A DNA stretch of 14,521 nucleotides from the IMG/VR virus record IMGVR_UViG_2563366855_000007, positions 1-14,521 of that record; one strand, given 5' to 3'. The position numbers and the translations under genes were made by a program. Below are positions 1 through 14,521 of this stretch, piece after piece (positions within the stretch are counted from its first letter, which is position 1; each line of letters begins with the position of its first letter). Below the pieces are notes generated by a model, which was given only the letters and a program-made list of their open reading frames with translations, did not search any database and was not told the DNA's origin. Origin of the DNA: a virus. Its lineage: Duplodnaviria > Heunggongvirae > Uroviricota > Caudoviricetes.

Positions 1-411
1 TCAGTTCCTATCCTTCCAGTTGCCTTCCTGCAGCCCCCCCTCCCTGCTGTATACCCCGGTACCACAACGCGGGCAGCACTTTTCTCCTTCATAATCTTCG
101 TCACACATCACACAAAACCACTTTCTCACCTTCACCGTATAATCCGGAACCGTCATACCCTGCAGATGCAAACGACGGGCCTCTTTCTCTGCCGGGTCAA
201 GCCAGGTGCATCGCAGCAGGATTTTCTCAGCGACAGTCATCTGGTCATGTTCAAACCACGGTGGTTGTCCGTCATTGCCCCGCTGAAGTGTTAACGGGCA
301 TCCACAGGACACACAGCACAAAACGTCCTGGCGGTTGTGCTTCGCTGCTTCTTTCGCCGTAACAAAATGGCCTTTGCTGTCATTCGCCATATAACAGTTC
401 AGAATTCGCAT
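1..411 (-). CDS. Zinc-ribbon protein, paralog A (about 136 aa), function unknown
   Basis: ATG at 409-411 preceded by AGGAGG Shine-Dalgarno; TGA stop at 1-3. Several CxxC pairs and a PWFEH motif shared with the neighbouring ORF 399..800. The longer track ORF (to 498) has no RBS. Confidence 0.55.
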   Translation of the reverse strand: MRILNCYMANDSKGHFVTAKEAAKHNRQDVLCCVSCGCPLTLQRGNDGQPPWFEHDQMTVAEKILLRCTWLDPAEKEARRLHLQGMTVPDYTVKVRKWFCVMCDEDYEGEKCCPRCGTGVYSREGGLQEGNWKDRN

Positions 412-800
412 ATTTCCTCCTGAGTTGTCCGGGGAATACTGAATCCTCCGGTCTGGCAGTGTGTGCAGTACCGCTCCCCATAATAATCGTGGTGACATTG
501 TCTGCAGTGCCAGCTGGCTTTACGCACCACGGGTAAGGCATCCGGTACGAATTGCTGCAGACGTTTAATCAACTGTATTTCTCTGCGCTCCGGCCTGACA
601 TAAGGGCACTGTTGACCGTGCTCTGTCAGCCTGTCGTCAGTGTGTTCAAACCAGGGAAGTTCAGTGTCGTATTGCGGATGGTATCTGAGTGCACTGCCAC
701 ACAAGTGGCAGGTGTAGTGAGCATAAGGTGCGGCCTGTACAGTACGGGCGCCCGTCAGACGTCCGTTGCTATCAAGAGCGAGAAAGGATTTTGCGTACAT
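399..800 (-). CDS. Zinc-ribbon protein, paralog B (133 aa), function unknown
   Basis: ATG at 798-800 with AAGGAA-like SD; stop at 399-401 overlaps the start of paralog A by 13 nt (coupled). Shares PWFEH and the W-x-C-x2-C ... Y-x-G-E ... C-x2-C-x-T-G layout with paralog A. Confidence 0.55.
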   Translation of the reverse strand: MYAKSFLALDSNGRLTGARTVQAAPYAHYTCHLCGSALRYHPQYDTELPWFEHTDDRLTEHGQQCPYVRPERREIQLIKRLQQFVPDALPVVRKASWHCRQCHHDYYGERYCTHCQTGGFSIPRTTQEEICEF

Positions 801-965
801 AGTATATGTTCCTTACCGTCAGACGACACGCAGGCAACAGCCGTCCCGGTACGGGCAGCGTGGTCAGGTGTGAATGGCGGTTTCAGTTCAGTCTCATAAG
901 GGAAAATCAGTGTGGTGGCCATGAACACGTCATCACACTGAAGTCAGATAACTCGTCTGTCTGGC

Positions 966-1535
966 TCAGCCACGACTGCAGCCAAAGTTGCGCTCATCGG
1001 TGCAGTGAGCTTTGGTATGCTCCTTCGCCAGATAGTCAGCACGTTCCAGCACTTGCTGAAAGCCGGTGTCATCATTACGCGCCAGCCACACCGCCGGCCA
1101 GGCCGGAAAATGCACCAGCGTGGCATGGCATCCGGCATCCACCCCCAGGGCACTGCACCAGGCCTGTTCAATCATTCCGGCCAGTGATCCCGGAGCGCGG
1201 TAATCACCGGCACGACACCAGGTATCCCGGTTGACCAGCAGCATCAGATGATAGTGTTTTTTACCTTTGCACTCCCCAAACTCCCGGGCCCAGACGTAAT
1301 GCAGAGTGGTGGGATGCACGCGTTTACCTTCCCGATGCTTACGTTTCTGGTAAGCGTCGATTCGGGCTTTCAGGGCATTGATGAAGCGGGATATCACAGC
1401 TGCGTCCGTTGCTGCCGGTACATCCGGGAAACGCAGGTCAACCCGCAATGCCGTCAGGCGGGGATGAACATTCAGTGCGTGCCGCACTGTCTCACGAATA
1501 CGTTGCTGCCAGAAGGGGTTGTATTTGTAGGTCAT
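966..1535 (-). CDS. YfjJ/YagK-like (inovirus Gp2 family) protein
   Basis: ATG at 1533-1535 with GGAGAT SD 6 nt upstream (the track start at 1571 is a GTG without RBS). N-terminal YKYNPFWQQRI and RVDLRFP motifs recalled from the YagK/YfjJ family of E. coli cryptic prophage islands. Confidence 0.65.
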   Translation of the reverse strand: MTYKYNPFWQQRIRETVRHALNVHPRLTALRVDLRFPDVPAATDAAVISRFINALKARIDAYQKRKHREGKRVHPTTLHYVWAREFGECKGKKHYHLMLLVNRDTWCRAGDYRAPGSLAGMIEQAWCSALGVDAGCHATLVHFPAWPAVWLARNDDTGFQQVLERADYLAKEHTKAHCTDERNFGCSRG

Positions 1536-1667
1536 GGTTAAATCTCCGTATGGTTCATACGGAATAGCCACGTCGTAAAAAATGCGCAGAGTCCCTGAAG
1601 TGACCTCCGGCAGGGCACTGTCTCAGGCACTCTGTGATAACCCGAACGGTCGTCTCCGGACTGACGG

Positions 1668-1696
1668 TTGAATTTTCAGCGTTGTTTTTTTAATGT
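1668..1696 (+). promoter_or_regulatory. Sigma70-like promoter for the small zinc-ribbon gene
   Basis: TTGAAT (1668-1673), 17-nt spacer, TAATGT (1691-1696); about 40 nt upstream of ATG 1735. Confidence 0.4.
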
Positions 1697-1734
1697 AAAA
1701 AACCGGTTACGGGTAAGGCTGTGAGGAGGGAGTG

Positions 1735-1935
1735 ATGGTGATACGCAAAAAGAAGTGCAGGGACTGTGGAAACGCGATTACTCATAATACAGTGTGTTGC
1801 CCGTATTGTGGTTCTGTCGACCCCTTCGGCTATTACCGGAATACAGACCGTATCGTTACCATACTGCTGGCACTGATTATTGTGGTCCTGCTGACTACTG
1901 TCAGCGTCAGTGTGTATATACTGTGTAGCTGGTGA
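1735..1935 (+). CDS. Small zinc-ribbon membrane protein (66 aa)
   Basis: ATG 1735 with GAGGAGGG SD at 1723-1730. N-terminal C-x2-C ... C-x2-C zinc ribbon (CRDCGN...CPYCGS) followed by one hydrophobic helix (IVTILLALIIVVLLTTVSVSVYIL). Confidence 0.55.
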   Translation: MVIRKKKCRDCGNAITHNTVCCPYCGSVDPFGYYRNTDRIVTILLALIIVVLLTTVSVSVYILCSW

Positions 1936-2265
1936 GATAACGGTTCATGTATCCCCTGAGCTGACAGTGTACCGGGTATATTAAGCGTAACCGACAGGTT
2001 CTCCTTCATACCATATTAAATTTTTCCAGGTATTGCCGCTGCCTTATTTCGTCCCATACAGGAAAACTCGTCTGGGTTTCTGACAAATACGCGAAACTCA
2101 CAGCCCCTCAATATCAACCACACGCCGTAAGCCGGTAATACCTGATCAGACATGAGATAAATGAAGGGGGATCCGTGAGATAAATAACGAATTGGAGTGG
2201 GTTAACATGGGTTCTGGTGAACAGAACTGAAATTCTTTTCCGCTATACGATAGATAAGTCGGGCA

Positions 2266-2295
2266 TTGAAATCATCCTTCCTGGCAACTTAGAAT
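2266..2295 (+). promoter_or_regulatory. Sigma70-like promoter upstream of the 53-aa ORF
   Basis: TTGAAA (2266-2271), 18-nt spacer, TAGAAT (2290-2295). Confidence 0.35.
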
Positions 2296-2338
2296 CGAGT
2301 TTGCTGAAACATGACCCGCAACAAAAAGGATGATTCCA

Positions 2339-2500
2339 ATGACTACTCAAAACAATAAGCATGATAGCCTGGATTACTCAGAAAAGCCCAAAAGCAAGCA
2401 CATCGTGACGTTCGAGCGCGATTCCGGTAGAAAAGGAGAATCGTCTTCCTCTGCCAATAAAACCACTATGCCGGCAGCCCCTGCCCCAGGGAAAAAATAA
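2339..2500 (+). CDS. Hypothetical small hydrophilic protein (53 aa; below the ORF-track size cutoff)
   Basis: ATG 2339 with AAGGA 8 nt upstream, TAA at 2498-2500, candidate promoter upstream. Product MTTQNNKHDSLDYSEKPKSKHIVTFERDSGRKGESSSSANKTTMPAAPAPGKK is low-complexity; an in-frame alternative ATG lies at 2330. Confidence 0.25.
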   Translation: MTTQNNKHDSLDYSEKPKSKHIVTFERDSGRKGESSSSANKTTMPAAPAPGKK

Positions 2501-2503
2501 ACA

Positions 2504-3136
2504 TCATTCATCGTTCGTTGCACGAACGCGCCTGATCTCCACTCTGGCAATCTGATCTGCTGGAATATAGGTTGCCAGAGCTCCCCAGTACTTATCAACC
2601 ACGCCTTTATACTCTTCCCATTCGTTACTGCCTGAAGGGCTGCTGTGCGTGACGTAAAGAACCATATCGCCTTTATTCCCCTGGGTAAACGGACCGTTAG
2701 GCCACTCTTCAAAGTTCCCTGGCAGCCGTGACATCATACCGGAACCATCGCGAAGAATCACTCTGACCTCGGTAACGCTGAAGCCTGTTTGATCAAACAT
2801 TGCCTGCCATGCTGAGCTGGTATCGTCAGACCATGAAATATCATTATTCCACAGTAATCTGTACATCCATTTGCGACCGTACCTGCGCCACCACGCACCG
2901 CATGTAACGGCACACAGAAGTGCTGGTGGTGTTGCCAGCCAGGCATTCAGACCTGCCCACATAACAGCCTGGTAAGCCATCATTGCTGTCAGGCCAAAAA
3001 TCAGCGAAGAAAAAGTCACCTCAATGGGCTTGTGGTGATCCTTCAGTCCCACATTCGCAATAAAATACCCAATATAGCCACTGGTCAGGGTCACCAGTGT
3101 TGCCCATGGCAGATTTAACAACGAAACGTCAAACAT
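2504..3136 (-). CDS. Membrane protein: three predicted N-terminal TM helices plus about 125-aa soluble C-terminal domain; function unknown
   Basis: ATG at 3134-3136 with GGGAGA SD (alternative ATG at 3151 has poor spacing; track start 3214 is TTG). Hydrophobic segments LPWATLVTLTSGYIGYFIANV, VTFSSLIFGLTAMMAYQAVMWA, WLATPPALLCAVTCGAWW. Confidence 0.6.
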   Translation of the reverse strand: MFDVSLLNLPWATLVTLTSGYIGYFIANVGLKDHHKPIEVTFSSLIFGLTAMMAYQAVMWAGLNAWLATPPALLCAVTCGAWWRRYGRKWMYRLLWNNDISWSDDTSSAWQAMFDQTGFSVTEVRVILRDGSGMMSRLPGNFEEWPNGPFTQGNKGDMVLYVTHSSPSGSNEWEEYKGVVDKYWGALATYIPADQIARVEIRRVRATNDE

Positions 3137-3173
3137 ATTTTCTCCCTGCATCCTGAATACTAAAGAGAGAGCA

Positions 3174-3209
3174 TAAAAAAAGCACGGTAAGGGGTCTACC
3201 GTGCTTTTA
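3174..3209 (-). terminator. Rho-independent terminator ending the Mor operon (possibly bidirectional)
   Basis: Perfect 10-bp stem (3180-3189 / 3197-3206) with 7-nt loop. On the minus strand it is followed by a run of six U; on the plus strand by a shorter T-run (tttt). Confidence 0.7.
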
Positions 3210-3250
3210 TACAATAAGGAGATTTTTGAAAGGACTTTAACAAGCAGGAA

Positions 3251-3649
3251 TTATCTGGATTTGTTAACGTCTTTCGTCTCCTCTGGCAGATCTTCATCAA
3301 ACAACCTGCCCTGCATCCGATCCAGTTCTTCTTTTCTGACCCGCTTAACCACGCTGTAGACCCACTGAAGCGAAACACCAAACTTGCGGGCCAGTTCGTG
3401 GTGGTTGCGTCCGTTAAACTCCCTGAAGATTTCCCGGTCGCGCTGACTGACCTTCCATACCATGCCCATCGGGAAATAAACGTTTTGCCCGCCCCAGACC
3501 TGCATCATTCGGTTCGCGACGGCCTGACCAATCTGGTCGGCAATTGCGGGCTCAATATCAATAATCTCGCGAACGGTCTCAGAGGTATGCTGTGCCAGCT
3601 CCACCAGGAGTTCCGGCCCTTTACTTCGAAACTGATTCAGGTCGCTCAT
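3251..3649 (-). CDS. mor: Mor-family transcriptional activator (Mu middle operon regulator homolog)
   Basis: ATG 3647-3649 with GGGAG SD. Motifs GGQNVYFP ... RDREIFREFNGRN ... LARKFGVSLQWVYSVVKR match the Mor/C family pattern recalled from Mu Mor. Confidence 0.85.
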   Translation of the reverse strand: MSDLNQFRSKGPELLVELAQHTSETVREIIDIEPAIADQIGQAVANRMMQVWGGQNVYFPMGMVWKVSQRDREIFREFNGRNHHELARKFGVSLQWVYSVVKRVRKEELDRMQGRLFDEDLPEETKDVNKSR

Positions 3650-4073
3650 GTTTGACTCCCGCAGCTCTGCGCTGCCACTTCTTCAGTTTCTCAATAACAC
3701 TGCTTGCCTGTTCAGTACTGAGCCAGCGCAGGGCGCTGATGCCCGTTTCCCGCTTGATCCACCGCGCTAATGCATTTTCTGAACGGTCACGAACAATGCC
3801 GGCAGCAGCCATTTCAAGCCATAGCGCACGGATTTTCCTGGACTGCGGATGGTTATCCAGCGGTAAACCGGAGCTGGCTTTTCCGGCAGGCTTAACGCGA
3901 AAGCCTTTCCTTTTCATGGATTCCAGCACGCAGTTTAGTTGTGTGGTATCCATTCCTTTGGTTGAGGCTTTACCGGTCAGCCCCTGTAACATCTGGCGGT
4001 AGGTGTCTTCATCCATACCCAGTTCATTACGGGCAATATGAATGAGCTGGATAAGACGTTGTTTAGTCATCAT
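3621..4073 (-). CDS. gemA: GemA-like protein (Mu gp16 family)
   Basis: ATG 4071-4073 with AAGGAG SD; 3' end overlaps the mor start by 29 nt. N-terminal RLIQLIHIARNELGMDEDTYRQMLQGLTGKAS resembles the gp16/GemA family. Confidence 0.78.
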   Translation of the reverse strand: MMTKQRLIQLIHIARNELGMDEDTYRQMLQGLTGKASTKGMDTTQLNCVLESMKRKGFRVKPAGKASSGLPLDNHPQSRKIRALWLEMAAAGIVRDRSENALARWIKRETGISALRWLSTEQASSVIEKLKKWQRRAAGVKHERPESVSK

Positions 4074-4278
4074 CGTTGCTCCTTTTACCTGCGCCACCGA
4101 TATAATCGACATATAAAGGAAGCGCCACAGGCCAGCACAGGAACATCACCGACCAGCTAATCCAGTAGCCGGCACCACTGTAACGTGAATAAAACCCTGA
4201 ACGGCGGTGCAGTTCAGCAGTACACCAACCGACAAAACAATACCAGAACAGGGCACATACAACAGATTCAGCCGTCAT
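4063..4278 (-). CDS. Small two-TM membrane protein (71 aa)
   Basis: ATG 4276-4278 with G-rich SD; overlaps the upstream ORF stop by 11 nt and the gemA start by 11 nt (coupled). The hydrophobic sequence MTAESVVCALFWYCFVGW ... WISWSVMFLCWPVALPLYV supports the two-TM call. Confidence 0.45.
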   Translation of the reverse strand: MTAESVVCALFWYCFVGWCTAELHRRSGFYSRYSGAGYWISWSVMFLCWPVALPLYVDYIGGAGKRSNDDD

Positions 4279-4498
4279 TCTGAATATCCCCCCAACTGAT
4301 ATGAATATTACGGGCAGCAATGACAGGGTCGTTATTCCACCATGCACCTGACATGTATTTTTCAACCTGTTCGCGTCCGGCAATAACACCAATTGTGATC
4401 CCCGGCCTGACGTTCTTAAAAAAGGCGCGGGCAAAAAGGTATCTGGCAGATATTCGGCAGGCTTTTAATTTCCGGCTGTTACCTGATAGCGTAATCAT
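4268..4498 (-). CDS. Hypothetical protein (76 aa)
   Basis: ATG 4496-4498 with GGAGG SD; ATGA stop/start overlap with the upstream gene. Confidence 0.45.
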   Translation of the reverse strand: MITLSGNSRKLKACRISARYLFARAFFKNVRPGITIGVIAGREQVEKYMSGAWWNNDPVIAARNIHISWGDIQNDG

Positions 4499-5178
4499 CT
4501 GGCCTCCAGTTTCTGTTGTTCCTGCCCACTGACCGGGCGGTGCAGTCTGACGTTCTGCCCTTCAAGAAACCCCGCATAGCGCGAGGCGTCGCCATTGCGG
4601 CTTCTTCCCGGTTTACGCGCCCTGGTGGTTTGCGTCTGCGGGTATTTATGTTCCAGCCACTGCTGCATCAGTTCACGTTCGTCATCGGTCAGGGCGAAGG
4701 ACTGTATTTCACTGATAACGGCCAGCACCCAGCCTTCAGCAAACTGGTCACCACGGCTGGTACGGGTGGCAGTTTTTATTCTTTTGTTCTGTGCGCTGAT
4801 ATATTGCTGACGCGCCTTTTTCAGCTGGCGGGCCAGCACTTCCCAGGTGTACGCAGCCAGTGCAGCCCGTTCCCGGTTGCCGTAGAACCCCACACCCGGA
4901 TATGTGCCGGGGTGAATGATGGAGTTAACACCAAATGCCTCGCGGATGATGTTCATCAGGCCCAGCATGTAGCGCGGTGGACGGAGGCTGCCTGTCGGCC
5001 AGTAGTGACTGATGGTTTCATCAATATCACTCATGGCGATGTCGGAATGTGTGATGCCGTGAACATCCATCAGTTTACGGGCACGGCGCAGTGCCAGAGC
5101 GGCCTCGTGAGGGTTGCCGGATGCGGCCAGCGCCAGCAACTTTTTCAGTTTCTCAATGTGTTTATCCTGGTCTGTCAT
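4495..5178 (-). CDS. DUF2786-like protein (227 aa)
   Basis: ATG 5176-5178 with GGAGAT SD; ATGA overlap with the upstream gene. N-terminal KLKKLLALAASGNPHEAALALRRARKLM resembles the DUF2786 signature (from memory). Confidence 0.6.
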   Translation of the reverse strand: MTDQDKHIEKLKKLLALAASGNPHEAALALRRARKLMDVHGITHSDIAMSDIDETISHYWPTGSLRPPRYMLGLMNIIREAFGVNSIIHPGTYPGVGFYGNRERAALAAYTWEVLARQLKKARQQYISAQNKRIKTATRTSRGDQFAEGWVLAVISEIQSFALTDDERELMQQWLEHKYPQTQTTRARKPGRSRNGDASRYAGFLEGQNVRLHRPVSGQEQQKLEAR

Positions 5179-5480
5179 TGTTCAGTATCTCCGGTGTACA
5201 TGACGCCCAGCCGTGCGGCAAGGCGTTCCAGTTTTTTCTGTTTGTGGAAGTCAATCAGCCGGTCCATTCCCTGAAGGCGCAGTTGCTCTGTCATGATTTC
5301 CACGTCTGCCAGCTCTGCCGCGAGGTCACTTTCGCTGCCCTGTCCGTTCAGATTGCGGGCAGCACTGGCCGCCAGTTCAGCGGCCTCTTCTGTCAGTTTC
5401 AGGGCCTGTGCGTCCGGCCCGAAACGCTGCAGGGCCAGACGGTAGAGGGCGGTGCGGGTGAGTATGGTGTTCCGTGTCAT
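5175..5480 (-). CDS. MazG-like nucleotide pyrophosphohydrolase family protein (101 aa)
   Basis: ATG 5478-5480. EEAAELA ... AAELADVEIM acidic helix pair is typical of the all-alpha MazG-like NTP-PPase fold. Confidence 0.55.
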   Translation of the reverse strand: MTRNTILTRTALYRLALQRFGPDAQALKLTEEAAELAASAARNLNGQGSESDLAAELADVEIMTEQLRLQGMDRLIDFHKQKKLERLAARLGVMYTGDTEQ

Positions 5481-5489
5481 GCCGCGCCC

Positions 5490-5762
5490 TCAGTGCTTCC
5501 GGCTGACGGTGATGTGCAGGCCGCCTTCTGCAGTGGTTTCCATCCGGTACGGCACCTCATGCTCTGCCGTGTGGGTGAGTGTGTTCACCAGTACCTGCAG
5601 GGCAGCCGCCTTTCCGTTGGTCGCCACAATGGCCTGAGCGGTCATGCTGATTAGCGCCGTCAGGACGTGCTTCACATCGGTGAGGTCGCGGCATTCACAC
5701 TCGTTGACATAGTGTTCAACAAGGGTTCGGGTGCGCTGTCGTGCTTCCTGTGGGGTAATCAT
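5490..5762 (-). CDS. Hypothetical protein (90 aa)
   Basis: ATG 5760-5762 with GGGAGGA SD; ATGA overlap with the upstream zinc-ribbon ORF. Confidence 0.5.
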   Translation of the reverse strand: MITPQEARQRTRTLVEHYVNECECRDLTDVKHVLTALISMTAQAIVATNGKAAALQVLVNTLTHTAEHEVPYRMETTAEGGLHITVSRKH

Positions 5763-5953
5763 TGCGAGTCCTCCCTGTCAGGGCGGGAGAATTCCATGAC
5801 GGGCACGTCTGCCGAAAAATGCTGGCTGCAGTACGGGCAGACCAGGGTGACGCGTACCGCAGGGATGTGGTATTTACCGGACATCACGGCGATGGCGCTG
5901 TGAAAACGCAGGGCTGTTATATCCCTCTCGCACTGAATACATTTAAATATCAT
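5759..5953 (-). CDS. Small zinc-ribbon protein (64 aa)
   Basis: ATG 5951-5953 with GAGGAGA SD 8 nt upstream. C-x2-C (CIQC) ... C-x2-C (CPYC) arrangement. Confidence 0.5.
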   Translation of the reverse strand: MIFKCIQCERDITALRFHSAIAVMSGKYHIPAVRVTLVCPYCSQHFSADVPVMEFSRPDREDSQ

Positions 5954-6050
5954 GATTTAATTCTCCTCTGTTTCCGGCGTGCAGAAGCCCGCGGCGCTGA
6001 CGTCGGAATAAAAAAGAAAATGTTTTTATTAAATAATTAACGTGGTGTGT

Positions 6051-6581
6051 TTACTGCACATCCTGCTCAAAAGGAATTATTGAAAAATCCTCAATGTCGC
6101 TTTTAATGGAAATACCGGGAATATTTTTCACGGCCTCTTTTTCATTCAGGATAGCGTCTTTATTTATTTCCTCTTTTACACGAATAAAGCGCTCAAGCCC
6201 CAGACGTCTCAGTAATTCAATAACATTATCCGCCCCACGGATACTGACTGATGGCGGACGGTTTCGCCACTGCACCTCGCCGGTGGTGAGGTTAGCGAAC
6301 TTCACCTTCCCGTTGCCGGTCAGTTCATCACGGTGTGCCTCACACCATGTCTGAATACCGGACTGCAGTTCGGCCATGCGTTTTTTCAGGCTCTCGGTGA
6401 GCGGGGCATAACGTGCGGTGATATCGCCAATGGCGTCATTCATTTCTGTTTCAGCCCTGACCAGTTCACGTTGTGCGTCACCGAGTAGTCTGATTCCCTC
6501 AATGACCTCTTCACGTGTCCCCGGCACCCAGAGTGCTGCTGCGGCCTTGATACGTTTTGCACCTTTTGTACTTTTTGCCAT
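6051..6581 (-). CDS. gam: Gam (Mu-type host-nuclease inhibitor, DNA-end binding) homolog
   Basis: ATG 6579-6581 with GGAGAAA SD. MAK..KRIK.AAA..VP ... ETEMNDAI ... WCEA.RDELT..GKVK.ANL.TG.V.WR.RPPSVSIRG ... GL.RF.R.K.EINK.AIL ... SIIPFEQ matches Mu Gam as recalled, near full length. Confidence 0.9.
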   Translation of the reverse strand: MAKSTKGAKRIKAAAALWVPGTREEVIEGIRLLGDAQRELVRAETEMNDAIGDITARYAPLTESLKKRMAELQSGIQTWCEAHRDELTGNGKVKFANLTTGEVQWRNRPPSVSIRGADNVIELLRRLGLERFIRVKEEINKDAILNEKEAVKNIPGISIKSDIEDFSIIPFEQDVQ

Positions 6582-6608
6582 TTTTTATGATTTCTCCAGT
6601 TGTGCTGA

Positions 6609-6878
6609 TTACCACAAAGATTCCGGCCACACGACGCGACAGCCGTGCAGTTCGAAAACGCCCTGACGGAAATATCCCCTGTGGTCATGTCCGGTATACA
6701 GATAACAGGCCTTTCCCTGCTCAAGCATGCGCATGCAATGCGCACTCCGGGAAACGCGGATGACAGGTTTGTTACCCCTGATGGTGATGCTTTGTACATC
6801 CGTGTTCGTCGCCTTAAGCGCCATAATGGCTGACTGCACTTTGCTGATTTGCTGGTTGATACCTGTGGTGGATTTCAT
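6609..6878 (-). CDS. Hypothetical protein (89 aa) in the position occupied by kil in Mu
   Basis: ATG 6876-6878 with AAAGGGG SD, 3 nt downstream of the B-like stop. No recognisable motif; the kil analogy is positional only. Confidence 0.45.
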   Translation of the reverse strand: MKSTTGINQQISKVQSAIMALKATNTDVQSITIRGNKPVIRVSRSAHCMRMLEQGKACYLYTGHDHRGYFRQGVFELHGCRVVWPESLW

Positions 6879-6880
6879 TA

Positions 6881-8047
6881 TTAAACCCCTTTGACAACGT
6901 CAGCGTTGACCTGTGGAACCCCGATTTCAGCGGCCAGATTCATGGCGGCTATTACCAGGTTACTGACGGCCAGCGGATACAGCAGGCTGACCATATTTTT
7001 ACGGTGACTTCCCGGATTGCTCAGGCGGGCACGTATGGCATCCACTGCACCGGCGTCCATAATGTCCGTCAGCTGTTTACCGGCCCGTTGCAGTTTGAAC
7101 GTCAGAAATTCTTCAAGGTTATTGTCCAGAGGCAGAAGTTCGACCACCTCACAGCGCTGAACGACTTCACGGACTTCCATATTGCGTTCAGACAGTTTTG
7201 TCGCCAGTTCCGGCTGGCCAATCAGCACGATGGACAGCAGTTTTTTGAAACCGGACTCCAGCTCAAAAAAGCGTTTGAGGTGTTTCAGTGTCGGAATGGG
7301 CAGACTGTGGGCCTCCTCAATCACCAGAACGTGGCTGAACCCCGCCTGGCTGCTGTCTTTCAGGACGCGATGCAACTGGCGAAAACGGGCGTCCTGACTG
7401 CGTCTGATGCTTTCCAGTGGTGCGATGGTACTGATAATGGCTTCGGCAATAGCTGCTGCCTTCAGGGTTTTCCCTTTCACATCGTTGTCTTCCATAGCGA
7501 TGATGTATGGCTCGATAACAATTACCGGCGCATTCTCGCGGTTGATACGTTCAGTCAGGTCGCGGCGCAGCGTGGATTTACCCGCACCGGACTCACCGAT
7601 GACGGCCATAAACCCACCATGACGGGCTGTCTGGTACAGCGCCTCACGCACGTAGCGAATGTCCGGGGTGGTGAACACATCATCAGAACCCTGCATGGCT
7701 TCGTCGGCGAACGGGTCACGGAAAAGACCAAACGCTTTTTTGGTTGCTGGAAATAACACCTGTTTTTTGAGTAACATATTCTCTTCCTCACTGAGGCTCG
7801 TTTTATCTGTGGTACCCGCTGTACGGGGCGTGGCCGCGCCCTGTACAGCATCAAAACTCTTCGTTGTATCAATCCCCTGACTTTCCAGCCAGGACGCAAG
7901 ACGCCGGCGCACTTCTCCGGGGCTGGTGCGGGGCCACGCGTTATGATTCACAATCTGGGCCAGCGTGGCCTCAGAAACATCGACAGCTCTCGCCACCACC
8001 GCCTGTGGAATACGGGCCTCTTTCAGTTGCTGCTTCAGTACCAGCAT
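6881..8047 (-). CDS. Transposition ATPase, MuB-like (AAA+ with N-terminal HTH)
   Basis: ATG 8045-8047 with GAGGAGGG SD that spans the A-like stop (track start 8086 is GTG with no SD). Walker A GESGAGKS, Walker B-like VLVIEEAH, N-terminal HTH (VSEATLAQIVN). Confidence 0.8.
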   Translation of the reverse strand: MLVLKQQLKEARIPQAVVARAVDVSEATLAQIVNHNAWPRTSPGEVRRRLASWLESQGIDTTKSFDAVQGAATPRTAGTTDKTSLSEEENMLLKKQVLFPATKKAFGLFRDPFADEAMQGSDDVFTTPDIRYVREALYQTARHGGFMAVIGESGAGKSTLRRDLTERINRENAPVIVIEPYIIAMEDNDVKGKTLKAAAIAEAIISTIAPLESIRRSQDARFRQLHRVLKDSSQAGFSHVLVIEEAHSLPIPTLKHLKRFFELESGFKKLLSIVLIGQPELATKLSERNMEVREVVQRCEVVELLPLDNNLEEFLTFKLQRAGKQLTDIMDAGAVDAIRARLSNPGSHRKNMVSLLYPLAVSNLVIAAMNLAAEIGVPQVNADVVKGV

Positions 8048-8057
8048 GTTTCCCTCC

Positions 8058-9827
8058 TCAGTTGCCGTTAACAATGCTGATAACACTGCTGCGGGCCGGT
8101 GTGGTCAGCGTGGCCATGACTTCATCCAGTGCGGCTTCCGGTACGCCGTCCGGGTACTGTGCCGTTAACTGGCGGTAATGTTCCGGCGTCCAGGTAAGGC
8201 CGTCGGCGCTGAACTTATCGCGCAGGGCTTTCGCGGCCTCCACATGAGTCATGGGACGTTGTTCAGTGCGCGGCCCGCGTACGTCAGAGGCCTGACCACG
8301 CTTCGGCATATAGGCCGGAAGTGTGGTGTCGTCGATATGTTTATACGGGTCAAGCCGCCCGCCGAACGGCAGCGCCTTCGCCTTGCGTGCGGCGGCTGCA
8401 TCTGCGGCGTTGTCTGTACCGGTAACCAGCGCTTCGGTTTCTTTTGCCGCCATCTGTGCCGGGGTTTCCGGCAGGGCTTTGTAACTTTCGCCAAATACCG
8501 CCGCGCCTTCAGCAAAGCCAAACTCGTTCTTTCTGACCTCTTCGACCAGGAAGAACGTCTCGTGGCCGTCCTCACCGGTCAGAACCACCTGTGCCACATC
8601 GCTGCGCCATGGGTTACGGGTAATCATCAGTTTTTCACCAACCAGTACGCCCGGTACCGTTGATACGTCAAATTCAGTGCCCCGGAACGAGACACGAAGT
8701 TTTGGCGTGACTTTGCGGAGTTCTGGTGCCGCCACAGCCAGTTCACGACATACCTCAACGGAAGGCGCTTTTTTCAGCTGCTCAGCAGTAATCTTCAGCC
8801 AGATATCCGTGCGGGTTTTACCGTGGCGGCTGTGAACAGCCGTGGCGTTAAAGTGGCTGCGCCATTTCGCGGCCAGCGCGTTGAGTTCTTCCAGACTGTG
8901 AACCGGCCGGAACTTCAGACCCGGCTCCAGCTTGCGTTCGATAATGTCACGCGCCTTTTCCACCTGTCCGGTGGCGCGGGCGTTATGCGGCTTGTGCGCT
9001 ATCAGGTCGATGCCCAGTGAGCGGCACATGTTTTTCGTCATACCCGCGGTGTTTGCCGAGCCGGGGTCGAGATAGAGTATTTTCGGCACGCCGTGCAGCA
9101 CGTCTGCGCCGCCACGCTCCTGCATGGCGTTGATAAGCACAGAACACAGGTTCTCACCTGATTCCGCGCCCGTCACATACTCAACGTAAATCCAGCCGCT
9201 GGCATGGTCGGTAATCTCGTAACTCCACACGCGGTCACTGGCGATACGGGCAAGGTTAGCGGGCTTGTTCTTGTAGAACTTCGCGCTGTCCATCACCTGC
9301 AGCCCTTTATGTCCATTGCTCAGGTAGTAAAGCGTGCAGAGTGAGGCGTCAATCTGCCAGACATGATTGGGATGCAGACTGGCCACTTCGGTATGTGGTG
9401 CAGGGGCATCCAGTTGTTCCGGGTGCAGGCCATAGTTACGCAGAGCACGGCTGATGGCATCTTCAGACAACGGGAAAAACTCACTGGTGGTTTCATCTGT
9501 TCTGCCTGCGGTGATAAAGCCGTTAGCCCGCAGGGTTTCCACTGCATCTGCGATGGAATAGAGACGCTTACCGTTCTTGCGGGTGGCCTCACGCAGTGTG
9601 GCAGATATCAGCGCGGCTTCGTCGCGGGTCAGGGCGCTGCGCCCGGCATCGGCGCGTTTTTTGCGTTTATCAGTCACAGATACCTCCTTCAGCCTGCGCA
9701 GCAGAGTGGCGCGGGACATGCCAAGTTCAGCACAGGCAGCGTCGTATACTGCGCCGCGTTTACCATGCCCCGCGTCACGTGCCGCGCGGGCGACATAAAC
9801 CAGTCGTTCAGTCAGGGCAGCATTCAT
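8058..9827 (-). CDS. DDE transposase, MuA-like (rve/integrase core; 589 aa)
   Basis: ATG 9825-9827 with GGAGG SD. Catalytic triad candidates D in HVWQIDAS, D in LYLDPGSANT, E in GQVEKARDIIERK; N-terminal HTH. Sits directly upstream of the AAA+ partner as in Mu A-B. Confidence 0.85.
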   Translation of the reverse strand: MNAALTERLVYVARAARDAGHGKRGAVYDAACAELGMSRATLLRRLKEVSVTDKRKKRADAGRSALTRDEAALISATLREATRKNGKRLYSIADAVETLRANGFITAGRTDETTSEFFPLSEDAISRALRNYGLHPEQLDAPAPHTEVASLHPNHVWQIDASLCTLYYLSNGHKGLQVMDSAKFYKNKPANLARIASDRVWSYEITDHASGWIYVEYVTGAESGENLCSVLINAMQERGGADVLHGVPKILYLDPGSANTAGMTKNMCRSLGIDLIAHKPHNARATGQVEKARDIIERKLEPGLKFRPVHSLEELNALAAKWRSHFNATAVHSRHGKTRTDIWLKITAEQLKKAPSVEVCRELAVAAPELRKVTPKLRVSFRGTEFDVSTVPGVLVGEKLMITRNPWRSDVAQVVLTGEDGHETFFLVEEVRKNEFGFAEGAAVFGESYKALPETPAQMAAKETEALVTGTDNAADAAAARKAKALPFGGRLDPYKHIDDTTLPAYMPKRGQASDVRGPRTEQRPMTHVEAAKALRDKFSADGLTWTPEHYRQLTAQYPDGVPEAALDEVMATLTTPARSSVISIVNGN

Positions 9828-9830
9828 TGG

Positions 9831-10742
9831 TTATGCCTCCAGCCCGTTAATCTGTGGCGTCGACTCAGTCAGCCATGAAGGCGCTGCATTGCCTGTTGGC
9901 TCGTCCGGCAGGTCAAATGTGGAGCGCAGGCTACGCGCTGTGCTTTCCAGTTGACAGACCAGGCCTGCCATGAAGTCTCTGGGGGTATCAATCATGTTTT
10001 CAGCACAATATGCGCACAGCGTCTCAAAAGCGCTGGACAGTCGGACGGCGATGGCAGATTCCGCCTCAACCGCTAATGCTGTTACTTCCGCCCGCAGCTT
10101 CTTAACCTCCTCATCAGGCTCAGGTGGCTGAATACGGGATTTCTTCTCCAGTCTGGTGGAGAGTGAGTCTATTTTTTCATTTTTGTCGGCGAGTACGCGC
10201 TGTTGTGCTGCGTTGGTTTCGCGCGCTTCGCGCAGGGCCTGACGCAATTCACGTACTGACATGCGATCAACATCGTCAAGCGTCAGTCCGGCAACTGTGC
10301 CACCGTCGGCCAGTTCAGCAAGGTCGTCGTCATCTTCAGCAACAAGTTCAAATAATTTTGCCTTACCTAAAAGCGACAACGTTGTCGCTTTTGGCTCTAG
10401 TTTTGGTGAAAGGTATTTCAAAGATGCTTTCATCATTCGTTGTGCTGCGCGCACATGCAGACCAAGTTGTTCTTCTACAATTCCAACAAAGTCCCCGTGA
10501 GGTTCATTTTCTTTGAGAATAATAAGTCGTTTACCTGCTTCCAGCATGGCCTCAGCGCTCTGTGCCATATAAAACCGAGCCTCATGAACTATGCGATCAC
10601 GCTCATAGGGCTGACCATCGCCAAACTGCTGCATGATCTCCATACGATGCTGTGTCATGGCGTTCAGACTGACATTGAGATCATCCGACAGCGGTACCTC
10701 GGCGTTCAGTTCAGTGTTAATCGGTGATTTGGTGCGTCCCAT
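9831..10742 (-). CDS. DUF3102-like protein (303 aa) with acidic linker and coiled-coil
   Basis: ATG 10740-10742 with AAGGAG SD; stop 3 nt before the A-like start. IVHEARFYMAQSAEAMLEAGKRLIILKENEPHGDFVGIVEEQLGLHVRAAQRMM resembles the DUF3102 core (from memory). Confidence 0.55.
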   Translation of the reverse strand: MGRTKSPINTELNAEVPLSDDLNVSLNAMTQHRMEIMQQFGDGQPYERDRIVHEARFYMAQSAEAMLEAGKRLIILKENEPHGDFVGIVEEQLGLHVRAAQRMMKASLKYLSPKLEPKATTLSLLGKAKLFELVAEDDDDLAELADGGTVAGLTLDDVDRMSVRELRQALREARETNAAQQRVLADKNEKIDSLSTRLEKKSRIQPPEPDEEVKKLRAEVTALAVEAESAIAVRLSSAFETLCAYCAENMIDTPRDFMAGLVCQLESTARSLRSTFDLPDEPTGNAAPSWLTESTPQINGLEA

Positions 10743-10752
10743 TTATTACTCC

Positions 10753-11061
10753 TTACAAACGACTACCTGAAATGACACGTTGGTTGATTTCGTTAATGCG
10801 ATCCTGTGCACGTGCCATCTCGTTACTGTGGGCCATAGCGATCTGCAGTAACTGGATGCCCGGCGCGAAACGCCCGTTTTCCAGTTTCAGGGCCAACCCT
10901 TCTTCAATGAGGGTGTTGAGTGCCCGGTTGATGTTTGCCGGTGACTCGTGCAGTGCTGCCGCCAGTTCACCGTTGGAAATACCGTTCAGGGCATGACCGC
11001 GCAGCGCTTTGAGTACCCGGAGGATGCGACTGCCGGAGCTTGAAACATTCGTCTTACTCAT
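10753..11061 (-). CDS. Winged-helix (IclR/MarR-like) DNA-binding regulator (102 aa)
   Basis: Second ATG (11059-11061) has AAGAGG SD at good spacing; the first ATG (11067) is 1 nt from the SD. ILRVLKAL ... GISNGELAAALHESPANINRALNTLIEEGL is a classic wHTH pattern. Confidence 0.55.
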   Translation of the reverse strand: MSKTNVSSSGSRILRVLKALRGHALNGISNGELAAALHESPANINRALNTLIEEGLALKLENGRFAPGIQLLQIAMAHSNEMARAQDRINEINQRVISGSRL

Positions 11062-11113
11062 CTGCATACCTCTTTTGCGATATGTGATAACCTTTTACAA
11101 AGACTCAAAATCT

Positions 11114-11302
11114 TCAGGCTGCCTGAGCTGTTGATTTCAGCCCCAACTTCACGGCGATTTCATGGGATTTACCGTAACGGGCTTTGGTCTGCCCATTGAG
11201 AACGCGGTATACCTCATTGCGGTTGTAGCCGTTTTCTTCTGCCCAGCGGGTGAAAGTGATCCCGCGCTGGCGGAAGAGAGCTTTGACTTGTTCTGCAGTC
11301 AT
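11114..11302 (-). CDS. ner: Ner/Nlp-like small DNA-binding regulator (62 aa)
   Basis: First gene after the early promoter; ATG 11300-11302 with AAGGAG SD. Pattern RQRGITFTRWAEENGY ... GKSHEIAVKLG parallels the Ner/Nlp fold; the assignment is by position and pattern. Confidence 0.55.
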   Translation of the reverse strand: MTAEQVKALFRQRGITFTRWAEENGYNRNEVYRVLNGQTKARYGKSHEIAVKLGLKSTAQAA

Positions 11303-11349
11303 CGTTGTCTCCTTTGTTGATGCAATGATGTTTGCCTTATGTGTGATAG

Positions 11350-11378
11350 ATTATGGTGCAGATTACCTCACCAGTCAA
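11350..11378 (-). promoter_or_regulatory. Early promoter (Pe-like) in the divergent repressor/ner switch region
   Basis: On the minus strand TTGACT (plus 11373-11378), 17-nt spacer, CATAAT (plus 11350-11355), about 45 nt upstream of the ner-like ATG. The spacer contains TGCAGATTACC and a nearby AGATTA repeat, candidate operator sites. Confidence 0.55.
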
Positions 11379-11402
11379 CTTAAAGAGTGCAGAAAAACTC
11401 AC

Positions 11403-11741
11403 ATGATCGGGTTACGTATTAAAGAAGAAAGAGAGCGTCTATCTCTTACACAGCAAGGGTTGGCTGATGCTATAGGTGTGGCAAAGAGAACTTTCATTGA
11501 TTGGGAAAAAGATCGCACTTCTCCTACTGCAGTGCAGTTATCTGCACTATCAGAAATCGGTGTAGATATTTTGTATGTAGTTACTGGGGTGCGGAGTCAG
11601 CCTGTTGTTGCACCTTATGTGTCACAAGAAAAGAAAGAGTTAATGGATGCATTCGACGAAATGAGCCCCGAACAACGGAGGGCAATTCTTGAGGTCGGCA
11701 AAGTCTTCATTCAACCCAAACCAAGCAAACTCGCAGGCTGA
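11403..11741 (+). CDS. XRE-family (Cro/CI-type HTH) repressor, divergent from the early operon
   Basis: ATG 11403 opens directly on the HTH (LSLTQQGLADAIGVAKRTFIDWEKDRTSPT); weak RBS. The track ORF from 11250 begins with GTG and would run through the early promoter. Confidence 0.65.
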   Translation: MIGLRIKEERERLSLTQQGLADAIGVAKRTFIDWEKDRTSPTAVQLSALSEIGVDILYVVTGVRSQPVVAPYVSQEKKELMDAFDEMSPEQRRAILEVGKVFIQPKPSKLAG

Positions 11742-11827
11742 TTTTGACCTGGACACAAAGGACAGGTGGTTGATCTGGATGCTTTCAGAAAACATCGCCA
11801 GTGACATAGTGGAAGTTGTTTGGTTTA

Positions 11828-11859
11828 CCGGAAAGCATTGTGCTTTCCGGTTTTGTTTC
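11828..11859 (+). terminator. Rho-independent terminator downstream of the repressor gene
   Basis: Perfect 10-bp stem CCGGAAAGCA / TGCTTTCCGG (11828-11837 / 11841-11850), 3-nt loop, then TTTTGTTTC. Confidence 0.75.
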
Positions 11860-12622
11860 AGAAGTTGCAGATTACCAGTTCACGGCGCGGCGTGGATTTC
11901 CCCGCCAGACTGTAGTTGATGTTCACTGTCTGTATGTTCAGTCCAGTGAACACCTCGCGCATCTGTGGGATATCGTTCACCGAAATTATCATTTTTCCTC
12001 TGATGCACCGGGCCAGCTCTGCCAGCCGCGAGTAGTTCCCTTCAGGAAAATCCACACCATAGCCTTCCGTACCCAGGTACGGTGGGTCGCAGTAGAACAG
12101 TGTGTGCGGACGATCATAACGCTCAATGCACTGTTGCCAGTCCATGTGTTCTATGACTGTTCTGGAAAGCCGCAGGTGTGCTGCTGACAGTTCTTCTTCA
12201 ATACGCAGCAGGTTGAAGCGTGGCGGGGATGTGGTGGAGGTACCGAAGCTGTGCTCTGCCACCTTGCCGCCAAACGCCTGCTTCTGAAGGTAGTAGAACC
12301 GTGCCGCACGCTGGATATCCGTCAGTGTTTCTTCCGGGGTGATCTGCAGCCATTTGTAGATCTGACGGCTGACCAGCGCCCATTTGAACTGGCGGACAAA
12401 TTCTTCCAGGTGATGCTTTACCACCCGGTACAGATTCACCAGTTCACCGTTGATATCATTGATGACTTCGATCTTGCCGGGTGTCTTAAGAAAATAGAGC
12501 GCTGCTGCCCCACAAAACGGCTCCACATAACATTCATGCGCCGGAAACAGCGGCAGGATGTGTTTTGCCAGGCGACGTTTGCCACCAATCCATGGAACGA
12601 TGGGTAATGTCTTCATTTTCAT
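11858..12622 (-). CDS. Dam-family (D12 class) DNA N6-adenine methyltransferase, orphan
   Basis: ATG 12620-12622. N-terminal PWIGGKRRL, motif I EPFCGAAALYF, catalytic DPPY, C-terminal RRELVICNF. No adjacent restriction endonuclease candidate. Confidence 0.88.
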   Translation of the reverse strand: MKMKTLPIVPWIGGKRRLAKHILPLFPAHECYVEPFCGAAALYFLKTPGKIEVINDINGELVNLYRVVKHHLEEFVRQFKWALVSRQIYKWLQITPEETLTDIQRAARFYYLQKQAFGGKVAEHSFGTSTTSPPRFNLLRIEEELSAAHLRLSRTVIEHMDWQQCIERYDRPHTLFYCDPPYLGTEGYGVDFPEGNYSRLAELARCIRGKMIISVNDIPQMREVFTGLNIQTVNINYSLAGKSTPRRELVICNF

Positions 12623-12663
12623 AATCTGTAAGCCTTTTACAATTATTAAAAATATGGCAGGCT

Positions 12664-12770
12664 AGTCTGGTCTCGCGAGACTGACTGAACCTCGGTCGGC
12701 TCACAGCCACTTCTGTGGGACGATGGCCAGCCCGGTGGGTCCGAAGCACCGGGCTGGTCGTTCTTTCATG
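12664..12770. promoter_or_regulatory. Structured non-coding region upstream of the Dam-like gene: 12-bp perfect palindrome plus GC-rich hairpin
   Basis: GTCTCGCGAGAC at 12670-12681 flanked by AGTC/GACT; 11-bp perfect stem CCAGCCCGGTG / CACCGGGCTGG (12727-12737 / 12747-12757) with 9-nt loop, followed on the plus strand by TCGTTCTTTC. Confidence 0.35.
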
Positions 12771-12813
12771 ATGCGGCAGGGATAGTGGGATTTCTGTTAA
12801 TGTGGTTTAGGGA

Positions 12814-13029
12814 TTATCCGGGGCGATTTTCTGACCTTATCCGGTCCAGGGCATAAGTAATACCTTCTGCAAAAACAGAAGTATCAAACTGCTTTTGTAT
12901 TCCCTGAAAATGAAAAGCGGCACGACAGACACTCAGTTCTCCGCGATGTAACCGGATAATATCTTCCAGAACATTGTTCACTGCTTCAGCACGGCGCTGA
13001 TGTTCTGTTAACGTTAATCGGGGATTCAT
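12814..13029 (-). CDS. Hypothetical protein (71 aa)
   Basis: ATG 13027-13029 with AAGGAG SD 6 nt upstream; no recognisable domain. Confidence 0.4.
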   Translation of the reverse strand: MNPRLTLTEHQRRAEAVNNVLEDIIRLHRGELSVCRAAFHFQGIQKQFDTSVFAEGITYALDRIRSENRPG

Positions 13030-13432
13030 GATGCACTCCTTAAATGATGATTTTTATGCACTCACCGGCAAAATATTCTGCCGATTACTGAACACGCATC
13101 CGGCACCTCAGGTTTTGATTTATTCTGGTTTTTTCGATATCCCGGACCAGGTTGATCACGACCAGAAAAAGTGCCGGTATTTTATTGATACGCTGATATG
13201 GCTTCGGGATAACAGCTATATTCGTTACTCTCAGTTGCTGGCTGTGGGAGCGGCTGATGTCGTCCTCACGGAAAAAACGCTCCGTCTGCTCAATGCCACG
13301 CCGACCCTTCTGCAGCCCCGGCCCGCACCATTTAAAGAGTCACTTCTGGATGCAGTAAAAACCGGTGAAAATGCAGTCATCGCTGAATGCGTATCCCGGA
13401 TTATGCGTTACGTGTTTAATGAACGTAAGTGA
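13028..13432 (+). CDS. Hypothetical protein (about 134 aa)
   Basis: ATG 13028 or 13031 with a weak GGGGA SD. The start overlaps the divergent 71-aa ORF start and the 3' end overlaps the P-loop gene by 25 nt, so it may not be real. Confidence 0.3.
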   Translation: MMHSLNDDFYALTGKIFCRLLNTHPAPQVLIYSGFFDIPDQVDHDQKKCRYFIDTLIWLRDNSYIRYSQLLAVGAADVVLTEKTLRLLNATPTLLQPRPAPFKESLLDAVKTGENAVIAECVSRIMRYVFNERK

Positions 13433-14151
13433 GGTTTATCCGCTGTCTGCATAATCCCGATAGCCAGTGCGAGGGGAAGTAATTCCGGGGAAACTCTTTC
13501 AAACAGCGACTCCCATTCTCCTCTCGCCATCACTCTGTCCAGCCCGCCCCCCAGTTGCATTTCAGCAATCTTCCTGATTTCCCGGAACAACGCCGCTTTG
13601 ATCTCTTCGTGCTCAGCTTTATTTTCCGGTGTCAGAATGTATTCGTCGAAGAACCGGGGAGGCTGGTTAACGGGGAGCGTGTTCACCGGGATGTGTTCCT
13701 GTTTCCCGTACTTCGGGGCAGAAAAACATTCTGTTGGCTGACCGGTGAGTTTACGTAGCTCCTTCATGAGCAGCTCCTGATCGTAAACTGTCATCAGTGC
13801 CGCAATGGTGGCATGCAGTGCATCGGGCAGTATCCAGGGTTGCCGGCCCGTGGGGCATATAACATCCAGCAGCTCATTCGTCCGACAGATACGCTCCTCG
13901 CCGTATGACAACAGGCCCTGTCCCGTGTATTCCTCCAGCTTGATCACTGTGCCACCCCGTGGCTTCTGCCAGGTCGTCAGATCATCGCCACTCATACGCC
14001 GCTCATCATCTACGTCTGCAGCATCGACAATGACGCTGCCCCCGAATTCCTGTTTCACCACTTCCTCTATCCGCGCCAATATGTAACTTTTACCGCTGCC
14101 CACAGGACCGGACACGGTGACAGTGATGACCGGATTCAGTGTCTGCGTCAT
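13408..14151 (-). CDS. P-loop NTPase, kinase-like (247 aa), function unknown
   Basis: ATG 14149-14151 with GAGGAGA SD 7 nt upstream. Walker A GPVGSGKS immediately after an N-terminal beta strand (VITVTVSG), as in small-molecule/nucleotide kinases. Confidence 0.65.
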   Translation of the reverse strand: MTQTLNPVITVTVSGPVGSGKSYILARIEEVVKQEFGGSVIVDAADVDDERRMSGDDLTTWQKPRGGTVIKLEEYTGQGLLSYGEERICRTNELLDVICPTGRQPWILPDALHATIAALMTVYDQELLMKELRKLTGQPTECFSAPKYGKQEHIPVNTLPVNQPPRFFDEYILTPENKAEHEEIKAALFREIRKIAEMQLGGGLDRVMARGEWESLFERVSPELLPLALAIGIMQTADKPHLRSLNT

Positions 14152-14281
14152 ATCGTATTCTCCTCTGTGAATAATTCATCGTTTATCCTGCACATCCCGT
14201 ATCCCCGGCTCTCTTAACGCGCTTTAAAATCCTTCGCGCCCTGTATTTGTGATGCTGTCTCCACCAGACAAGGAGACACAC

Positions 14282-14521
14282 ATGAAAAACCTGAAAAAAT
14301 TCATTCCCCCTGTTAAAAAACCTCGCCTCAGCGGCTGGCTGCTGACCTCAGTGCTGTTGCTGGGCACCATCGCTCTGGTCTCGCCACAGCAGTTGCCTGT
14401 TGTGATCTACAAGCTGGCACTCATCACGCTGGCAGCAGTGCTGGGTTACTGGCTTGACCGTTCGCTCTTCCCCAAAGCCCGTCCCGGTCAGTACCTGAAA
14501 CATGACGACAGGCTGATGGCT
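14282..14521 (+). CDS. Membrane protein, 3'-truncated at window end (at least 80 aa)
   Basis: ATG 14282 with AGGAGA SD 5 nt upstream; no stop before the window end. Basic N-terminus then two hydrophobic segments (LSGWLLTSVLLLGTIALV, VVIYKLALITLAAVLGYWL). Confidence 0.55.
   Translation, partial: MKNLKKFIPPVKKPRLSGWLLTSVLLLGTIALVSPQQLPVVIYKLALITLAAVLGYWLDRSLFPKARPGQYLKHDDRLMA

Follow-up and report, generated by a model that had tools for sequence, protein, structure and literature searches.

A conserved tandem pair of zinc-ribbon paralogs beside Gp2 genes in enterobacterial integrase islands, with a possible accessory role for an HUH-type protein

Among the described proteins of P4-type elements, P2 Ogr and P4 Delta, which are small Cys-rich zinc proteins, are obvious candidates for comparison with the two proteins discussed here, ZnA and ZnB. 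In P4 Delta an Ogr-like unit is duplicated in tandem, which provides a precedent for a paralogous pair. ZnA and ZnB nevertheless have another domain architecture and no detectable similarity to Ogr or Delta, and no P2 or P4 structural genes and no sid or psu genes are found near them. A likeness of another kind exists with the rolling-circle module of filamentous phages (the gpII nickase with the accessory proteins gpX and gpV) and with the accessory factors of HUH Reps and relaxases. ZnA and ZnB stand beside an HUH/YxxK protein of the 'inovirus Gp2 family' and a catalytically dead paralog of it, an arrangement reminiscent of an initiator with regulatory accessory proteins. The difference is that ZnA and ZnB lack homology to gpV, to gpX and to the ribbon-helix-helix accessory proteins of relaxases.

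A third comparison is with CoiA, a PD-(D/E)XK nuclease needed for the resolution of D-loops in transformation (bioRxiv 10.1101/2024.02.06.579203). The N-terminal finger of CoiA has been described merely as a 'putative C2H2-type zinc finger' (bioRxiv 10.1101/2024.02.06.579203; PMC1189080). Common to CoiA and our proteins are an N-terminal beta-hairpin (A-x-D/N-x-x-G...A), C-x2-C, a spacing of about 15 residues, [HW]-F-x-H and a downstream Cys. What differs is that ZnA and ZnB have a zinc ribbon in place of the PD-(D/E)XK nuclease domain, that Trp stands in place of the first His of HFxH (PWFEH), and that their family belongs to mobile elements of Enterobacterales and not to competence regulons. 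Because the nuclease domain is absent (the proteins are only 133 and 136 aa long), ZnA and ZnB are not members of the CoiA family (PF06054 with CoiA_N).

The family of which they are members, without any difference, combines the Pfam domains DUF7828 and Zn_ribbon_11 and has no functional annotation. Neither the genes nor the family are new: identical proteins are present in RefSeq, both domains are Pfam families, and the genes occur in most E. coli genomes. We found no literature on function under the family names (DUF3279, PF11682, DUF7828) or the WP accessions, and nothing relevant for DUF2913, PF11726 or 'Ybl85'. What is added here is the conservation of a coupled pair across genera, the cassette that surrounds it (with a dead Gp2 paralog and a mini zinc-ribbon ORF), the leader in front of it and the link to CoiA.

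The two proteins and their domains

The window (14,521 nucleotides, the whole stretch of DNA that was analyzed) begins with the pair, whose features are collected in Table 1. The original prediction placed two adjacent ORFs on the minus strand here, and its coordinates, strand and ORFs were all confirmed; RefSeq has the same two CDS.

Table 1. Features of the ZnA-ZnB locus (positions in the window)
Feature	Positions	Strand	Details
ZnB	1..411	(-)	136 aa; ATG 411-409, TGA 3-1; identical to WP_001221617.1, 'zinc-ribbon domain-containing protein'
ZnB C-terminal zinc ribbon, residues 93-124	40..135	(-)	Zn_ribbon_11, 64.7 bits
ZnB N-domain, residues 4-89	145..402	(-)	DUF7828, Pfam E=8e-31
Coupling junction	399..421	(-)	AGGAGG 421-416, ZnB ATG 411-409, ZnA TGA 401-399; 13-nt overlap; ATGCGAATTCTGA
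ZnA	399..800	(-)	133 aa ORF; RefSeq CDS with the same coordinates; identical to WP_000271042.1, 'putative zinc ribbon protein'
ZnA C-terminal four-Cys zinc ribbon, residues 94-126	423..521	(-)	Zn_ribbon_11; C99, C102, C112, C115
ZnA N-domain, residues 1-87	540..800	(-)	DUF7828, CoiA_N-like zinc finger; invariant C31, C34, P49-W-F-E-H53, C65
Non-coding leader, candidate promoter/operator	801..885	(-)	upstream of ZnA; from alignment
Terminator-like hairpin	903..941	(-)	11-bp arms 941-931 and 917-907, then TTTT; directly downstream of the Gp2 stop
Gp2a, YagK/YfjJ 'inovirus Gp2 family'	966..1535	(-)	PF11726 E=1e-46, 159.5 bits; RefSeq CDS; upstream of ZnA

That the two proteins form a tandem pair of diverged paralogs had been suggested from shared motifs. 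Those motifs are indeed there: PWFEH follows the first CxxC in both proteins (C31/C34 in ZnA, C33/C36 in ZnB), and both contain the second block, W-[FH]-C-x2-C-x2-D-Y-x-G-E-x2-C-x2-C-x-T-G. Both Pfam models are also common to the two proteins, and in a BLASTP comparison ZnA and ZnB align with E=5e-16 and 31% identity over 125 residues. They are paralogs, far beyond chance.

The N-terminal part of each protein (residues 1 to about 88) matches DUF7828 (PF25165) with 105.8 bits in ZnA and 106 bits in ZnB, the gathering threshold being 25.7, and the same model matches all 15 aligned homologs. The C-terminal part (residues 93 to about 126) matches Zn_ribbon_11 (PF11682, formerly DUF3279) with 38 bits in ZnA and 64.7 bits in ZnB against a cut-off of 24. 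The original prediction did not recognize the family; databases do hold it, as these two Pfam entries and under the PGAP name 'putative zinc ribbon protein'. The N-domain residues listed as invariant in Table 1 are so throughout the family alignment, and invariant columns of the zinc ribbon are W97, C99, C102, Y106, G108, C115, T117, G118 and S121, with C112 present in at least 90% of members. Zinc binding by ZnA and ZnB is predicted from these columns (C31, C34, H53, C65, C99, C102, C115 and the near-invariant C112), and the ligand set of the N-terminal finger is probably C-x2-C...H...C.

Beyond these domains little is recognizable. No enzymatic or effector domain was found in either protein with Pfam, and searches of NCBIfam, PADLOC and PHROGs with ZnA and ZnB returned nothing. 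A sequence search of the PDB with the pair gave only chance matches to zinc ribbons, such as L37ae, at E>0.5. The family itself is small, with 266 matches at E<=1e-3 when 1.84 billion representative proteins were searched with a profile; many of these matches are fragments. None of the 150 matches listed is longer than 238 aa and none is fused to an enzymatic domain. A small family whose members, among those 150, are never fused to an enzyme is what might be expected of an accessory subunit. Word-indexed searches found full-length members in Escherichia, Salmonella, Citrobacter, Enterobacter, Klebsiella, Serratia, Edwardsiella and Lelliottia. Many database entries of the family are fragments or frameshifted chimeras, and the long 'fusion' proteins that we came across (P0004, P0012 and P0082) are chimeras produced by deletion or duplication.

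Matches of the N-domain to the Pfam model CoiA_N (PF25164) stay below threshold (E=0.037-0.11 in two of 15 members, with E=0.11 for ZnB). When the N-domain was aligned with hhalign to the N-termini of 13 annotated CoiA proteins from plasmids, a probability of 91.9% was obtained, with a score of 37.5 over 50 aligned columns, whereas 200 column shuffles gave a mean score of 9.4 +/- 2.1 and a maximum of 19.9. Two further controls were negative, the probability being 0.1% for the N-domain against the nuclease region of CoiA and 0.3% for the reversed alignment; the zinc ribbon of the family, compared with CoiA_N, gave 8.7%. B-type sequences alone reached 66% against CoiA_N. It is likely, judging from these alignments, that the N-domain is a zinc finger of the CoiA type. 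A distant homolog from Moellerella has HFFFAH at the corresponding place, which resembles the HFAH of CoiA.

Selection, overlap and leader

Orthologs of both genes were compared within E. coli and with Hafnia, Mixta, Tenebrionibacter, Siccibacter, Yokenella, Apirhabdus and Enterobacter. For most pairs dN/dS is 0.1-0.3, the values against orthologs being 0.1-0.26 for ZnA and 0.1-0.33 for ZnB. Values of dS often exceed 1.5, meaning that synonymous sites are saturated. Both genes are thus under purifying selection across eight genera. Proteins of both types, A and B, are present in every one of these genera, and therefore the duplication is older than the spread of the islands in which the pair resides. 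ZnB is often truncated or frameshifted where ZnA is intact (L003, L010 and L019).

The overlap of 13 nt between stop and start, as well as the AGGAGG ribosome-binding site (4 nt before the ATG of ZnB), had been noticed before and can both be read directly from the sequence. The identical overlap, ATGCGNNTNCTGA, occurs in 12 other loci, where GAGG or GGAG is located 6-8 nt upstream, within the tail of ZnA; among them are genomic loci L003, L004, L005, L007, L008, L011, L012 and L013, together with Citrobacter L019 and L020, the Klebsiella plasmid L023 and other alleles of E. coli. Outside E. coli, the pair and this exact overlap are kept in megaplasmids of Klebsiella and in enterobacteria of eight or more other genera. 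The conserved C-x-x end of ZnA is a consequence of the arrangement, because the TGC codon of the Cys is made of the TG of the ZnB ATG and the first base of an Arg codon. Translational coupling, proposed earlier for the single locus, gains much from the fact that the overlap and the internal Shine-Dalgarno (SD) sequence are preserved from E. coli to Hafnia, Mixta, Yokenella and the Klebsiella plasmid, and we consider it very likely. Since overlap and SD sequence have been kept while synonymous sites are saturated, it can be argued that coupled, stoichiometric synthesis of the two proteins matters. If it does, we infer that ZnA and ZnB work together.

The region upstream of ZnA is also conserved. 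The leader of 80 nt is 75-91% identical to its counterparts in other genera, versus 65-70% for the coding sequence of ZnA. A structured RNA is not supported as the explanation: the leader has no match in Rfam, RNAalifold reports almost no covariation, and the fold of the single sequence is not unusual (z=0.55). Nor does the leader contain a predicted sigma-70 promoter. A site resembling that of sigma-54, CGGGAC-N5-TTGC, was considered and rejected, as such sites occur at chance frequency (19 found, 21 expected), and a direct repeat of 10 nt, CGTCTGACGG, that flanks the start of ZnA is at the level of chance by a rough estimate. The hairpin behind Gp2 is an inverted-repeat match with a loop of 13 nt, a length that kept a terminator scan from calling it. 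With this hairpin and a separately conserved leader between Gp2 and ZnA, the pair may constitute a transcription unit of its own.

The island module and its Gp2 neighbours

The original prediction assumed a prophage setting. What we find instead is a genomic island with a CP4-57/P4-type integrase or, sometimes, a conjugative megaplasmid, and a tblastn search of 50,697 phage records gave no match to the family. In the window, island DNA of E. coli extends from position 1 to about 2142; from there on the sequence is that of a Mu-like transposable prophage (Mor, GemA, Gam, an AAA+ transposition ATPase assigned by RefSeq to the ExeA family, an rve transposase and Dam). The same Mu-like prophage is found elsewhere in other strains, for example in rfaH; it is an insertion unrelated to the pair. 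The family is also scarce in other collections of mobile DNA. IMG/VR contains only three matches in 2.9 million contigs, one of which (L028) is a fragment of an E. coli island with IS66 and an autotransporter, and 33 plasmid records contain the family, which is rare on plasmids. Of 5426 complete E. coli genomes, 3812 (about 70%) have the pair, with a median of two copies and as many as seven; 2987 complete genomes have one place that accounts for 80% or more of the 800-nt query. CP4-44 of K-12 was found to have no trace of the pair.

Whether homologs always occur as tandem pairs next to YfjJ/YagK-like genes had been put forward as a check, and the answer is that they almost always do. By scanning one genome per species, with mapping by HMM and jackhmmer, we assembled 17 loci from Enterobacterales. 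In 15 of the 17, the first zinc-family gene has a Gp2-like gene upstream of it on its own strand, the remaining two loci being fragments, and a second gene of the zinc family follows directly downstream in 14 of 15. AlpA is encoded within the same array. Two layouts can be distinguished. In type I the order is AlpA - orf197 - Gp2 - ZnA - ZnB - Gp2b, while in type II it is Gp2a - AlpA - 44-aa mini zinc ribbon - ZnA - ZnB - Gp2b - DUF2913. The type II cassette, of six genes, is also carried by an IncFIB/IncHI1B conjugative megaplasmid of Klebsiella. An apparent fusion of AlpA with a zinc ribbon in L012 is an artefact of a frameshift that joins AlpA to the 44-aa mini-ORF.

An intact island of Citrobacter is instructive with regard to the position of the pair. 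There AlpA, orf197, Gp2, ZnA and ZnB follow each other in one direction and lead into the cargo (a type I R-M system and a Kiwa-like gene), beyond which the integrase faces the opposite way; on the other side are a YeeP-like GTPase, YfjS/YafY, IrmA, DUF932, an anti-restriction gene and RadC. Such a gene content is that of a classic island of the CP4-57 type. From this gene order it follows that the pair belongs to the backbone and stands at the edge of the site where cargo is accommodated. The pair is a core part of a portable module of CP4-57/P4-type integrase islands and of some megaplasmids, and is not itself cargo; AlpA, Gp2a, ZnA and ZnB make up this module, to which a dead Gp2 paralog and DUF2913 are often added. 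The islands have an integrase and AlpA, without genes for conjugation or packaging. Related AlpA/Gp2 islands of Pseudomonas have recently been shown to move by transduction with jumbo phages. In E. coli the pair persists even in islands that are heavily decayed by IS elements and rich in pseudogenes, where mobility of the island is doubtful.

Besides the match to PF11726, Gp2a of the window matches REP_ORF2-G2P (E=2.6e-5); there is no sequence homolog of Gp2 in the PDB. In an alignment of 17 Gp2-like proteins, an HUH motif (HYHLML, HYHAHVVF) and the YxxK motif (YLAKE) are kept in the upstream copies, with HYHLML and YLAKE conserved across the Gp2a and Gp2a2 orthologs, and both HUH and YxxK motifs are lost in the downstream Gp2b copies. 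As judged from these motifs, the module thus apparently consists of an active HUH-type nuclease and a catalytically dead paralog with the zinc proteins between them. Genes of the YagK/YfjJ type also exist without the pair, for example in islands of Pseudomonas and in CP4-57 of K-12, and therefore the pair is not obligatory for the function of Gp2.

Possible functions of the pair

Several suggestions can be made as to what ZnA and ZnB do. The one that we favour, tentatively, is that they form a co-transcribed and co-translated heteromeric zinc protein which might recognize DNA for, or otherwise assist, the HUH DNA-processing module of the island. Each protein would consist of a CoiA-type zinc finger at the N-terminus, a helical linker and a four-Cys zinc ribbon at the C-terminus. 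Synthesis at a fixed stoichiometry would lead to a hetero-oligomer, and this complex would recognize DNA, a DNA structure or the Gp2 proteins themselves. Once the genes led by AlpA are switched on, it could direct or regulate HUH-mediated nicking, replication (of the rolling-circle type) or mobilization of the island. That the proteins bind zinc and DNA, form a heteromer and cooperate with Gp2 is only inferred here. Nucleic-acid binding, a role that had been suggested earlier, would be favoured indirectly by the CoiA_N-type finger and by the HUH neighbour. It is the combination of coupled paralogs, a finger type known from a structure-specific DNA nuclease, a generic zinc ribbon, the absence of any enzymatic domain and a place between active and inactive HUH proteins that makes such a heteromeric accessory factor the best supported of the readings considered. 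Speaking against it are the near-neutral pI, the Gp2 genes without a pair, the hairpin and leader that separate the pair from Gp2, and the IS-decayed islands. As to the first of these, the pI of ZnA and ZnB is 6.5-8.4, unlike that of many DNA binders, which are strongly basic; as a clue to function such a charge is uninformative.

If the pair instead regulates transcription, its products would be activators or repressors in the manner of P2 Ogr and P4 Delta, acting on promoters of the island, of its cargo or of a helper phage, possibly with autoregulation through the leader. Small zinc proteins do occur here together with the regulator AlpA in islands of the P4 type, and a leader of 80 nt that is better conserved than the coding sequence behind it looks like an operator. 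However, neither protein has a Pfam match to Ogr_Delta (PF04606) or to any family of DNA-binding regulators, even at E<=5, and the want of phage matches, the near-neutral pI and a leader in which no sigma-70 promoter is predicted do not help this suggestion either. We regard it as unlikely.

The position of the pair at the edge of a cargo hotspot brings to mind a factor of defence or anti-defence, directed against phages or restriction and made of two genes, or of three with Gp2. The pair adjoins variable cargo (type I R-M and Kiwa-like genes, or T6SS genes), the islands also hold anti-restriction and RadC genes, and thousands of E. coli genomes have kept the pair whole, even where the island is decayed. 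Yet its place in the backbone is fixed and does not vary as that of cargo does. PADLOC-DB v2.0.0 yields no match (the best E, 0.067, is for ZnB against PDC-S64 over 30 residues), ZnA and Gp2 having none of any kind. An enzymatic or effector domain is lacking, and phage genomes, in which anti-defence genes are common, do not contain the family. Such a role is in our opinion improbable.

A toxin-antitoxin or addiction module would account for the compact, overlapping layout on a mobile element and for persistence in decayed islands. Its two products would hardly be expected to be paralogs with the same two-domain architecture, which is atypical of such pairs, and no toxin or antitoxin family is matched in Pfam, NCBIfam or PADLOC. 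The pattern of loss is not the expected one-sided pattern either, since it is ZnB that is often broken while ZnA is intact, and we consider this reading extremely improbable. The idea that the genes are decaying relics without current function in E. coli, prompted by islands full of IS elements and pseudogenes and by the many fragmentary or frameshifted family entries, has hardly any probability in view of dN/dS values of 0.07-0.2 in most comparisons, a pair that is intact in about 3000 complete genomes, and a conserved overlap and SD sequence.

Returning to the heteromeric accessory factor, one can imagine a bolder version of it, in which the type II cassette would be an undescribed and self-contained engine of replication, mobilization or helper exploitation and the ZnA/ZnB heterodimer a new factor that recognizes an origin or a DNA structure by means of a CoiA-type finger. 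On the present comparisons this version is quite unlikely. Were it true, it would explain how non-conjugative pathogenicity and defence islands with P4 integrases are amplified or transferred in Enterobacterales, and it would do the same for the related modules of megaplasmids.

What the finding means depends on which of these suggestions is correct. Nothing so far shows unusual biology, and if ZnA and ZnB are minor regulators, the outcome will merely be a better annotation of two DUF families. The pair is located in pathogenicity and defence islands, and if its products are accessory subunits of a Rep-like HUH protein, they would offer a concrete handle on the replication or mobilization of such islands, in the form of two small proteins with a conserved leader and cassette, and would for the first time place the CoiA-type zinc finger in a functional context. 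We find the pair moderately interesting as it stands, as a concrete and testable handle on the backbone of P4-integrase islands.

The region 5' of ZnA and the ZnB tail

Just upstream of ZnA, the first of the two overlapping zinc-protein genes, lies a short non-coding leader whose counterparts are also found 5' of ZnA in the enterobacterial loci L003-L013, the Citrobacter island (L019) and the Klebsiella plasmid (L023). Between E. coli and the other genera this leader is 75-91% identical, whereas the adjoining coding sequence is only 65-70% identical and its synonymous sites are saturated (dS). As an RNA the leader has almost no covariation and a fold of ordinary stability, and it has no match in Rfam. 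It is probably a regulatory or binding site that acts at the DNA level.

A terminator-like inverted repeat is placed directly 3' of the stop codon of Gp2, the Rep-like neighbour. In E. coli this putative hairpin would divide Gp2 from the ZnA-ZnB unit.

At the other end of the pair, the C-terminal tail of ZnB varies among E. coli alleles. The 136-aa allele ends in SREGGLQEGNWKDRN and the 144-aa allele in SRAWGRQEVPSEDARADNPLQRL. They part at a stretch rich in G, which reads GGGAGGGGGGG in the window; this would fit a frameshift within the non-conserved tail.

Features discussed and their positions (window, or locus as named)
Feature	Location	Strand	Remarks
ZnB C-terminal tail	window 27-45	minus	variable among E. 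coli alleles
ZnA leader	window 801-885	minus	non-coding, ~80 nt; cross-genus identity
Terminator-like inverted repeat	window 903-941	minus	11-bp arms, 13-nt loop, then TTTT
WP_001297900.1	window 1732-1935	plus	67 aa, hypothetical
Truncated Hha/YmoA gene	window 2016-2153	minus	
Mu-like transposable prophage	window ~2142-14521		
44-aa mini-ORF	L004 5728-5862; L008 5727-5864; L011 5729-5863; L013 5730-5864; L023 6729-6863		
Gp2b	L004 6836-7471; L008 6906-7454; L023 7900-8466		downstream of ZnB
Five family-related ORFs	L009 1592-4234		Serratia sp. Ag1
Two distant family members	L024 5862-6395; 7001-7351		Moellerella plasmid; ~31% identity

Other neighbours in the window

The hypothetical protein WP_001297900.1 combines an N-terminal CxxC...CxxC zinc ribbon with a C-terminal transmembrane helix; its matches among PHROGs are weak and only to those of unknown function. 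Its gene and the truncated Hha/YmoA gene are conserved beside Gp2 in SE15 and Nissle. In the window the Hha/YmoA remnant is the insertion site of the Mu-like prophage, which carries Mor, GemA/gp16, Gam, an rve transposase, an AAA+ transposition ATPase that RefSeq assigns to the ExeA family, Dam and an HTH regulator region, its early operon being directed toward the element end. The same phage occupies other sites, e.g. rfaH, in 84 other complete genomes.

Additional and divergent family members

Type II islands and the Klebsiella plasmid, where it is unannotated, hold a conserved mini-ORF of 44 aa (MEKQRRTKPQNIPARWKCPRCRRQYCGARPCPVCFRTSVASAQP) between AlpA and ZnA. It resembles the Zn_ribbon_11 domain standing alone, and is absent from the E. 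coli window. In many genera a second YagK/YfjJ-like gene, Gp2b, follows ZnB, often with a DUF2913 gene next; Gp2b is not part of the window. Having lost both the HUH and the YxxK motifs, Gp2b looks like an inactive paralog.

In Serratia sp. Ag1 the family is expanded locally: five consecutive family-related ORFs around Gp2 genes comprise two full-length divergent members, an N-domain-only ORF, a mini zinc ribbon and, after these, ZnA with a divergent ZnB. On the Moellerella plasmid two distant members, the second of them unannotated, flank an AlpA gene. One has HFFFAH in place of the N-domain motif PWFEH, and therefore forms a bridge from the family to the HFAH motif of CoiA.

Follow-up and report, generated by a model that had tools for sequence, protein, structure and literature searches.

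An island/prophage junction with predicted terminal transposase sites and an optional convergent gene pair at the left end of a BcepMu-like prophage

The stretch at positions 1668-2500 straddles an insertion junction, 2142|2143, at which two unrelated mobile elements meet: a host island on the left and the left end of a BcepMu/B3-type transposable prophage on the right. Positions are those of the window, the whole 14,521-nt stretch of viral DNA that was analysed (IMG/VR record IMGVR_UViG_2563366855_000007). The full explanation, in which an island adjoins a BcepMu-like prophage, the repeats next to the junction are terminal transposase sites, and a 53-aa gene and a membrane gene form an optional module, is considered highly probable. 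An earlier note had described one AT-rich cargo stretch in which two small genes and a set of repeats form a single regulatory unit. The stretch proves AT-rich only modestly (GC 45.0% over 1668-2500 vs 52.5% for the whole window), it spans two elements instead of one, and the proposed unit comes apart at the junction: the 66-aa gene is part of the island, and a prophage found at unrelated sites contributes the repeats and the 53-aa ORF. The features of the junction and of the prophage core are:

1735-1935, plus strand: gene for a 66-aa protein with a zinc ribbon and a single transmembrane (TM) segment (PGAP WP_001297900.1, 'hypothetical protein'), in the host island, outside the prophage
1933-1940, plus strand: third TGAGATAA, a chance 8-mer on the host side, 203 bp from the prophage end, that includes the TGA stop codon of the 66-aa ORF
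2137-2142, no strand: predicted 6-bp target site AATACC, deduced from the 6-bp duplications of the four complete sister prophages
2143-2165, plus strand: left terminus (5'-TG) and first 23-bp terminal unit, L1, with core TGAGATAAAT at 2153-2162 (seven junctions; motif conserved)
2166-2188, plus strand: second 23-bp terminal unit, L2, with core TGAGATAAAT at 2176-2185 (same motif, positions 37-43, at both ends)
2251-2259, plus strand: TAGATAAGT, a possible degenerate third site on weak evidence, resembling the Klebsiella core TAGATAAAT (kept in L010, partly in L011)
3251-3649, minus strand: Mor-family late activator (PF08765, E 1e-43), last core gene of the leftward early operon

On the island side, window positions 1 to 2142/2145 are 99.95% identical to the island of Nissle 1917, in which the uninterrupted target site reads GGTAATACC|TGAAAATC. 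The segment 1560-2145 is present at 100% identity in 3,572 of 5,426 complete E. coli genomes, where no phage adjoins it. Up to 2142, the gene content comprises a YagK/YfjJ-family gene, two zinc-ribbon genes, and the gene of the 66-aa zinc-ribbon membrane protein. On the prophage side, seven independent insertions share a common sequence that starts exactly at TGATCAG (2143); all seven junctions begin with TGATCAGACATGAGATAAAT, and the host flanks differ. The host genes interrupted or truncated at these junctions include sfaA, rfaH, rstB, a permease gene, and a phosphatase gene. The window shows the left end only, the right end of the prophage and the AATACC duplication being outside it; in the source genome, the right end would read ...GCGCATCA, followed by AATACC TGAAAATC.

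The 66-aa ORF is identical to its counterpart in Nissle 1917 (L002, 5176-5376) and has an alternative GTG start at 1732, which would yield 67 aa. Its family is restricted to E. coli, Shigella, Salmonella, and Klebsiella and conserves the motifs CxxC...CCPxC and GYYRNTDR; the TM segment is variable but hydrophobic. Profile searches with the protein give weak zinc-ribbon matches. The gene was not found in the K-12 elements CP4-57 and CP4-6 (near yfjJ and yagK) and therefore has no K-12 gene name. A near-consensus promoter had been claimed for each small gene. For the 53-aa ORF this is correct (10/12), but upstream of the 66-aa ORF no promoter passes the consensus scan, and the proposed TTGAAT-17-TAATGT matches the -10 consensus at three of six positions. 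The TGAGATAA at 1933-1940 lies where it had been reported, but its place in an array is lost: it is a chance match, because the host-island DNA around it is 100% conserved where the prophage is absent. Both the 66-aa gene and this 8-mer would be bystanders of the insertion.

Positions 2143-14521 are the left arm of a BcepMu/B3-type transposable prophage. This part of the window is 99% identical to the prophage of ABU 83972, which spans 1804574-1842274 of NC_017631.1 and has a complete length of 37,701 bp, and at least 80% of 2140-3300 is covered in 118 complete E. coli genomes, with ~99.9% identity at the best places. All four complete sister prophages have TG...CA ends, matched in the window by the TG at 2143, and all four are flanked by 6-bp target duplications (ACAAAT, ACTTCC, CATTCC, and GCTTTC). 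Pfam matches of the window proteins include rve (transposase), AAA_22 (AAA+ partner), and Mor; Gam and gp16/GemA are annotated in the sister prophage. The early operon (transposase, AAA+ partner, Gam, GemA, and Mor) runs leftward, toward the left end, and Mor is also the last gene before the left end in BcepMu and in PhiKM, which is classified in Bcepmuvirus. The 589-aa DDE transposase is 68% identical to that of BcepMu and 57% identical to that of B3 by tblastn; no Mu record occurs among the 30 tblastn matches listed, and a PDB sequence search with the transposase returned no MuA chain. TG/CA ends, 6-bp duplications for B3/Tn552-type transposases, and an inverted left arm have been described (PMC8705779, PMC2628397, PMC3091646).

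The 10-bp direct repeat of the earlier note was confirmed. Its two TGAGATAAAT copies, at 2153-2162 and 2176-2185, are 23 bp apart from start to start and occupy positions 11-20 and 34-43 of the prophage left end. GATA(A/T)(A/T)T is found at positions 14-20 and 37-43 at both ends of the E. coli phage and of BcepMu, and across the prophage family the site cores at these positions take the form G(A/C)GATA(A/T)(A/T)T. Read as the reverse complement, the right end is TGATGCGCCGCGCGATAAATGCA|CTCTATCTTGTGCGATAAATGGC, with the same 23-bp arrangement as the left end. Seven diverged enterobacterial relatives keep both cores, 22-23 bp apart, and their spacer sequences differ. The repeat alone is not significant, as 34% of Markov-random windows contain an exact 10-mer repeated within 40 nt and at least two matches were obtained in 28 of 200 shuffles; its reality follows from the comparative evidence, not from its own statistics. 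The two TGAGATAAAT copies are best read as predicted tandem transposase-binding sites, since their spacing from the terminal TG is constant, the right end carries their mirror image, and BcepMu has them at identical positions. The two 23-bp units at the left end, like the mirrored pair at the right end, are most likely bound by the 589-aa DDE transposase, which would thereby pair the ends; integration would cut the target 6 bp apart, as shown in the sister prophages.

Three other accounts of the repeats were weighed. That they are a functionless chance duplication is suggested by the frequency of such repeats in random windows, yet their position and sequence are conserved in diverged phages, BcepMu included, and at both ends, which leaves this account hardly credible. 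A single cargo cassette, with a regulator on three TGAGATAA(AT) sites and both small genes acting against a toxic or exclusion membrane protein, would agree with the exactness of the repeats, with the Shine-Dalgarno sequences (SD) of the two small ORFs and their orientation toward the membrane gene, and with the coupling of the 53-aa ORF to that gene. It is nevertheless very improbable: thousands of genomes without the phage carry the island DNA that holds the 66-aa ORF and the 1933 site, other copies of the phage end adjoin unrelated genes, and the 66-aa ORF has no consensus promoter. The repeats might also be operators through which a phage regulator (repressor, Ner-like protein, or Mor) controls expression of the 53-aa ORF; its promoter (2266-2295) is 80-115 bp downstream of them, and several HTH proteins are encoded by the phage. 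Operators of this kind should be absent where the promoter is absent, whereas both sites recur, equally far from the terminus, at the right end and in BcepMu and PhiKM, whose ends lack the small ORF and its promoter; moreover, the sites begin 10 nt into the prophage end, in the region of transposase action. An operator function is less far-fetched than the cassette but still quite unlikely. Part of the earlier proposal of a regulator-binding array survives: judged from their conservation, the repeats probably form an array bound by a protein, but terminal transposase sites fit better than sites for a regulator.

The part of the prophage end between the terminal sites and Mor carries a further set of features:

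2264-2341, plus strand: inverted repeat with 16-nt arms at 2264-2279 and 2326-2341, 94% complementary
2266-2295, plus strand: predicted sigma70-type promoter of the 53-aa ORF, TTGAAA-18-nt spacer-TAGAAT (consensus scan, 10/12)
2339-2500, plus strand: gene for a 53-aa hydrophilic, Pro/Ser-rich small protein (PGAP WP_001571575.1; phrog_15726), with convergent orthologues in relatives
2504-3136, minus strand: gene for a 210-aa membrane protein with three TM helices and a C-terminal beta domain (phrog_12870; WP_000460689.1), distantly DUF6338-related
3178-3208, minus strand: intrinsic terminator between Mor and the membrane gene, with a 13-bp stem and a T-run (hairpin and T-run at the same place in seven relatives)

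The promoter at 2266-2295 is the only match in the plus-strand scan of 1668-2500. Both of its hexamers are conserved at the ends from E. coli, Klebsiella, Salmonella, Citrobacter, and Serratia, and the flanks diverge. Conservation of the 53-aa ORF in homologous loci had been set as a test of the earlier proposal. The ORF is kept there and is convergent, with pN far below pS (pN/pS 0.02/0.38 in a Salmonella pair and 0.23/0.69 in a Serratia pair). The ORF, the SD spacing, and the ATG are retained across relatives that are saturated at synonymous sites, all length differences are in frame, and the proteins share the motif (D/E)(Y/F)SE.PK and a PPAP...K(K/R) tail. On this comparative evidence, the 53-aa ORF is a real gene with its own promoter and under purifying selection. 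A phmmer search of the protein against 1.84 billion representatives returned only five small relatives, plus spurious low-complexity matches in long proteins.

Alternatively, the 53-aa ORF could be untranslated, and its promoter could make only antisense RNA against the membrane-protein mRNA. The genes are convergent, with 3 nt between their stops and no terminator, and the peptide is of low complexity with few homologues by sequence search, all of which would suit an RNA-only function. This alternative is unlikely in view of the retained ORF, SD spacing, and ATG, the pN/pS values, the in-frame length differences, and the shared motifs. In P. stutzeri, moreover, mass spectrometry has detected small Pro-rich proteins encoded next to a DUF6338 gene (PMC10433244). 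The promoter might still serve an antisense role alongside translation of the 53-aa product.

Structure modelling suggests that the 53-aa gene could be under fold-back control. In the predicted hairpin, the SD and ATG of the ORF are paired with the -35/spacer region, and the RNA folds at -22.9 kcal/mol (z -2.5); the transcript from ~2302 is predicted to be unstructured. In eight relatives, the arms pair in 85.6% of cells vs 29-52% with the partner slid, and there is one compensatory pair; both arms are also constrained by promoter, SD, and ATG function. Read-in transcripts from flanking host genes would not be translated, because the proposed pairing with the -35 region would cover the SD and ATG. 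Farther upstream, a plus-strand hairpin at 2210-2228 is terminator-like but is not kept as a hairpin in the relatives.

The stop of the 53-aa ORF lies 3 nt from that of the minus-strand gene at 2504-3136, and no terminator-like site is found between the two stops, exactly as the earlier note had stated. Because the genes are convergent and no terminator separates them, their transcripts are likely to overlap. Of the 17 loci with an intact membrane gene, 15 have a small convergent ORF, alphaproteobacteria included, and the stops are -4 to +18 nt apart; in BcepMu and PhiKM, both genes are absent. By this pattern of occurrence, the 53-aa gene is evolutionarily coupled to the convergent membrane gene, and a functional link between the two is plausible. 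The idea of small genes paired against the membrane protein is upheld for the 53-aa gene but not for the 66-aa gene, which sits in the host island. A distant-mode blastn search of 2143-3250 against the phage collection gave no match. By that search, deposited phage genomes lack the module at the left end, and relatives were therefore taken from bacterial genomes.

The stem sequences of the terminator differ in several of the seven relatives. For the membrane gene, the scan found no convincing promoter. The terminator dyad (3182-3204) was tried as a Mor-binding site for a Mor-dependent membrane-gene promoter and rejected, as the dyad occurs once in the window and is not repeated ahead of the late/lysis genes. 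Neither Pfam nor NCBIfam has a match for the window proteins of the two-gene module; PADLOC-DB 2.0 has none for the 66-aa, 53-aa, or 210-aa proteins, and fold matches for the module proteins are weak. With Pfam DUF6338 (PF19865), the window protein gives no match at E up to 1, and 18 of 34 aligned family members match weakly (best E 8.5e-6).

In the proposed mechanism, the membrane gene would be insulated from the early operon by the conserved intrinsic terminator, and in a lysogen the small gene would be expressed from its own promoter. Its transcript would continue antisense into the membrane gene, because no terminator is found between the two genes, and the small protein and/or antisense transcription might restrain or partner the membrane protein. 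It is conceivable, though doubtful, that the 53-aa gene and the DUF6338-related gene constitute a self-contained, undescribed module of the exclusion, abortive-infection, or toxin-antitoxin-like kind. In such a module, the small protein and/or antisense transcript would keep the membrane protein, an effector whose cytoplasmic domain is Sm-like, in check, translation would be shielded by fold-back, and the carriers would be transposable prophages of enterobacteria and other mobile elements in alphaproteobacteria. Type I toxin-antitoxin systems have a hydrophobic toxin of under ~60 aa; the small ORF here is hydrophilic and Pro/Ser-rich, and the membrane protein has 210 aa and a folded C-terminal domain.

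The main result is corrective: a supposed regulatory array with two small genes becomes a host/prophage junction, and a false regulatory annotation is avoided. The repeat belongs, by this reading, to the standard terminal architecture of a transposable phage. Exact ends, site cores, and the 6-bp duplication are now given for a BcepMu-like family that 118 or more complete E. coli genomes carry, that of ABU 83972 among them. The secondary result is an optional gene pair that is conserved and has its own promoter, a terminator, and possible fold-back control. The pair can be tested for a candidate function in lysogenic conversion or defence, and could provide a first functional handle on DUF6338.

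The prophage resembles BcepMu/B3-type phages in its related transposase and in an early arm that runs toward the left end with Mor last (PMC3091646), in its TG...CA termini (PMC2628397, PMC8705779), and in its 6-bp target duplication (PMC8705779). It differs from BcepMu in the terminal 10 nt (TGATCAG... in the E. coli phage, TGAAGAG... in BcepMu). The E. coli lineage also carries an extra module of ~1.1 kb with a terminator (~2260-3210), located between Mor and the left terminal sites, whereas BcepMu and PhiKM are without it. The target duplication of Mu is 5 bp, in contrast to the 6 bp of the E. coli prophage family.

The predicted terminal sites are comparable to the ends of Mu (MuA sites L1-L3 and R1-R3) and of Tn552, which likewise have direct-repeat recognition units beside a TG terminus that are mirrored at the other end. 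Mu has three sites per end; the E. coli phage has two clear predicted ones per end. At each end of Tn552, the transposase protects a pair of neighbouring 23-bp direct repeats, which would match the 23-bp period of the E. coli phage ends.

The possible fold-back control has a counterpart in IS10 and IS50, in which fold-back protects against read-through from outside promoters; there too, one arm precedes the start site of the element's own transcript and the other spans the SD/ATG. IS10 and IS50 protect their transposase, whereas the prophage hairpin would protect a 53-aa accessory gene at the prophage end, with thin covariation (one pair).

The two-gene module has no match in known exclusion or defence families, and no described system pairs a DUF6338-related membrane protein convergently with a small, disordered Pro-rich protein. 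The one published parallel that was found comes from P. stutzeri, where three small Pro-rich proteins lie next to a DUF6338 gene (PMC10433244). In its general layout, the pair is like prophage morons and lysogenic-conversion or exclusion modules: its genes are optional, it has its own promoter, and it is insulated from the core operon by a terminator.

The stretch at 1668-2500 is the junction of two mobile elements, an E. coli genomic island to the left of 2142/2143 and a prophage to the right. Most of what had been flagged there is ordinary, and the proposed "regulator array" consists of terminal repeats of a known transposable-phage kind. The AT-richness is modest (45.0% GC vs 52.5% for the whole window). 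Window 2140-3300 is covered to at least 80% in 118 genomes, with about 99.9% identity at the best places, and its left flank differs every time, typically being a truncated host gene (sfaA, rfaH, rstB, an amino-acid permease or a phosphatase). In seven aligned junctions the common sequence begins exactly at TGATCAGACATGAGATAAAT (window 2143), with none before it. The uninterrupted target seen in Nissle 1917 reads GGTAATACC / TGAAAATC. The target predicted to be duplicated around the window's prophage is AATACC (2137-2142); the right end of that prophage lies beyond the window. Across seven insertions (the window and loci L003-L008) the targets are AATACC, ACTTCC, CATTCC, GCTTTC, ATATCC, GCTCGC and ACAAAT; the last base, just before the TG terminus, is C in six, which suggests a preferred target with a pyrimidine-rich 3' half.

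The prophage is a BcepMu/B3-type transposable phage by family, end structure and duplication length. From 2143 to its end, the window is 99.0% identical to the 37,701-bp prophage of strain ABU 83972, and from 3291 on it shares 96% identity with Escherichia phage PhiKM (classified in Bcepmuvirus). Its minus-strand genes, all directed toward 2143, encode a 589-aa transposase with an rve domain and its AAA+ partner, along with Gam, GemA/gp16 and Mor. Members of the family have the entire left arm inverted in comparison with Mu (PMC3091646). The transposase shares 68% identity with the BcepMu enzyme and 57% with its counterpart in Pseudomonas phage B3. With it as query, no Mu record appears among the 30 tblastn matches listed, and a PDB sequence search found no MuA chain. 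Four complete sister prophages have 5'-TG...CA-3' ends and are flanked by 6-bp direct duplications (ACAAAT, ACTTCC, CATTCC, GCTTTC). TG/CA termini typify BcepMu-related elements with Tn552-related transposases (PMC2628397), and transposases of the B3/Tn552 family leave a 6-bp duplication, where Mu leaves one of 5 bp (PMC8705779).

In the PhiKM record (L001, PQ738613.1, "partial genome"), the tail-fibre gene is separated from the phage left end (TGATTAGACTTGAGATAAAT..., near 5806) by apparent host DNA at 5430-5810, whose annotation is an Fe2+ ABC transporter permease fragment; the record seems to be a permuted assembly including host flank. At the right end of the ABU 83972 prophage (L009 36692-37797, outside the window), a Gin-like serine recombinase gene lies just inside the end and adjoins oppositely oriented tail-fibre gene fragments. 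Gene order at this end varies between strains (L034, L035, L036), suggesting an invertible host-range segment as in Mu.

The left side of the junction carries these features:

1-498, minus strand: 165-aa ORF, annotated in Nissle as "zinc-ribbon domain-containing protein"
399-800, minus strand: 133-aa protein with DUF7828 and Zn_ribbon_11 matches
1735-1935, plus strand: 66-aa ORF, identical in Nissle 1917 (WP_001297900.1)
1933-1940: TGAGATAA, overlapping the 66-aa ORF stop codon, in host DNA conserved in phage-free genomes

Among 5,426 complete E. coli genomes, 3,572 contain a segment 100% identical to window 1560-2145, often more than once. Window 1-2145 matches the Nissle 1917 island (L002) at 99.95%; in the Nissle segment the 66-aa ORF is accompanied by an "inovirus Gp2 family" gene (YagK/YfjJ C-terminal domain) and two zinc-ribbon genes. 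The two zinc-ribbon genes at 1-800 (minus strand) are neighbouring paralogues upstream of the YagK/YfjJ-family gene. Homologues of the 66-aa protein occur only in E. coli, Shigella, Salmonella and Klebsiella, named just "hypothetical" or "zinc-ribbon domain-containing"; they retain a CxxC...CCPxC zinc ribbon and a GYYRNTDR motif, and their C-terminal helix is variable yet hydrophobic. The gene is absent near yfjJ and yagK in K-12 CP4-57 and CP4-6. It probably encodes a genuine small membrane protein of the host island and is a bystander without consistent phage linkage. The earlier note had treated the two small genes as one group; the 66-aa gene belongs to the island and the 53-aa gene to the prophage, so the grouping is wrong.

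The repeats mark the phage terminus:

2153-2162 and 2176-2185, plus strand: the only two copies of TGAGATAAAT, 23 bp start to start

Their coordinates, like those of the ORFs and of TGAGATAA, were reported correctly. By itself the 10-bp repeat is not unusual, because an exact 10-mer recurs within 40 nt in 34% of Markov-random windows of the same size, and 28 of 200 shuffles gave two matches at no more than one mismatch. The copies occupy positions 11-20 and 34-43 from the TG terminus and are the conserved cores of two 23-bp units in tandem, first TGATCAGACATGAGATAAATGAA and then GGGGGATCCGTGAGATAAATAAC. Read inward, the other end of this phage, its right one, is TGATGCGCCGCGCGATAAATGCA followed by CTCTATCTTGTGCGATAAATGGC, where GATAAAT likewise occupies positions 14-20 and 37-43. 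Diverged left ends (another E. coli type, Klebsiella, two Salmonella, Citrobacter and two Serratia loci) all begin TGATCAG and retain two (T/G)(G/A)AGATA(A/T)(A/T)T cores 22-23 bp apart, with differing spacers. The PhiKM left end starts TGATTAG and has the same two cores 23 bp apart. In BcepMu, from a GC-rich Burkholderia host, the left end is TGAAGAGAGGTGAGATATTTCCA followed by AGGGAGAACGCGCGATATTTCCG and the right end, as reverse complement, TGAAGCGCGGCGCGATATTTCAG followed by CACGTCGACGCGCGATAAATTCG, with cores at 14-20 and 37-43 at both ends. Such conservation, seen at the level of sequence, at both phage ends and in BcepMu speaks for a terminal repeat structure in place of a regulator-binding array. 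The TGAGATAA match at 1933, counted earlier as an array member, is coincidental, judging by its place in host DNA. The layout is that expected of terminal transposase-recognition sites, of the same kind as the L/R sites of Mu. Tn552 has two 23-bp sites per end. The transposase would bind both units at each end and so assemble a synaptic complex.

Several further features lie at the ends. The left terminus TGATCAG contains GATC (2144-2147), conserved in all enterobacterial relatives, and the second unit contains GGATCC (2170-2173); a terminal GATC is missing from the right end, TGATGCG. The phage carries its own Dam methylase gene (11858-12622, minus strand), and use of its ends might depend on methylation, as it does in IS10/Tn5. 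Between the terminal repeats and the promoter, a terminator-like hairpin (GGTTCTGGTGAACAGAACT, then a weak T-run) lies at 2210-2228 (plus strand); GTTCTGGTGAA is retained in Salmonella and Serratia ends, though not as a hairpin, and the stretch may bind a host factor or serve the transposase as an additional site. An orphan copy of a related phage left end, about 88-90% identical, occurs in some 196 E. coli records, with ColV-type plasmids well represented; in plasmid p1ColV5155 (L011, NZ_CP005931.1) it lies at 2993-3145 and matches window 2152-2296. This copy retains the promoter region and both TGAGATAAAT cores, differs in the terminal 9 nt (TGCATCA...), stops just past the -10 hexamer without the small ORF, and adjoins LysR-gene fragments and IS elements.

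Inside the phage end lies a convergent gene pair with its expression signals:

2266-2295, plus strand: promoter of the 53-aa ORF, TTGAAA-18-TAGAAT
2264-2279 (-35/spacer) with 2326-2341 (SD and ATG), plus strand: 16-nt inverted repeat
2339-2500, plus strand: 53-aa ORF (PGAP WP_001571575.1)
2504-3136, minus strand: 210-aa membrane-protein ORF (PGAP WP_000460689.1; longest reading 2504-3214)
3178-3208, minus strand: intrinsic terminator (hairpin and T-run) between Mor and the membrane gene

The stops are 3 nt apart with no terminator-like site between them, as had been noted. A link between small convergent genes and the membrane protein holds for the 53-aa gene and not for the 66-aa gene. Of 17 loci whose membrane gene is intact, 15 have a small ORF convergent with it: in Enterobacterales (E. 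coli L010, Klebsiella L012-L014, Salmonella L015/L024, Citrobacter L018, Serratia L019/L020, Symbiopectobacterium L021) and in Bradyrhizobium L016, Afipia L025/L028, a Rhizobiaceae MAG (L026) and Devosia L027; L017, a near-identical sister of L016, is left out of the count. It measures 40-66 aa from the first ATG, with stop-to-stop distances of -4 to +18 nt, and is absent only in two insect-symbiont loci and in loci with a broken membrane gene. The two genes are present together and absent together.

The small ORF is a coding gene. Two Salmonella copies differ by 12 synonymous and 3 non-synonymous changes (pS 0.38, pN 0.02), and two Serratia copies have pS 0.69 and pN 0.23. The peptides are hydrophilic and low-complexity, sharing (D/E)(Y/F)SE.PK near the N-terminus and a PPAP/PSP...K(K/R) tail; sequence searches yield few relatives because the family evolves fast. 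Membrane-protein homologues form about 70 clusters in Enterobacterales and alphaproteobacteria. Pfam DUF6338 matches weakly in 18 of 34 aligned members and not in the window protein itself, which has zero matches in PADLOC and NCBIfam. As a published parallel to the small ORF, mass spectrometry in P. stutzeri detected three Pro-rich proteins of <50 aa encoded next to a DUF6338 gene (PMC10433244). PHROGs holds both genes as families of unknown function. The alphaproteobacterial loci lack Mor and have integrase and resolvase fragments as neighbours, so the pair moves without the phage. BcepMu and PhiKM lack both genes; in them no other gene lies between Mor and the left end. Together these data point to an uncharacterised, conserved but optional accessory module. 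The Bradyrhizobiaceae loci (L016, L025, L028, L030) are a mobile-element context different from the prophage: the small ORF ends a short operon directly downstream of a conserved 156-aa protein gene, an 89-aa resolvase-type HTH fragment precedes the membrane gene, and a tyrosine-integrase fragment is nearby.

Of the two sigma70 promoters claimed earlier, that of the 53-aa ORF passes a consensus scan and the other fails. The TTGAAA and TAGAAT hexamers of the 53-aa ORF promoter are conserved in all enterobacterial ends, the neighbouring sequence having diverged. A hairpin with T-run separates Mor from the membrane gene in every relative, several with different stems (same position in L010, L012, L015, L018, L019, L021 and L024), which insulates the membrane gene from the early operon; no promoter of its own was identified. 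No terminator follows the 53-aa ORF, so transcription from its promoter is expected to continue antisense across the membrane gene as far as this hairpin, which could stop it too. In lysogens, the 53-aa gene would be expressed from its own promoter, and its protein, antisense transcription or both might restrain or partner the membrane protein. A role in exclusion, abortive infection or a toxin-antitoxin-like function is possible.

The inverted repeat is kept in eight relatives, where 85.6% of cells are paired, compared with 29-52% in slid controls. A read-in transcript is predicted to fold this region at -22.9 kcal/mol (z -2.5), whereas one from the resident promoter leaves the SD free; the hairpin would thereby block translation of read-in transcripts. 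IS10 and IS50 are protected against external promoters. The inverted repeat over promoter and SD/ATG resembles this protection, with covariation thin at one compensatory pair, and such protection would make sense for an element inserting into random transcription units.

Follow-up and report, generated by a model that had tools for sequence, protein, structure and literature searches.

For the window, by which we mean the whole stretch of 14,521 nucleotides that was analysed, we found good support for an autonomous two-gene accessory cassette (a "moron") at positions 2183-3293, placed between mor and the end of the genome of a complete BcepMu-like transposable prophage. The cassette is a conserved two-gene cargo carried by temperate phages at variable accessory sites, and it encodes a 210-aa protein predicted to lie in the inner membrane together with a very small proline-rich partner. 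The explanation that best fits the whole, which we advance tentatively and hold at somewhat less than an even chance, is that of an insulated gene pair that responds to a Mor-type activator and plays a role in phage conflict at the inner membrane.

Prophage context and distribution of the cassette

The conserved genes of the early arm end with mor (3251-3649, minus strand), which encodes a late activator of the Mor/C family (Pfam PF08765, E 1e-43) and is normally the last gene before the prophage genome ends at window position 2144. The segment homologous to many E. coli genomes breaks off at 2142-2144, the flanking genes vary from genome to genome, and what lies left of 2144 is flanking DNA; in NZ_CP098187 the prophage splits rfaH. 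This end was placed by alignment with EC958, strain 503025 and CFSAN051542, and the terminal segment (2144-2186), whose minus-strand 3' end reads ...CATTTATCTCATGTCTGATCA, contains two GAGATAAAT repeats that from their sequence are probable transposase-binding sites. The first-pass annotation had located the membrane-protein gene at the point where Mu-like phages continue into their late genes, a placement that does not hold, since the genome ends at 2144 and the late genes occupy the other arm, beginning with a holin promoter near 14.2 kb.

Alignments with cargo-less prophages delimit a variable module of about 1.1 kb (approximately 2183-3293), which includes the last ~14 codons of mor. Among 640 E. 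coli genomes with the same Mor-GemA region, 118 have this module; of the closely related E. coli prophages, about 82% lack it. EC958, strain 503025 and BcepMu have no cassette and Mor is their terminal gene, and in KP12 and CFSAN051542 the slot after mor holds a different small ORF. The reading of the gene as accessory cargo likewise stands, given its patchy presence, its apparent insulation by terminators and a homologue in a hotspot of P2-like phages. Presence or absence at the same site among close relatives, one hallmark of a moron, is thus found here; as to the other, an own promoter and terminator, the terminator and the partner's promoter are clear and the membrane gene has a putative promoter.

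In all of the Mu-like enteric loci the membrane-protein gene directly follows Mor, even where Mor is 32-38% identical. Elsewhere its neighbours change: in alphaproteobacterial phages the homologue is inserted between head or tail genes, at a Bradyrhizobium locus the upstream HTH protein is of HTH_7 type and not detectably Mor, and in a P2-like phage (L062) a homologue with 58% identity lies directly after the Ogr/Delta activator gene in the gpQ-gpA defence hotspot, which was defined by Rousset et al. 2022 (PMC9122126). The hotspot association is a single locus and amounts to weak guilt by association for a phage-conflict reading. By keyword, the family is not among the systems in the tables of that study (PMC9122126), and "system 4", which is abundant at the P2 hotspot and has 3 TM helices, was rejected as a relative (hhalign probability 0.3%). 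The paper on Pseudomonas phage Fc02 describes exclusion genes near the repressor; these have no relation to the locus studied here. A plasmid search returned almost no matches.

The membrane protein and its proline-rich partner

The membrane-protein gene (2504-3136, minus strand; ATG at 3136, stop at 2504) encodes 210 aa and is a real gene, as the first-pass annotation had it: full-length homologues were recovered in 72 clusters in one search and in 522 representative clusters in another, giving a family of about 520 clusters at 50% identity, and dN/dS values of 0.05-0.20 indicate purifying selection. Its description as three TM helices followed by a soluble C-terminal domain stood in part. 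The AlphaFold (AF2) model, with a mean pLDDT of 84, shows both the helices (approximately residues 9-84, nt 3112-2885) and a C-terminal domain rich in beta structure, and sets the helices at 11-27, 37-60 and 65-97, whereas the Kyte-Doolittle hydrophobicity of the three helices is moderate (1.0-1.5), so that "transmembrane" is well supported for this protein, short of proof. Five K/R residues follow helix 3, and the C-terminal domain should therefore be cytoplasmic; overall we predict an inner-membrane protein of N-out/C-in topology with three polar-faced helices.

The predicted cytoplasmic domain (approximately residues 98-205, nt 2845-2522) models as an Sm-like beta-barrel, and its best structure matches are to Sm/LSm proteins. 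The N-terminal helix and strongly bent five-stranded beta-sheet that characterise the Sm/LSm fold are both seen in the model. The Sm2 motif has the consensus R-G-D-N-V-x-Y-I, which the motif G-D-x-V-L-Y-V of the window family resembles; within the family G-D...Y is invariant and the basic residue before it is not conserved. At the sequence level we found no match of the window protein to the LSm, Hfq or MS_channel families. MscS, too, joins three TM helices to a cytoplasmic Sm-like ring, an arrangement that the window protein may share; neither an MS_channel (PF00924) domain nor a close structural match of the kind expected for an MscS-type channel was found.

Neither cassette protein gave a match above threshold to Pfam, NCBIfam or PADLOC. 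With the PADLOC-DB v2 models there were zero matches for the 210-aa protein, the 53-aa partner or the neighbour genes; the family as a whole matched no defence, holin or transporter models, and a PDB sequence-profile search with the 210-aa protein gave nothing significant. Domain fusions were sought among its longer relatives and none was found. The extensions of those longer relatives look like mis-called starts. In the literature, no member of the family was found to have been characterised.

The partner gene (2339-2500, plus strand) encodes 53 aa; the product (MTTQNN...PAAPAPGKK) is hydrophilic and rich in proline, and an alternative in-frame ATG upstream at 2330 would give 56 aa. The partner gene converges on the membrane-protein gene, the stop codons being 3 nt apart, and its presence corrects the earlier description of the locus as a single gene. 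The gene is a RefSeq CDS in locus L001 (40299-40460) and its product matches PHROG 15726 (E 1e-41). A small proline-rich ORF abuts the 3' end of the membrane gene in most of the approximately 30 loci examined in Enterobacterales and Alphaproteobacteria; these abutting ORFs share a C-terminal PPxPx(K/R)K motif across both groups, and a repeated (N/S)-(Y/F)-x-P-x-T motif is conserved as well. Where it could be computed, dN/dS of the partner gene is 0.05-0.25, again purifying selection. Signal peptide, leader sequence and cysteines are all absent from the partner small proteins, and a disordered, basic, proline-rich protein of 53 aa ending in PPxPxKK is a well supported description.

Partner transcription can be assigned to a sigma-70 promoter (2266-2295, plus strand; TTGAAA, 18-nt spacer, TAGAAT) that matches the consensus at 10 of 12 positions and is kept in the Klebsiella, Citrobacter, Serratia, Symbiopectobacterium and Salmonella copies. 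It overlaps a 16-nt inverted repeat (2264-2341, plus strand; arms 2264-2279 and 2326-2341, 94% complementary), one arm of which covers the -35 element and the other the ribosome-binding site and start codon. The repeat folds at -21.9 kcal/mol (z -2.2) and is kept across lineages, with the changes in L021 matching in both arms.

DUF6338 (PF19865) offers the nearest named comparison, since its members too are membrane proteins of about 200 aa with no known function. DUF6338 proteins have approximately 170-230 aa and N-terminal helices, and the window protein, with 210 aa and N-terminal helices, agrees in both respects. The window protein itself gave no match to the model even at E <= 10, and 20 of 38 of its relatives match weakly (E <= 0.1; best E 1.4e-6), with scores of 22-26 bits that lie below the Pfam gathering threshold of 26.5 bits. 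On these profile scores the window protein would be a sister or outlying subfamily of DUF6338 rather than a certified member. In P. stutzeri the DUF6338 gene Pstu14405_RS12030 adjoins three proline-rich small proteins whose peptides were seen by mass spectrometry (PMC10433244), and these have motifs in common with the partners (VQG...T..RPS.PP...PPKK and a C-terminal PPPPKK), although that study reported its own peptides as not conserved outside P. stutzeri (PMC10433244). The small genes are there triplicated and co-directional with the DUF6338 gene, whereas the window has one convergent gene, which shows that not every locus has the convergent arrangement.

Transcription signals between mor and the cassette

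An intrinsic terminator (3175-3208; AAAAGCACGGTAG-ACCCC-TTACCGTGCTTTT, then a T-run) separates mor from the cassette. Its hairpin (3208-3178) is strong (-19.1 kcal/mol, z -6.9, followed by 7 T), and with the A-tract on its opposite side it could work in both directions. The end of the T-run lies 38 nt from the ATG of the membrane-protein gene, in agreement with the distance first given, and a Shine-Dalgarno sequence GGGAGAA (3147-3141, minus strand) falls in between. Of the 20 enteric upstream regions scanned, 14 have a hairpin with a T-run at this position, and the sequences differ. At the other border, an inward-facing terminator-like hairpin (2210-2228, plus strand) is weak (-9.6 kcal/mol, z -2.1) and could block transcription that enters the prophage from the flank; together, the two structures appear to insulate the gene pair from read-in transcription.

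From the short distance to the start codon, the first-pass annotation had reasoned that an independent promoter would not fit and that the gene may depend on read-through. This argument fails, because the promoter Pm of phage Mu (9163-9233, annotated as Mor-dependent) itself contains a predicted terminator (9179-9200) and because sister cassettes carry Mor-box promoters: in L018, L024 and L049 the TTAA-N6-TTAA dyad is exact and is spaced from a -10-like hexamer as in the late promoters. In Mu the next ATG is about 45-48 nt past the Pm hairpin, compared with 38 nt past the T-run in the window, and the Mor site is centred at -43.5 (PMC4390567). The Mu dyad is (G/T)TAA-N6-TTAA and the cassette dyads are of the TTAA-N6-TTAA type. 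Transcription from Mu Pm starts past the hairpin, whereas for the cassette lineages the start is predicted within the 5' arm, and the Mu middle operon (Pm, genes 18, 19, 20 and C), which like the cassette starts immediately after mor, runs on into C and then the late genes, whereas here the genome ends 360 nt past the cassette.

The late promoters of the prophage allowed us to derive a putative Mor-box consensus, (T/C)TAA-N6-TTAA, in which the dyad would lie ~43 nt upstream of the start without a -35 element. In 38 kb there are 4 exact TTAA-N6-TTAA dyads where 0.23 would be expected, three of the four being upstream of late operons, and one-mismatch dyads mark a fourth late promoter of this prophage as well as the holin promoter of BcepMu. 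A -10-like hexamer is found 31-36 nt from the dyad centre at the four late promoters and at the BcepMu holin promoter, and the consensus with such a hexamer at this distance should help in annotating BcepMu-like late promoters. In cassette lineage B the geometry of dyad and -10 equals that of the late promoters, and in L018, L024 and L049 it would put the start site within the 5' arm of the terminator.

In the window, a Mor-box-like dyad (3227-3240, minus strand; TTAA-AGTCCT-TTCA) lies just past the mor stop codon in the orientation of the cassette, and its half-sites are kept with a variable spacer in L019, L020, L072, L047 and L050. It has one mismatch to TTAA-N6-TTAA, is 11 nt closer to the terminator, and likewise to the nearest -10-like hexamer, than the canonical position, with no good -10 hexamer at the expected distance, and dyad-like sites are not significantly enriched within the window alone (7 found versus 3.2 expected), so that Mor dependence of the window copy is uncertain. 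A candidate -10, TATAAA (3206-3211, minus strand), overlaps the first three bases of the 5' arm (3208-3206) and would place the start site near 3199, within the stem; in a folding computation, a transcript from 3199 did not form the terminator. Most other terminator-bearing lineages (L014, L018, L024, L049, L052 and the L021/L068 type) also have a -10-like hexamer immediately ahead of the stem. An alternative -10 candidate, TAGTAT (3157-3162, minus strand), lies downstream of the terminator without an acceptable -35. A sigma-70 consensus scan of the minus strand between mor and the cassette found no promoter. We also considered a Mu-like geometry in which the hairpin would be the Mor site at -43 of a TAGTAT-driven start, and dropped it because the hairpin agrees with the TTAA-N6-TTAA dyad at just 4 of 8 half-site positions and goes with the cassette, not with the type of Mor.

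Possible functions of the cassette

Phage morons such as HK97 gp15 and P22 SieA encode inner-membrane exclusion proteins and have their own promoter and terminator. The cassette is like them in being a small autonomous unit, variably present between conserved phage genes, with an inner-membrane product, and differs in having no homology to them, two components and a large conserved cytoplasmic domain that is predicted to be Sm-like. A phage-versus-phage function at the membrane is what the cassette would most plausibly provide. We hypothesise that in the lysogen the small protein would be made constitutively from its own strong sigma-70 promoter, and that the membrane gene, having a -35-less promoter beside a Mor-box-like dyad, would be weakly expressed until a Mor-type activator arrives, either through induction of the prophage itself or from an infecting relative. 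Transcription from the Mor-type promoter of the sister cassettes would begin within the 5' arm of the terminator, and activator-driven transcripts would thereby get past the stop signal that ends those of the early operon. The membrane protein would then probably oligomerise via its Sm-like domain, as Sm rings do, and the proline-rich tail of the partner would probably bind the barrel and modulate it, the outcome being most likely superinfection exclusion or abortive infection to the benefit of the lysogen or of the induced phage. It is SH3 domains that bind proline-rich peptides; for Sm domains such binding is, to our knowledge, not documented.

If a phage-conflict function is true, a widespread two-component family (approximately 520 clusters at 50% identity) joins the prophage-encoded repertoire, and a function would be found for the DUF6338 neighbourhood and for very small proline-rich proteins that annotation often misses. 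The regulatory layout is in addition a testable design principle, in which a terminator stops upstream transcription and an activator-dependent promoter starts in its stem; such a layout would explain how accessory genes can be added behind an operon and yet escape read-through from it. A still more specific reading would join a Mor-responsive start within the stem, a pore or membrane-perturbing complex built on an Sm ring, and proline-rich peptides that bind the ring and set its threshold. We regard this combination as decidedly unlikely in all its parts at once; were it correct, the placement after Mor, Ogr/Delta and, in Bradyrhizobium, HTH_7 genes would reflect the sensing of late activators.

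Other explanations were weighed against a role in phage conflict. The cassette might instead supply a Mor-dependent middle or late product that helps phage development, for example in lysis timing, as a pair resembling a holin or antiholin, or in protection of the already infected cell, which we consider unlikely. Such a helper would parallel gp19 (4 TM) and gp20 (1 TM) of Mu, non-essential membrane proteins of unknown function that follow mor in the Pm-driven middle operon (PMC9239132), and would agree with the Mor-box promoters upstream of lineage B cassettes and with the co-orientation of the gene with the structural gene immediately upstream in the phage contexts examined (L062, L065, L067, L069-L071). 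The Mu proteins are however not holins (PMC9239132), the window protein has no sequence or architectural likeness to gp19 (4 TM, 120 aa) or gp20 (1 TM), and about four-fifths of close E. coli prophages do without the cassette, while the late arm of this one already has a holin, an SLT endolysin and accessory lysis genes. The predicted N-out/C-in topology with three polar TM helices does resemble that of class I holins, and there are weak fold matches to LydA-type holins, but these are non-significant (E 0.04-1, TM-score ~0.3), and a protein of 210 aa with a large conserved cytoplasmic domain is unlike holins. Class I holins have approximately 70-110 aa and a short charged C-terminus and are encoded beside an endolysin, whereas the globular domain here has ~110 aa by itself. 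BFVD matches to the 3-TM bundle were too weak for holin membership.

A toxin-antitoxin or addiction pair, with a membrane toxin neutralised by an unstable small protein or an antisense transcript and the prophage stabilised as a result, is highly unlikely in our judgement. The small, disordered, fast-evolving partner under a strong promoter would suit it, as would the overlapping transcripts that convergent abutting 3' ends would give, and 3 of 38 relatives faintly match the CptA membrane-toxin family (E ~0.04), albeit far below threshold. Against it, a convergent layout is unusual for protein-protein pairs, type II systems being co-directional two-gene operons whose toxin kills when the antitoxin is missing; the P. 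stutzeri orientation is co-directional with three small genes, and intact membrane-protein genes persist without a partner in L022, L023, L059 and L062. The small proteins might alternatively be the product, acting as signal, antimicrobial-like or ribosome-directed peptides, with the membrane protein serving for immunity, export or as receptor. This is compatible with the conservation of PPxPxKK and (N/S)-(Y/F)-x-P-x-T, with the abundance and three tandem copies of the P. stutzeri small proteins, and with the remarks of that study on possible antimicrobial roles and on DUF6338 in biosynthetic gene clusters (PMC10433244). It is nevertheless quite improbable, as the small proteins have neither a signal peptide nor a leader sequence nor cysteines, the prediction places the soluble domain of the membrane protein in the cytoplasm and not outside the cell, and a transporter-like fold or family match is absent. 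Extremely improbable, finally, is the view of a single-gene effector without a promoter of its own, expressed solely by read-through of the mor terminator. The 38 nt between T-run and ATG and the outcome of the sigma-70 scan speak for it, yet the terminator is strong, every lineage has promoter elements ahead of the hairpin and overlapping it, Mu gives a direct precedent for a promoter containing a terminator, and the gene is abutted by its partner.

Prophage layout and the cassette beside mor

In NZ_CP098187 we found a 100%-identical copy of the window's right-hand 3.8 kb and a 99.9%-identical copy of the cassette region, both part of one complete ~38 kb prophage (L001) that splits rfaH and is ordered genome end, cassette, mor, gemA, ..., B, A, immunity region, dam, holin, endolysin, heads, tails. 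Homology to many E. coli genomes ends at window 2142-2144, beyond which the gene varies by genome (phoX, malE, sfaA, rfaH and others). The minus-strand terminus of the prophage, ...CATTTATCTCATGTCTGATCA-3', implies that the genome ends in 5'-TG...CA-3' termini, which are typical of Mu-type transposable phages, and two copies of the end repeat GAGATAAAT lie just inside it. PhiKM, a near relative, is classified in genus Bcepmuvirus, and BcepMu has mor as its gene 1, with 364 nt between it and the genome end. The layout in this prophage and in BcepMu indicates that mor is normally the last gene of the early arm, with the late genes on the far side of the immunity region. The first-pass annotation had assumed the Mu gene order and placed the membrane-protein gene where late genes continue; this has to be abandoned, since the genome ends at window 2144. 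All DNA to the left is flank outside the prophage; it carries a gene of the YagK/YfjJ family and two DUF7828 plus zinc-ribbon paralogues (window 1-1571), so in this genome the prophage has landed inside another island-like region. Some 145 bp (window 2152-2296), with the end repeats and the promoter of the small gene among them, have ~90%-identical counterparts in unannotated DNA of many large E. coli plasmids (105 plasmid places), possibly left over from a Mu-like end. The stretch from the immunity region to the holin promoter (window 11858-14151) is likely a second accessory region; it contains a gene for a Dam-type methylase and three hypothetical genes, not all in the same orientation.

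The two genes between mor and the genome end form an apparently insulated accessory cassette. The mor-gemA segment was found in 640 of the 5,426 complete E. coli genomes, and only 118 have the further 1.1 kb that reach from mor to the genome end; in EC958 and strain 503025 mor is only ~170 bp from the end. Aligned prophages with and without the module share just the terminal ~40 bp plus mor as far as ~3293, so that the module spans ~2183-3293. Other cargo at this position, a check proposed earlier, was indeed found: in Klebsiella phage KP12 (L002 97-426) and E. coli CFSAN051542 (L008 2117-2446) the slot is filled by a 109-aa Gp27-N-like ORF, whose match to Mu Gp27 (terminase small-subunit-like family) is confined to that protein's N-terminal 53 residues. 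Judged from these sequence comparisons, the membrane-protein gene is variable cargo of the prophage.

The membrane protein and its proline-rich partner

The membrane-protein ORF proposed at 2504-3136 is well founded: it runs on the minus strand from the ATG at 3136 to the stop codon at 2506-2504 (210 aa), with full-length relatives in 72 clusters of a 90%-identity protein collection and pairwise dN/dS of 0.05-0.20, in the purifying range. Among 1.8 billion representatives searched, 522 clusters match its profile at E <= 1e-3, nearly all 200-215 aa long. The architecture claimed for it, three N-terminal transmembrane helices and a C-terminal domain, is recovered in an AlphaFold model built with 38 homologues (mean pLDDT 84; helices at residues 11-27, 37-60 and 65-97; beta-rich domain from ~118 to 205), the transmembrane part less firmly, as helix hydropathy is only moderate (Kyte-Doolittle 1.0-1.5). 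Five K/R residues after helix 3 predict an N-out, C-in topology, and the model shows an Sm-like domain that is predicted to be cytoplasmic. Profile and structure searches, also suggested earlier, gave no match among Pfam, NCBIfam and PADLOC models and nothing in the PDB by sequence-profile search. Viral fold matches to holins were weak and reflect the helical bundle only, 20 of 38 relatives gave weak sub-threshold matches to DUF6338, and no informative domain fusions were found among the relatives.

The first-pass annotation described a single gene. There is a convergent partner at 2339-2500 on the plus strand (53 aa, PHROG 15726), its stop codon 3 nt from that of the membrane-protein gene, and this small gene is conserved and separately promoted. 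Equivalent hydrophilic proline-rich ORFs of 40-66 aa abut the membrane-protein gene's 3' end in E. coli, Klebsiella, Citrobacter, Serratia, Symbiopectobacterium and Salmonella, with stop codons ranging from a 20-nt overlap to 7 nt apart. Bradyrhizobium, Afipia, Devosia and other Alphaproteobacteria have them too, next to a membrane-protein gene that lies outside any Mu-like phage and shares only 36-46% identity; a few cassettes (L022, L023, L059, L062) lack the partner. The small proteins have in common a central motif, (Y/F)-x-x-x-P-(K/Q/R), of which alphaproteobacterial versions have up to three copies, and a C-terminal P-P-x-P-x-(K/R)-K motif; dN/dS is 0.05-0.25 where computable, and the enteric genes have a conserved sigma-70 promoter, TTGAAA-18-TAGAAT. 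The equivalents across taxa, the motifs, dN/dS and the promoter rule out a gene-caller artefact.

Independent support that these small genes are real comes from the proteomics of Pseudomonas stutzeri, where three proline-rich small proteins, each with 44-114 peptide-spectrum matches, are encoded beside a DUF6338 gene (PMC10433244). Two of them (...APTAPPPPKK and ...VQGGVNKETTSQRPSAPPSAPPPPPKKGG) are given there, and the authors held these peptides to be confined to P. stutzeri (PMC10433244). They carry the same motifs as the partners described here, for example VQGNHIPTTNERPSTPPPSPKKK from Bradyrhizobium. The P. stutzeri small genes are co-directional with the DUF6338 gene whereas the window pair is convergent, so adjacency is conserved and convergence is not.

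An inverted repeat with 16-nt arms (window 2264-2279 and 2326-2341) covers the small gene's -35 with one arm and that gene's ribosome-binding site plus start codon with the other. At least six lineages keep the repeat, with matching changes in both arms in the L021 cassette; it may act as a pair of operators, or hide the ribosome-binding site when transcription reads in. In Bradyrhizobium and Afipia, a conserved 156-aa gene with no family match lies a few bases upstream of the small gene in the same orientation (L009 8802-9272 in Bradyrhizobium; equivalents in L025 and L028) and may be a third component there.

The terminator after mor and a candidate late promoter

A strong intrinsic terminator follows mor (3208-3178; -19.1 kcal/mol, z -6.9), and its T-run ends 38 nt upstream of the ATG, in line with the distance reported before. 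That this leaves no room for a promoter does not hold, since in Mu the annotated Mor-dependent promoter Pm (9163-9233) itself encloses a predicted terminator (9179-9200), with the next gene beginning 48 nt past it. Mor binds a 16-bp dyad centred at -43.5 (PMC4390567). The 38 kb L001 prophage has four exact TTAA-N6-TTAA dyads (0.23 expected), three of them upstream of late operons (holin, tail, baseplate); the head operon is preceded by a one-mismatch dyad, and all four late promoters (L001 8645, 15257, 21174, 28572) have a -10-like hexamer (GATGCT, CATACT, AATACT, CAAACT) 31-36 nt from the dyad centre. The BcepMu holin promoter has the same layout (CTAA-N6-TTAA then CAAGAT; L005 11485), and the window's only exact dyad (14214-14227) precedes the holin gene. 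(T/C)TAA-N6-TTAA with a hexamer at this distance is a probable Mor-binding consensus of the prophage family. The fourth exact L001 dyad (3162-3175) lies inside a recombinase (invertase-like) gene beside tail-fibre genes.

In the sister cassettes of lineage B (L018, L024, L049), an exact dyad after mor is followed 31-36 nt away by a CAAyAT hexamer that stops one base short of the terminator's 5' arm, which puts the predicted start site inside the stem. Transcripts started there would lack the 5' arm and escape termination, while those of the early operon would terminate. Where a terminator was detected, most of the other lineages also place a -10-like hexamer directly before the stem (Klebsiella TAACAT, the Symbiopectobacterium type TATAAC, the window TATAAA); in the window a transcript from ~3199 does not fold into the terminator by computed folding. 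The candidate dyad of the window lineage (3240-3227, TTAA-AGTCCT-TTCA, one mismatch) has conserved half-sites and a variable spacer, and sits 11 nt nearer the stem than its lineage B counterpart, and therefore departs from the canonical geometry; such sites are also not enriched within the window alone. Given the mismatch, the spacing and this lack of enrichment, we rate Mor dependence of the window's gene as about an even chance. An activator promoter embedded in a terminator would be an unusual, testable arrangement.

Possible function and genomic contexts

We hypothesise that expression of the membrane protein is activator-gated, that the protein oligomerises through its Sm-like domain, that the partner's proline-rich tail binds the Sm-like barrel, and that the outcome would be phage conflict, by exclusion or abortive infection. 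The pair could instead be a helper of the lytic cycle along the lines of Mu gp19 and gp20 (membrane proteins that are non-essential and are not holins), or a toxin-antitoxin-like addiction pair, or a system centred on the peptides, with the membrane protein handling the small proteins. The type of element, a prophage moron encoding a membrane protein, is already familiar; its components are not: we found no characterised member of the family, no entry in defence databases, and no report that it is paired, across phyla of Proteobacteria, with a conserved proline-rich micro-protein.

The cassette is portable: temperate phages of unrelated kinds carry it, in one case within a defence hotspot. All gammaproteobacterial Mu-like loci have the membrane-protein gene directly after mor, even at 32-38% Mor identity. 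Its position in the one P2-like phage (L062) is the interval from portal gene Q to replication gene A, which in P2-like phages is a hotspot carrying old, tin and many validated defence systems (PMC9122126). Alphaproteobacterial phages have it between head-tail connector genes, or among head or tail genes, and in Allosphingosinicella a DUF4411 and M78-peptidase gene pair lies ~1 kb away, with one hypothetical gene in between. This is the distribution expected of a portable moron. A small regulator gene just before the membrane-protein gene was seen in three unrelated contexts: mor, the Ogr/Delta zinc-finger gene of the P2-like phage (L062 5636-5959, directly upstream) and a small HTH_7 gene in Bradyrhizobium genomes (L009 7658-7927); two of the three, Mor and Ogr/Delta, are phage late activators.

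Follow-up and report, generated by a model that had tools for sequence, protein, structure and literature searches.

Two adjacent genes on the minus strand of a 14,521-nt stretch of viral DNA (the window, the whole sequence analysed here) raise the question of which transposition system they encode, and whether the element that carries it is complete and mobile. They were described in an initial annotation as an apparently intact MuA-like/MuB-like pair. Databases name them differently: the transposase gene, tnpA, is an ‘integrase catalytic domain-containing protein’ in RefSeq, and its partner, tnpB, is an ‘ExeA family protein’ in RefSeq and an ‘Eha protein’ in the record of Escherichia phage PhiKM. 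We conclude, with a probability of about 90%, that the products TnpA and TnpB are the transposase and AAA+ partner of a BcepMu-like (genus Bcepmuvirus) transposable myovirus, integrated as a prophage within a genomic island of E. coli.

The transposase and ATPase genes

The features of the gene pair are as follows.

8058..9827, minus strand: tnpA, 589-aa DDE transposase of the BcepMu gp09 / Tn552-related family, with an rve-type DD35E core
9348..9350, minus strand: codon of catalytic D160 (HVWQIDASL), matching the first D of HTLV-2 integrase and Tn552 p480
9066..9068, minus strand: codon of catalytic D254 (ILYLDPGSA), matching the second D of integrases and Tn552
8958..8960, minus strand: codon of catalytic E290 (TGQVEKARD), matching the E of integrase ‘GLVER’ and Tn552 ‘GKIER’
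8045..8060, minus strand: tnpA stop, Shine-Dalgarno and tnpB start, TGAGGAGGGAAACATG, by direct reading
6881..8047, minus strand: tnpB, 388-aa AAA+ (Pfam AAA_22) ATPase with an N-terminal HTH, homologue of BcepMu gp08
7571..7597, minus strand: Walker A, G151ESGAGKST159 (residues 151-159)
7307..7330, minus strand: Walker B, V240LVIEEAH247 (residues 240-247), opposite LVIIDEAD of MuB

Both reading frames are uninterrupted. That of tnpA runs from an ATG at 9827 to a single, terminal stop at 8060-8058, and that of tnpB from an ATG at 8047 to its stop at 6881; the latter appears as 401 aa in the open reading frame listing because the ORF begins at an upstream GTG. At the junction, which reads AAC TGA GGAGGGAAAC ATG, 10 nt separate the tnpA stop from the tnpB start, and the AGGAGG Shine-Dalgarno of tnpB uses the last base of the stop codon. 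This arrangement is kept in the copy carried by Klebsiella phage KP12, and tnpB stays next to tnpA in BcepMu, in KP12, and in all of the assemblies sampled. Comparison with the KP12 copy gives dN/dS values of 0.067 for tnpA and 0.066 for tnpB. Values of 0.07 indicate selection instead of drift, and both intact genes are under purifying selection.

The three catalytic residues of TnpA are invariant in all 104 aligned family members (32-55% identity), with E290 placed 36 residues after D254, the DD35E spacing. The key residues of Walker A and Walker B in TnpB are likewise invariant in 20 homologues. Residues 24-50 of TnpA give a weak Pfam match to HTH_8 and are helical in the AF2 model (pLDDT ~80), and assorted HTH models match other members of the family. 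For TnpB, an HTH at residues ~12-36 is indicated by HTH_3 and HTH_24 matches in homologues. The initial annotation had read from the letters a candidate D, D, E triad, Walker A and B motifs, an N-terminal HTH in each protein, a 10-nt spacing with a Shine-Dalgarno overlapping the upstream stop, and an apparently intact pair. All of these are borne out, the HTHs with weaker support than the rest.

Models of the complete proteins add less. The AF2 model of TnpA is poor (mean pLDDT 59, core below 50), and a Foldseek search with it returned IstA, ShCAST TnsB, and integrases at a TM of ~0.1. The TnpB model is also poor (pLDDT 64) and matched Cdc6/ORC/RFC structures. These fold matches carry little weight because of the quality of the models.

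The database names of tnpB suggest a different role, in which its product would be an ExeA/GspA-type secretion-associated ATPase, carried by the phage as cargo and with no part in transposition. RefSeq and GenBank product names agree with ExeA or Eha, and the top NCBIfam match of TnpB is the ExeA-like model TIGR03015 (E 6e-19), yet this match scores 68 bits against a cutoff of 324. A cargo gene is also hard to reconcile with the conserved linkage to tnpA and the Shine-Dalgarno that overlaps its stop 10 nt upstream. Furthermore, TnpB has an N-terminal HTH, and a match to an ExeA-specific region was not found. MuB itself matches AAA_22 at a similar score (E 1e-21, compared with 3.6e-20 for TnpB in Pfam) and falls in the same PHROG, and an hhalign comparison of TnpB with MuB is collinear over the HTH, Walker A, and Walker B, albeit weak. 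A secretion ATPase is therefore scarcely credible here. Gene position, the AAA_22 fold class, and the PHROG that it has in common with MuB lead us to infer instead that TnpB is the functional counterpart of MuB, with a presumed role in target capture or immunity.

Relationship to Tn552, BcepMu, and Mu

The proposed layout of TnpA begins with two HTH DNA-binding domains (residues ~1-147), followed by the catalytic core (~148-365), a beta-barrel (~366-430), and a family-specific C-terminal region (~431-589). Pfam recognizes the core of TnpA only as rve (E 1e-8). Across TnpA and 78 diverse relatives the core matches rve or rve_3 only, with rve found in 69 of the 78. In hhalign, the TnpA family aligns with p480, the transposase of Tn552 from Staphylococcus aureus, at E 5.8e-17 (probability 98.8%, 342 columns), and the D, D, and E residues are aligned. 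TnpA residues 33-424 are covered by this match, which takes in the HTH, the DD35E core of rve type, and the Mu-transpos_C barrel of Tn552. Within it, TnpA residues ~366-424 lie opposite the Mu-transpos_C region of p480 (355-414), and AF2 secondary structure places six strands at 369-430. Mu-transpos_C, which corresponds to the MuA domain II-beta barrel, is found by Pfam in p480, whereas neither TnpA nor its 78 relatives gave a Pfam match to it. Against the PDB, the TnpA family profile found deltaretroviral integrase cores (E 6e-11), Tn7 TnsB (7pik, E 3e-7), and Tn6677 TnsB (E 0.002); MuA was absent among the best 60 matches.

Tn552 also resembles the present system in gene order, with an AAA_22 ATPase gene (p271) directly after the transposase gene. 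Its target-site duplication is reportedly 6-7 bp, and two 23-bp repeats are said to lie at each end. These values agree with the 6-bp duplications and the two sites 23 bp apart in the prophage family described below. There are clear differences: Tn552 is not a phage but a plasmid-borne transposon with a resolvase, and p480, at 480 aa, is without the ~160-aa C-terminal region of TnpA. The nearest known relatives are phages. TnpA is 68% identical to BcepMu gp09 over its full length (581 aligned residues), and TnpB is 59% identical to gp08. Phage PhiKM (PQ738613), classified in Bcepmuvirus, has 99.7% nucleotide identity across tnpA and tnpB, but separates tnpA from the gp10-like gene by an additional gene of 105 aa. 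Toussaint & Van Gijsegem 2017 is a further reference for the assignment to a Tn552-related family.

The label given in the initial annotation would, in its strictest form, make TnpA and TnpB true orthologues of MuA and MuB, the transposase being a shortened MuA minus one domain. Function, gene order, N-terminal HTHs, and TG...CA ends are all shared, and the hhalign alignment of TnpA with MuA, although non-significant, is collinear (TnpA 18-444 with MuA 120-568), beginning after domain I-alpha. Both proteins fall in phrog_310, where TnpA matches profile positions 129-687 and MuA 6-639. However, BLASTP of TnpA against MuA gave E 0.47, and hhalign of the TnpA family against 28 MuA homologues gave E 0.07 with a probability of 0.8%, falling to 0.1% against MuA alone. 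The alignment that had been proposed as a check, TnpA with MuA, therefore shows no significant similarity; in it D254 lies opposite MuA D336, but the first D and the E are out of register. The triad was confirmed through the alignments to Tn552 p480 and to integrases. MuA itself is described in Pfam by DDE_2 (E 2e-136), HTH_Tnp_Mu_1 (domains I-alpha/I-beta), HTH_Tnp_Mu_2 (I-gamma), and Mu-transpos_C, while the MuA-specific models DDE_2 (PF02914), HTH_Tnp_Mu_1, and HTH_Tnp_Mu_2 match neither TnpA nor any of 78 family members. The spacing of the catalytic residues is 94/36, a DD35E arrangement, compared with 67/56 in MuA (D269, D336, and E392, all invariant). The target-site duplication is 5 bp in Mu and 6 bp here.

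Results for the ATPase are similar. BLASTP of TnpB against MuB gave no significant match (E 2.6), hhalign gave E 0.012 with a probability of 3.6%, and Phage-MuB_C (PF09077), which matches MuB at E 5e-34, is absent from TnpB in Pfam. The two have in common the AAA_22 core, the Walker motifs, the N-terminal HTH, and membership of phrog_296 (‘DNA transposition protein’).

Length had been taken as a sign that a domain is missing from TnpA. Full-length relatives are ~565-644 aa, with hundreds covering the query fully, and BcepMu gp09 is 599 aa. A length of 589 aa is thus normal for the family and reflects a different architecture, not domain loss. BLASTP, Pfam, and hhalign reject membership of the MuA/MuB family for this pair, and orthology with a truncated MuA is very improbable. 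Judged by sequence comparison, TnpA and TnpB, although predicted to do the job of Mu A and B, are of a Tn552-related lineage outside the MuA/MuB families. ‘MuA-like’ holds as a description of a functional analogue and is not wrong at the superfamily level, where the PHROG grouping makes a very distant common origin with Mu A/B likely; it does not hold for the family.

The prophage, its ends, and its insertion sites

The pair is embedded in a set of phage genes bounded on the left by host DNA.

1..2142, no strand assigned: host flank, the target DNA of the insertion, in a genomic-island region
2143..2190, plus strand: prophage left end, beginning TG, with TGAGATAAAT present twice in direct orientation (2153-2162 and 2176-2185), 23 bp apart
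3251..3649, minus strand: Mor-family late activator, with GemA the last conserved early/middle genes before the left end
3621..4070, minus strand: GemA, with the Mor-family gene nearest the left end
6051..6581, minus strand: Mu Gam-like host-nuclease inhibitor (Pfam Phage_Mu_Gam, E 1e-40)
6609..6878, minus strand: 89-aa gene, 2 nt downstream of tnpB, in the BcepMu gp07 position, phrog_2041
9831..10742, minus strand: 303-aa gene, BcepMu gp10 homologue, weak DUF3102 match, early operon
10753..11067, minus strand: IclR-like winged-HTH regulator, 104 aa, BcepMu gp12 homologue, early operon
11114..11302, minus strand: small HTH protein, 62 aa, placed like Mu Ner, BcepMu gp16 homologue, first leftward early gene
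11400..11741, plus strand: HTH_3 (Cro/CI-type) repressor candidate, divergent, BcepMu gp17 homologue
14282..14521, plus strand: first 80 codons of a holin gene, truncated at the end of the window; start of the rightward lysis, head, and tail genes

The 303-aa gene adjoins tnpA on its upstream side, with a 3-nt gap. RefSeq places the start of the repressor candidate earlier, at the equivalent of ~11282. In the host flank, Pfam identifies two DUF7828/zinc-ribbon genes and one YagK/YfjJ (‘inovirus Gp2’) gene.

This organization is that of Burkholderia phage BcepMu, the type of the genus Bcepmuvirus (Summer et al. 2004, J Mol Biol 340:49). In both, the early genes lie on the bottom strand in the same order, starting with a Mor-family gene at the left end and closing with the repressor; lysis, head, and tail genes then run rightward. 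Gene order agrees between the two as far as the holin gene. The BcepMu end also begins with TG and carries two G(A/C)GATA(A/T)(A/T)T sites 23 bp apart. The two differ in host (Burkholderia and E. coli, respectively), in the SSB, HU, and DUF3164 genes that BcepMu has where the window prophage has Gam, DUF2786, and Dam, and in the binding-site core, GATATTT compared with GATAAAT. Like Mu, the element is a myovirus with TG...CA ends, and its Gam, Mor, GemA, portal, and terminase genes are of the Mu type. In both, the transposase combines N-terminal HTHs with an RNase-H-fold DDE core and a barrel, which in TnpA is putative, and the partner encoded next is an AAA_22 ATPase that also has an N-terminal HTH. 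The element differs from Mu in that no counterpart of MuA domain I-alpha was detected in TnpA, and in that its early region faces the phage end, whereas that of Mu faces away from the end. Tn7 and CAST elements likewise pair a transposase with an AAA+ ATPase (TnsB-TnsC), and TnsB gives profile matches, but the prophage has no TnsA, TnsD, TnsE, or CRISPR targeting genes and its insertion is not site-specific.

Within the window there are no virion genes, which had been read as a loss from the element. The window is 100% identical to part of the E. coli draft scaffold KB732952.1 (assembly GCA_000352005.1) and stops 2 bases before a 490-N scaffold gap. Past the gap, the same scaffold carries a Mu-type small-terminase gene (Phage_Mu_Gp27), a gene for a 531-aa protein in the large-terminase position, and a Portal_Mu gene. 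The absence of virion genes is therefore an edge effect. The prophage part of the window (12.4 kb) is 99.2-99.6% identical to, and collinear with, complete ~37 kb prophages; for example, in strain TUM13770 and others the complete prophage is ~37.3 kb and has all head and tail genes.

The ends and flanks can be located precisely. Homology to 84 other E. coli prophage copies starts at 2138-2143, and the empty site matches the window up to 2145. The left end opens with TGATCAG..., the right end closes with ...GCATCA, and both contain a pair of G(A/C)GATAAAT sites spaced by 23 bp. The window left end is laid out like the right end in TUM13770 and like the left end of BcepMu. The TGAGATAAAT repeats are presumed to be the binding sites of TnpA. 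Among 5,426 complete RefSeq genomes, 84 (~1.5%) carry the same early region at an identity of at least 99%, and each copy sampled lies at a different chromosomal site. A search for insertion polymorphism, recommended in the initial annotation, found the identical left end joined to eight different flanks in eight assemblies, and one sampled insertion splits rfaH. In the four prophages for which both ends were read, each insertion is flanked by a perfect 6-bp target-site duplication (GCGGAA, GCTCGC, GTTGCG, and GCTTAA). The site used in the window is unoccupied and 100% identical in many complete E. coli genomes, and is occupied in none of the 84 prophage-carrying genomes, which suggests a recent insertion.

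These data bear on whether the pair sits in a decaying, immobile remnant that has lost its virion genes, its ORFs being intact only for lack of time to decay. Such a state would fit the absence of head and tail genes inside the window, and the scaffold was inspected to ~8 kb past the gap, so that for this copy the right end and tail genes fall outside the retrieved part. However, the terminase and portal genes beyond the gap, the existence of near-identical complete prophages, the low dN/dS of both genes, and the insertion pattern all point the other way, and we regard decay as highly unlikely. The expectation of an active module was sound in substance, though not in the premise of missing virion genes: the TnpA/TnpB pair of this BcepMu-like prophage is very probably active in transposition. 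Related observations come from other work, where a Bcep-Mu-like phage became established as a new lysogen in an E. coli lineage of an infant gut (PMC5622998), and where BcepMu virion DNA carried random host DNA at both ends (PMC2771037), the mark of replicative transposition with headful packaging.

Proposed mechanism and significance

The following scheme is suggested for the prophage. Inactivation of the CI-type repressor would allow transcription of the leftward early operon, in the order Ner-like, IclR-like, 303-aa gene, tnpA, tnpB, 89-aa gene, gam, and onward. TnpA would recognize, through its N-terminal HTHs, the pair of G(A/C)GATAAAT sites present at each TG...CA end, and would bring the ends together. 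The DD35E RNase-H-fold site (D160, D254, and E290) would then nick the 3' ends and join them to target DNA with a 6-bp stagger. ATP-bound TnpB would be expected to bring in or choose the target DNA and to promote strand transfer, the part played by MuB, TnsC, and TniB for their own transposases. Knowledge of the family supplies three elements of this picture: what TnpB does, the replicative mode, and the regulation.

A more tentative suggestion concerns the MuA domains I-alpha and III and the enhancer. The C-terminal ~160 aa of TnpA (431-589), conserved in the family and absent from Tn552 p480, and/or the 303-aa DUF3102-like protein may replace them. This protein is also kept in KS10, whose transposase differs. 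We regard such a replacement as possible but doubtful. If true, the C-terminal region or the 303-aa protein would be new regulatory or partner-binding modules that might, for example, contact TnpB or an unfoldase, or control transpososome assembly.

The element is of a kind already described, a transposable phage with a Tn552-related transposase, common in E. coli. One consequence is better annotation: behind the two RefSeq names stand the transposase and the paired target ATPase of a transposable phage that is very probably active. The prophage also illustrates the point, already published, that a Mu-style phage lifestyle can be run by a Tn552-type transposition module. BcepMu-like phages insert almost anywhere, so they are able to disrupt host genes and rearrange chromosomes.

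The gene pair and its prophage

Two adjacent genes on the minus strand of this E. coli prophage encode a transposase (TnpA) and a partner AAA+ ATPase (TnpB), and a third gene lies directly upstream of them.

The tnpA/tnpB pair and the gene upstream of it, in window positions
9831-10742, minus strand: gene directly upstream of tnpA, 303 aa, 3-nt gap, homologue of gp10 of Burkholderia phage BcepMu
9827-8058, minus strand: tnpA, ATG at 9827 to stop codon at 8060-8058, 589 aa
8047-6881, minus strand: tnpB, ATG at 8047 to 6881, 388 aa

Each of the tnpA and tnpB reading frames contains a single, terminal stop, and the initial annotation of the pair as intact holds. The tnpA stop and the tnpB start are separated by 10 nt. 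Within this junction (TGAGGAGGGAAACATG) the last base of the tnpA stop codon is shared with the AGGAGG Shine-Dalgarno sequence of tnpB, an overlap that had also been recognized from the outset. The 303-aa product, assigned to phrog_1748 and with a weak match to DUF3102, may serve as a conserved accessory factor.

The prophage belongs to a group of elements described before. Its gene order is that of BcepMu, gene for gene: from the left end, Mor, GemA, several small genes, Gam, an 89-aa gene, the ATPase, the transposase and the 303-aa gene, followed by an IclR-like HTH gene, a Ner-like HTH gene, a divergent CI-type repressor, a Dam gene and a holin gene. TnpA is 68% identical to the BcepMu transposase gp09 (599 aa) over 581 aligned residues, and TnpB is 59% identical to the BcepMu ATPase gp08 (404 aa). 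Over the 2.9-kb tnpA/tnpB region, identity is 99.7% with Escherichia phage PhiKM (genus Bcepmuvirus) and ∼89% with Klebsiella phage KP12 clone 2. In PhiKM, an additional 105-aa gene separates tnpA from the gp10-like gene. Among complete E. coli genomes, 84 match the segment 2143-14521 at 99.1-99.6% identity. No Rfam match was found in the window.

Several features of the related records deserve comment. The RefSeq homologue of the repressor has a start equivalent to ∼11282, overlapping the divergent Ner-like gene (11114-11302) by ∼20 nt; the alternative ATG at 11400, with which the HTH_3 protein is 113 aa long and a control region of 97 bp separates the divergent genes, seems more plausible. 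The KP12 record (OM835952.1, clone KP12_2) is classified under Vequintavirinae, but its early region is BcepMu-like and includes this transposase/ATPase pair; its probable source is an induced prophage that co-purified with the lytic phage and was deposited under the latter's name. The PhiKM record (PQ738613.1) is a permuted ‘partial genome’, and its ‘Fe2+ ABC transporter permease’ CDS (20200-20544), located where the tail fibre meets the Mor-family gene, may represent host DNA joined at the phage ends.

Virion genes had been described as missing. Scaffold KB732952.1 of E. coli assembly GCA_000352005.1 is identical to the window at all 14,521 bases, and a 490-N gap (L014 4815-5304) begins 2 bases past the right edge of the window, 80 codons into the holin gene. 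Past the gap, the scaffold continues with Phage_Mu_Gp27, the Mu-type gene for the small terminase, with a gene for a 531-aa protein in the position of the large terminase, and with Portal_Mu. Virion genes are thus present, and the window merely stops short of them. The holin annotated in this scaffold is 80 aa long only because the gap cuts its gene, and a second gap, of 10 N, lies further into the lysis region.

Families of the transposase and its partner ATPase

The TnpA family is large and uniform, with 1,082 cluster representatives recovered by exhaustive search, nearly all of them ∼565-644 aa in length and aligning end to end. The 589 aa of TnpA, which had been taken as a possible sign of a missing domain, are thus a normal length. 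When 104 members (32-55% identity) are aligned, invariance is restricted to eight columns; D160, D254 and E290 are among them, which bears out the proposed retention of the catalytic D, D and E residues.

Assignment to the MuA family is not supported. In Pfam, TnpA matches only the rve integrase core (E 1e-8) and a weak HTH, and in NCBIfam there are sub-threshold matches to the IS481 and IS21 families. MuA itself matches DDE_2, HTH_Tnp_Mu_1, HTH_Tnp_Mu_2 and Mu-transpos_C; a Pfam scan found none of these four domains in TnpA or in 78 diverse relatives, 69 of which matched rve. BLASTP detected no significant similarity between TnpA and MuA (E 0.47). A family profile built from the 104-member alignment was compared with PDB, the Tn552 transposase p480 (sequence from plasmid pN315) and MuA homologues. 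In PDB it matched deltaretroviral integrase cores (E 6e-11), Tn7 TnsB (E 3e-7) and Tn6677 TnsB (E 0.002), with HVWQiD, lDpGsa and GqVEk placed opposite the integrase D, D and E. The match to p480 (E 5.8e-17, probability 98.8%, residues 33-424 against 36-410) spans the HTH, the core, in which the three catalytic residues align, and the stretch of p480 assigned by Pfam to Mu-transpos_C. At its C-terminus, p480 has ∼160 fewer residues than TnpA. Against 28 MuA homologues the same profile gave E 0.07 and a probability of 0.8%; this weak alignment is collinear (18-444 versus MuA 120-568), with the first D and the E out of register. TnpA further differs from MuA in the DD35E spacing of its core and in having no detectable counterpart of MuA domain I-alpha. 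PHROGs, which clusters proteins by remote homology, places TnpA and MuA together in phrog_310, and the term ‘MuA-like’ is therefore defensible at the superfamily level, not at the family level.

TnpB and MuB match the same Pfam model, AAA_22 (E 3.6e-20 and 1e-21, respectively), and share phrog_296 (‘DNA transposition protein’). The Walker A (GESGAGKST) and Walker B (VLVIEEAH) motifs of TnpB are conserved; the MuB_C domain was not found in it. Direct similarity to MuB was not significant by BLASTP (E 2.6) or hhalign (E 0.012), the latter weak alignment being collinear across the HTH and the two Walker motifs. The names ‘ExeA’ and ‘Eha’ are given to TnpB in databases because of a sub-threshold resemblance to ExeA-like ATPases. 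In BcepMu, in KP12 and in all assemblies sampled, tnpB keeps its place 10 nt after tnpA, and this fixed position argues for a role in transposition.

PDB sequence searches with TnpA and TnpB singly returned only marginal integrase or P-loop matches, and the ATPase-family profile matched only P-loops. AlphaFold2 models, built from shallow alignments (64-93% identity), had a pLDDT of 64 for TnpB and a mean of 59 for TnpA, with its catalytic core below 50. Foldseek searches with these poor models, too weak for fine classification, gave IstA, TnsB and integrases at TM ∼0.1 for TnpA, and Cdc6/ORC/RFC at TM 0.35 for TnpB; the matches are consistent with predicted rve and AAA+ folds, and add little.

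A separate observation concerns plasmid pN315, in which the open reading frame after p480 (13288-14046), annotated just as ‘recombinase family protein’, is a chimera of an N-terminal AAA_22 domain, from the Tn552 ATPase p271, followed by a resolvase catalytic domain and HTH. The same chimera occurs in other staphylococcal plasmids examined, and a rearrangement at a res site probably produced the pN315 frame.

Prophage ends and insertion sites

The left end of the prophage lies at 2143 (TGATCAGACATGAGATAAATGAAGGGGGATCCGTGAGATAAAT) and contains two copies of TGAGATAAAT, 23 bp apart. The BcepMu left end (TGAAGAGAGGTGAGATATTTCC...GCGCGATATTTCC) has the same 23-bp spacing. In strain TUM13770, the right end of a related prophage, read inward, is TGATGCGCCGCGCGATAAATGCACTCTATCTTGTGCGATAAAT, with the layout of the left end. 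Just inside the left end of the window prophage is a 16-nt inverted repeat (2264-2279/2326-2341; 94% complementary, 46-nt loop), the downstream arm of which overlaps the start of a small open reading frame (2330-2500).

Insertion polymorphism, suggested at the outset as a check, is evident: in eight assemblies, the identical left end abuts eight different host flanks.

Host flanks of the left end in eight assemblies
Site 1: island site in the window
Site 2: between rcdB and yhjB
Site 3: inside rfaH
Site 4: between yfaV and yfaU
Site 5: between a DUF905 gene and a DUF932 gene
Site 6: adjoining ydhR
Site 7: adjoining xseA and guaB
Site 8: adjoining a patatin gene

Perfect 6-bp target-site duplications (GCGGAA, GCTCGC, GTTGCG and GCTTAA) were found in all four prophages for which both ends were read. 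Many complete E. coli genomes have an empty, 100% identical version of the insertion site in the window, and this site is occupied in none of the 84 complete genomes carrying the prophage. Relative to the KP12 copy, dN/dS is 0.067 for tnpA and 0.066 for tnpB (dS ∼0.45-0.50). A Bcep-Mu-like phage has been described newly infecting an E. coli lineage in the infant gut (PMC5622998), and Bcepmuvirus prophages have been published in ST131 and among induced gut prophages.

In the host flank (1-1571), a YagK/YfjJ (‘inovirus Gp2’) gene accompanies two neighbouring paralogues of the DUF7828/Zn_ribbon_11 type. E. coli genomes have a median of 2 copies of this segment, and at most 7. The surroundings of the empty site in strain Eco889 carry ISL3, IS66 and IS110 elements. 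Near the right end of related prophages, a tail-fibre/assembly segment beside a Gin/Hin-type recombinase is inverted between strains 98194 and SCU-101 (L008 405-2689 versus L010 460-2712); it looks like an invertible host-range switch of the Mu G-segment type that is still flipping.

Proposed transposition by the TnpA/TnpB pair

Both genes are intact and under selection, with the DD35E triad and nucleotide-binding motifs present. The element has TG...CA ends with paired repeats, generates 6-bp target-site duplications, and inserts at many sites. By analogy with the literature on Mu, Tn7, Tn552 and BcepMu, TnpA would bind the four end sites and pair the ends, nick the 3' ends, and transfer them to target DNA with a 6-bp stagger, the target being supplied or selected by ATP-bound TnpB. 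Transposition would be replicative during lytic growth, with host DNA packaged at both virion ends. The initial annotation is confirmed as to the features observed and right in part in their interpretation. Its family assignment was wrong, and neither a domain nor the virion genes are missing; the TnpA/TnpB pair is intact, is very probably active, and is analogous to Mu A and B.

Follow-up and report, generated by a model that had tools for sequence, protein, structure and literature searches.

A winged-helix gene and a modular DUF3102-like gene precede the transposase gene in the early operon of a BcepMu-like Escherichia coli prophage

In phage Mu, the early gene ner (1099–1326) is followed directly by the transposase gene A (1328–3319), with nothing between them. 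In the stretch of DNA that we analyze here (14,521 nt in full, hereafter the window), two genes lie between a small HTH gene and the transposase gene, all on the minus strand: a winged-helix (wHTH) gene of 102 aa at 10753–11061 and a gene for a 303-aa DUF3102-like protein at 9831–10742. An earlier note on this DNA had read the gene order in Mu and the positions of the two intervening genes correctly, and had regarded the pair as an addition to the Mu layout that might either serve transposition or act on the host. Which phages carry this gene pair, what kinds of protein does it encode and does the evidence tie these proteins to transposition, to transcription or to the host?

We begin with the element itself. 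The window contains the early part of a transposable, BcepMu-like prophage of E. coli that starts at position 2143, an assignment that follows from its matches to bacterial genomes, the structure of its end and its closeness to two deposited phages. Bases 2143–14,521 match prophages of 84 complete E. coli genomes at more than 99% identity with differing flanks; the matches start at 2138–2143, and bases 1–2142 do not travel with the prophage in this comparison. The prophage end (2143–2185, plus strand) was located from the starts of these matches, from a repeat search and from a comparison with NZ_CP098187, in which the prophage is inserted into rfaH and has a flank different from the window's. 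The end begins with TG and contains, at 2152–2185, a pair of direct repeats, (A/G)TGAGATAAAT, that probably serve as binding sites of the transposase. It is the one prophage end within the window, the right end and the target duplication falling outside. Among deposited phages, Escherichia phage PhiKM (genus Bcepmuvirus) is the closest, with 93% overall DNA identity to the window and 100% over tnpA–tnpB; Klebsiella phage KP12 is next at 86%. Transposable prophages of the BcepMu/B3 type are common in E. coli. A search of the window with Rfam returned no RNA families.

B3/BcepMu-type phages form a separate group with a Tn552-related transposase (PMC5977238; PMC8705779), and the early operon of the window has the makeup of this group: an rve TnpA of ~590 aa, an ExeA-like TnpB, a gp16-family first gene opposite the repressor gene and a TG end. 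The marks of a Mu-type operon, an HTH_35 Ner and a MuA-type transposase, are absent from the window. The operon runs from the gp16-family HTH gene through the 102-aa winged-helix gene and the 303-aa DUF3102-like gene to TnpA (rve) and TnpB (AAA+). Divergent from it lies an XRE/CI-type repressor gene (11400–11741, plus strand; HTH_3, E = 1.6e-7), for which RefSeq gives a longer version with its start at 11283 (NZ_CP098187). The first gene of the operon encodes an HTH protein of 62 aa, a member of the BcepMu gp16 family (11114–11302, minus strand; TIGR04111, 97.4 bits against a cut-off of 34; phrog_925). The earlier note called this regulator ner-like, a description that holds for its position only: the gene is Ner/Cro-like by its place in the operon, while its product belongs to the gp16 family, falls below the threshold of the Ner-family model HTH_35 (17.9 bits against 25) and has no BLASTP similarity to Mu Ner. 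A candidate early promoter, TTGACT-17-CATAAT (11350–11378, minus strand), precedes the gp16-family gene; it comes from a consensus scan in which the number of sites found equals the chance expectation. Operator-like direct repeats lie nearby at 11356–11371 and 11387–11402, and a pattern scan of 9700–11900 found no minus-strand terminator-like sites.

The 589-aa product of the transposase gene tnpA (8058–9827, minus strand) is a DDE enzyme with an rve domain (35.8 bits against a cut-off of 32.6; phrog_310, E = 2e-147); it is of the Tn552-related kind found in BcepMu and B3 and is also IS481-like. BLASTP finds no similarity between this TnpA and MuA, and no Mu-transpos_C domain was found in the window. 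The tnpB gene (6881–8047, minus strand) follows directly 3′ of tnpA after a 10-nt gap and encodes a 388-aa ExeA-like AAA_22 ATPase, the analogue of MuB (AAA_22, E = 3.8e-20; phrog_296, E = 5.5e-93), which RefSeq names ‘ExeA family protein’. An 89-aa open reading frame and a Gam gene also lie downstream in the early region. Mu shares the logic of this operon, with its divergent repressor, small HTH first gene, DDE transposase and AAA+ partner, but differs in having no genes between ner and A.

The winged-helix reading frame extends over 10753–11067, and its second ATG, at 11061, is the likely start. An AGAGG box lies 7 nt upstream of it, all phage orthologues begin at the equivalent codon (MSK/MTE) and the RefSeq start call in a 99.6% identical prophage (NZ_CP098187) agrees. 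The winged-helix identity proposed in the earlier note is borne out by an HTH_IclR match over residues 14–59 (27.3 bits against a cut-off of 22) and by an end-to-end match to phrog_1368 (E = 9e-45), and the gene is the orthologue of B3 ORF14 and BcepMu gp12. IclR regulators of ~250 aa have a second, effector-binding domain, which is absent from this protein of only 102–104 aa. Because a length of 102 aa leaves no space for that domain, the protein consists of the wHTH on its own, followed by a C-terminal helix, and the label ‘IclR family’ in phage records covers the HTH alone. Comparisons with PDB sequences gave marginal MarR matches only, BLASTP found no similarity to MuA and the PADLOC models gave weak, HTH-level matches (CARF3--CARF_TM, E = 2.9e-5; AbiEi, E = 0.0036).

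Over its full length, the 303-aa protein matches phrog_1748 (E = 8e-140). As to its designation as DUF3102-like, homologues of ~90% identity carry PF11300 and the NCBI name DUF3102 and several distant relatives pass the threshold; the window's own protein scores 24.3 bits (E = 4.1e-5) against a gathering threshold of 24.4, short by 0.1. The acidic stretch that had been noticed in it, EDDDDLAELADGG, occupies residues 135–147. No NCBIfam model covers the protein, the PADLOC defense-system models do not match it and searches of PDB sequences, with the single sequence and with a 72-sequence profile, returned coiled-coil noise only.

The junctions between these genes are tight. Ten nucleotides separate the stop codon of the winged-helix gene, which an AAGGAG box overlaps, from the ATG of the DUF3102-like gene, and 3 nt separate the stop codon of the latter from the tnpA ATG (9827), where a GGAGG box lies inside the preceding gene. 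The coupling to the transposase gene that the earlier note had described thus stands in the sense of close packing with ribosome-binding-like boxes at the junctions. Other phages tolerate insertions within the pair or before tnpA: a 105-aa open reading frame lies between the DUF3102-like gene and tnpA in PhiKM, and gp11 lies between gp12 and gp10 in BcepMu. Consequently, strict translational coupling is not required.

The arrangement is already known, and the gene pair is a standard part of the BcepMu/B3-type early operon. B3, BcepMu, phiE255, PM105, JBD25, phiSHP3, PhiKM and KP12 all have the order wHTH, DUF3102, tnpA, tnpB. The four genes are ORF14, ORF13, ORF12 and ORF11 in B3, and gp12, gp10, gp9 and gp8 in BcepMu; the pair is gp42/gp41 in phiE255 (operon gp42–39), genes 14/13 in PM105, gp16/gp15 in JBD25 and orf18/orf17 in phiSHP3. 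Typical sizes in described phages are ~100 aa for the wHTH protein and ~305–325 aa for the DUF3102-like protein. The B3, BcepMu and phiE255 proteins are orthologous to those of the window and belong to the same PHROG families, with 39–56% identity for the 303-aa protein and 33–56% for the wHTH protein; compared with them, the window has its own allele variant at residues 81–131 of the 303-aa protein. PhiKM and KP12 share the pair, which their records describe as an IclR family regulator followed by a hypothetical protein; the window's DUF3102 protein has only 76% identity to that of PhiKM. Using tblastn, we found the four genes in the same order at nearly all of 80 genome loci with enough flanking sequence, a set that was retrieved with a 6-phage alignment and is biased to closer relatives. 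These loci come from Gamma- and Betaproteobacteria (Enterobacterales, Burkholderiales, Pseudomonas, Chromobacterium, Cellvibrio and others) and from one Spirochaetia MAG; their TnpA proteins have 49–96% tblastn identity to B3/BcepMu-type TnpA, and the median gaps are 12.5 nt from wHTH to DUF3102 and 3 nt from DUF3102 to tnpA.

Mu, whose transposase has no BLASTP similarity to the TnpA of the window, is an unlike comparison, and in the BcepMu/B3 lineage the pair is the norm; the two genes are not extra in the sense of the earlier note. That note had also allowed that the same arrangement might already be characterized, with functions, in a described phage. Described and annotated phages, as well as RefSeq genomes, do have the arrangement, which makes the feature itself already known, but these phage records assign no function to the DUF3102-like protein (published remarks elsewhere may exist) and label the wHTH protein as a generic transcriptional regulator at most. 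In phage Fc02, most open reading frames of the pE operon apart from A, B, gemA and mor are likewise unassigned, and the operon turns on within 10 min of induction (PMC9936078).

Both open reading frames are real genes and not chance readings. Among seven enterobacterial relatives, dN/dS is 0.02–0.2 throughout, and 0.02–0.04 in the winged-helix gene; the family of the 303-aa protein comprises 1524 clusters at 50% identity; and a proteomics study of ESBL E. coli lists a DUF3102 protein (QGA32870) with a neighboring HTH protein (QGA32871) and Gam (QGA32865) (PMC9927464). From their adjacent accession numbers, these proteins look like products of the same kind of E. coli prophage. The pair consists of conserved, expressed early genes of a known phage lineage that evolve under purifying selection.

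We now turn to the internal structure of the 303-aa protein, which is modular. Its N-terminal module (residues 1–162; 10257–10742, minus strand) is multi-helix and HTH-like, and its C-terminal module (residues 163–303; 9831–10256, minus strand), a long helical hairpin with a third helix, is set apart by the AF2 model and by a divergence that follows TnpA. Across 56 loci with complete gene sets, identity in the C half correlates with identity in TnpA (Spearman 0.71), with a partial rho of 0.63 when TnpB, the wHTH protein and the N half are controlled, whereas the partial correlation of the C half with TnpB is −0.13 when TnpA is controlled. The N and C halves are nearly uncorrelated with each other (rho = 0.21, or 0.05 after control for TnpA), and the N half follows the wHTH protein (0.47) and the gp16-family gene (0.43). 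Synonymous divergence among the seven enterobacterial relatives divides the operon at the same place: dS is saturated, at 1.1–2.9, in the wHTH gene and the N half, and is 0.42–0.62 in the C half, tnpA and tnpB. This contrast indicates that the wHTH gene and the N half form an older block that recombined into a younger backbone.

The lowest identity in every comparison falls at ~10350–10500 (residues ~81–131, the putative HTH), where nucleotide identity is 55–62%. The dip holds against PhiKM, despite 94–98% identity over the wHTH gene and the first 80 codons. As judged by these alignments, residues ~81–131 are a diversity and recombination hotspot.

Natural swaps over longer evolutionary distances fit the two-module picture. 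JBD25 gp15 shares the C module only (39% identity, E = 4e-17), and its adjoining Tn552-type TnpA is 57% identical to the window's. Conversely, gp15 of Burkholderia phage KS10 shares only the N-terminal DUF3102-type module (28% identity over 203 aa, E = 6e-9). Its gene has the same position, after a gp16-family HTH gene and directly upstream of the transposase gene, but the transposase is MuA-type with Mu-transpos_C, there is no wHTH gene and the C-terminal half of the protein is unrelated. In L088, a metagenomic locus, DUF3102 is fused to a Cys-rich extension in a protein of 537 aa, which is flanked by a true Ner (HTH_35, E = 9e-21) on one side and a phrog_310 transposase on the other. The comparisons at short and long distances suggest that the C module is tied to the Tn552-type transposase. 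However, the genes are adjacent and the recombination breakpoints lie inside the DUF3102-like gene, so that co-variation of the C half with TnpA could arise from linkage alone; the link to TnpA is consequently suggestive only.

In Mu and D108, the N-terminus of MuA co-varies with the repressor. We considered a simple form of the same idea, in which the N module would co-vary with the immunity region, and rejected it: the gp16-family proteins of BcepMu and locus L028 are 91% identical with N modules at 38%, and those of phiE255 and L028 are 35% identical with N modules at 74%.

An AF2 model of the 303-aa protein, computed from a 72-sequence alignment of representatives, is confident and all-helical (pLDDT 91.3, pTM 0.67). 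Short helices extend to residue 160 and are followed by helices at 163–204, 209–248 and 255–275 with pLDDT above 95. The comparison of the model with PDB structures gave no significant match. Below significance, the N-terminal domain weakly resembles HTH domains of the ParB/KorB/SopB/VirB type, the matches being to multi-helix HTH folds (Spo0J 4.4, SopB–DNA 4.3, VirB 4.1, StbA 4.1, P1 ParB 4.0 and KorB 3.9/3.8), and further weak matches are to sigma region 4 (4.6), the DeoR DNA-binding domain (4.2) and a MuA chain (3.9). Residues 84–110 can be read from the sequence as a helix, a G-containing turn and a helix, a partial fit to an HTH, and at the corresponding position the N module of JBD25 gp15, which is unrelated, matches HTH_28 below threshold. 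Together with the model, these resemblances hint that the 303-aa protein may bind DNA.

What, then, might the two proteins do? We tentatively propose, with a confidence somewhat short of even, that both are DNA-binding accessory factors of the transposition and replication module. The small protein, a stand-alone wHTH with a C-terminal helix, would probably work as a dimer. The HTH-like head at the N-terminus of the 303-aa protein would bind DNA through a putative recognition region at ~81–131 that has been exchanged between lineages, and its C-terminal helical hairpin or bundle would contact the Tn552-type transposase. Acting together, the pair could bring the transposase to a phage-specific site, or control its access. 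In Mu, the N-terminal domains of MuA do part of such targeting, and the winged-helix domain that binds the internal enhancer (MuA domain Iα) belongs to the transposase itself. The N-terminal winged helix of MuA is consequently a possible functional analogue of the separate DNA-binding proteins here. It counts against the proposal that Mu manages without a detectable homologue, as do, by the absence of tblastn matches, the D3112/DMS3-type phages, and that the insertions in PhiKM and BcepMu are tolerated. If the two proteins are accessory transpososome subunits, they would explain how the B3/BcepMu-type phages do without MuA's built-in DNA-binding domains. A more specific version, which we regard as fairly unlikely, makes the DUF3102-like protein a third subunit and a modular adaptor, its conserved C-terminal tail docking on TnpA and its swappable HTH head setting the DNA site, or the phage whose DNA the transposase would act on. 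The head would then be inherited together with the small wHTH protein, and exchange of the residue 81–131 cassette would shift specificity between near-identical phages, much as the N-terminus of the transposase differs between Mu and D108.

These proposals compete with a reading in which the two proteins only regulate transcription of the early-to-middle program, for example at the early promoter or at a second internal one, and have no direct role in transposition. The winged helix is the domain type of MarR/IclR-type regulators, several phage records label the wHTH protein as a transcriptional regulator and the pair lies just downstream of the lysis–lysogeny switch; a passage in PMC9936078 also cites a proposal of a possible extra B3 promoter between ORFs 15 and 16, upstream of the pair. 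Pure regulation leaves unexplained, however, why the C half tracks TnpA and neither TnpB nor the regulators, and why KS10 and L088, both of which lack the wHTH gene, encode a DUF3102-type protein immediately 5′ of their transposase gene. We consider it rather unlikely.

The variability of residues ~81–131, the most variable stretch of the module in every comparison, even against PhiKM, could instead reflect an arms race, with the 303-aa protein, alone or with the wHTH protein, acting in conflict with the host or with competing phages through superinfection exclusion, anti-defense or takeover. Other early-operon genes of the B3-like phage Fc02 do have exclusion activity (PMC9936078). Yet the variation resembles old alleles being exchanged under strong purifying selection (saturated dS, dN/dS of 0.06–0.2) more than it does positive selection, the gene is present at a fixed position in nearly every member of the lineage, unlike typical accessory morons, and the PADLOC result for the 303-aa protein is negative; a conflict role thus appears improbable, and the evidence speaks more for a connection with the transposase than for action on the host. 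Finally, the DUF3102-like protein might act after strand transfer, recruiting or remodeling the replisome and so passing the transposition product to the replication apparatus of the host; in transposable phages, transposition and replication have to be coupled. On a Firmicute plasmid, a canonical DUF3102 gene directly follows genes for a replication protein and an ATP-binding, loader-like protein. This is a single example of such a context, however, and neither sequence nor fold comparisons found similarity of the 303-aa protein to known replication factors, and to such a hand-over we give very little credence. Preferring, with the reserve stated above, accessory factors of transposition, we note that the feature as a sequence is ordinary, since annotations of many deposited phages, and of bacterial genomes in their thousands, include the pair, and that our observations leave the picture of the locus unchanged. 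What is new is the modular history of the 303-aa protein, the hotspot at residues 81–131, the module swaps with transposase type and a confident fold without a solved relative, which together make a testable hypothesis. Their value is as a pointer to two proteins that a large lineage of transposable phages encodes directly 5′ of its transposase gene; if the hypothesis is true, they could matter for mini-B3 and BcepMu transposon tools.

Some smaller observations concern the relatives of the pair. Fusion partners were considered as a clue to function and set aside: relatives of 430–545 aa have Cys-rich N-terminal extensions, to which Pfam and PHROG gave no match. Matches on plasmids were likewise discarded as a separate context: most of them come from copies of these prophages integrated into a plasmid, or from chromosomes wrongly recorded as plasmids. 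The enterobacterial branch lacks an extra conserved gene, of the B3 ORF15/BcepMu gp13 type, that in the Burkholderia/Pseudomonas branch lies between the gp16-family gene and the winged-helix gene.

Strict adjacency of the module's genes is dispensable, because an additional small reading frame interrupts the order winged-helix gene, DUF3102-like gene, tnpA and tnpB in two relatives. In Escherichia phage PhiKM, a 105-aa ORF (L004, 10844-11161) separates the DUF3102 gene from tnpA, and in BcepMu, gp11 (L003, 4056-4268) separates the winged-helix gene from the DUF3102 gene. Longer DUF3102 relatives (430-545 aa; P0196, P0219, P0244 and P0217) fuse the DUF3102 module to an N-terminal extension, which carries recurring Cys-rich motifs of the CxxC type and has no match in Pfam or PHROG. 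In the metagenomic locus L088, a Cys-rich/DUF3102 fusion (2105-3718) takes the place of the pair of winged-helix and DUF3102 genes and has a true Ner on one side and the transposase on the other.

Far outside Proteobacteria, the module is present three times in a single Spirochaetia MAG (contigs 1 and 4; L081-L083). The three copies have identical match statistics, which suggests that the module either transposed recently or belongs to an element that is contaminating or shared. The DUF3102 domain also occurs beyond transposition modules, as the Alicyclobacillus plasmid p1 demonstrates (L092, 2840-6092), where the gene for a canonical Firmicute DUF3102 protein of 300 aa comes directly after a replication gene and the gene for an ATP-binding protein, and precedes one for an ORF6C-domain protein.

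Within the window, the intergenic region between the repressor and early genes (11303-11402) contains operator-like direct repeats, GTGCAGATTACCTCAC (11356-11371) and GTGCAGAAAAACTCAC (11387-11402), with a spacing of 31 nt. These repeats overlap a promoter-like element on the minus strand, TTGACT-17-CATAAT. According to RefSeq, the repressor gene (11283-11741) starts at 11283 and encodes 152 aa, and its call overlaps the 5′ end of the gp16-family gene on the opposite strand by 20 nt. An alternative start, the ATG at 11400, would yield a 113-aa protein in which the HTH_3 domain is still complete, so that either start may be the true one.

The prophage end (2143-2185), whose first bases are TG at 2143, contains two direct repeats, ATGAGATAAAT (2152-2162) and GTGAGATAAAT (2175-2185). 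Across the whole window, this repeat has five matches with at most two mismatches versus 2.8 expected, which does not exceed the chance level; the two copies at the prophage end are probably transposase binding sites. Just past the repressor gene lies a D12-class Dam methyltransferase gene on the minus strand (11858-12622), and the strong plus-strand hairpin and T-run between the two genes (11827-11851) would suit a terminator of the repressor transcript.

Follow-up and report, generated by a model that had tools for sequence, protein, structure and literature searches.

The window (the whole stretch of DNA that was analyzed, IMGVR_UViG_2563366855_000007:1-14521, 14,521 nucleotides) contains a predicted adenine methyltransferase gene on its bottom strand, between the immunity genes and the lysis genes of a transposable prophage. 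The main features of the locus are as follows.

2143 to 2185 (+): end of the transposable prophage, 5'-TGATCAGACA..., with host DNA (1 to 2142) on its left, placed by junction comparison
2153 to 2162 and 2176 to 2185 (+): two direct repeats, TGAGATAAAT, at the prophage end
3251 to 3649 (-): gene for a transcription activator of the Mor family, with which the early arm ends (PF08765, E = 1.1e-43)
8058 to 9827 (-): DDE (rve) transposase gene (PF00665), annotated as a transposase in PhiKM and EC958
11404 to 11741 (+): putative repressor gene encoding a DicA/CI-like HTH protein (HTH_3, E = 3e-7; DicA-like NF007257, E = 1.1e-10); the RefSeq start is at 11283
11827 to 11858 (+): predicted intrinsic terminator of the repressor transcript, with an 11-bp stem-loop at 11827 to 11851 and a T-tail at 11852 to 11858 (terminator scan and folds of both strands)
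11858 to 12622 (-): predicted orphan D12/alpha-class N6-adenine DNA methyltransferase gene (M.EcoMIV type, phage B3 ORF48 clade), 254 aa, assigned from the ORF, profile matches and the EC958 match
14282 to 14521 (+): beginning of the holin gene, with which the lysis/late arm opens (80 aa, 100% identical to the annotated holin by tblastn; annotation in related prophages)

We compared the window with phage and chromosomal sequences. Positions 3291 to 14521 are 96% identical to Escherichia phage PhiKM (Bcepmuvirus), with 73% of the window covered, and the right-hand 3.5 kb matches prophages in many E. coli chromosomes at 100%. Positions 1 to 2145 are unrelated host island DNA, matched elsewhere. 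In strain Z0117EC0117 the end of the same prophage is next to a truncated rfaH, and in EC958 a close relative is inserted beside ycaL; the terminus common to three junctions, TGAT[CT]AGAC[AT]TGAGATAAATGA, has its first base at position 2143 of the window. The early arm, on the bottom strand, encodes the DDE transposase, an ExeA-like ATPase, Gam and the Mor-family activator, which is likely the switch for the late genes, and runs towards the end at 2143. On the top strand, the immunity genes are followed by a lysis cassette and then by P2-like morphogenesis genes, so that the immunity genes form the interface between the two arms. Since the holin gene starts at 14282, the prophage extends past the window. 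This two-arm layout is the published layout of BcepMu (PMC2771037). Together with the TG terminus and the different insertion sites found in three genomes, it identifies the element as a BcepMu-like transposable prophage of E. coli whose gene order is not that of Mu. A previous reading of the DNA from its sequence alone (here, the sequence-only reading) had presumed the Mu order (end-c-ner-A-B); it had left open whether the methylase lies inside or outside the element and held that the answer bears on the position of the left end. We mapped the element end relative to position 12622, as that reading had proposed, and found the end at 2143 and the late genes from 14282 onward. The methylase is thus internal to a BcepMu-type element, approximately 9.7 kb from the end, in a variable zone between the immunity and lysis genes. 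Given the BcepMu order and the end at 2143, the gene is therefore uninformative on the boundary, and the corrected architecture removes the supposed tie between the two.

ORF calling and translation of positions 11858 to 12622 on the bottom strand yielded an ATG-to-TGA reading frame of 254 aa. Its coordinates are matched by RefSeq, which annotates a "DNA adenine methylase" in an identical prophage. The protein matched the Pfam family MethyltransfD12 (PF02086) with an E value of 5.9e-29 and 102 bits (cut-off, 22). The alignment, in which residues 11 to 234 correspond to profile positions 1 to 248 of 253, represents a full-length family match. Matches were also obtained to phrog_56 (E = 6e-101), to the PADLOC model MTase_II (E = 5.9e-113) and, by a small margin, to the NCBIfam "dam" subfamily TIGR00571 (117.4 bits; cut-off, 114.85); with the model of the E. 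coli Dam equivalog, NF008152, the score stayed below the cut-off (68.3 versus 441). The following segments of the protein were located.

12578 to 12592 (-), aa 11 to 15: WIGGK motif
12500 to 12523 (-), aa 34 to 41: motif I, AdoMet binding, EPFCGAAA, an FxGxA variant of FxGxG in which the last Gly is Ala
12215 to 12274 (-), aa 117 to 136: segment FGGKVAEHSFGTSTTSPPRF, corresponding to the beta-hairpin with which EcoDam reads DNA (multiple alignment; separate pairwise alignments with 2g1p and 2dpm)
12077 to 12088 (-), aa 179 to 182: motif IV, catalytic DPPY

The motif order, with motif I N-terminal and DPPY C-terminal, is that of the alpha class. Alignment with EcoDam and DpnM shows no variation at E34, F36 and G38, and in the multiple alignment the protein retained all of the columns that are invariant among Dam, DpnM and the phage homologues. 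The family matches and the presence of WIGGK, EPFCGAAA and DPPY agree with the earlier description of a Dam-family adenine methyltransferase with complete motifs. Also as described there, the gene is phage borne and convergent with the HTH repressor-like gene, which ends at 11741. Comparison with orthologues at a pS of 0.53 to 0.62, where synonymous sites are half saturated, gave dN/dS values of 0.07 to 0.09, indicating strong purifying selection on the protein. The gene for this D12-class N6-adenine methyltransferase is thus intact and selectively maintained.

Between the two convergent genes, folding revealed a GC-rich hairpin at 11827 to 11851 (-18.5 kcal/mol, z = -4.95). EC958 and PhiKM carry the identical hairpin, and another one occupies this place in KP12. 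On the + strand the hairpin is followed by UUUUGUUU (TTTGTTT). The tail on the - strand is UAAACCAAACAAC, without a U-tract, and the terminator scan called no - strand terminator at 11827 to 11851. The methylase stop codon (11858 to 11860) comes 7 nt after the stem on its 3' side and shares just one base, the final T, with the + strand tail. It is therefore located in the T-tail and not inside the hairpin, where the sequence-only reading had put it. The same reading had assigned the terminator to both convergent transcripts, a view at odds with a U-tract that is present on the repressor strand only. By its structure, we consider the hairpin to be a canonical intrinsic terminator of the repressor strand alone. 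For the methylase mRNA, it would be at most a 3' stabilizer.

The surroundings of the methylase were searched against Pfam, NCBIfam, PHROGs, PADLOC and PDB sequences, and no nuclease or defence signature was detected in its neighbours. Three genes lie at 12814 to 14151, encoding proteins of 71 aa, 134 aa and 247 aa, the last with an N-terminal P-loop. A comparison of 18 related loci showed that these genes are confined to the window and the EC958 lineage. In seven of the 18 loci (E. coli AF22, two Mixta species, Symbiopectobacterium, Intestinirhabdus, Erwinia dacicola and Limnobaculum), only an intergenic region of approximately 250 nt separates the methylase from the divergent holin gene, and elsewhere unrelated cargo fills this slot. 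The methylase itself is broken by an internal stop, frameshifts or an insertion in four of the 18 and deleted in three. With seven of the 18 related prophages lacking an intact copy, the comparison shows that the methylase is an accessory gene of a mosaic region: prophage carriage does not require it, and possibly the phage does not either. The absence of nuclease matches and the different neighbours in the 18 loci bear out the proposal that the gene lacks a cognate endonuclease. We also looked for the adjacent restriction gene outside the window that would have spoken against this proposal, and beyond the window we found lysis and structural genes. The methylase is most probably an orphan, with the proviso that divergent nucleases can escape profile searches.

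The gene is not new. Its product is identical at 251 of 254 positions to the sole methylase of prophage Phi2 of the E. coli ST131 strain EC958. We identify the EC958 prophage as Phi2 because the invertible tail-fibre segment of Phi2 (1005540 to 1007607; PMC4134206) falls within the annotated prophage. Forde et al. (2015, mBio; PMC4659465) named this gene M.EcoMIV (EC958_1101) and described it as an orphan D12 type II enzyme. According to that study, its transcription in the EC958 lysogen in LB was significantly below that of dam, no methylation motif could be assigned to it, and the EC958 methylome contained no unassigned m6A motif. REBASE classes the enzyme as putative type IIA, i.e., with an asymmetric site, and none of its relatives above 65% identity has a known recognition site (PMC4659465). 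The "Dam-like" methylases of ST101 prophages were likewise left without a specificity, and the unassigned ones were judged to be inactive or silent under the growth conditions tested. DNA matching positions 11750 to 12850 was present in 556 of 5,426 complete E. coli genomes (approximately 10%), and proteins of 85 to 89% identity occur in Salmonella, Citrobacter, Enterobacter, Klebsiella, Serratia, Yersinia and Pantoea. The closest phage relatives (58 to 67% identity) are orphan methylases of temperate phages; homologues are usually found at the end of lysis, tail or late operons or at the extreme right end of Mu-like phages. Hundreds of genomes have this gene in their annotation, all sources call it DNA adenine methylase, and it already bears a name in the style of REBASE. 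From these matches, we take the window's methylase to be the same gene as M.EcoMIV, already known and ordinary for a temperate phage.

Directly upstream of the methylase start, we observed a near-invariant noncoding element of approximately 125 nt. Its features, and a promoter match next to it, are listed below.

12616 to 12643 (+): sigma-70-like promoter match, TTTTCA-16-TACAAT, with 9 of 12 consensus matches; it overlaps the methylase start codon and points into the element
12645 to 12770 (+): conserved noncoding element
12670 to 12681: perfect 12-bp palindrome, GTCTCGCGAGAC, within the element
12700 to 12719 (+): hairpin H2, 7 bp, within the element
12722 to 12762 (+): hairpin H3, 16 bp, terminator-like and followed by CUUUCAU, within the element

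In alignments, the element is near-invariant in prophages of at least 13 genera, and an exact 23-mer from it, GGTCTCGCGAGACTGACTGAACC, occurs in 12 further species; the coding DNA beside it has diverged at more than half of the synonymous sites. It is kept together with a methylase 5' remnant of 23 to 80 nt in E. coli A24 and 8178, and also in a Pantoea prophage without any methylase gene. The whole element occurs once per prophage, and three loci have a partial second copy, spanning H2 and H3, a short way upstream of the holin gene. The consensus fold has 39 pairs and -47.8 kcal/mol on the + strand versus 30 pairs and -38.6 kcal/mol on the - strand. The fold z-score of the element is -4.3. 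Every one-sided substitution in H3 leaves a G.U pair on the + strand, where the - strand would have an A.C mismatch. Covariation is confined to four H3 pairs, a number matched by 4 of 500 shuffles, and the other two helices never vary. Neither Rfam at the gathering threshold over the whole window nor a permissive search of 11700 to 13100 returned anything credible, leaving the element without an Rfam family, and a literal search of the literature for its sequence gave no match. We also looked for other copies of the palindrome GTCTCGCGAGAC, which could have marked an operator or activator site in shared use; there is one exact copy only, and near-matches occur at chance level. The promoter match at 12616 to 12643, a consensus match only, is weaker in most other genera (CTTTCA and TGCAAT). 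The promoter scan called no sigma-70 promoter on the - strand upstream of the methylase, whose own promoter must lie within or overlap 12645 to 12770. Its best -10 candidate, CATATT at 12658 to 12653, is invariant; the -35 is poor, and the palindrome lies over the -35 position. The element may be a small RNA made from the + strand, or it may serve late transcription as a leader or attenuator; a third possibility is a regulator-binding site together with a terminator that insulates against read-through out of the immunity operon. For transcript mapping it offers a concrete and inexpensive target, in a prophage family carried by about a tenth of complete E. coli genomes and by many other Enterobacterales. 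As it stands, the methylase gene itself is of little consequence, and the residual interest lies in the specificity of the enzyme and in this element beside it.

Regarding the role of the gene, we favor a model, to which we give a probability of roughly 60%, in which the methylase is orphan cargo that is near-silent in the lysogen and on during lytic growth, when it would methylate progeny DNA against restriction. The near-silence would be due to its own promoter, which has no recognizable -35 and is overlapped by the invariant palindrome; transcription continuing past the repressor gene, if any, would run antisense to the methylase. Switching on in lytic growth is the step that we infer, the expression data at hand being those of the lysogen. 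Progeny phage DNA methylated before packaging would then survive restriction in the next host. Such a job would parallel that of Mom in Mu and of the methylases at the mom position in other Mu-like phages, and it is this analogy, together with the silence of M.EcoMIV in the lysogen, that makes methylation of progeny DNA the likely role. Several observations count against a lytic anti-restriction function. No Com is present here, so that any regulation would differ from that in B3 and Mu; the methylase is on the strand opposite the late operon and is not part of it; and, as described above, 7 of the 18 related prophages have no intact copy. Moreover, lysogens of phi1026b express its homologue (RPKM 21,563; PMC2920897), which fits lysogenic conversion better than a strictly late role.

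A lysogenic-conversion gene would be expressed from the prophage and act either as an epigenetic regulator of host genes or as a shield of the host chromosome against incoming restriction. The gene does lie in a moron-like variable region beside the immunity genes, phiE125 lysogens reportedly acquire N6-methyladenine, and the phi1026b copy is expressed in a lysogen. However, the EC958 gene is transcribed far below dam in a methylome that holds no unassigned m6A motif, the Dam-like genes of ST101 prophages behave likewise, and the gene is often a pseudogene in prophages. We therefore consider this role improbable. Far less probable still, and close to negligible in our estimation, is that the methylase supplies the modification activity in a restriction-modification or other defence system made up with its 71-aa, 134-aa and P-loop neighbours. 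The top PADLOC model, MTase_II, a weak match to PD-Lambda-5_B and the N-terminal P-loop of the 247-aa protein could be read in this way, the more so as restriction nucleases are often missed by sequence profiles. Yet none of the neighbours fits any nuclease or defence model, and all three are found only in the window and the EC958 lineage. In seven loci the methylase directly abuts the holin promoter region, its neighbours elsewhere are unrelated, and past the window come lysis and structural genes.

A separate question is whether the enzyme is a true, GATC-specific Dam, which would top up GATC methylation when phage replication outpaces the host Dam and would thereby shield progeny DNA from MutH nicking or GATC cutters, or time phage functions by hemimethylation. 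The passed "dam" cut-off of TIGR00571 speaks for this, as do the nearest solved structures, DpnM and EcoDam, and the name DNA adenine methylase used by every source. The 64%-identical VP882 enzyme is also said to have DNA adenine methylase activity; secondary citations say only "DNA methylase activity." Against this, the pass of TIGR00571 is marginal and the equivalog score is 68 versus 441. Residues K9 and R124 of EcoDam are, according to established structural work, those that contact the two G:C pairs of GATC. Pairwise alignment to EcoDam (2g1p) and DpnM (2dpm), in agreement with the multiple alignment, placed Pro10 and Ala122 at these positions. EcoDam and DpnM have Lys and Arg there, and the replacement extends across the whole clade, the KP12, VP882, phiE125 and B3 homologues having Pro or Ser and Ala, Thr, Glu or Asp. 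REBASE predicts an asymmetric site for M.EcoMIV, and the GenBank note for phiE125 gp27 mentions similarity to the AlwI methylase. The phage also has fewer GATC sites than expected (observed/expected, 0.54 to 0.60), which is suggestive only as a proxy for specificity, and the early region includes 5.9 kb without any GATC; neither would be expected if the phage reliably methylated its own GATC sites. Finally, the hosts are Dam+ already. AamA of Acinetobacter was considered as a lead to the specificity and dropped when no sequence link was found. We regard a true Dam as a possibility on the unlikely side. The term "Dam" in the sequence-only reading is thus sound at the family level and unsupported in the GATC sense, and GATC specificity should not be assumed for what is probably a family label only. 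With the K9 and R124 equivalents absent and NF008152 far below its cut-off, the DpnI/MboI assay proposed with that reading may be uninformative; the distinction matters for such assays and for the interpretation of ST131 methylomes. More tentatively, and with doubts of a similar order, the B3-ORF48-type clade, having lost both GATC-reading residues, may be non-GATC or strongly relaxed in specificity and may serve a mom-like, tightly repressed, broad anti-restriction function, while the structured + strand element could be a small RNA or leader that coordinates the methylase with the lysis/late operon. This mom-like reading is based, by analogy, on the relaxed specificity shown for the separate Hia5 subfamily.

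We compared the methylase with known systems. The nearest is M.EcoMIV in EC958 Phi2, which shares the prophage type, the position, the neighbours and the D12 domain; the two proteins differ by three substitutions (K4Q, S243P and V250L), and the window prophage is located at another chromosomal site and has an extra module of approximately 1.1 kb at the Mor end. More widely, the methylase belongs to a clade that is common in temperate and transposable phages (B3 ORF48, phiE125 gp27 and VP882 gp37). ORF48 ("Dam") of the transposable Pseudomonas phage B3 is 63% identical over its full length and has also lost the K9 and R124 equivalents. It occupies the position of mom in Mu, and its activity had not yet been assayed as of 2011 (PMC3299994). 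Whereas ORF48 lies in the late region and is co-oriented with it, the window gene occupies a central place, with immunity genes on one side and lysis genes on the other, and is oriented divergently to the late arm, and so does not hold the mom position. In B3, ORF48 is preceded and overlapped by the Com gene ORF47 (PF10122, E = 4e-22), Com being a zinc-ribbon translational activator. No Com-like ORF was found upstream of the window's methylase at 12600 to 12830, and the 71-aa overlapping ORF had no match to PF10122 or any other Pfam family in a search in which the B3 control was positive (E = 4e-22).

The enzymes of phiE125 (gp27), phi1026b (gp26) and KS9 (gp25) from Burkholderia, VP882 (gp37) from Vibrio and phiHAP-1 from Halomonas are 64 to 66% identical to the window's methylase. 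They resemble it in length, motifs, orphan status, residence in a temperate phage and location beside lysis or tail genes. They differ in belonging to nontransposable phages with other regulatory contexts, and the phi1026b copy is the one expressed in the lysogen. EcoDam, DpnM of S. pneumoniae and T4 Dam, all GATC methylases of solved structure, share the fold family, the motif order, an FxGxG-type motif I and DPPY and can be aligned end to end; T4 Dam was not among the sequence matches at an E value of 0.001 or below. These three are only 25 to 32% identical to the window's enzyme, which lacks the K9 and R124 equivalents and scores below the Dam equivalog.

Hia5, Hin1523 and Nma1821 are nonspecific adenine methylases that Mu-like prophages carry in the mom position (Drozdz et al., 2012; PMC3299994). 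Hia5 and Hin1523 methylate almost any adenine, make DNA resistant to many restriction enzymes and are silent in lysogens (PMC3299994). Like the window's enzyme, they are Dam-related orphans of transposable prophages with a target-recognition region diverged from that of Dam and a presumed role in the broad protection of phage DNA. They nevertheless form a separate subfamily, B3 ORF48 being outside the 1,000 best relatives of Hia5 (PMC3299994), and they are Com linked, located at the right end and of demonstrated relaxed specificity. Mom of Mu, encoded in the com-mom operon, is an unrelated protein without homology to the methylase; its chemistry yields acetamido-adenine, its expression depends on Com and C, and it needs the host Dam. 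What it would share with the methylase is the proposed role, a late and tightly controlled modification of adenine against restriction.

Immediately upstream of the methylase gene, an orphan D12-class adenine methyltransferase gene of the M.EcoMIV type (11858-12622, minus strand), the prophage carries a non-coding block that is nearly invariant among the BcepMu-like prophages found in 13 or more enterobacterial genera. This block and the other features of the prophage and its flank are as follows.

Features of the prophage and the adjoining host DNA
1-2142: host genomic-island segment with inovirus Gp2-family and zinc-ribbon genes
2143-2185: end of the prophage, reading 5'-TGATCAGACA and then a pair of direct repeats
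2153-2162 and 2176-2185: direct repeats TGAGATAAAT of the prophage terminus
2330-3214: cargo ORFs of 53 to 56 aa (plus strand) and 210 to 236 aa (minus strand)
12645-12770, plus strand: conserved non-coding block of about 125 nt, flanked by 12577-12644 and 12794-12814
12814-14151: three-gene insertion between the conserved block and the holin gene, considered together with 12794-12814 and 14214-14230; genes for 71 aa (minus strand), 134 aa (plus strand) and a 247-aa P-loop protein (minus strand)
14257-14277: inverted repeat GTCTCC-N9-GGAGAC, just upstream of the holin ATG at 14282

Conservation of the block exceeds that of the coding DNA beside it, and prophages from which the methylase gene has been deleted still keep it. 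It contains a perfect 12-bp palindrome and three plus-strand hairpins, the last of which is terminator-like and shows four compensatory pairs. No Rfam family matches the block, and its sequence was not found in the literature searched. It could be a small RNA, the leader of a late operon or an insulator.

In phage PhiKM (L001 29908-30762), the deposited methylase start lies 30 codons further upstream, giving 284 aa, and falls within this block. Cross-genus alignment supports the predicted start that gives 254 aa over the one annotated in PhiKM. The gene itself is frequently decayed among related prophages (loci L008, L012, L015, L021, L005, L009 and L010). It has an internal stop in E. coli AF22, frameshifts in Symbiopectobacterium and Intestinirhabdus, and an insertion of about 2 kb after codon 23 in Apirhabdus. 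It is deleted in E. coli A24, E. coli 8178 and Pantoea, two of which retain 5' remnants.

On the other side of the block, the three-gene insertion is confined to the lineage of the window, and the only matches of its genes were PHROG families of unknown function. Upstream of the holin gene lies the motif TTAACGCGCTTTAAAAT, and the insertion bears a degenerate version of it, TTAATGTGGTTTAGGGAT, at its opposite edge; this pair points to duplication of a late-promoter region. The inverted repeat, which is kept in E. coli AF22, includes in its 3' arm the Shine-Dalgarno sequence of the holin gene, AAGGAG (14270-14275), and may act as a hairpin that controls holin translation.

At the opposite end, the direct repeats of the terminus are likely transposase-binding sites. 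Two GATC sites occur here, one at the very tip (2144) and one between the repeats (2170). The terminus of the EC958 prophage Phi2 lacks both; therefore, the terminal GATCs are not essential. Many E. coli genomes carry the island segment elsewhere, with the prophage absent. Among the matches listed, no complete genome covered at least 80% of window 1-4000, which spans the host-prophage junction, consistent with transposition to varied sites. Between this end and the Mor gene (3251-3649, minus strand), we observed about 1.1 kb of additional cargo (2330-3214). Neither of its ORFs matched a family; the module is present in strain Z0117EC0117 and missing from EC958 Phi2 and PhiKM.

We also observed a 5.9-kb stretch devoid of GATC (4398-10264) that spans the early, transposase/replication arm. 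The 12.4 kb of prophage within the window holds 30 GATCs. Overall, the observed/expected ratio of GATC in the phage is 0.54 to 0.60. The largest gaps were only 1.0 to 1.8 kb for other 4-mers matched in composition and close in number of sites. The desert is kept at 5.9 to 6.1 kb in Z0117EC0117, EC958 Phi2 and PhiKM; GATC-free regions in mobile elements generally have been noted by Forde et al. (PMC4659465).

Follow-up and report, generated by a model that had tools for sequence, protein, structure and literature searches.

Orphan Dam methyltransferases encoded by phages shield phage DNA against restriction and are able to alter the host's programme of gene expression. To our knowledge, the control of phage DNA-modification enzymes is known in detail only for Mom of phage Mu, which is unrelated to Dam. 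Several kinds of small RNA are also relevant here. The cis-antisense RNAs lambda OOP, P22 sar, IS10 RNA-OUT and those of restriction-modification systems are simple stem-loops that overlap the ribosome-binding site or coding region of their targets; the C4 / P4 CI antisense RNAs are phage-borne and structured, with variable loops; and the D12-methyl RNA motif is named for its location beside D12 methyltransferase genes. In Mu, mom is cytotoxic and its translation needs Com, and its weak, C-dependent promoter competes with a divergent and overlapping promoter, momP2 (PMC3378877).

With 97% identity to phage PhiKM, the stretch of DNA analysed here (14,521 nt, referred to below as the window) is a transposable E. 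coli prophage of the BcepMu-like type. Its minus-strand genes include those for a transposase (rve), a MuB-like ATPase, a DUF3102 protein and a Ner-like HTH protein, all identified by Pfam, while a repressor gene (HTH_3, Pfam) occupies 11250-11741 on the plus strand. The gene of central concern is dam, on the minus strand at 11858-12622, with its ATG at 12622; it encodes a D12-class N6-adenine DNA methyltransferase (Pfam PF02086, MethyltransfD12, E = 6e-29). Between the converging 3' ends of the repressor gene and dam lies a perfect 11-bp hairpin, ACCGGAAAGCA...TGCTTTCCGGT (11827-11851), with a T-run on its plus side, which is probably a terminator shared by the two genes. Upstream of dam comes a gap of 191 nt, and beyond it three cargo genes fill 12814-14151, encoding proteins of 71 aa (minus strand), 134 aa (plus) and 247 aa (minus) that belong to PHROGs 4490, 2266 and 3787, all of unknown function; a PADLOC search with these three genes gave no convincing match. 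The holin gene, with its ATG at 14283, marks the start of the late operon. The 191-nt interval recurs in 556 of 5426 complete E. coli genomes (about 1 in 10), many of them pandemic ST131, and is always unannotated.

An earlier note had singled out two features of this gap, a perfect palindrome about 50 nt upstream of the Dam-like start, considered a possible operator, and an 11-bp hairpin at 12727-12757 followed by a T-rich tract, considered an orphan terminator, an attenuator or part of a short unannotated plus-strand RNA. The description itself is exact: the palindrome, GTCTCGCGAGAC, lies at 12670-12681, 48 nt from the dam ATG, and the hairpin is a perfect stem of CCAGCCCGGTG and CACCGGGCTGG around a 9-nt loop, followed on the plus strand by TCGTTCTTTCA. 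We also agree that no annotated plus-strand gene runs into the hairpin, nor is any longer plus-strand gene present. Within the window the palindrome is not unusual on its own, with five perfect 12-bp palindromes found and 3.4 expected from shuffles, and it does not recur elsewhere. The perfect 11-bp stem is unusual (0.06 expected per shuffled window), and a 121-nt stretch folds with z = -4.0. In homologous loci, both features are present as arms of a conserved fold, and comparison of these sequences indicates that palindrome and GC hairpin are two stems of a single structured RNA element of about 100 nt on the plus strand, approximately 12670-12768.

The predicted fold consists of a 5' hairpin, P1, followed by a three-way junction of the helices PJ, P2 and P3, with the 11-bp hairpin included in P3; all are numbered here on the plus strand. 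P1 (12670-12681) is the spacer-less perfect palindrome itself, with transcription predicted to start at about 12669-12670. Its outer part, AGTC (12664-12667) with GACT (12683-12686), co-varies and lies partly upstream of the predicted +1. The junction is closed by PJ, in which GAAC (12687-12690) pairs with GUUC (12760-12763). It contains the conserved unpaired bases C-CUYG-G (C-CUCG-G in the window, 12690-12695), whose core reads CUUG in 39 of 65 sequences and CUCG in 11. P2a, formed by GUCG (12695-12698) and CGAU (12721-12724), changes on both sides among relatives, and P2, formed by CUCACAG (12700-12706) and CUGUGGG (12713-12719), includes a conserved U.G pair; the loop of 6-7 nt at its end (12707-12712) is hypervariable, being different in nearly every relative. 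P3 is a 13-bp stem (12725-12737 with 12747-12759, loop 12738-12746), after which the 3' strand of PJ leads into the pyrimidine tail UUUCA, ending at 12768, the point at which the RNA is predicted to end and which is also a mosaic boundary. Most of the T-rich tract proves to be this 3' strand of PJ, its GUUC pairing with GAAC at 12687-12690, so that the hairpin is better described as an arm of the three-way junction than as the free-standing terminator first suggested. A hammerhead-like core (UGAUGA) was considered and rejected, since its bases vary among relatives, as were ORFs of 20-23 aa in the interval, which lie inside co-varying stems with variable loops.

The E. coli-type alignment, of 41 distinct sequences, was analysed with RNAalifold and by counting pairs against shuffled and slid controls. 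RNAalifold joins the palindrome, the second hairpin and the GC hairpin into one fold in which 99.1% of cells are paired, compared with 24-48% in the slid controls, and 10 pairs show changes on both sides versus 1.9 in shuffles (0/500). In P3, five of the ten pairs change on both sides among these relatives, while the one-sided changes all give G.U on the plus strand and none breaks a pair. One relative from E. coli JNEC-KY180 (L006) illustrates the pattern well, with a different and again perfect palindrome, GTTCTCGAGAAC, four pairs of the GC stem replaced by double changes, and the junction helix changed from GAAC...GUUC to GAGC...GCUC.

A covariance model was built from the E. coli-type alignment and applied to 80 dam loci that had been fetched with the Dam protein, one genome per species. 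It matches 72 of the 80, from beta- and gammaproteobacteria, and every match lies on the opposite strand and abuts the start of dam or of com-dam. A covariance-model scan had also been proposed in the earlier note; with Rfam 15 gathering thresholds, the window and 12 diverse loci gave no family, C4 and D12-methyl included. An Rfam scan of 12560-12880 at E <= 10 gave nothing relevant, its best sub-threshold hits being unrelated miRNA models with E >= 0.095, and no tRNA or tmRNA was detected in a scan for these. When viral contigs were scanned with a pattern, 54 true loci were recovered. The hosts include Enterobacterales (Photorhabdus, Xenorhabdus, Pantoea, Serratia), Burkholderiales (Burkholderia/Paraburkholderia), Neisseriales (Chromobacterium, Iodobacter), nitrifiers, methylotrophs, and Francisella-like and Pseudomonas MAGs. 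The element is not confined to Mu-like phages, as it is found in phiE125, phi1026b and KS9 as well as in B3. The 142-nt gap that separates the spanin gene from the methyltransferase gp27 in phiE125, within a late operon, is filled by the element. In B3, a transposable phage of Pseudomonas, its position is immediately upstream of a homologue of Mu Com, which overlaps dam. In some loci the element is about 165 nt from dam, and the gap encodes Com-like CxxC...CPRC proteins. Such zinc-finger ORFs (RCGHCGRKL...IKCPRC) are seen between element and dam in L137, L138, L095, L089 and L116, and at 1834-2019 in B3 (L146), giving two module types, RNA-dam and RNA-com-dam.

The deep set comprises 73 distinct sequences, and since its alignment was fitted to the covariance model, the following pair counts are inflated: all 42 modelled pairs, including 13 of 13 in P3, show changes on both sides; 92% of cells are paired, compared with 70% when shuffled and 32-47% when slid; the covariation score is 0.53 versus 0.19; P2a and P2 are 91-97% paired, with two-sided changes in every pair; and PJ is paired in 99% of cells. 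In other lineages the GAAC/GUUC of PJ becomes GAGC/GCUC, CAGGGC/GCCCUG, GACAGC/GCUGUC or GGAAGC/GCUUCC. When RNAalifold is run afresh on the deep alignment it recovers the same architecture, and the helices are also visible by eye.

The variation also indicates which strand is folded. The pair cells of the deep set include 336 G.U and 88 A.C, the fold of the plus strand is the more stable in 57 of 65 sequences, by a mean of -9.7 kcal/mol, and the alignment fold energy is -84.6 kcal/mol for the plus strand versus -65.6 for the reverse complement. The excess of G.U, together with the folding energies, points to a folded molecule that is antisense to dam, with compensatory changes belonging to one strand as expected for a small RNA. 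Both the structure and its linkage to dam are well supported by these comparisons.

The predicted promoter is consistent with such an RNA. The -35 hexamer TTTACA (12636-12641, plus strand) lies 16 bp upstream of the extended -10 element TGgCAGGCT (12655-12663; hexamer CAGGCT, 12658-12663), a signature that predicts a sigma-70 promoter with its +1 at the first bases of P1. At the same -35 spacing, relatives have TTTGCA, TTTTCA, TTTCCA or TTCTCA, and in enteric sequences TTtnCA precedes the -10 by 16-17 bp. A TANNNT hexamer ends 6-11 nt before P1 at 51 positions among 52 distinct sequences, with counts of at most 4 at other offsets; it is TAGGCT in most and TAGAAT in Burkholderia, with TAAACT, TAGACT, TACGCT, TAGCAT and TATGAT also found. 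The RNA is thus predicted to have a promoter of its own, with a conserved -10 at a fixed distance. The E. coli-type -10 has C at -12, but it also has TG at -15/-14. The hexamer CAGGCT of the window is weak, and a generic promoter scan made no call there. The generic promoter TTTTCA, 16 bp, TACAAT (12616-12643) was rejected as the promoter of the RNA, its key -11 A being G or T in most relatives (TGCAAT, TTCAAT). The -35 is only 14 nt from the dam ATG, beside the complement of the dam Shine-Dalgarno (12633-12636), and at this distance it overlaps the space needed for a dam promoter or 5'UTR.

For the other end of the RNA there are two indications. In many loci a convergent ORF, in the same direction as dam, ends 5-50 nt beyond the element, implying that the RNA must end there, and homology to differently arranged prophages (KP12, Phi06, L003-L005) breaks at 12768-12769, just past the hairpin; together these suggest a transcript of about 100 nt. 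A scan tool lists a terminator-like site at the GC hairpin, and the predicted promoter about 100 nt upstream on the same strand would supply a transcript to be terminated. An intrinsic terminator would be expected to have a GC hairpin followed by a U-tract of about 6-8 nt. Here the 11-bp stem is followed by UCGUUCUUUCA, with GUUC paired in PJ, and the tail has three consecutive U in the window and 4-6 in Burkholderia types; intrinsic termination is not assured in the E. coli types, with their tail of three U. A riboswitch or leader attenuator would need a downstream gene on the plus strand, and in the window, as in many loci, what follows is a convergent gene, which makes the suggested attenuator unlikely. 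The unannotated short plus-strand RNA that the same note had proposed is, as a prediction, supported by the covariation, the strand-specific G.U pairs and the conserved -10 at its fixed position.

Several observations concern the surroundings of the RNA gene. The segment from the RNA gene to the holin is a variable hotspot, other prophages having different genes there or none. A motif, TTAAYG-N3-TTTA, is found as TTAATGTGGTTTA at 12797-12809, about 30 nt past the RNA gene, and as TTAACGCGCTTTA at 14214-14226, about 55 nt upstream of the holin ATG. In relatives it always lies after the RNA gene and before the next plus-strand gene, be it the holin, DUF2441 or other cargo, and it is possibly a late, Mor/C-dependent promoter element. 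A late-operon leader or a Q/put-like antitermination element was rejected for the RNA, as a copy of the promoter-like motif belonging to the holin lies 1.4 kb away and it is dam, not the holin, that the element accompanies. L006 has two copies of the RNA gene, of different types, at 2566-2711 and 3202-3347, 636 bp apart; they flank an ORF of 126 aa, and of the dam 5' end beside the second copy only about 50 nt are left. A stump of dam next to the RNA gene is seen in L004 too. The module seems to serve as a mosaic joint in recombination. In PhiKM (L001, 12059-12913) the annotated dam begins 90 nt further upstream, so that it runs through P1 and P2, and in B3 (L146, 1567-1792) two tiny annotated ORFs, ORF45 and ORF46, overlap the element; these coding sequences across the RNA gene are probably annotation artefacts.

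Of particular interest is the palindromic nature of P1. Among homologous P1 hairpins, 47 of 57 distinct versions are spacer-less palindromes of at least 6 bp, while P2 and P3, taken as controls, are at background, so that the significance of the palindrome comes from comparison across homologues and not from the window alone. They include more than 30 distinct cores, and the central tetranucleotide takes 11 different forms, with GTCTCGCGAGAC, GTCATCGATGAC, CCTACCGGTAGG, CTTTCGTGCACGAAAG, CCGTAGCTACGG, GCTCACGTGAGC and CCTGGTACCAGG occurring in various lineages. Photorhabdus (L069, L072, L075-L077, L079) provides a natural exception to the rule; there an AT-rich insert with the direct repeat ATCAATAATCAATAA replaces the inner palindrome, and the outer P1 stem is kept. 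A self-complementary loop is not needed by an RNA hairpin, and a protein operator would not vary so freely. Homodimerisation of the RNA, a need for an identical hairpin on both strands, or repeated homogenisation by template switching at a constantly melted start site are all possible origins. A palindrome that is lineage-specific and yet perfect, at the predicted first base of the RNA, has the character of a rule.

The reading we favour, with confidence that is about evenly balanced, is that this locus is a structured RNA gene of about 100 nt, read away from dam, whose promoter and RNA would together serve as a negative gate on dam. The sigma-70 promoter (12636-12663), between the dam ribosome-binding site and the RNA, would start transcription at about 12670, on the first base of the palindrome, and the RNA would fold into the blunt 5' hairpin P1 and the three-way junction PJ/P2/P3, with its short pyrimidine/U tail ending at about 12768. 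The RNA promoter occupies the DNA 14-41 bp from the dam ATG, the very place expected for a dam promoter whose leader is short, and a polymerase that sits on it or fires toward an incoming polymerase may lower dam expression. If transcription enters dam from an upstream gene, such as that for the 71-aa protein in the window or Rz in phiE125, the RNA would match the intercistronic mRNA with full complementarity, making a cis-antisense action possible; it is only with such read-through from a co-directional gene that the overlap of the RNA with the dam transcript is certain. The conserved fold suggests that the RNA product itself matters, and not only its transcription, and it may function as a particle that is probably bound by protein. 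We infer the negative sense of the gating from this arrangement, dam being a late gene, sometimes Com-dependent and presumably harmful if mistimed, that is handled like Mu mom. Some points count against such a gate. The predicted RNA leaves the dam Shine-Dalgarno uncovered, so that simple blocking of the ribosome-binding site would not explain the locus; in KP12 and L003, where dam has no co-directional upstream gene, antisense pairing requires a dam promoter beyond the RNA gene; and the elaborate conserved fold and spacer-less palindrome exceed what a simple antisense RNA or an occluding promoter would need. More tentatively, the element may exemplify a widespread class of phage RNAs that are obligate partners of D12 Dam and Com-Dam, with a palindrome selected at +1, as a symmetric dimer or as a hairpin on both strands, and a protein-bound junction that times a harmful modification enzyme.

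A real RNA need not control dam, and it is conceivable, if rather doubtful, that this one travels with dam as a trans-acting or protein-binding RNA with another task, for instance as a partner or inhibitor of the methylase or of Com, as an anti-defence decoy, or as an RNA that dimerises by its palindromic 5' end. Such a role would accord with a fold kept over large distances, with its unpaired C-CUUG-G, conserved U.G and hypervariable loops, with the palindrome specific to P1 and lacking a spacer, which would permit a homodimer duplex of 12-16 bp, and with the location of the module in a variable cargo hotspot. In every lineage, however, the element keeps a strict place and orientation against the first start codon of dam or com-dam, a better fit to a role in cis. 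No target or partner emerged. Contacts of the tail, the junction and the loops of P2 and P3 with one another (pseudoknot or loop-loop) were no better than permutation controls, and complementarity from loop to junction or from loop to loop falls within those controls.

The palindrome might instead be a double-stranded operator for a dimeric regulator of dam, and the hairpin a simple intrinsic terminator, as the earlier note had proposed, though we regard this as unlikely. P1 is a dyad over a promoter, spanning the predicted +1 to +12 of the RNA promoter; it is symmetric through its centre in most lineages, which is not required of an RNA loop, and its site overlaps the -35 region that a dam promoter would have if its leader were short. 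Pmom of Mu is indeed controlled through a dyad site for C (PMC3378877). An operator would be expected to be conserved in sequence or to co-vary with its regulator, however, and the P1 cores differ in almost every lineage, with only the symmetry kept, while the neighbouring genes vary. Even close relatives with near-identical dam genes and phage backbones differ, as with GTCTCGCGAGAC and GTTCTCGAGAAC; the palindrome is also found in phages that are not Mu-like (phiE125, KS9); and no co-varying DNA-binding gene lies alongside it. The outer P1 G.U pairs and bulges are sensible only in a single strand, the tail of the supposed terminator is part of a co-varying helix, and the palindrome has no second copy in the window. 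What had been read as an operator is more readily seen as the 5'-terminal hairpin of the predicted RNA.

Quite unlikely, in our estimation, is a role for the element in the dam-sense mRNA, on the minus strand, as a 5'UTR or intercistronic translational control that serves as a Com target or sequesters the Shine-Dalgarno, like the translation-inhibition structure of Mu mom. The co-directional upstream genes do read into the element, and com is present in some modules. The complement of the -10, AGCCU, can pair with the dam Shine-Dalgarno region AGGCU, and the corresponding helix P0 (AGCCU, 12631-12635, with AGGCU, 12659-12663), suggested by RNAalifold, changes on both sides without strand bias (20 G.U versus 18 A.C). 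P0 may at most be a pairing that sequesters the Shine-Dalgarno in the sense mRNA; as a helix of the RNA element it was downgraded, having the -10 hexamer as one strand, lying upstream of +1 and showing no strand bias. It falls, moreover, in a gappy part of the model-fitted alignment. The conserved G.U pairs of outer P1, PJ, P2 and P3 would all be C.A mismatches in the sense RNA, and the alignment fold of the sense strand is weaker by 19 kcal/mol. A DNA-level structure, that is, a cruciform or single-stranded DNA fold acting as a priming signal or Frpo-like single-strand promoter, is very improbable. In its favour, G.T wobbles are tolerated in DNA hairpins too, the folded strand is the dam template strand and P1 is a perfect palindrome. 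Against it, a sigma-70 -10/-35 is positioned directly upstream, the stems are all too short to rebuild a double-stranded promoter, for cruciform extrusion arms of 12-16 bp are on the short side, and the host phages have double-stranded genomes and differ in their mode of replication (transposable or lambda-like).

A conserved RNA gene at the start of dam or com-dam, as predicted here, offers a concrete, testable handle on the control of Dam, and a well-supported family can be added to the catalogue of structured RNAs. The module reaches phages of Burkholderia pseudomallei/thailandensis, Pseudomonas, Photorhabdus and environmental proteobacteria. Annotation is affected as well: protein-coding genes are at present drawn across the RNA gene, as in PhiKM dam and B3 ORF45/46.

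In comparison with the systems described at the outset, there is a close parallel with Mu momP2. In both cases the gene concerned is a late and potentially toxic DNA-modification gene of a transposable phage, here sometimes preceded by com (B3, L137, L138, L095, L116), and the element's predicted promoter, which looks constitutive, points away from com-dam or dam and occupies the DNA just upstream of its start. Unlike in Mu, the enzyme is a D12 Dam rather than Mom, and the module is also present in non-transposable phages. The product has a deeply co-varying fold, unlike that of momP2, for which we know of no conserved structured product, and the Mu mom region has no homologue by the covariance model, its best score being 8 bits. 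With lambda OOP, P22 sar, IS10 RNA-OUT and the restriction-modification antisense RNAs the element shares a short structured RNA with its own (here predicted) promoter, placed opposite a gene to be limited, and a stable 5' hairpin. Unlike them, the predicted RNA does not reach as far as the dam Shine-Dalgarno, and its fold includes a three-way junction in which unpaired bases are conserved. C4 and D12-methyl are set apart from it by their Rfam scores, and we found no description of the element in literature on BcepMu sRNAs, on D12-methyl or on antisense RNAs with adenine methyltransferases and prophages. The element is like a Rho-independent terminator in having a GC-rich stem followed by pyrimidines and U on the plus strand, and unlike one in that the bases beside the stem pair with the distant strand of PJ, the tail is only UUUCA, and the hairpin is an arm of a junction. 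Although it belongs to no described family, the element resembles both the divergent and antisense control RNAs and momP2.
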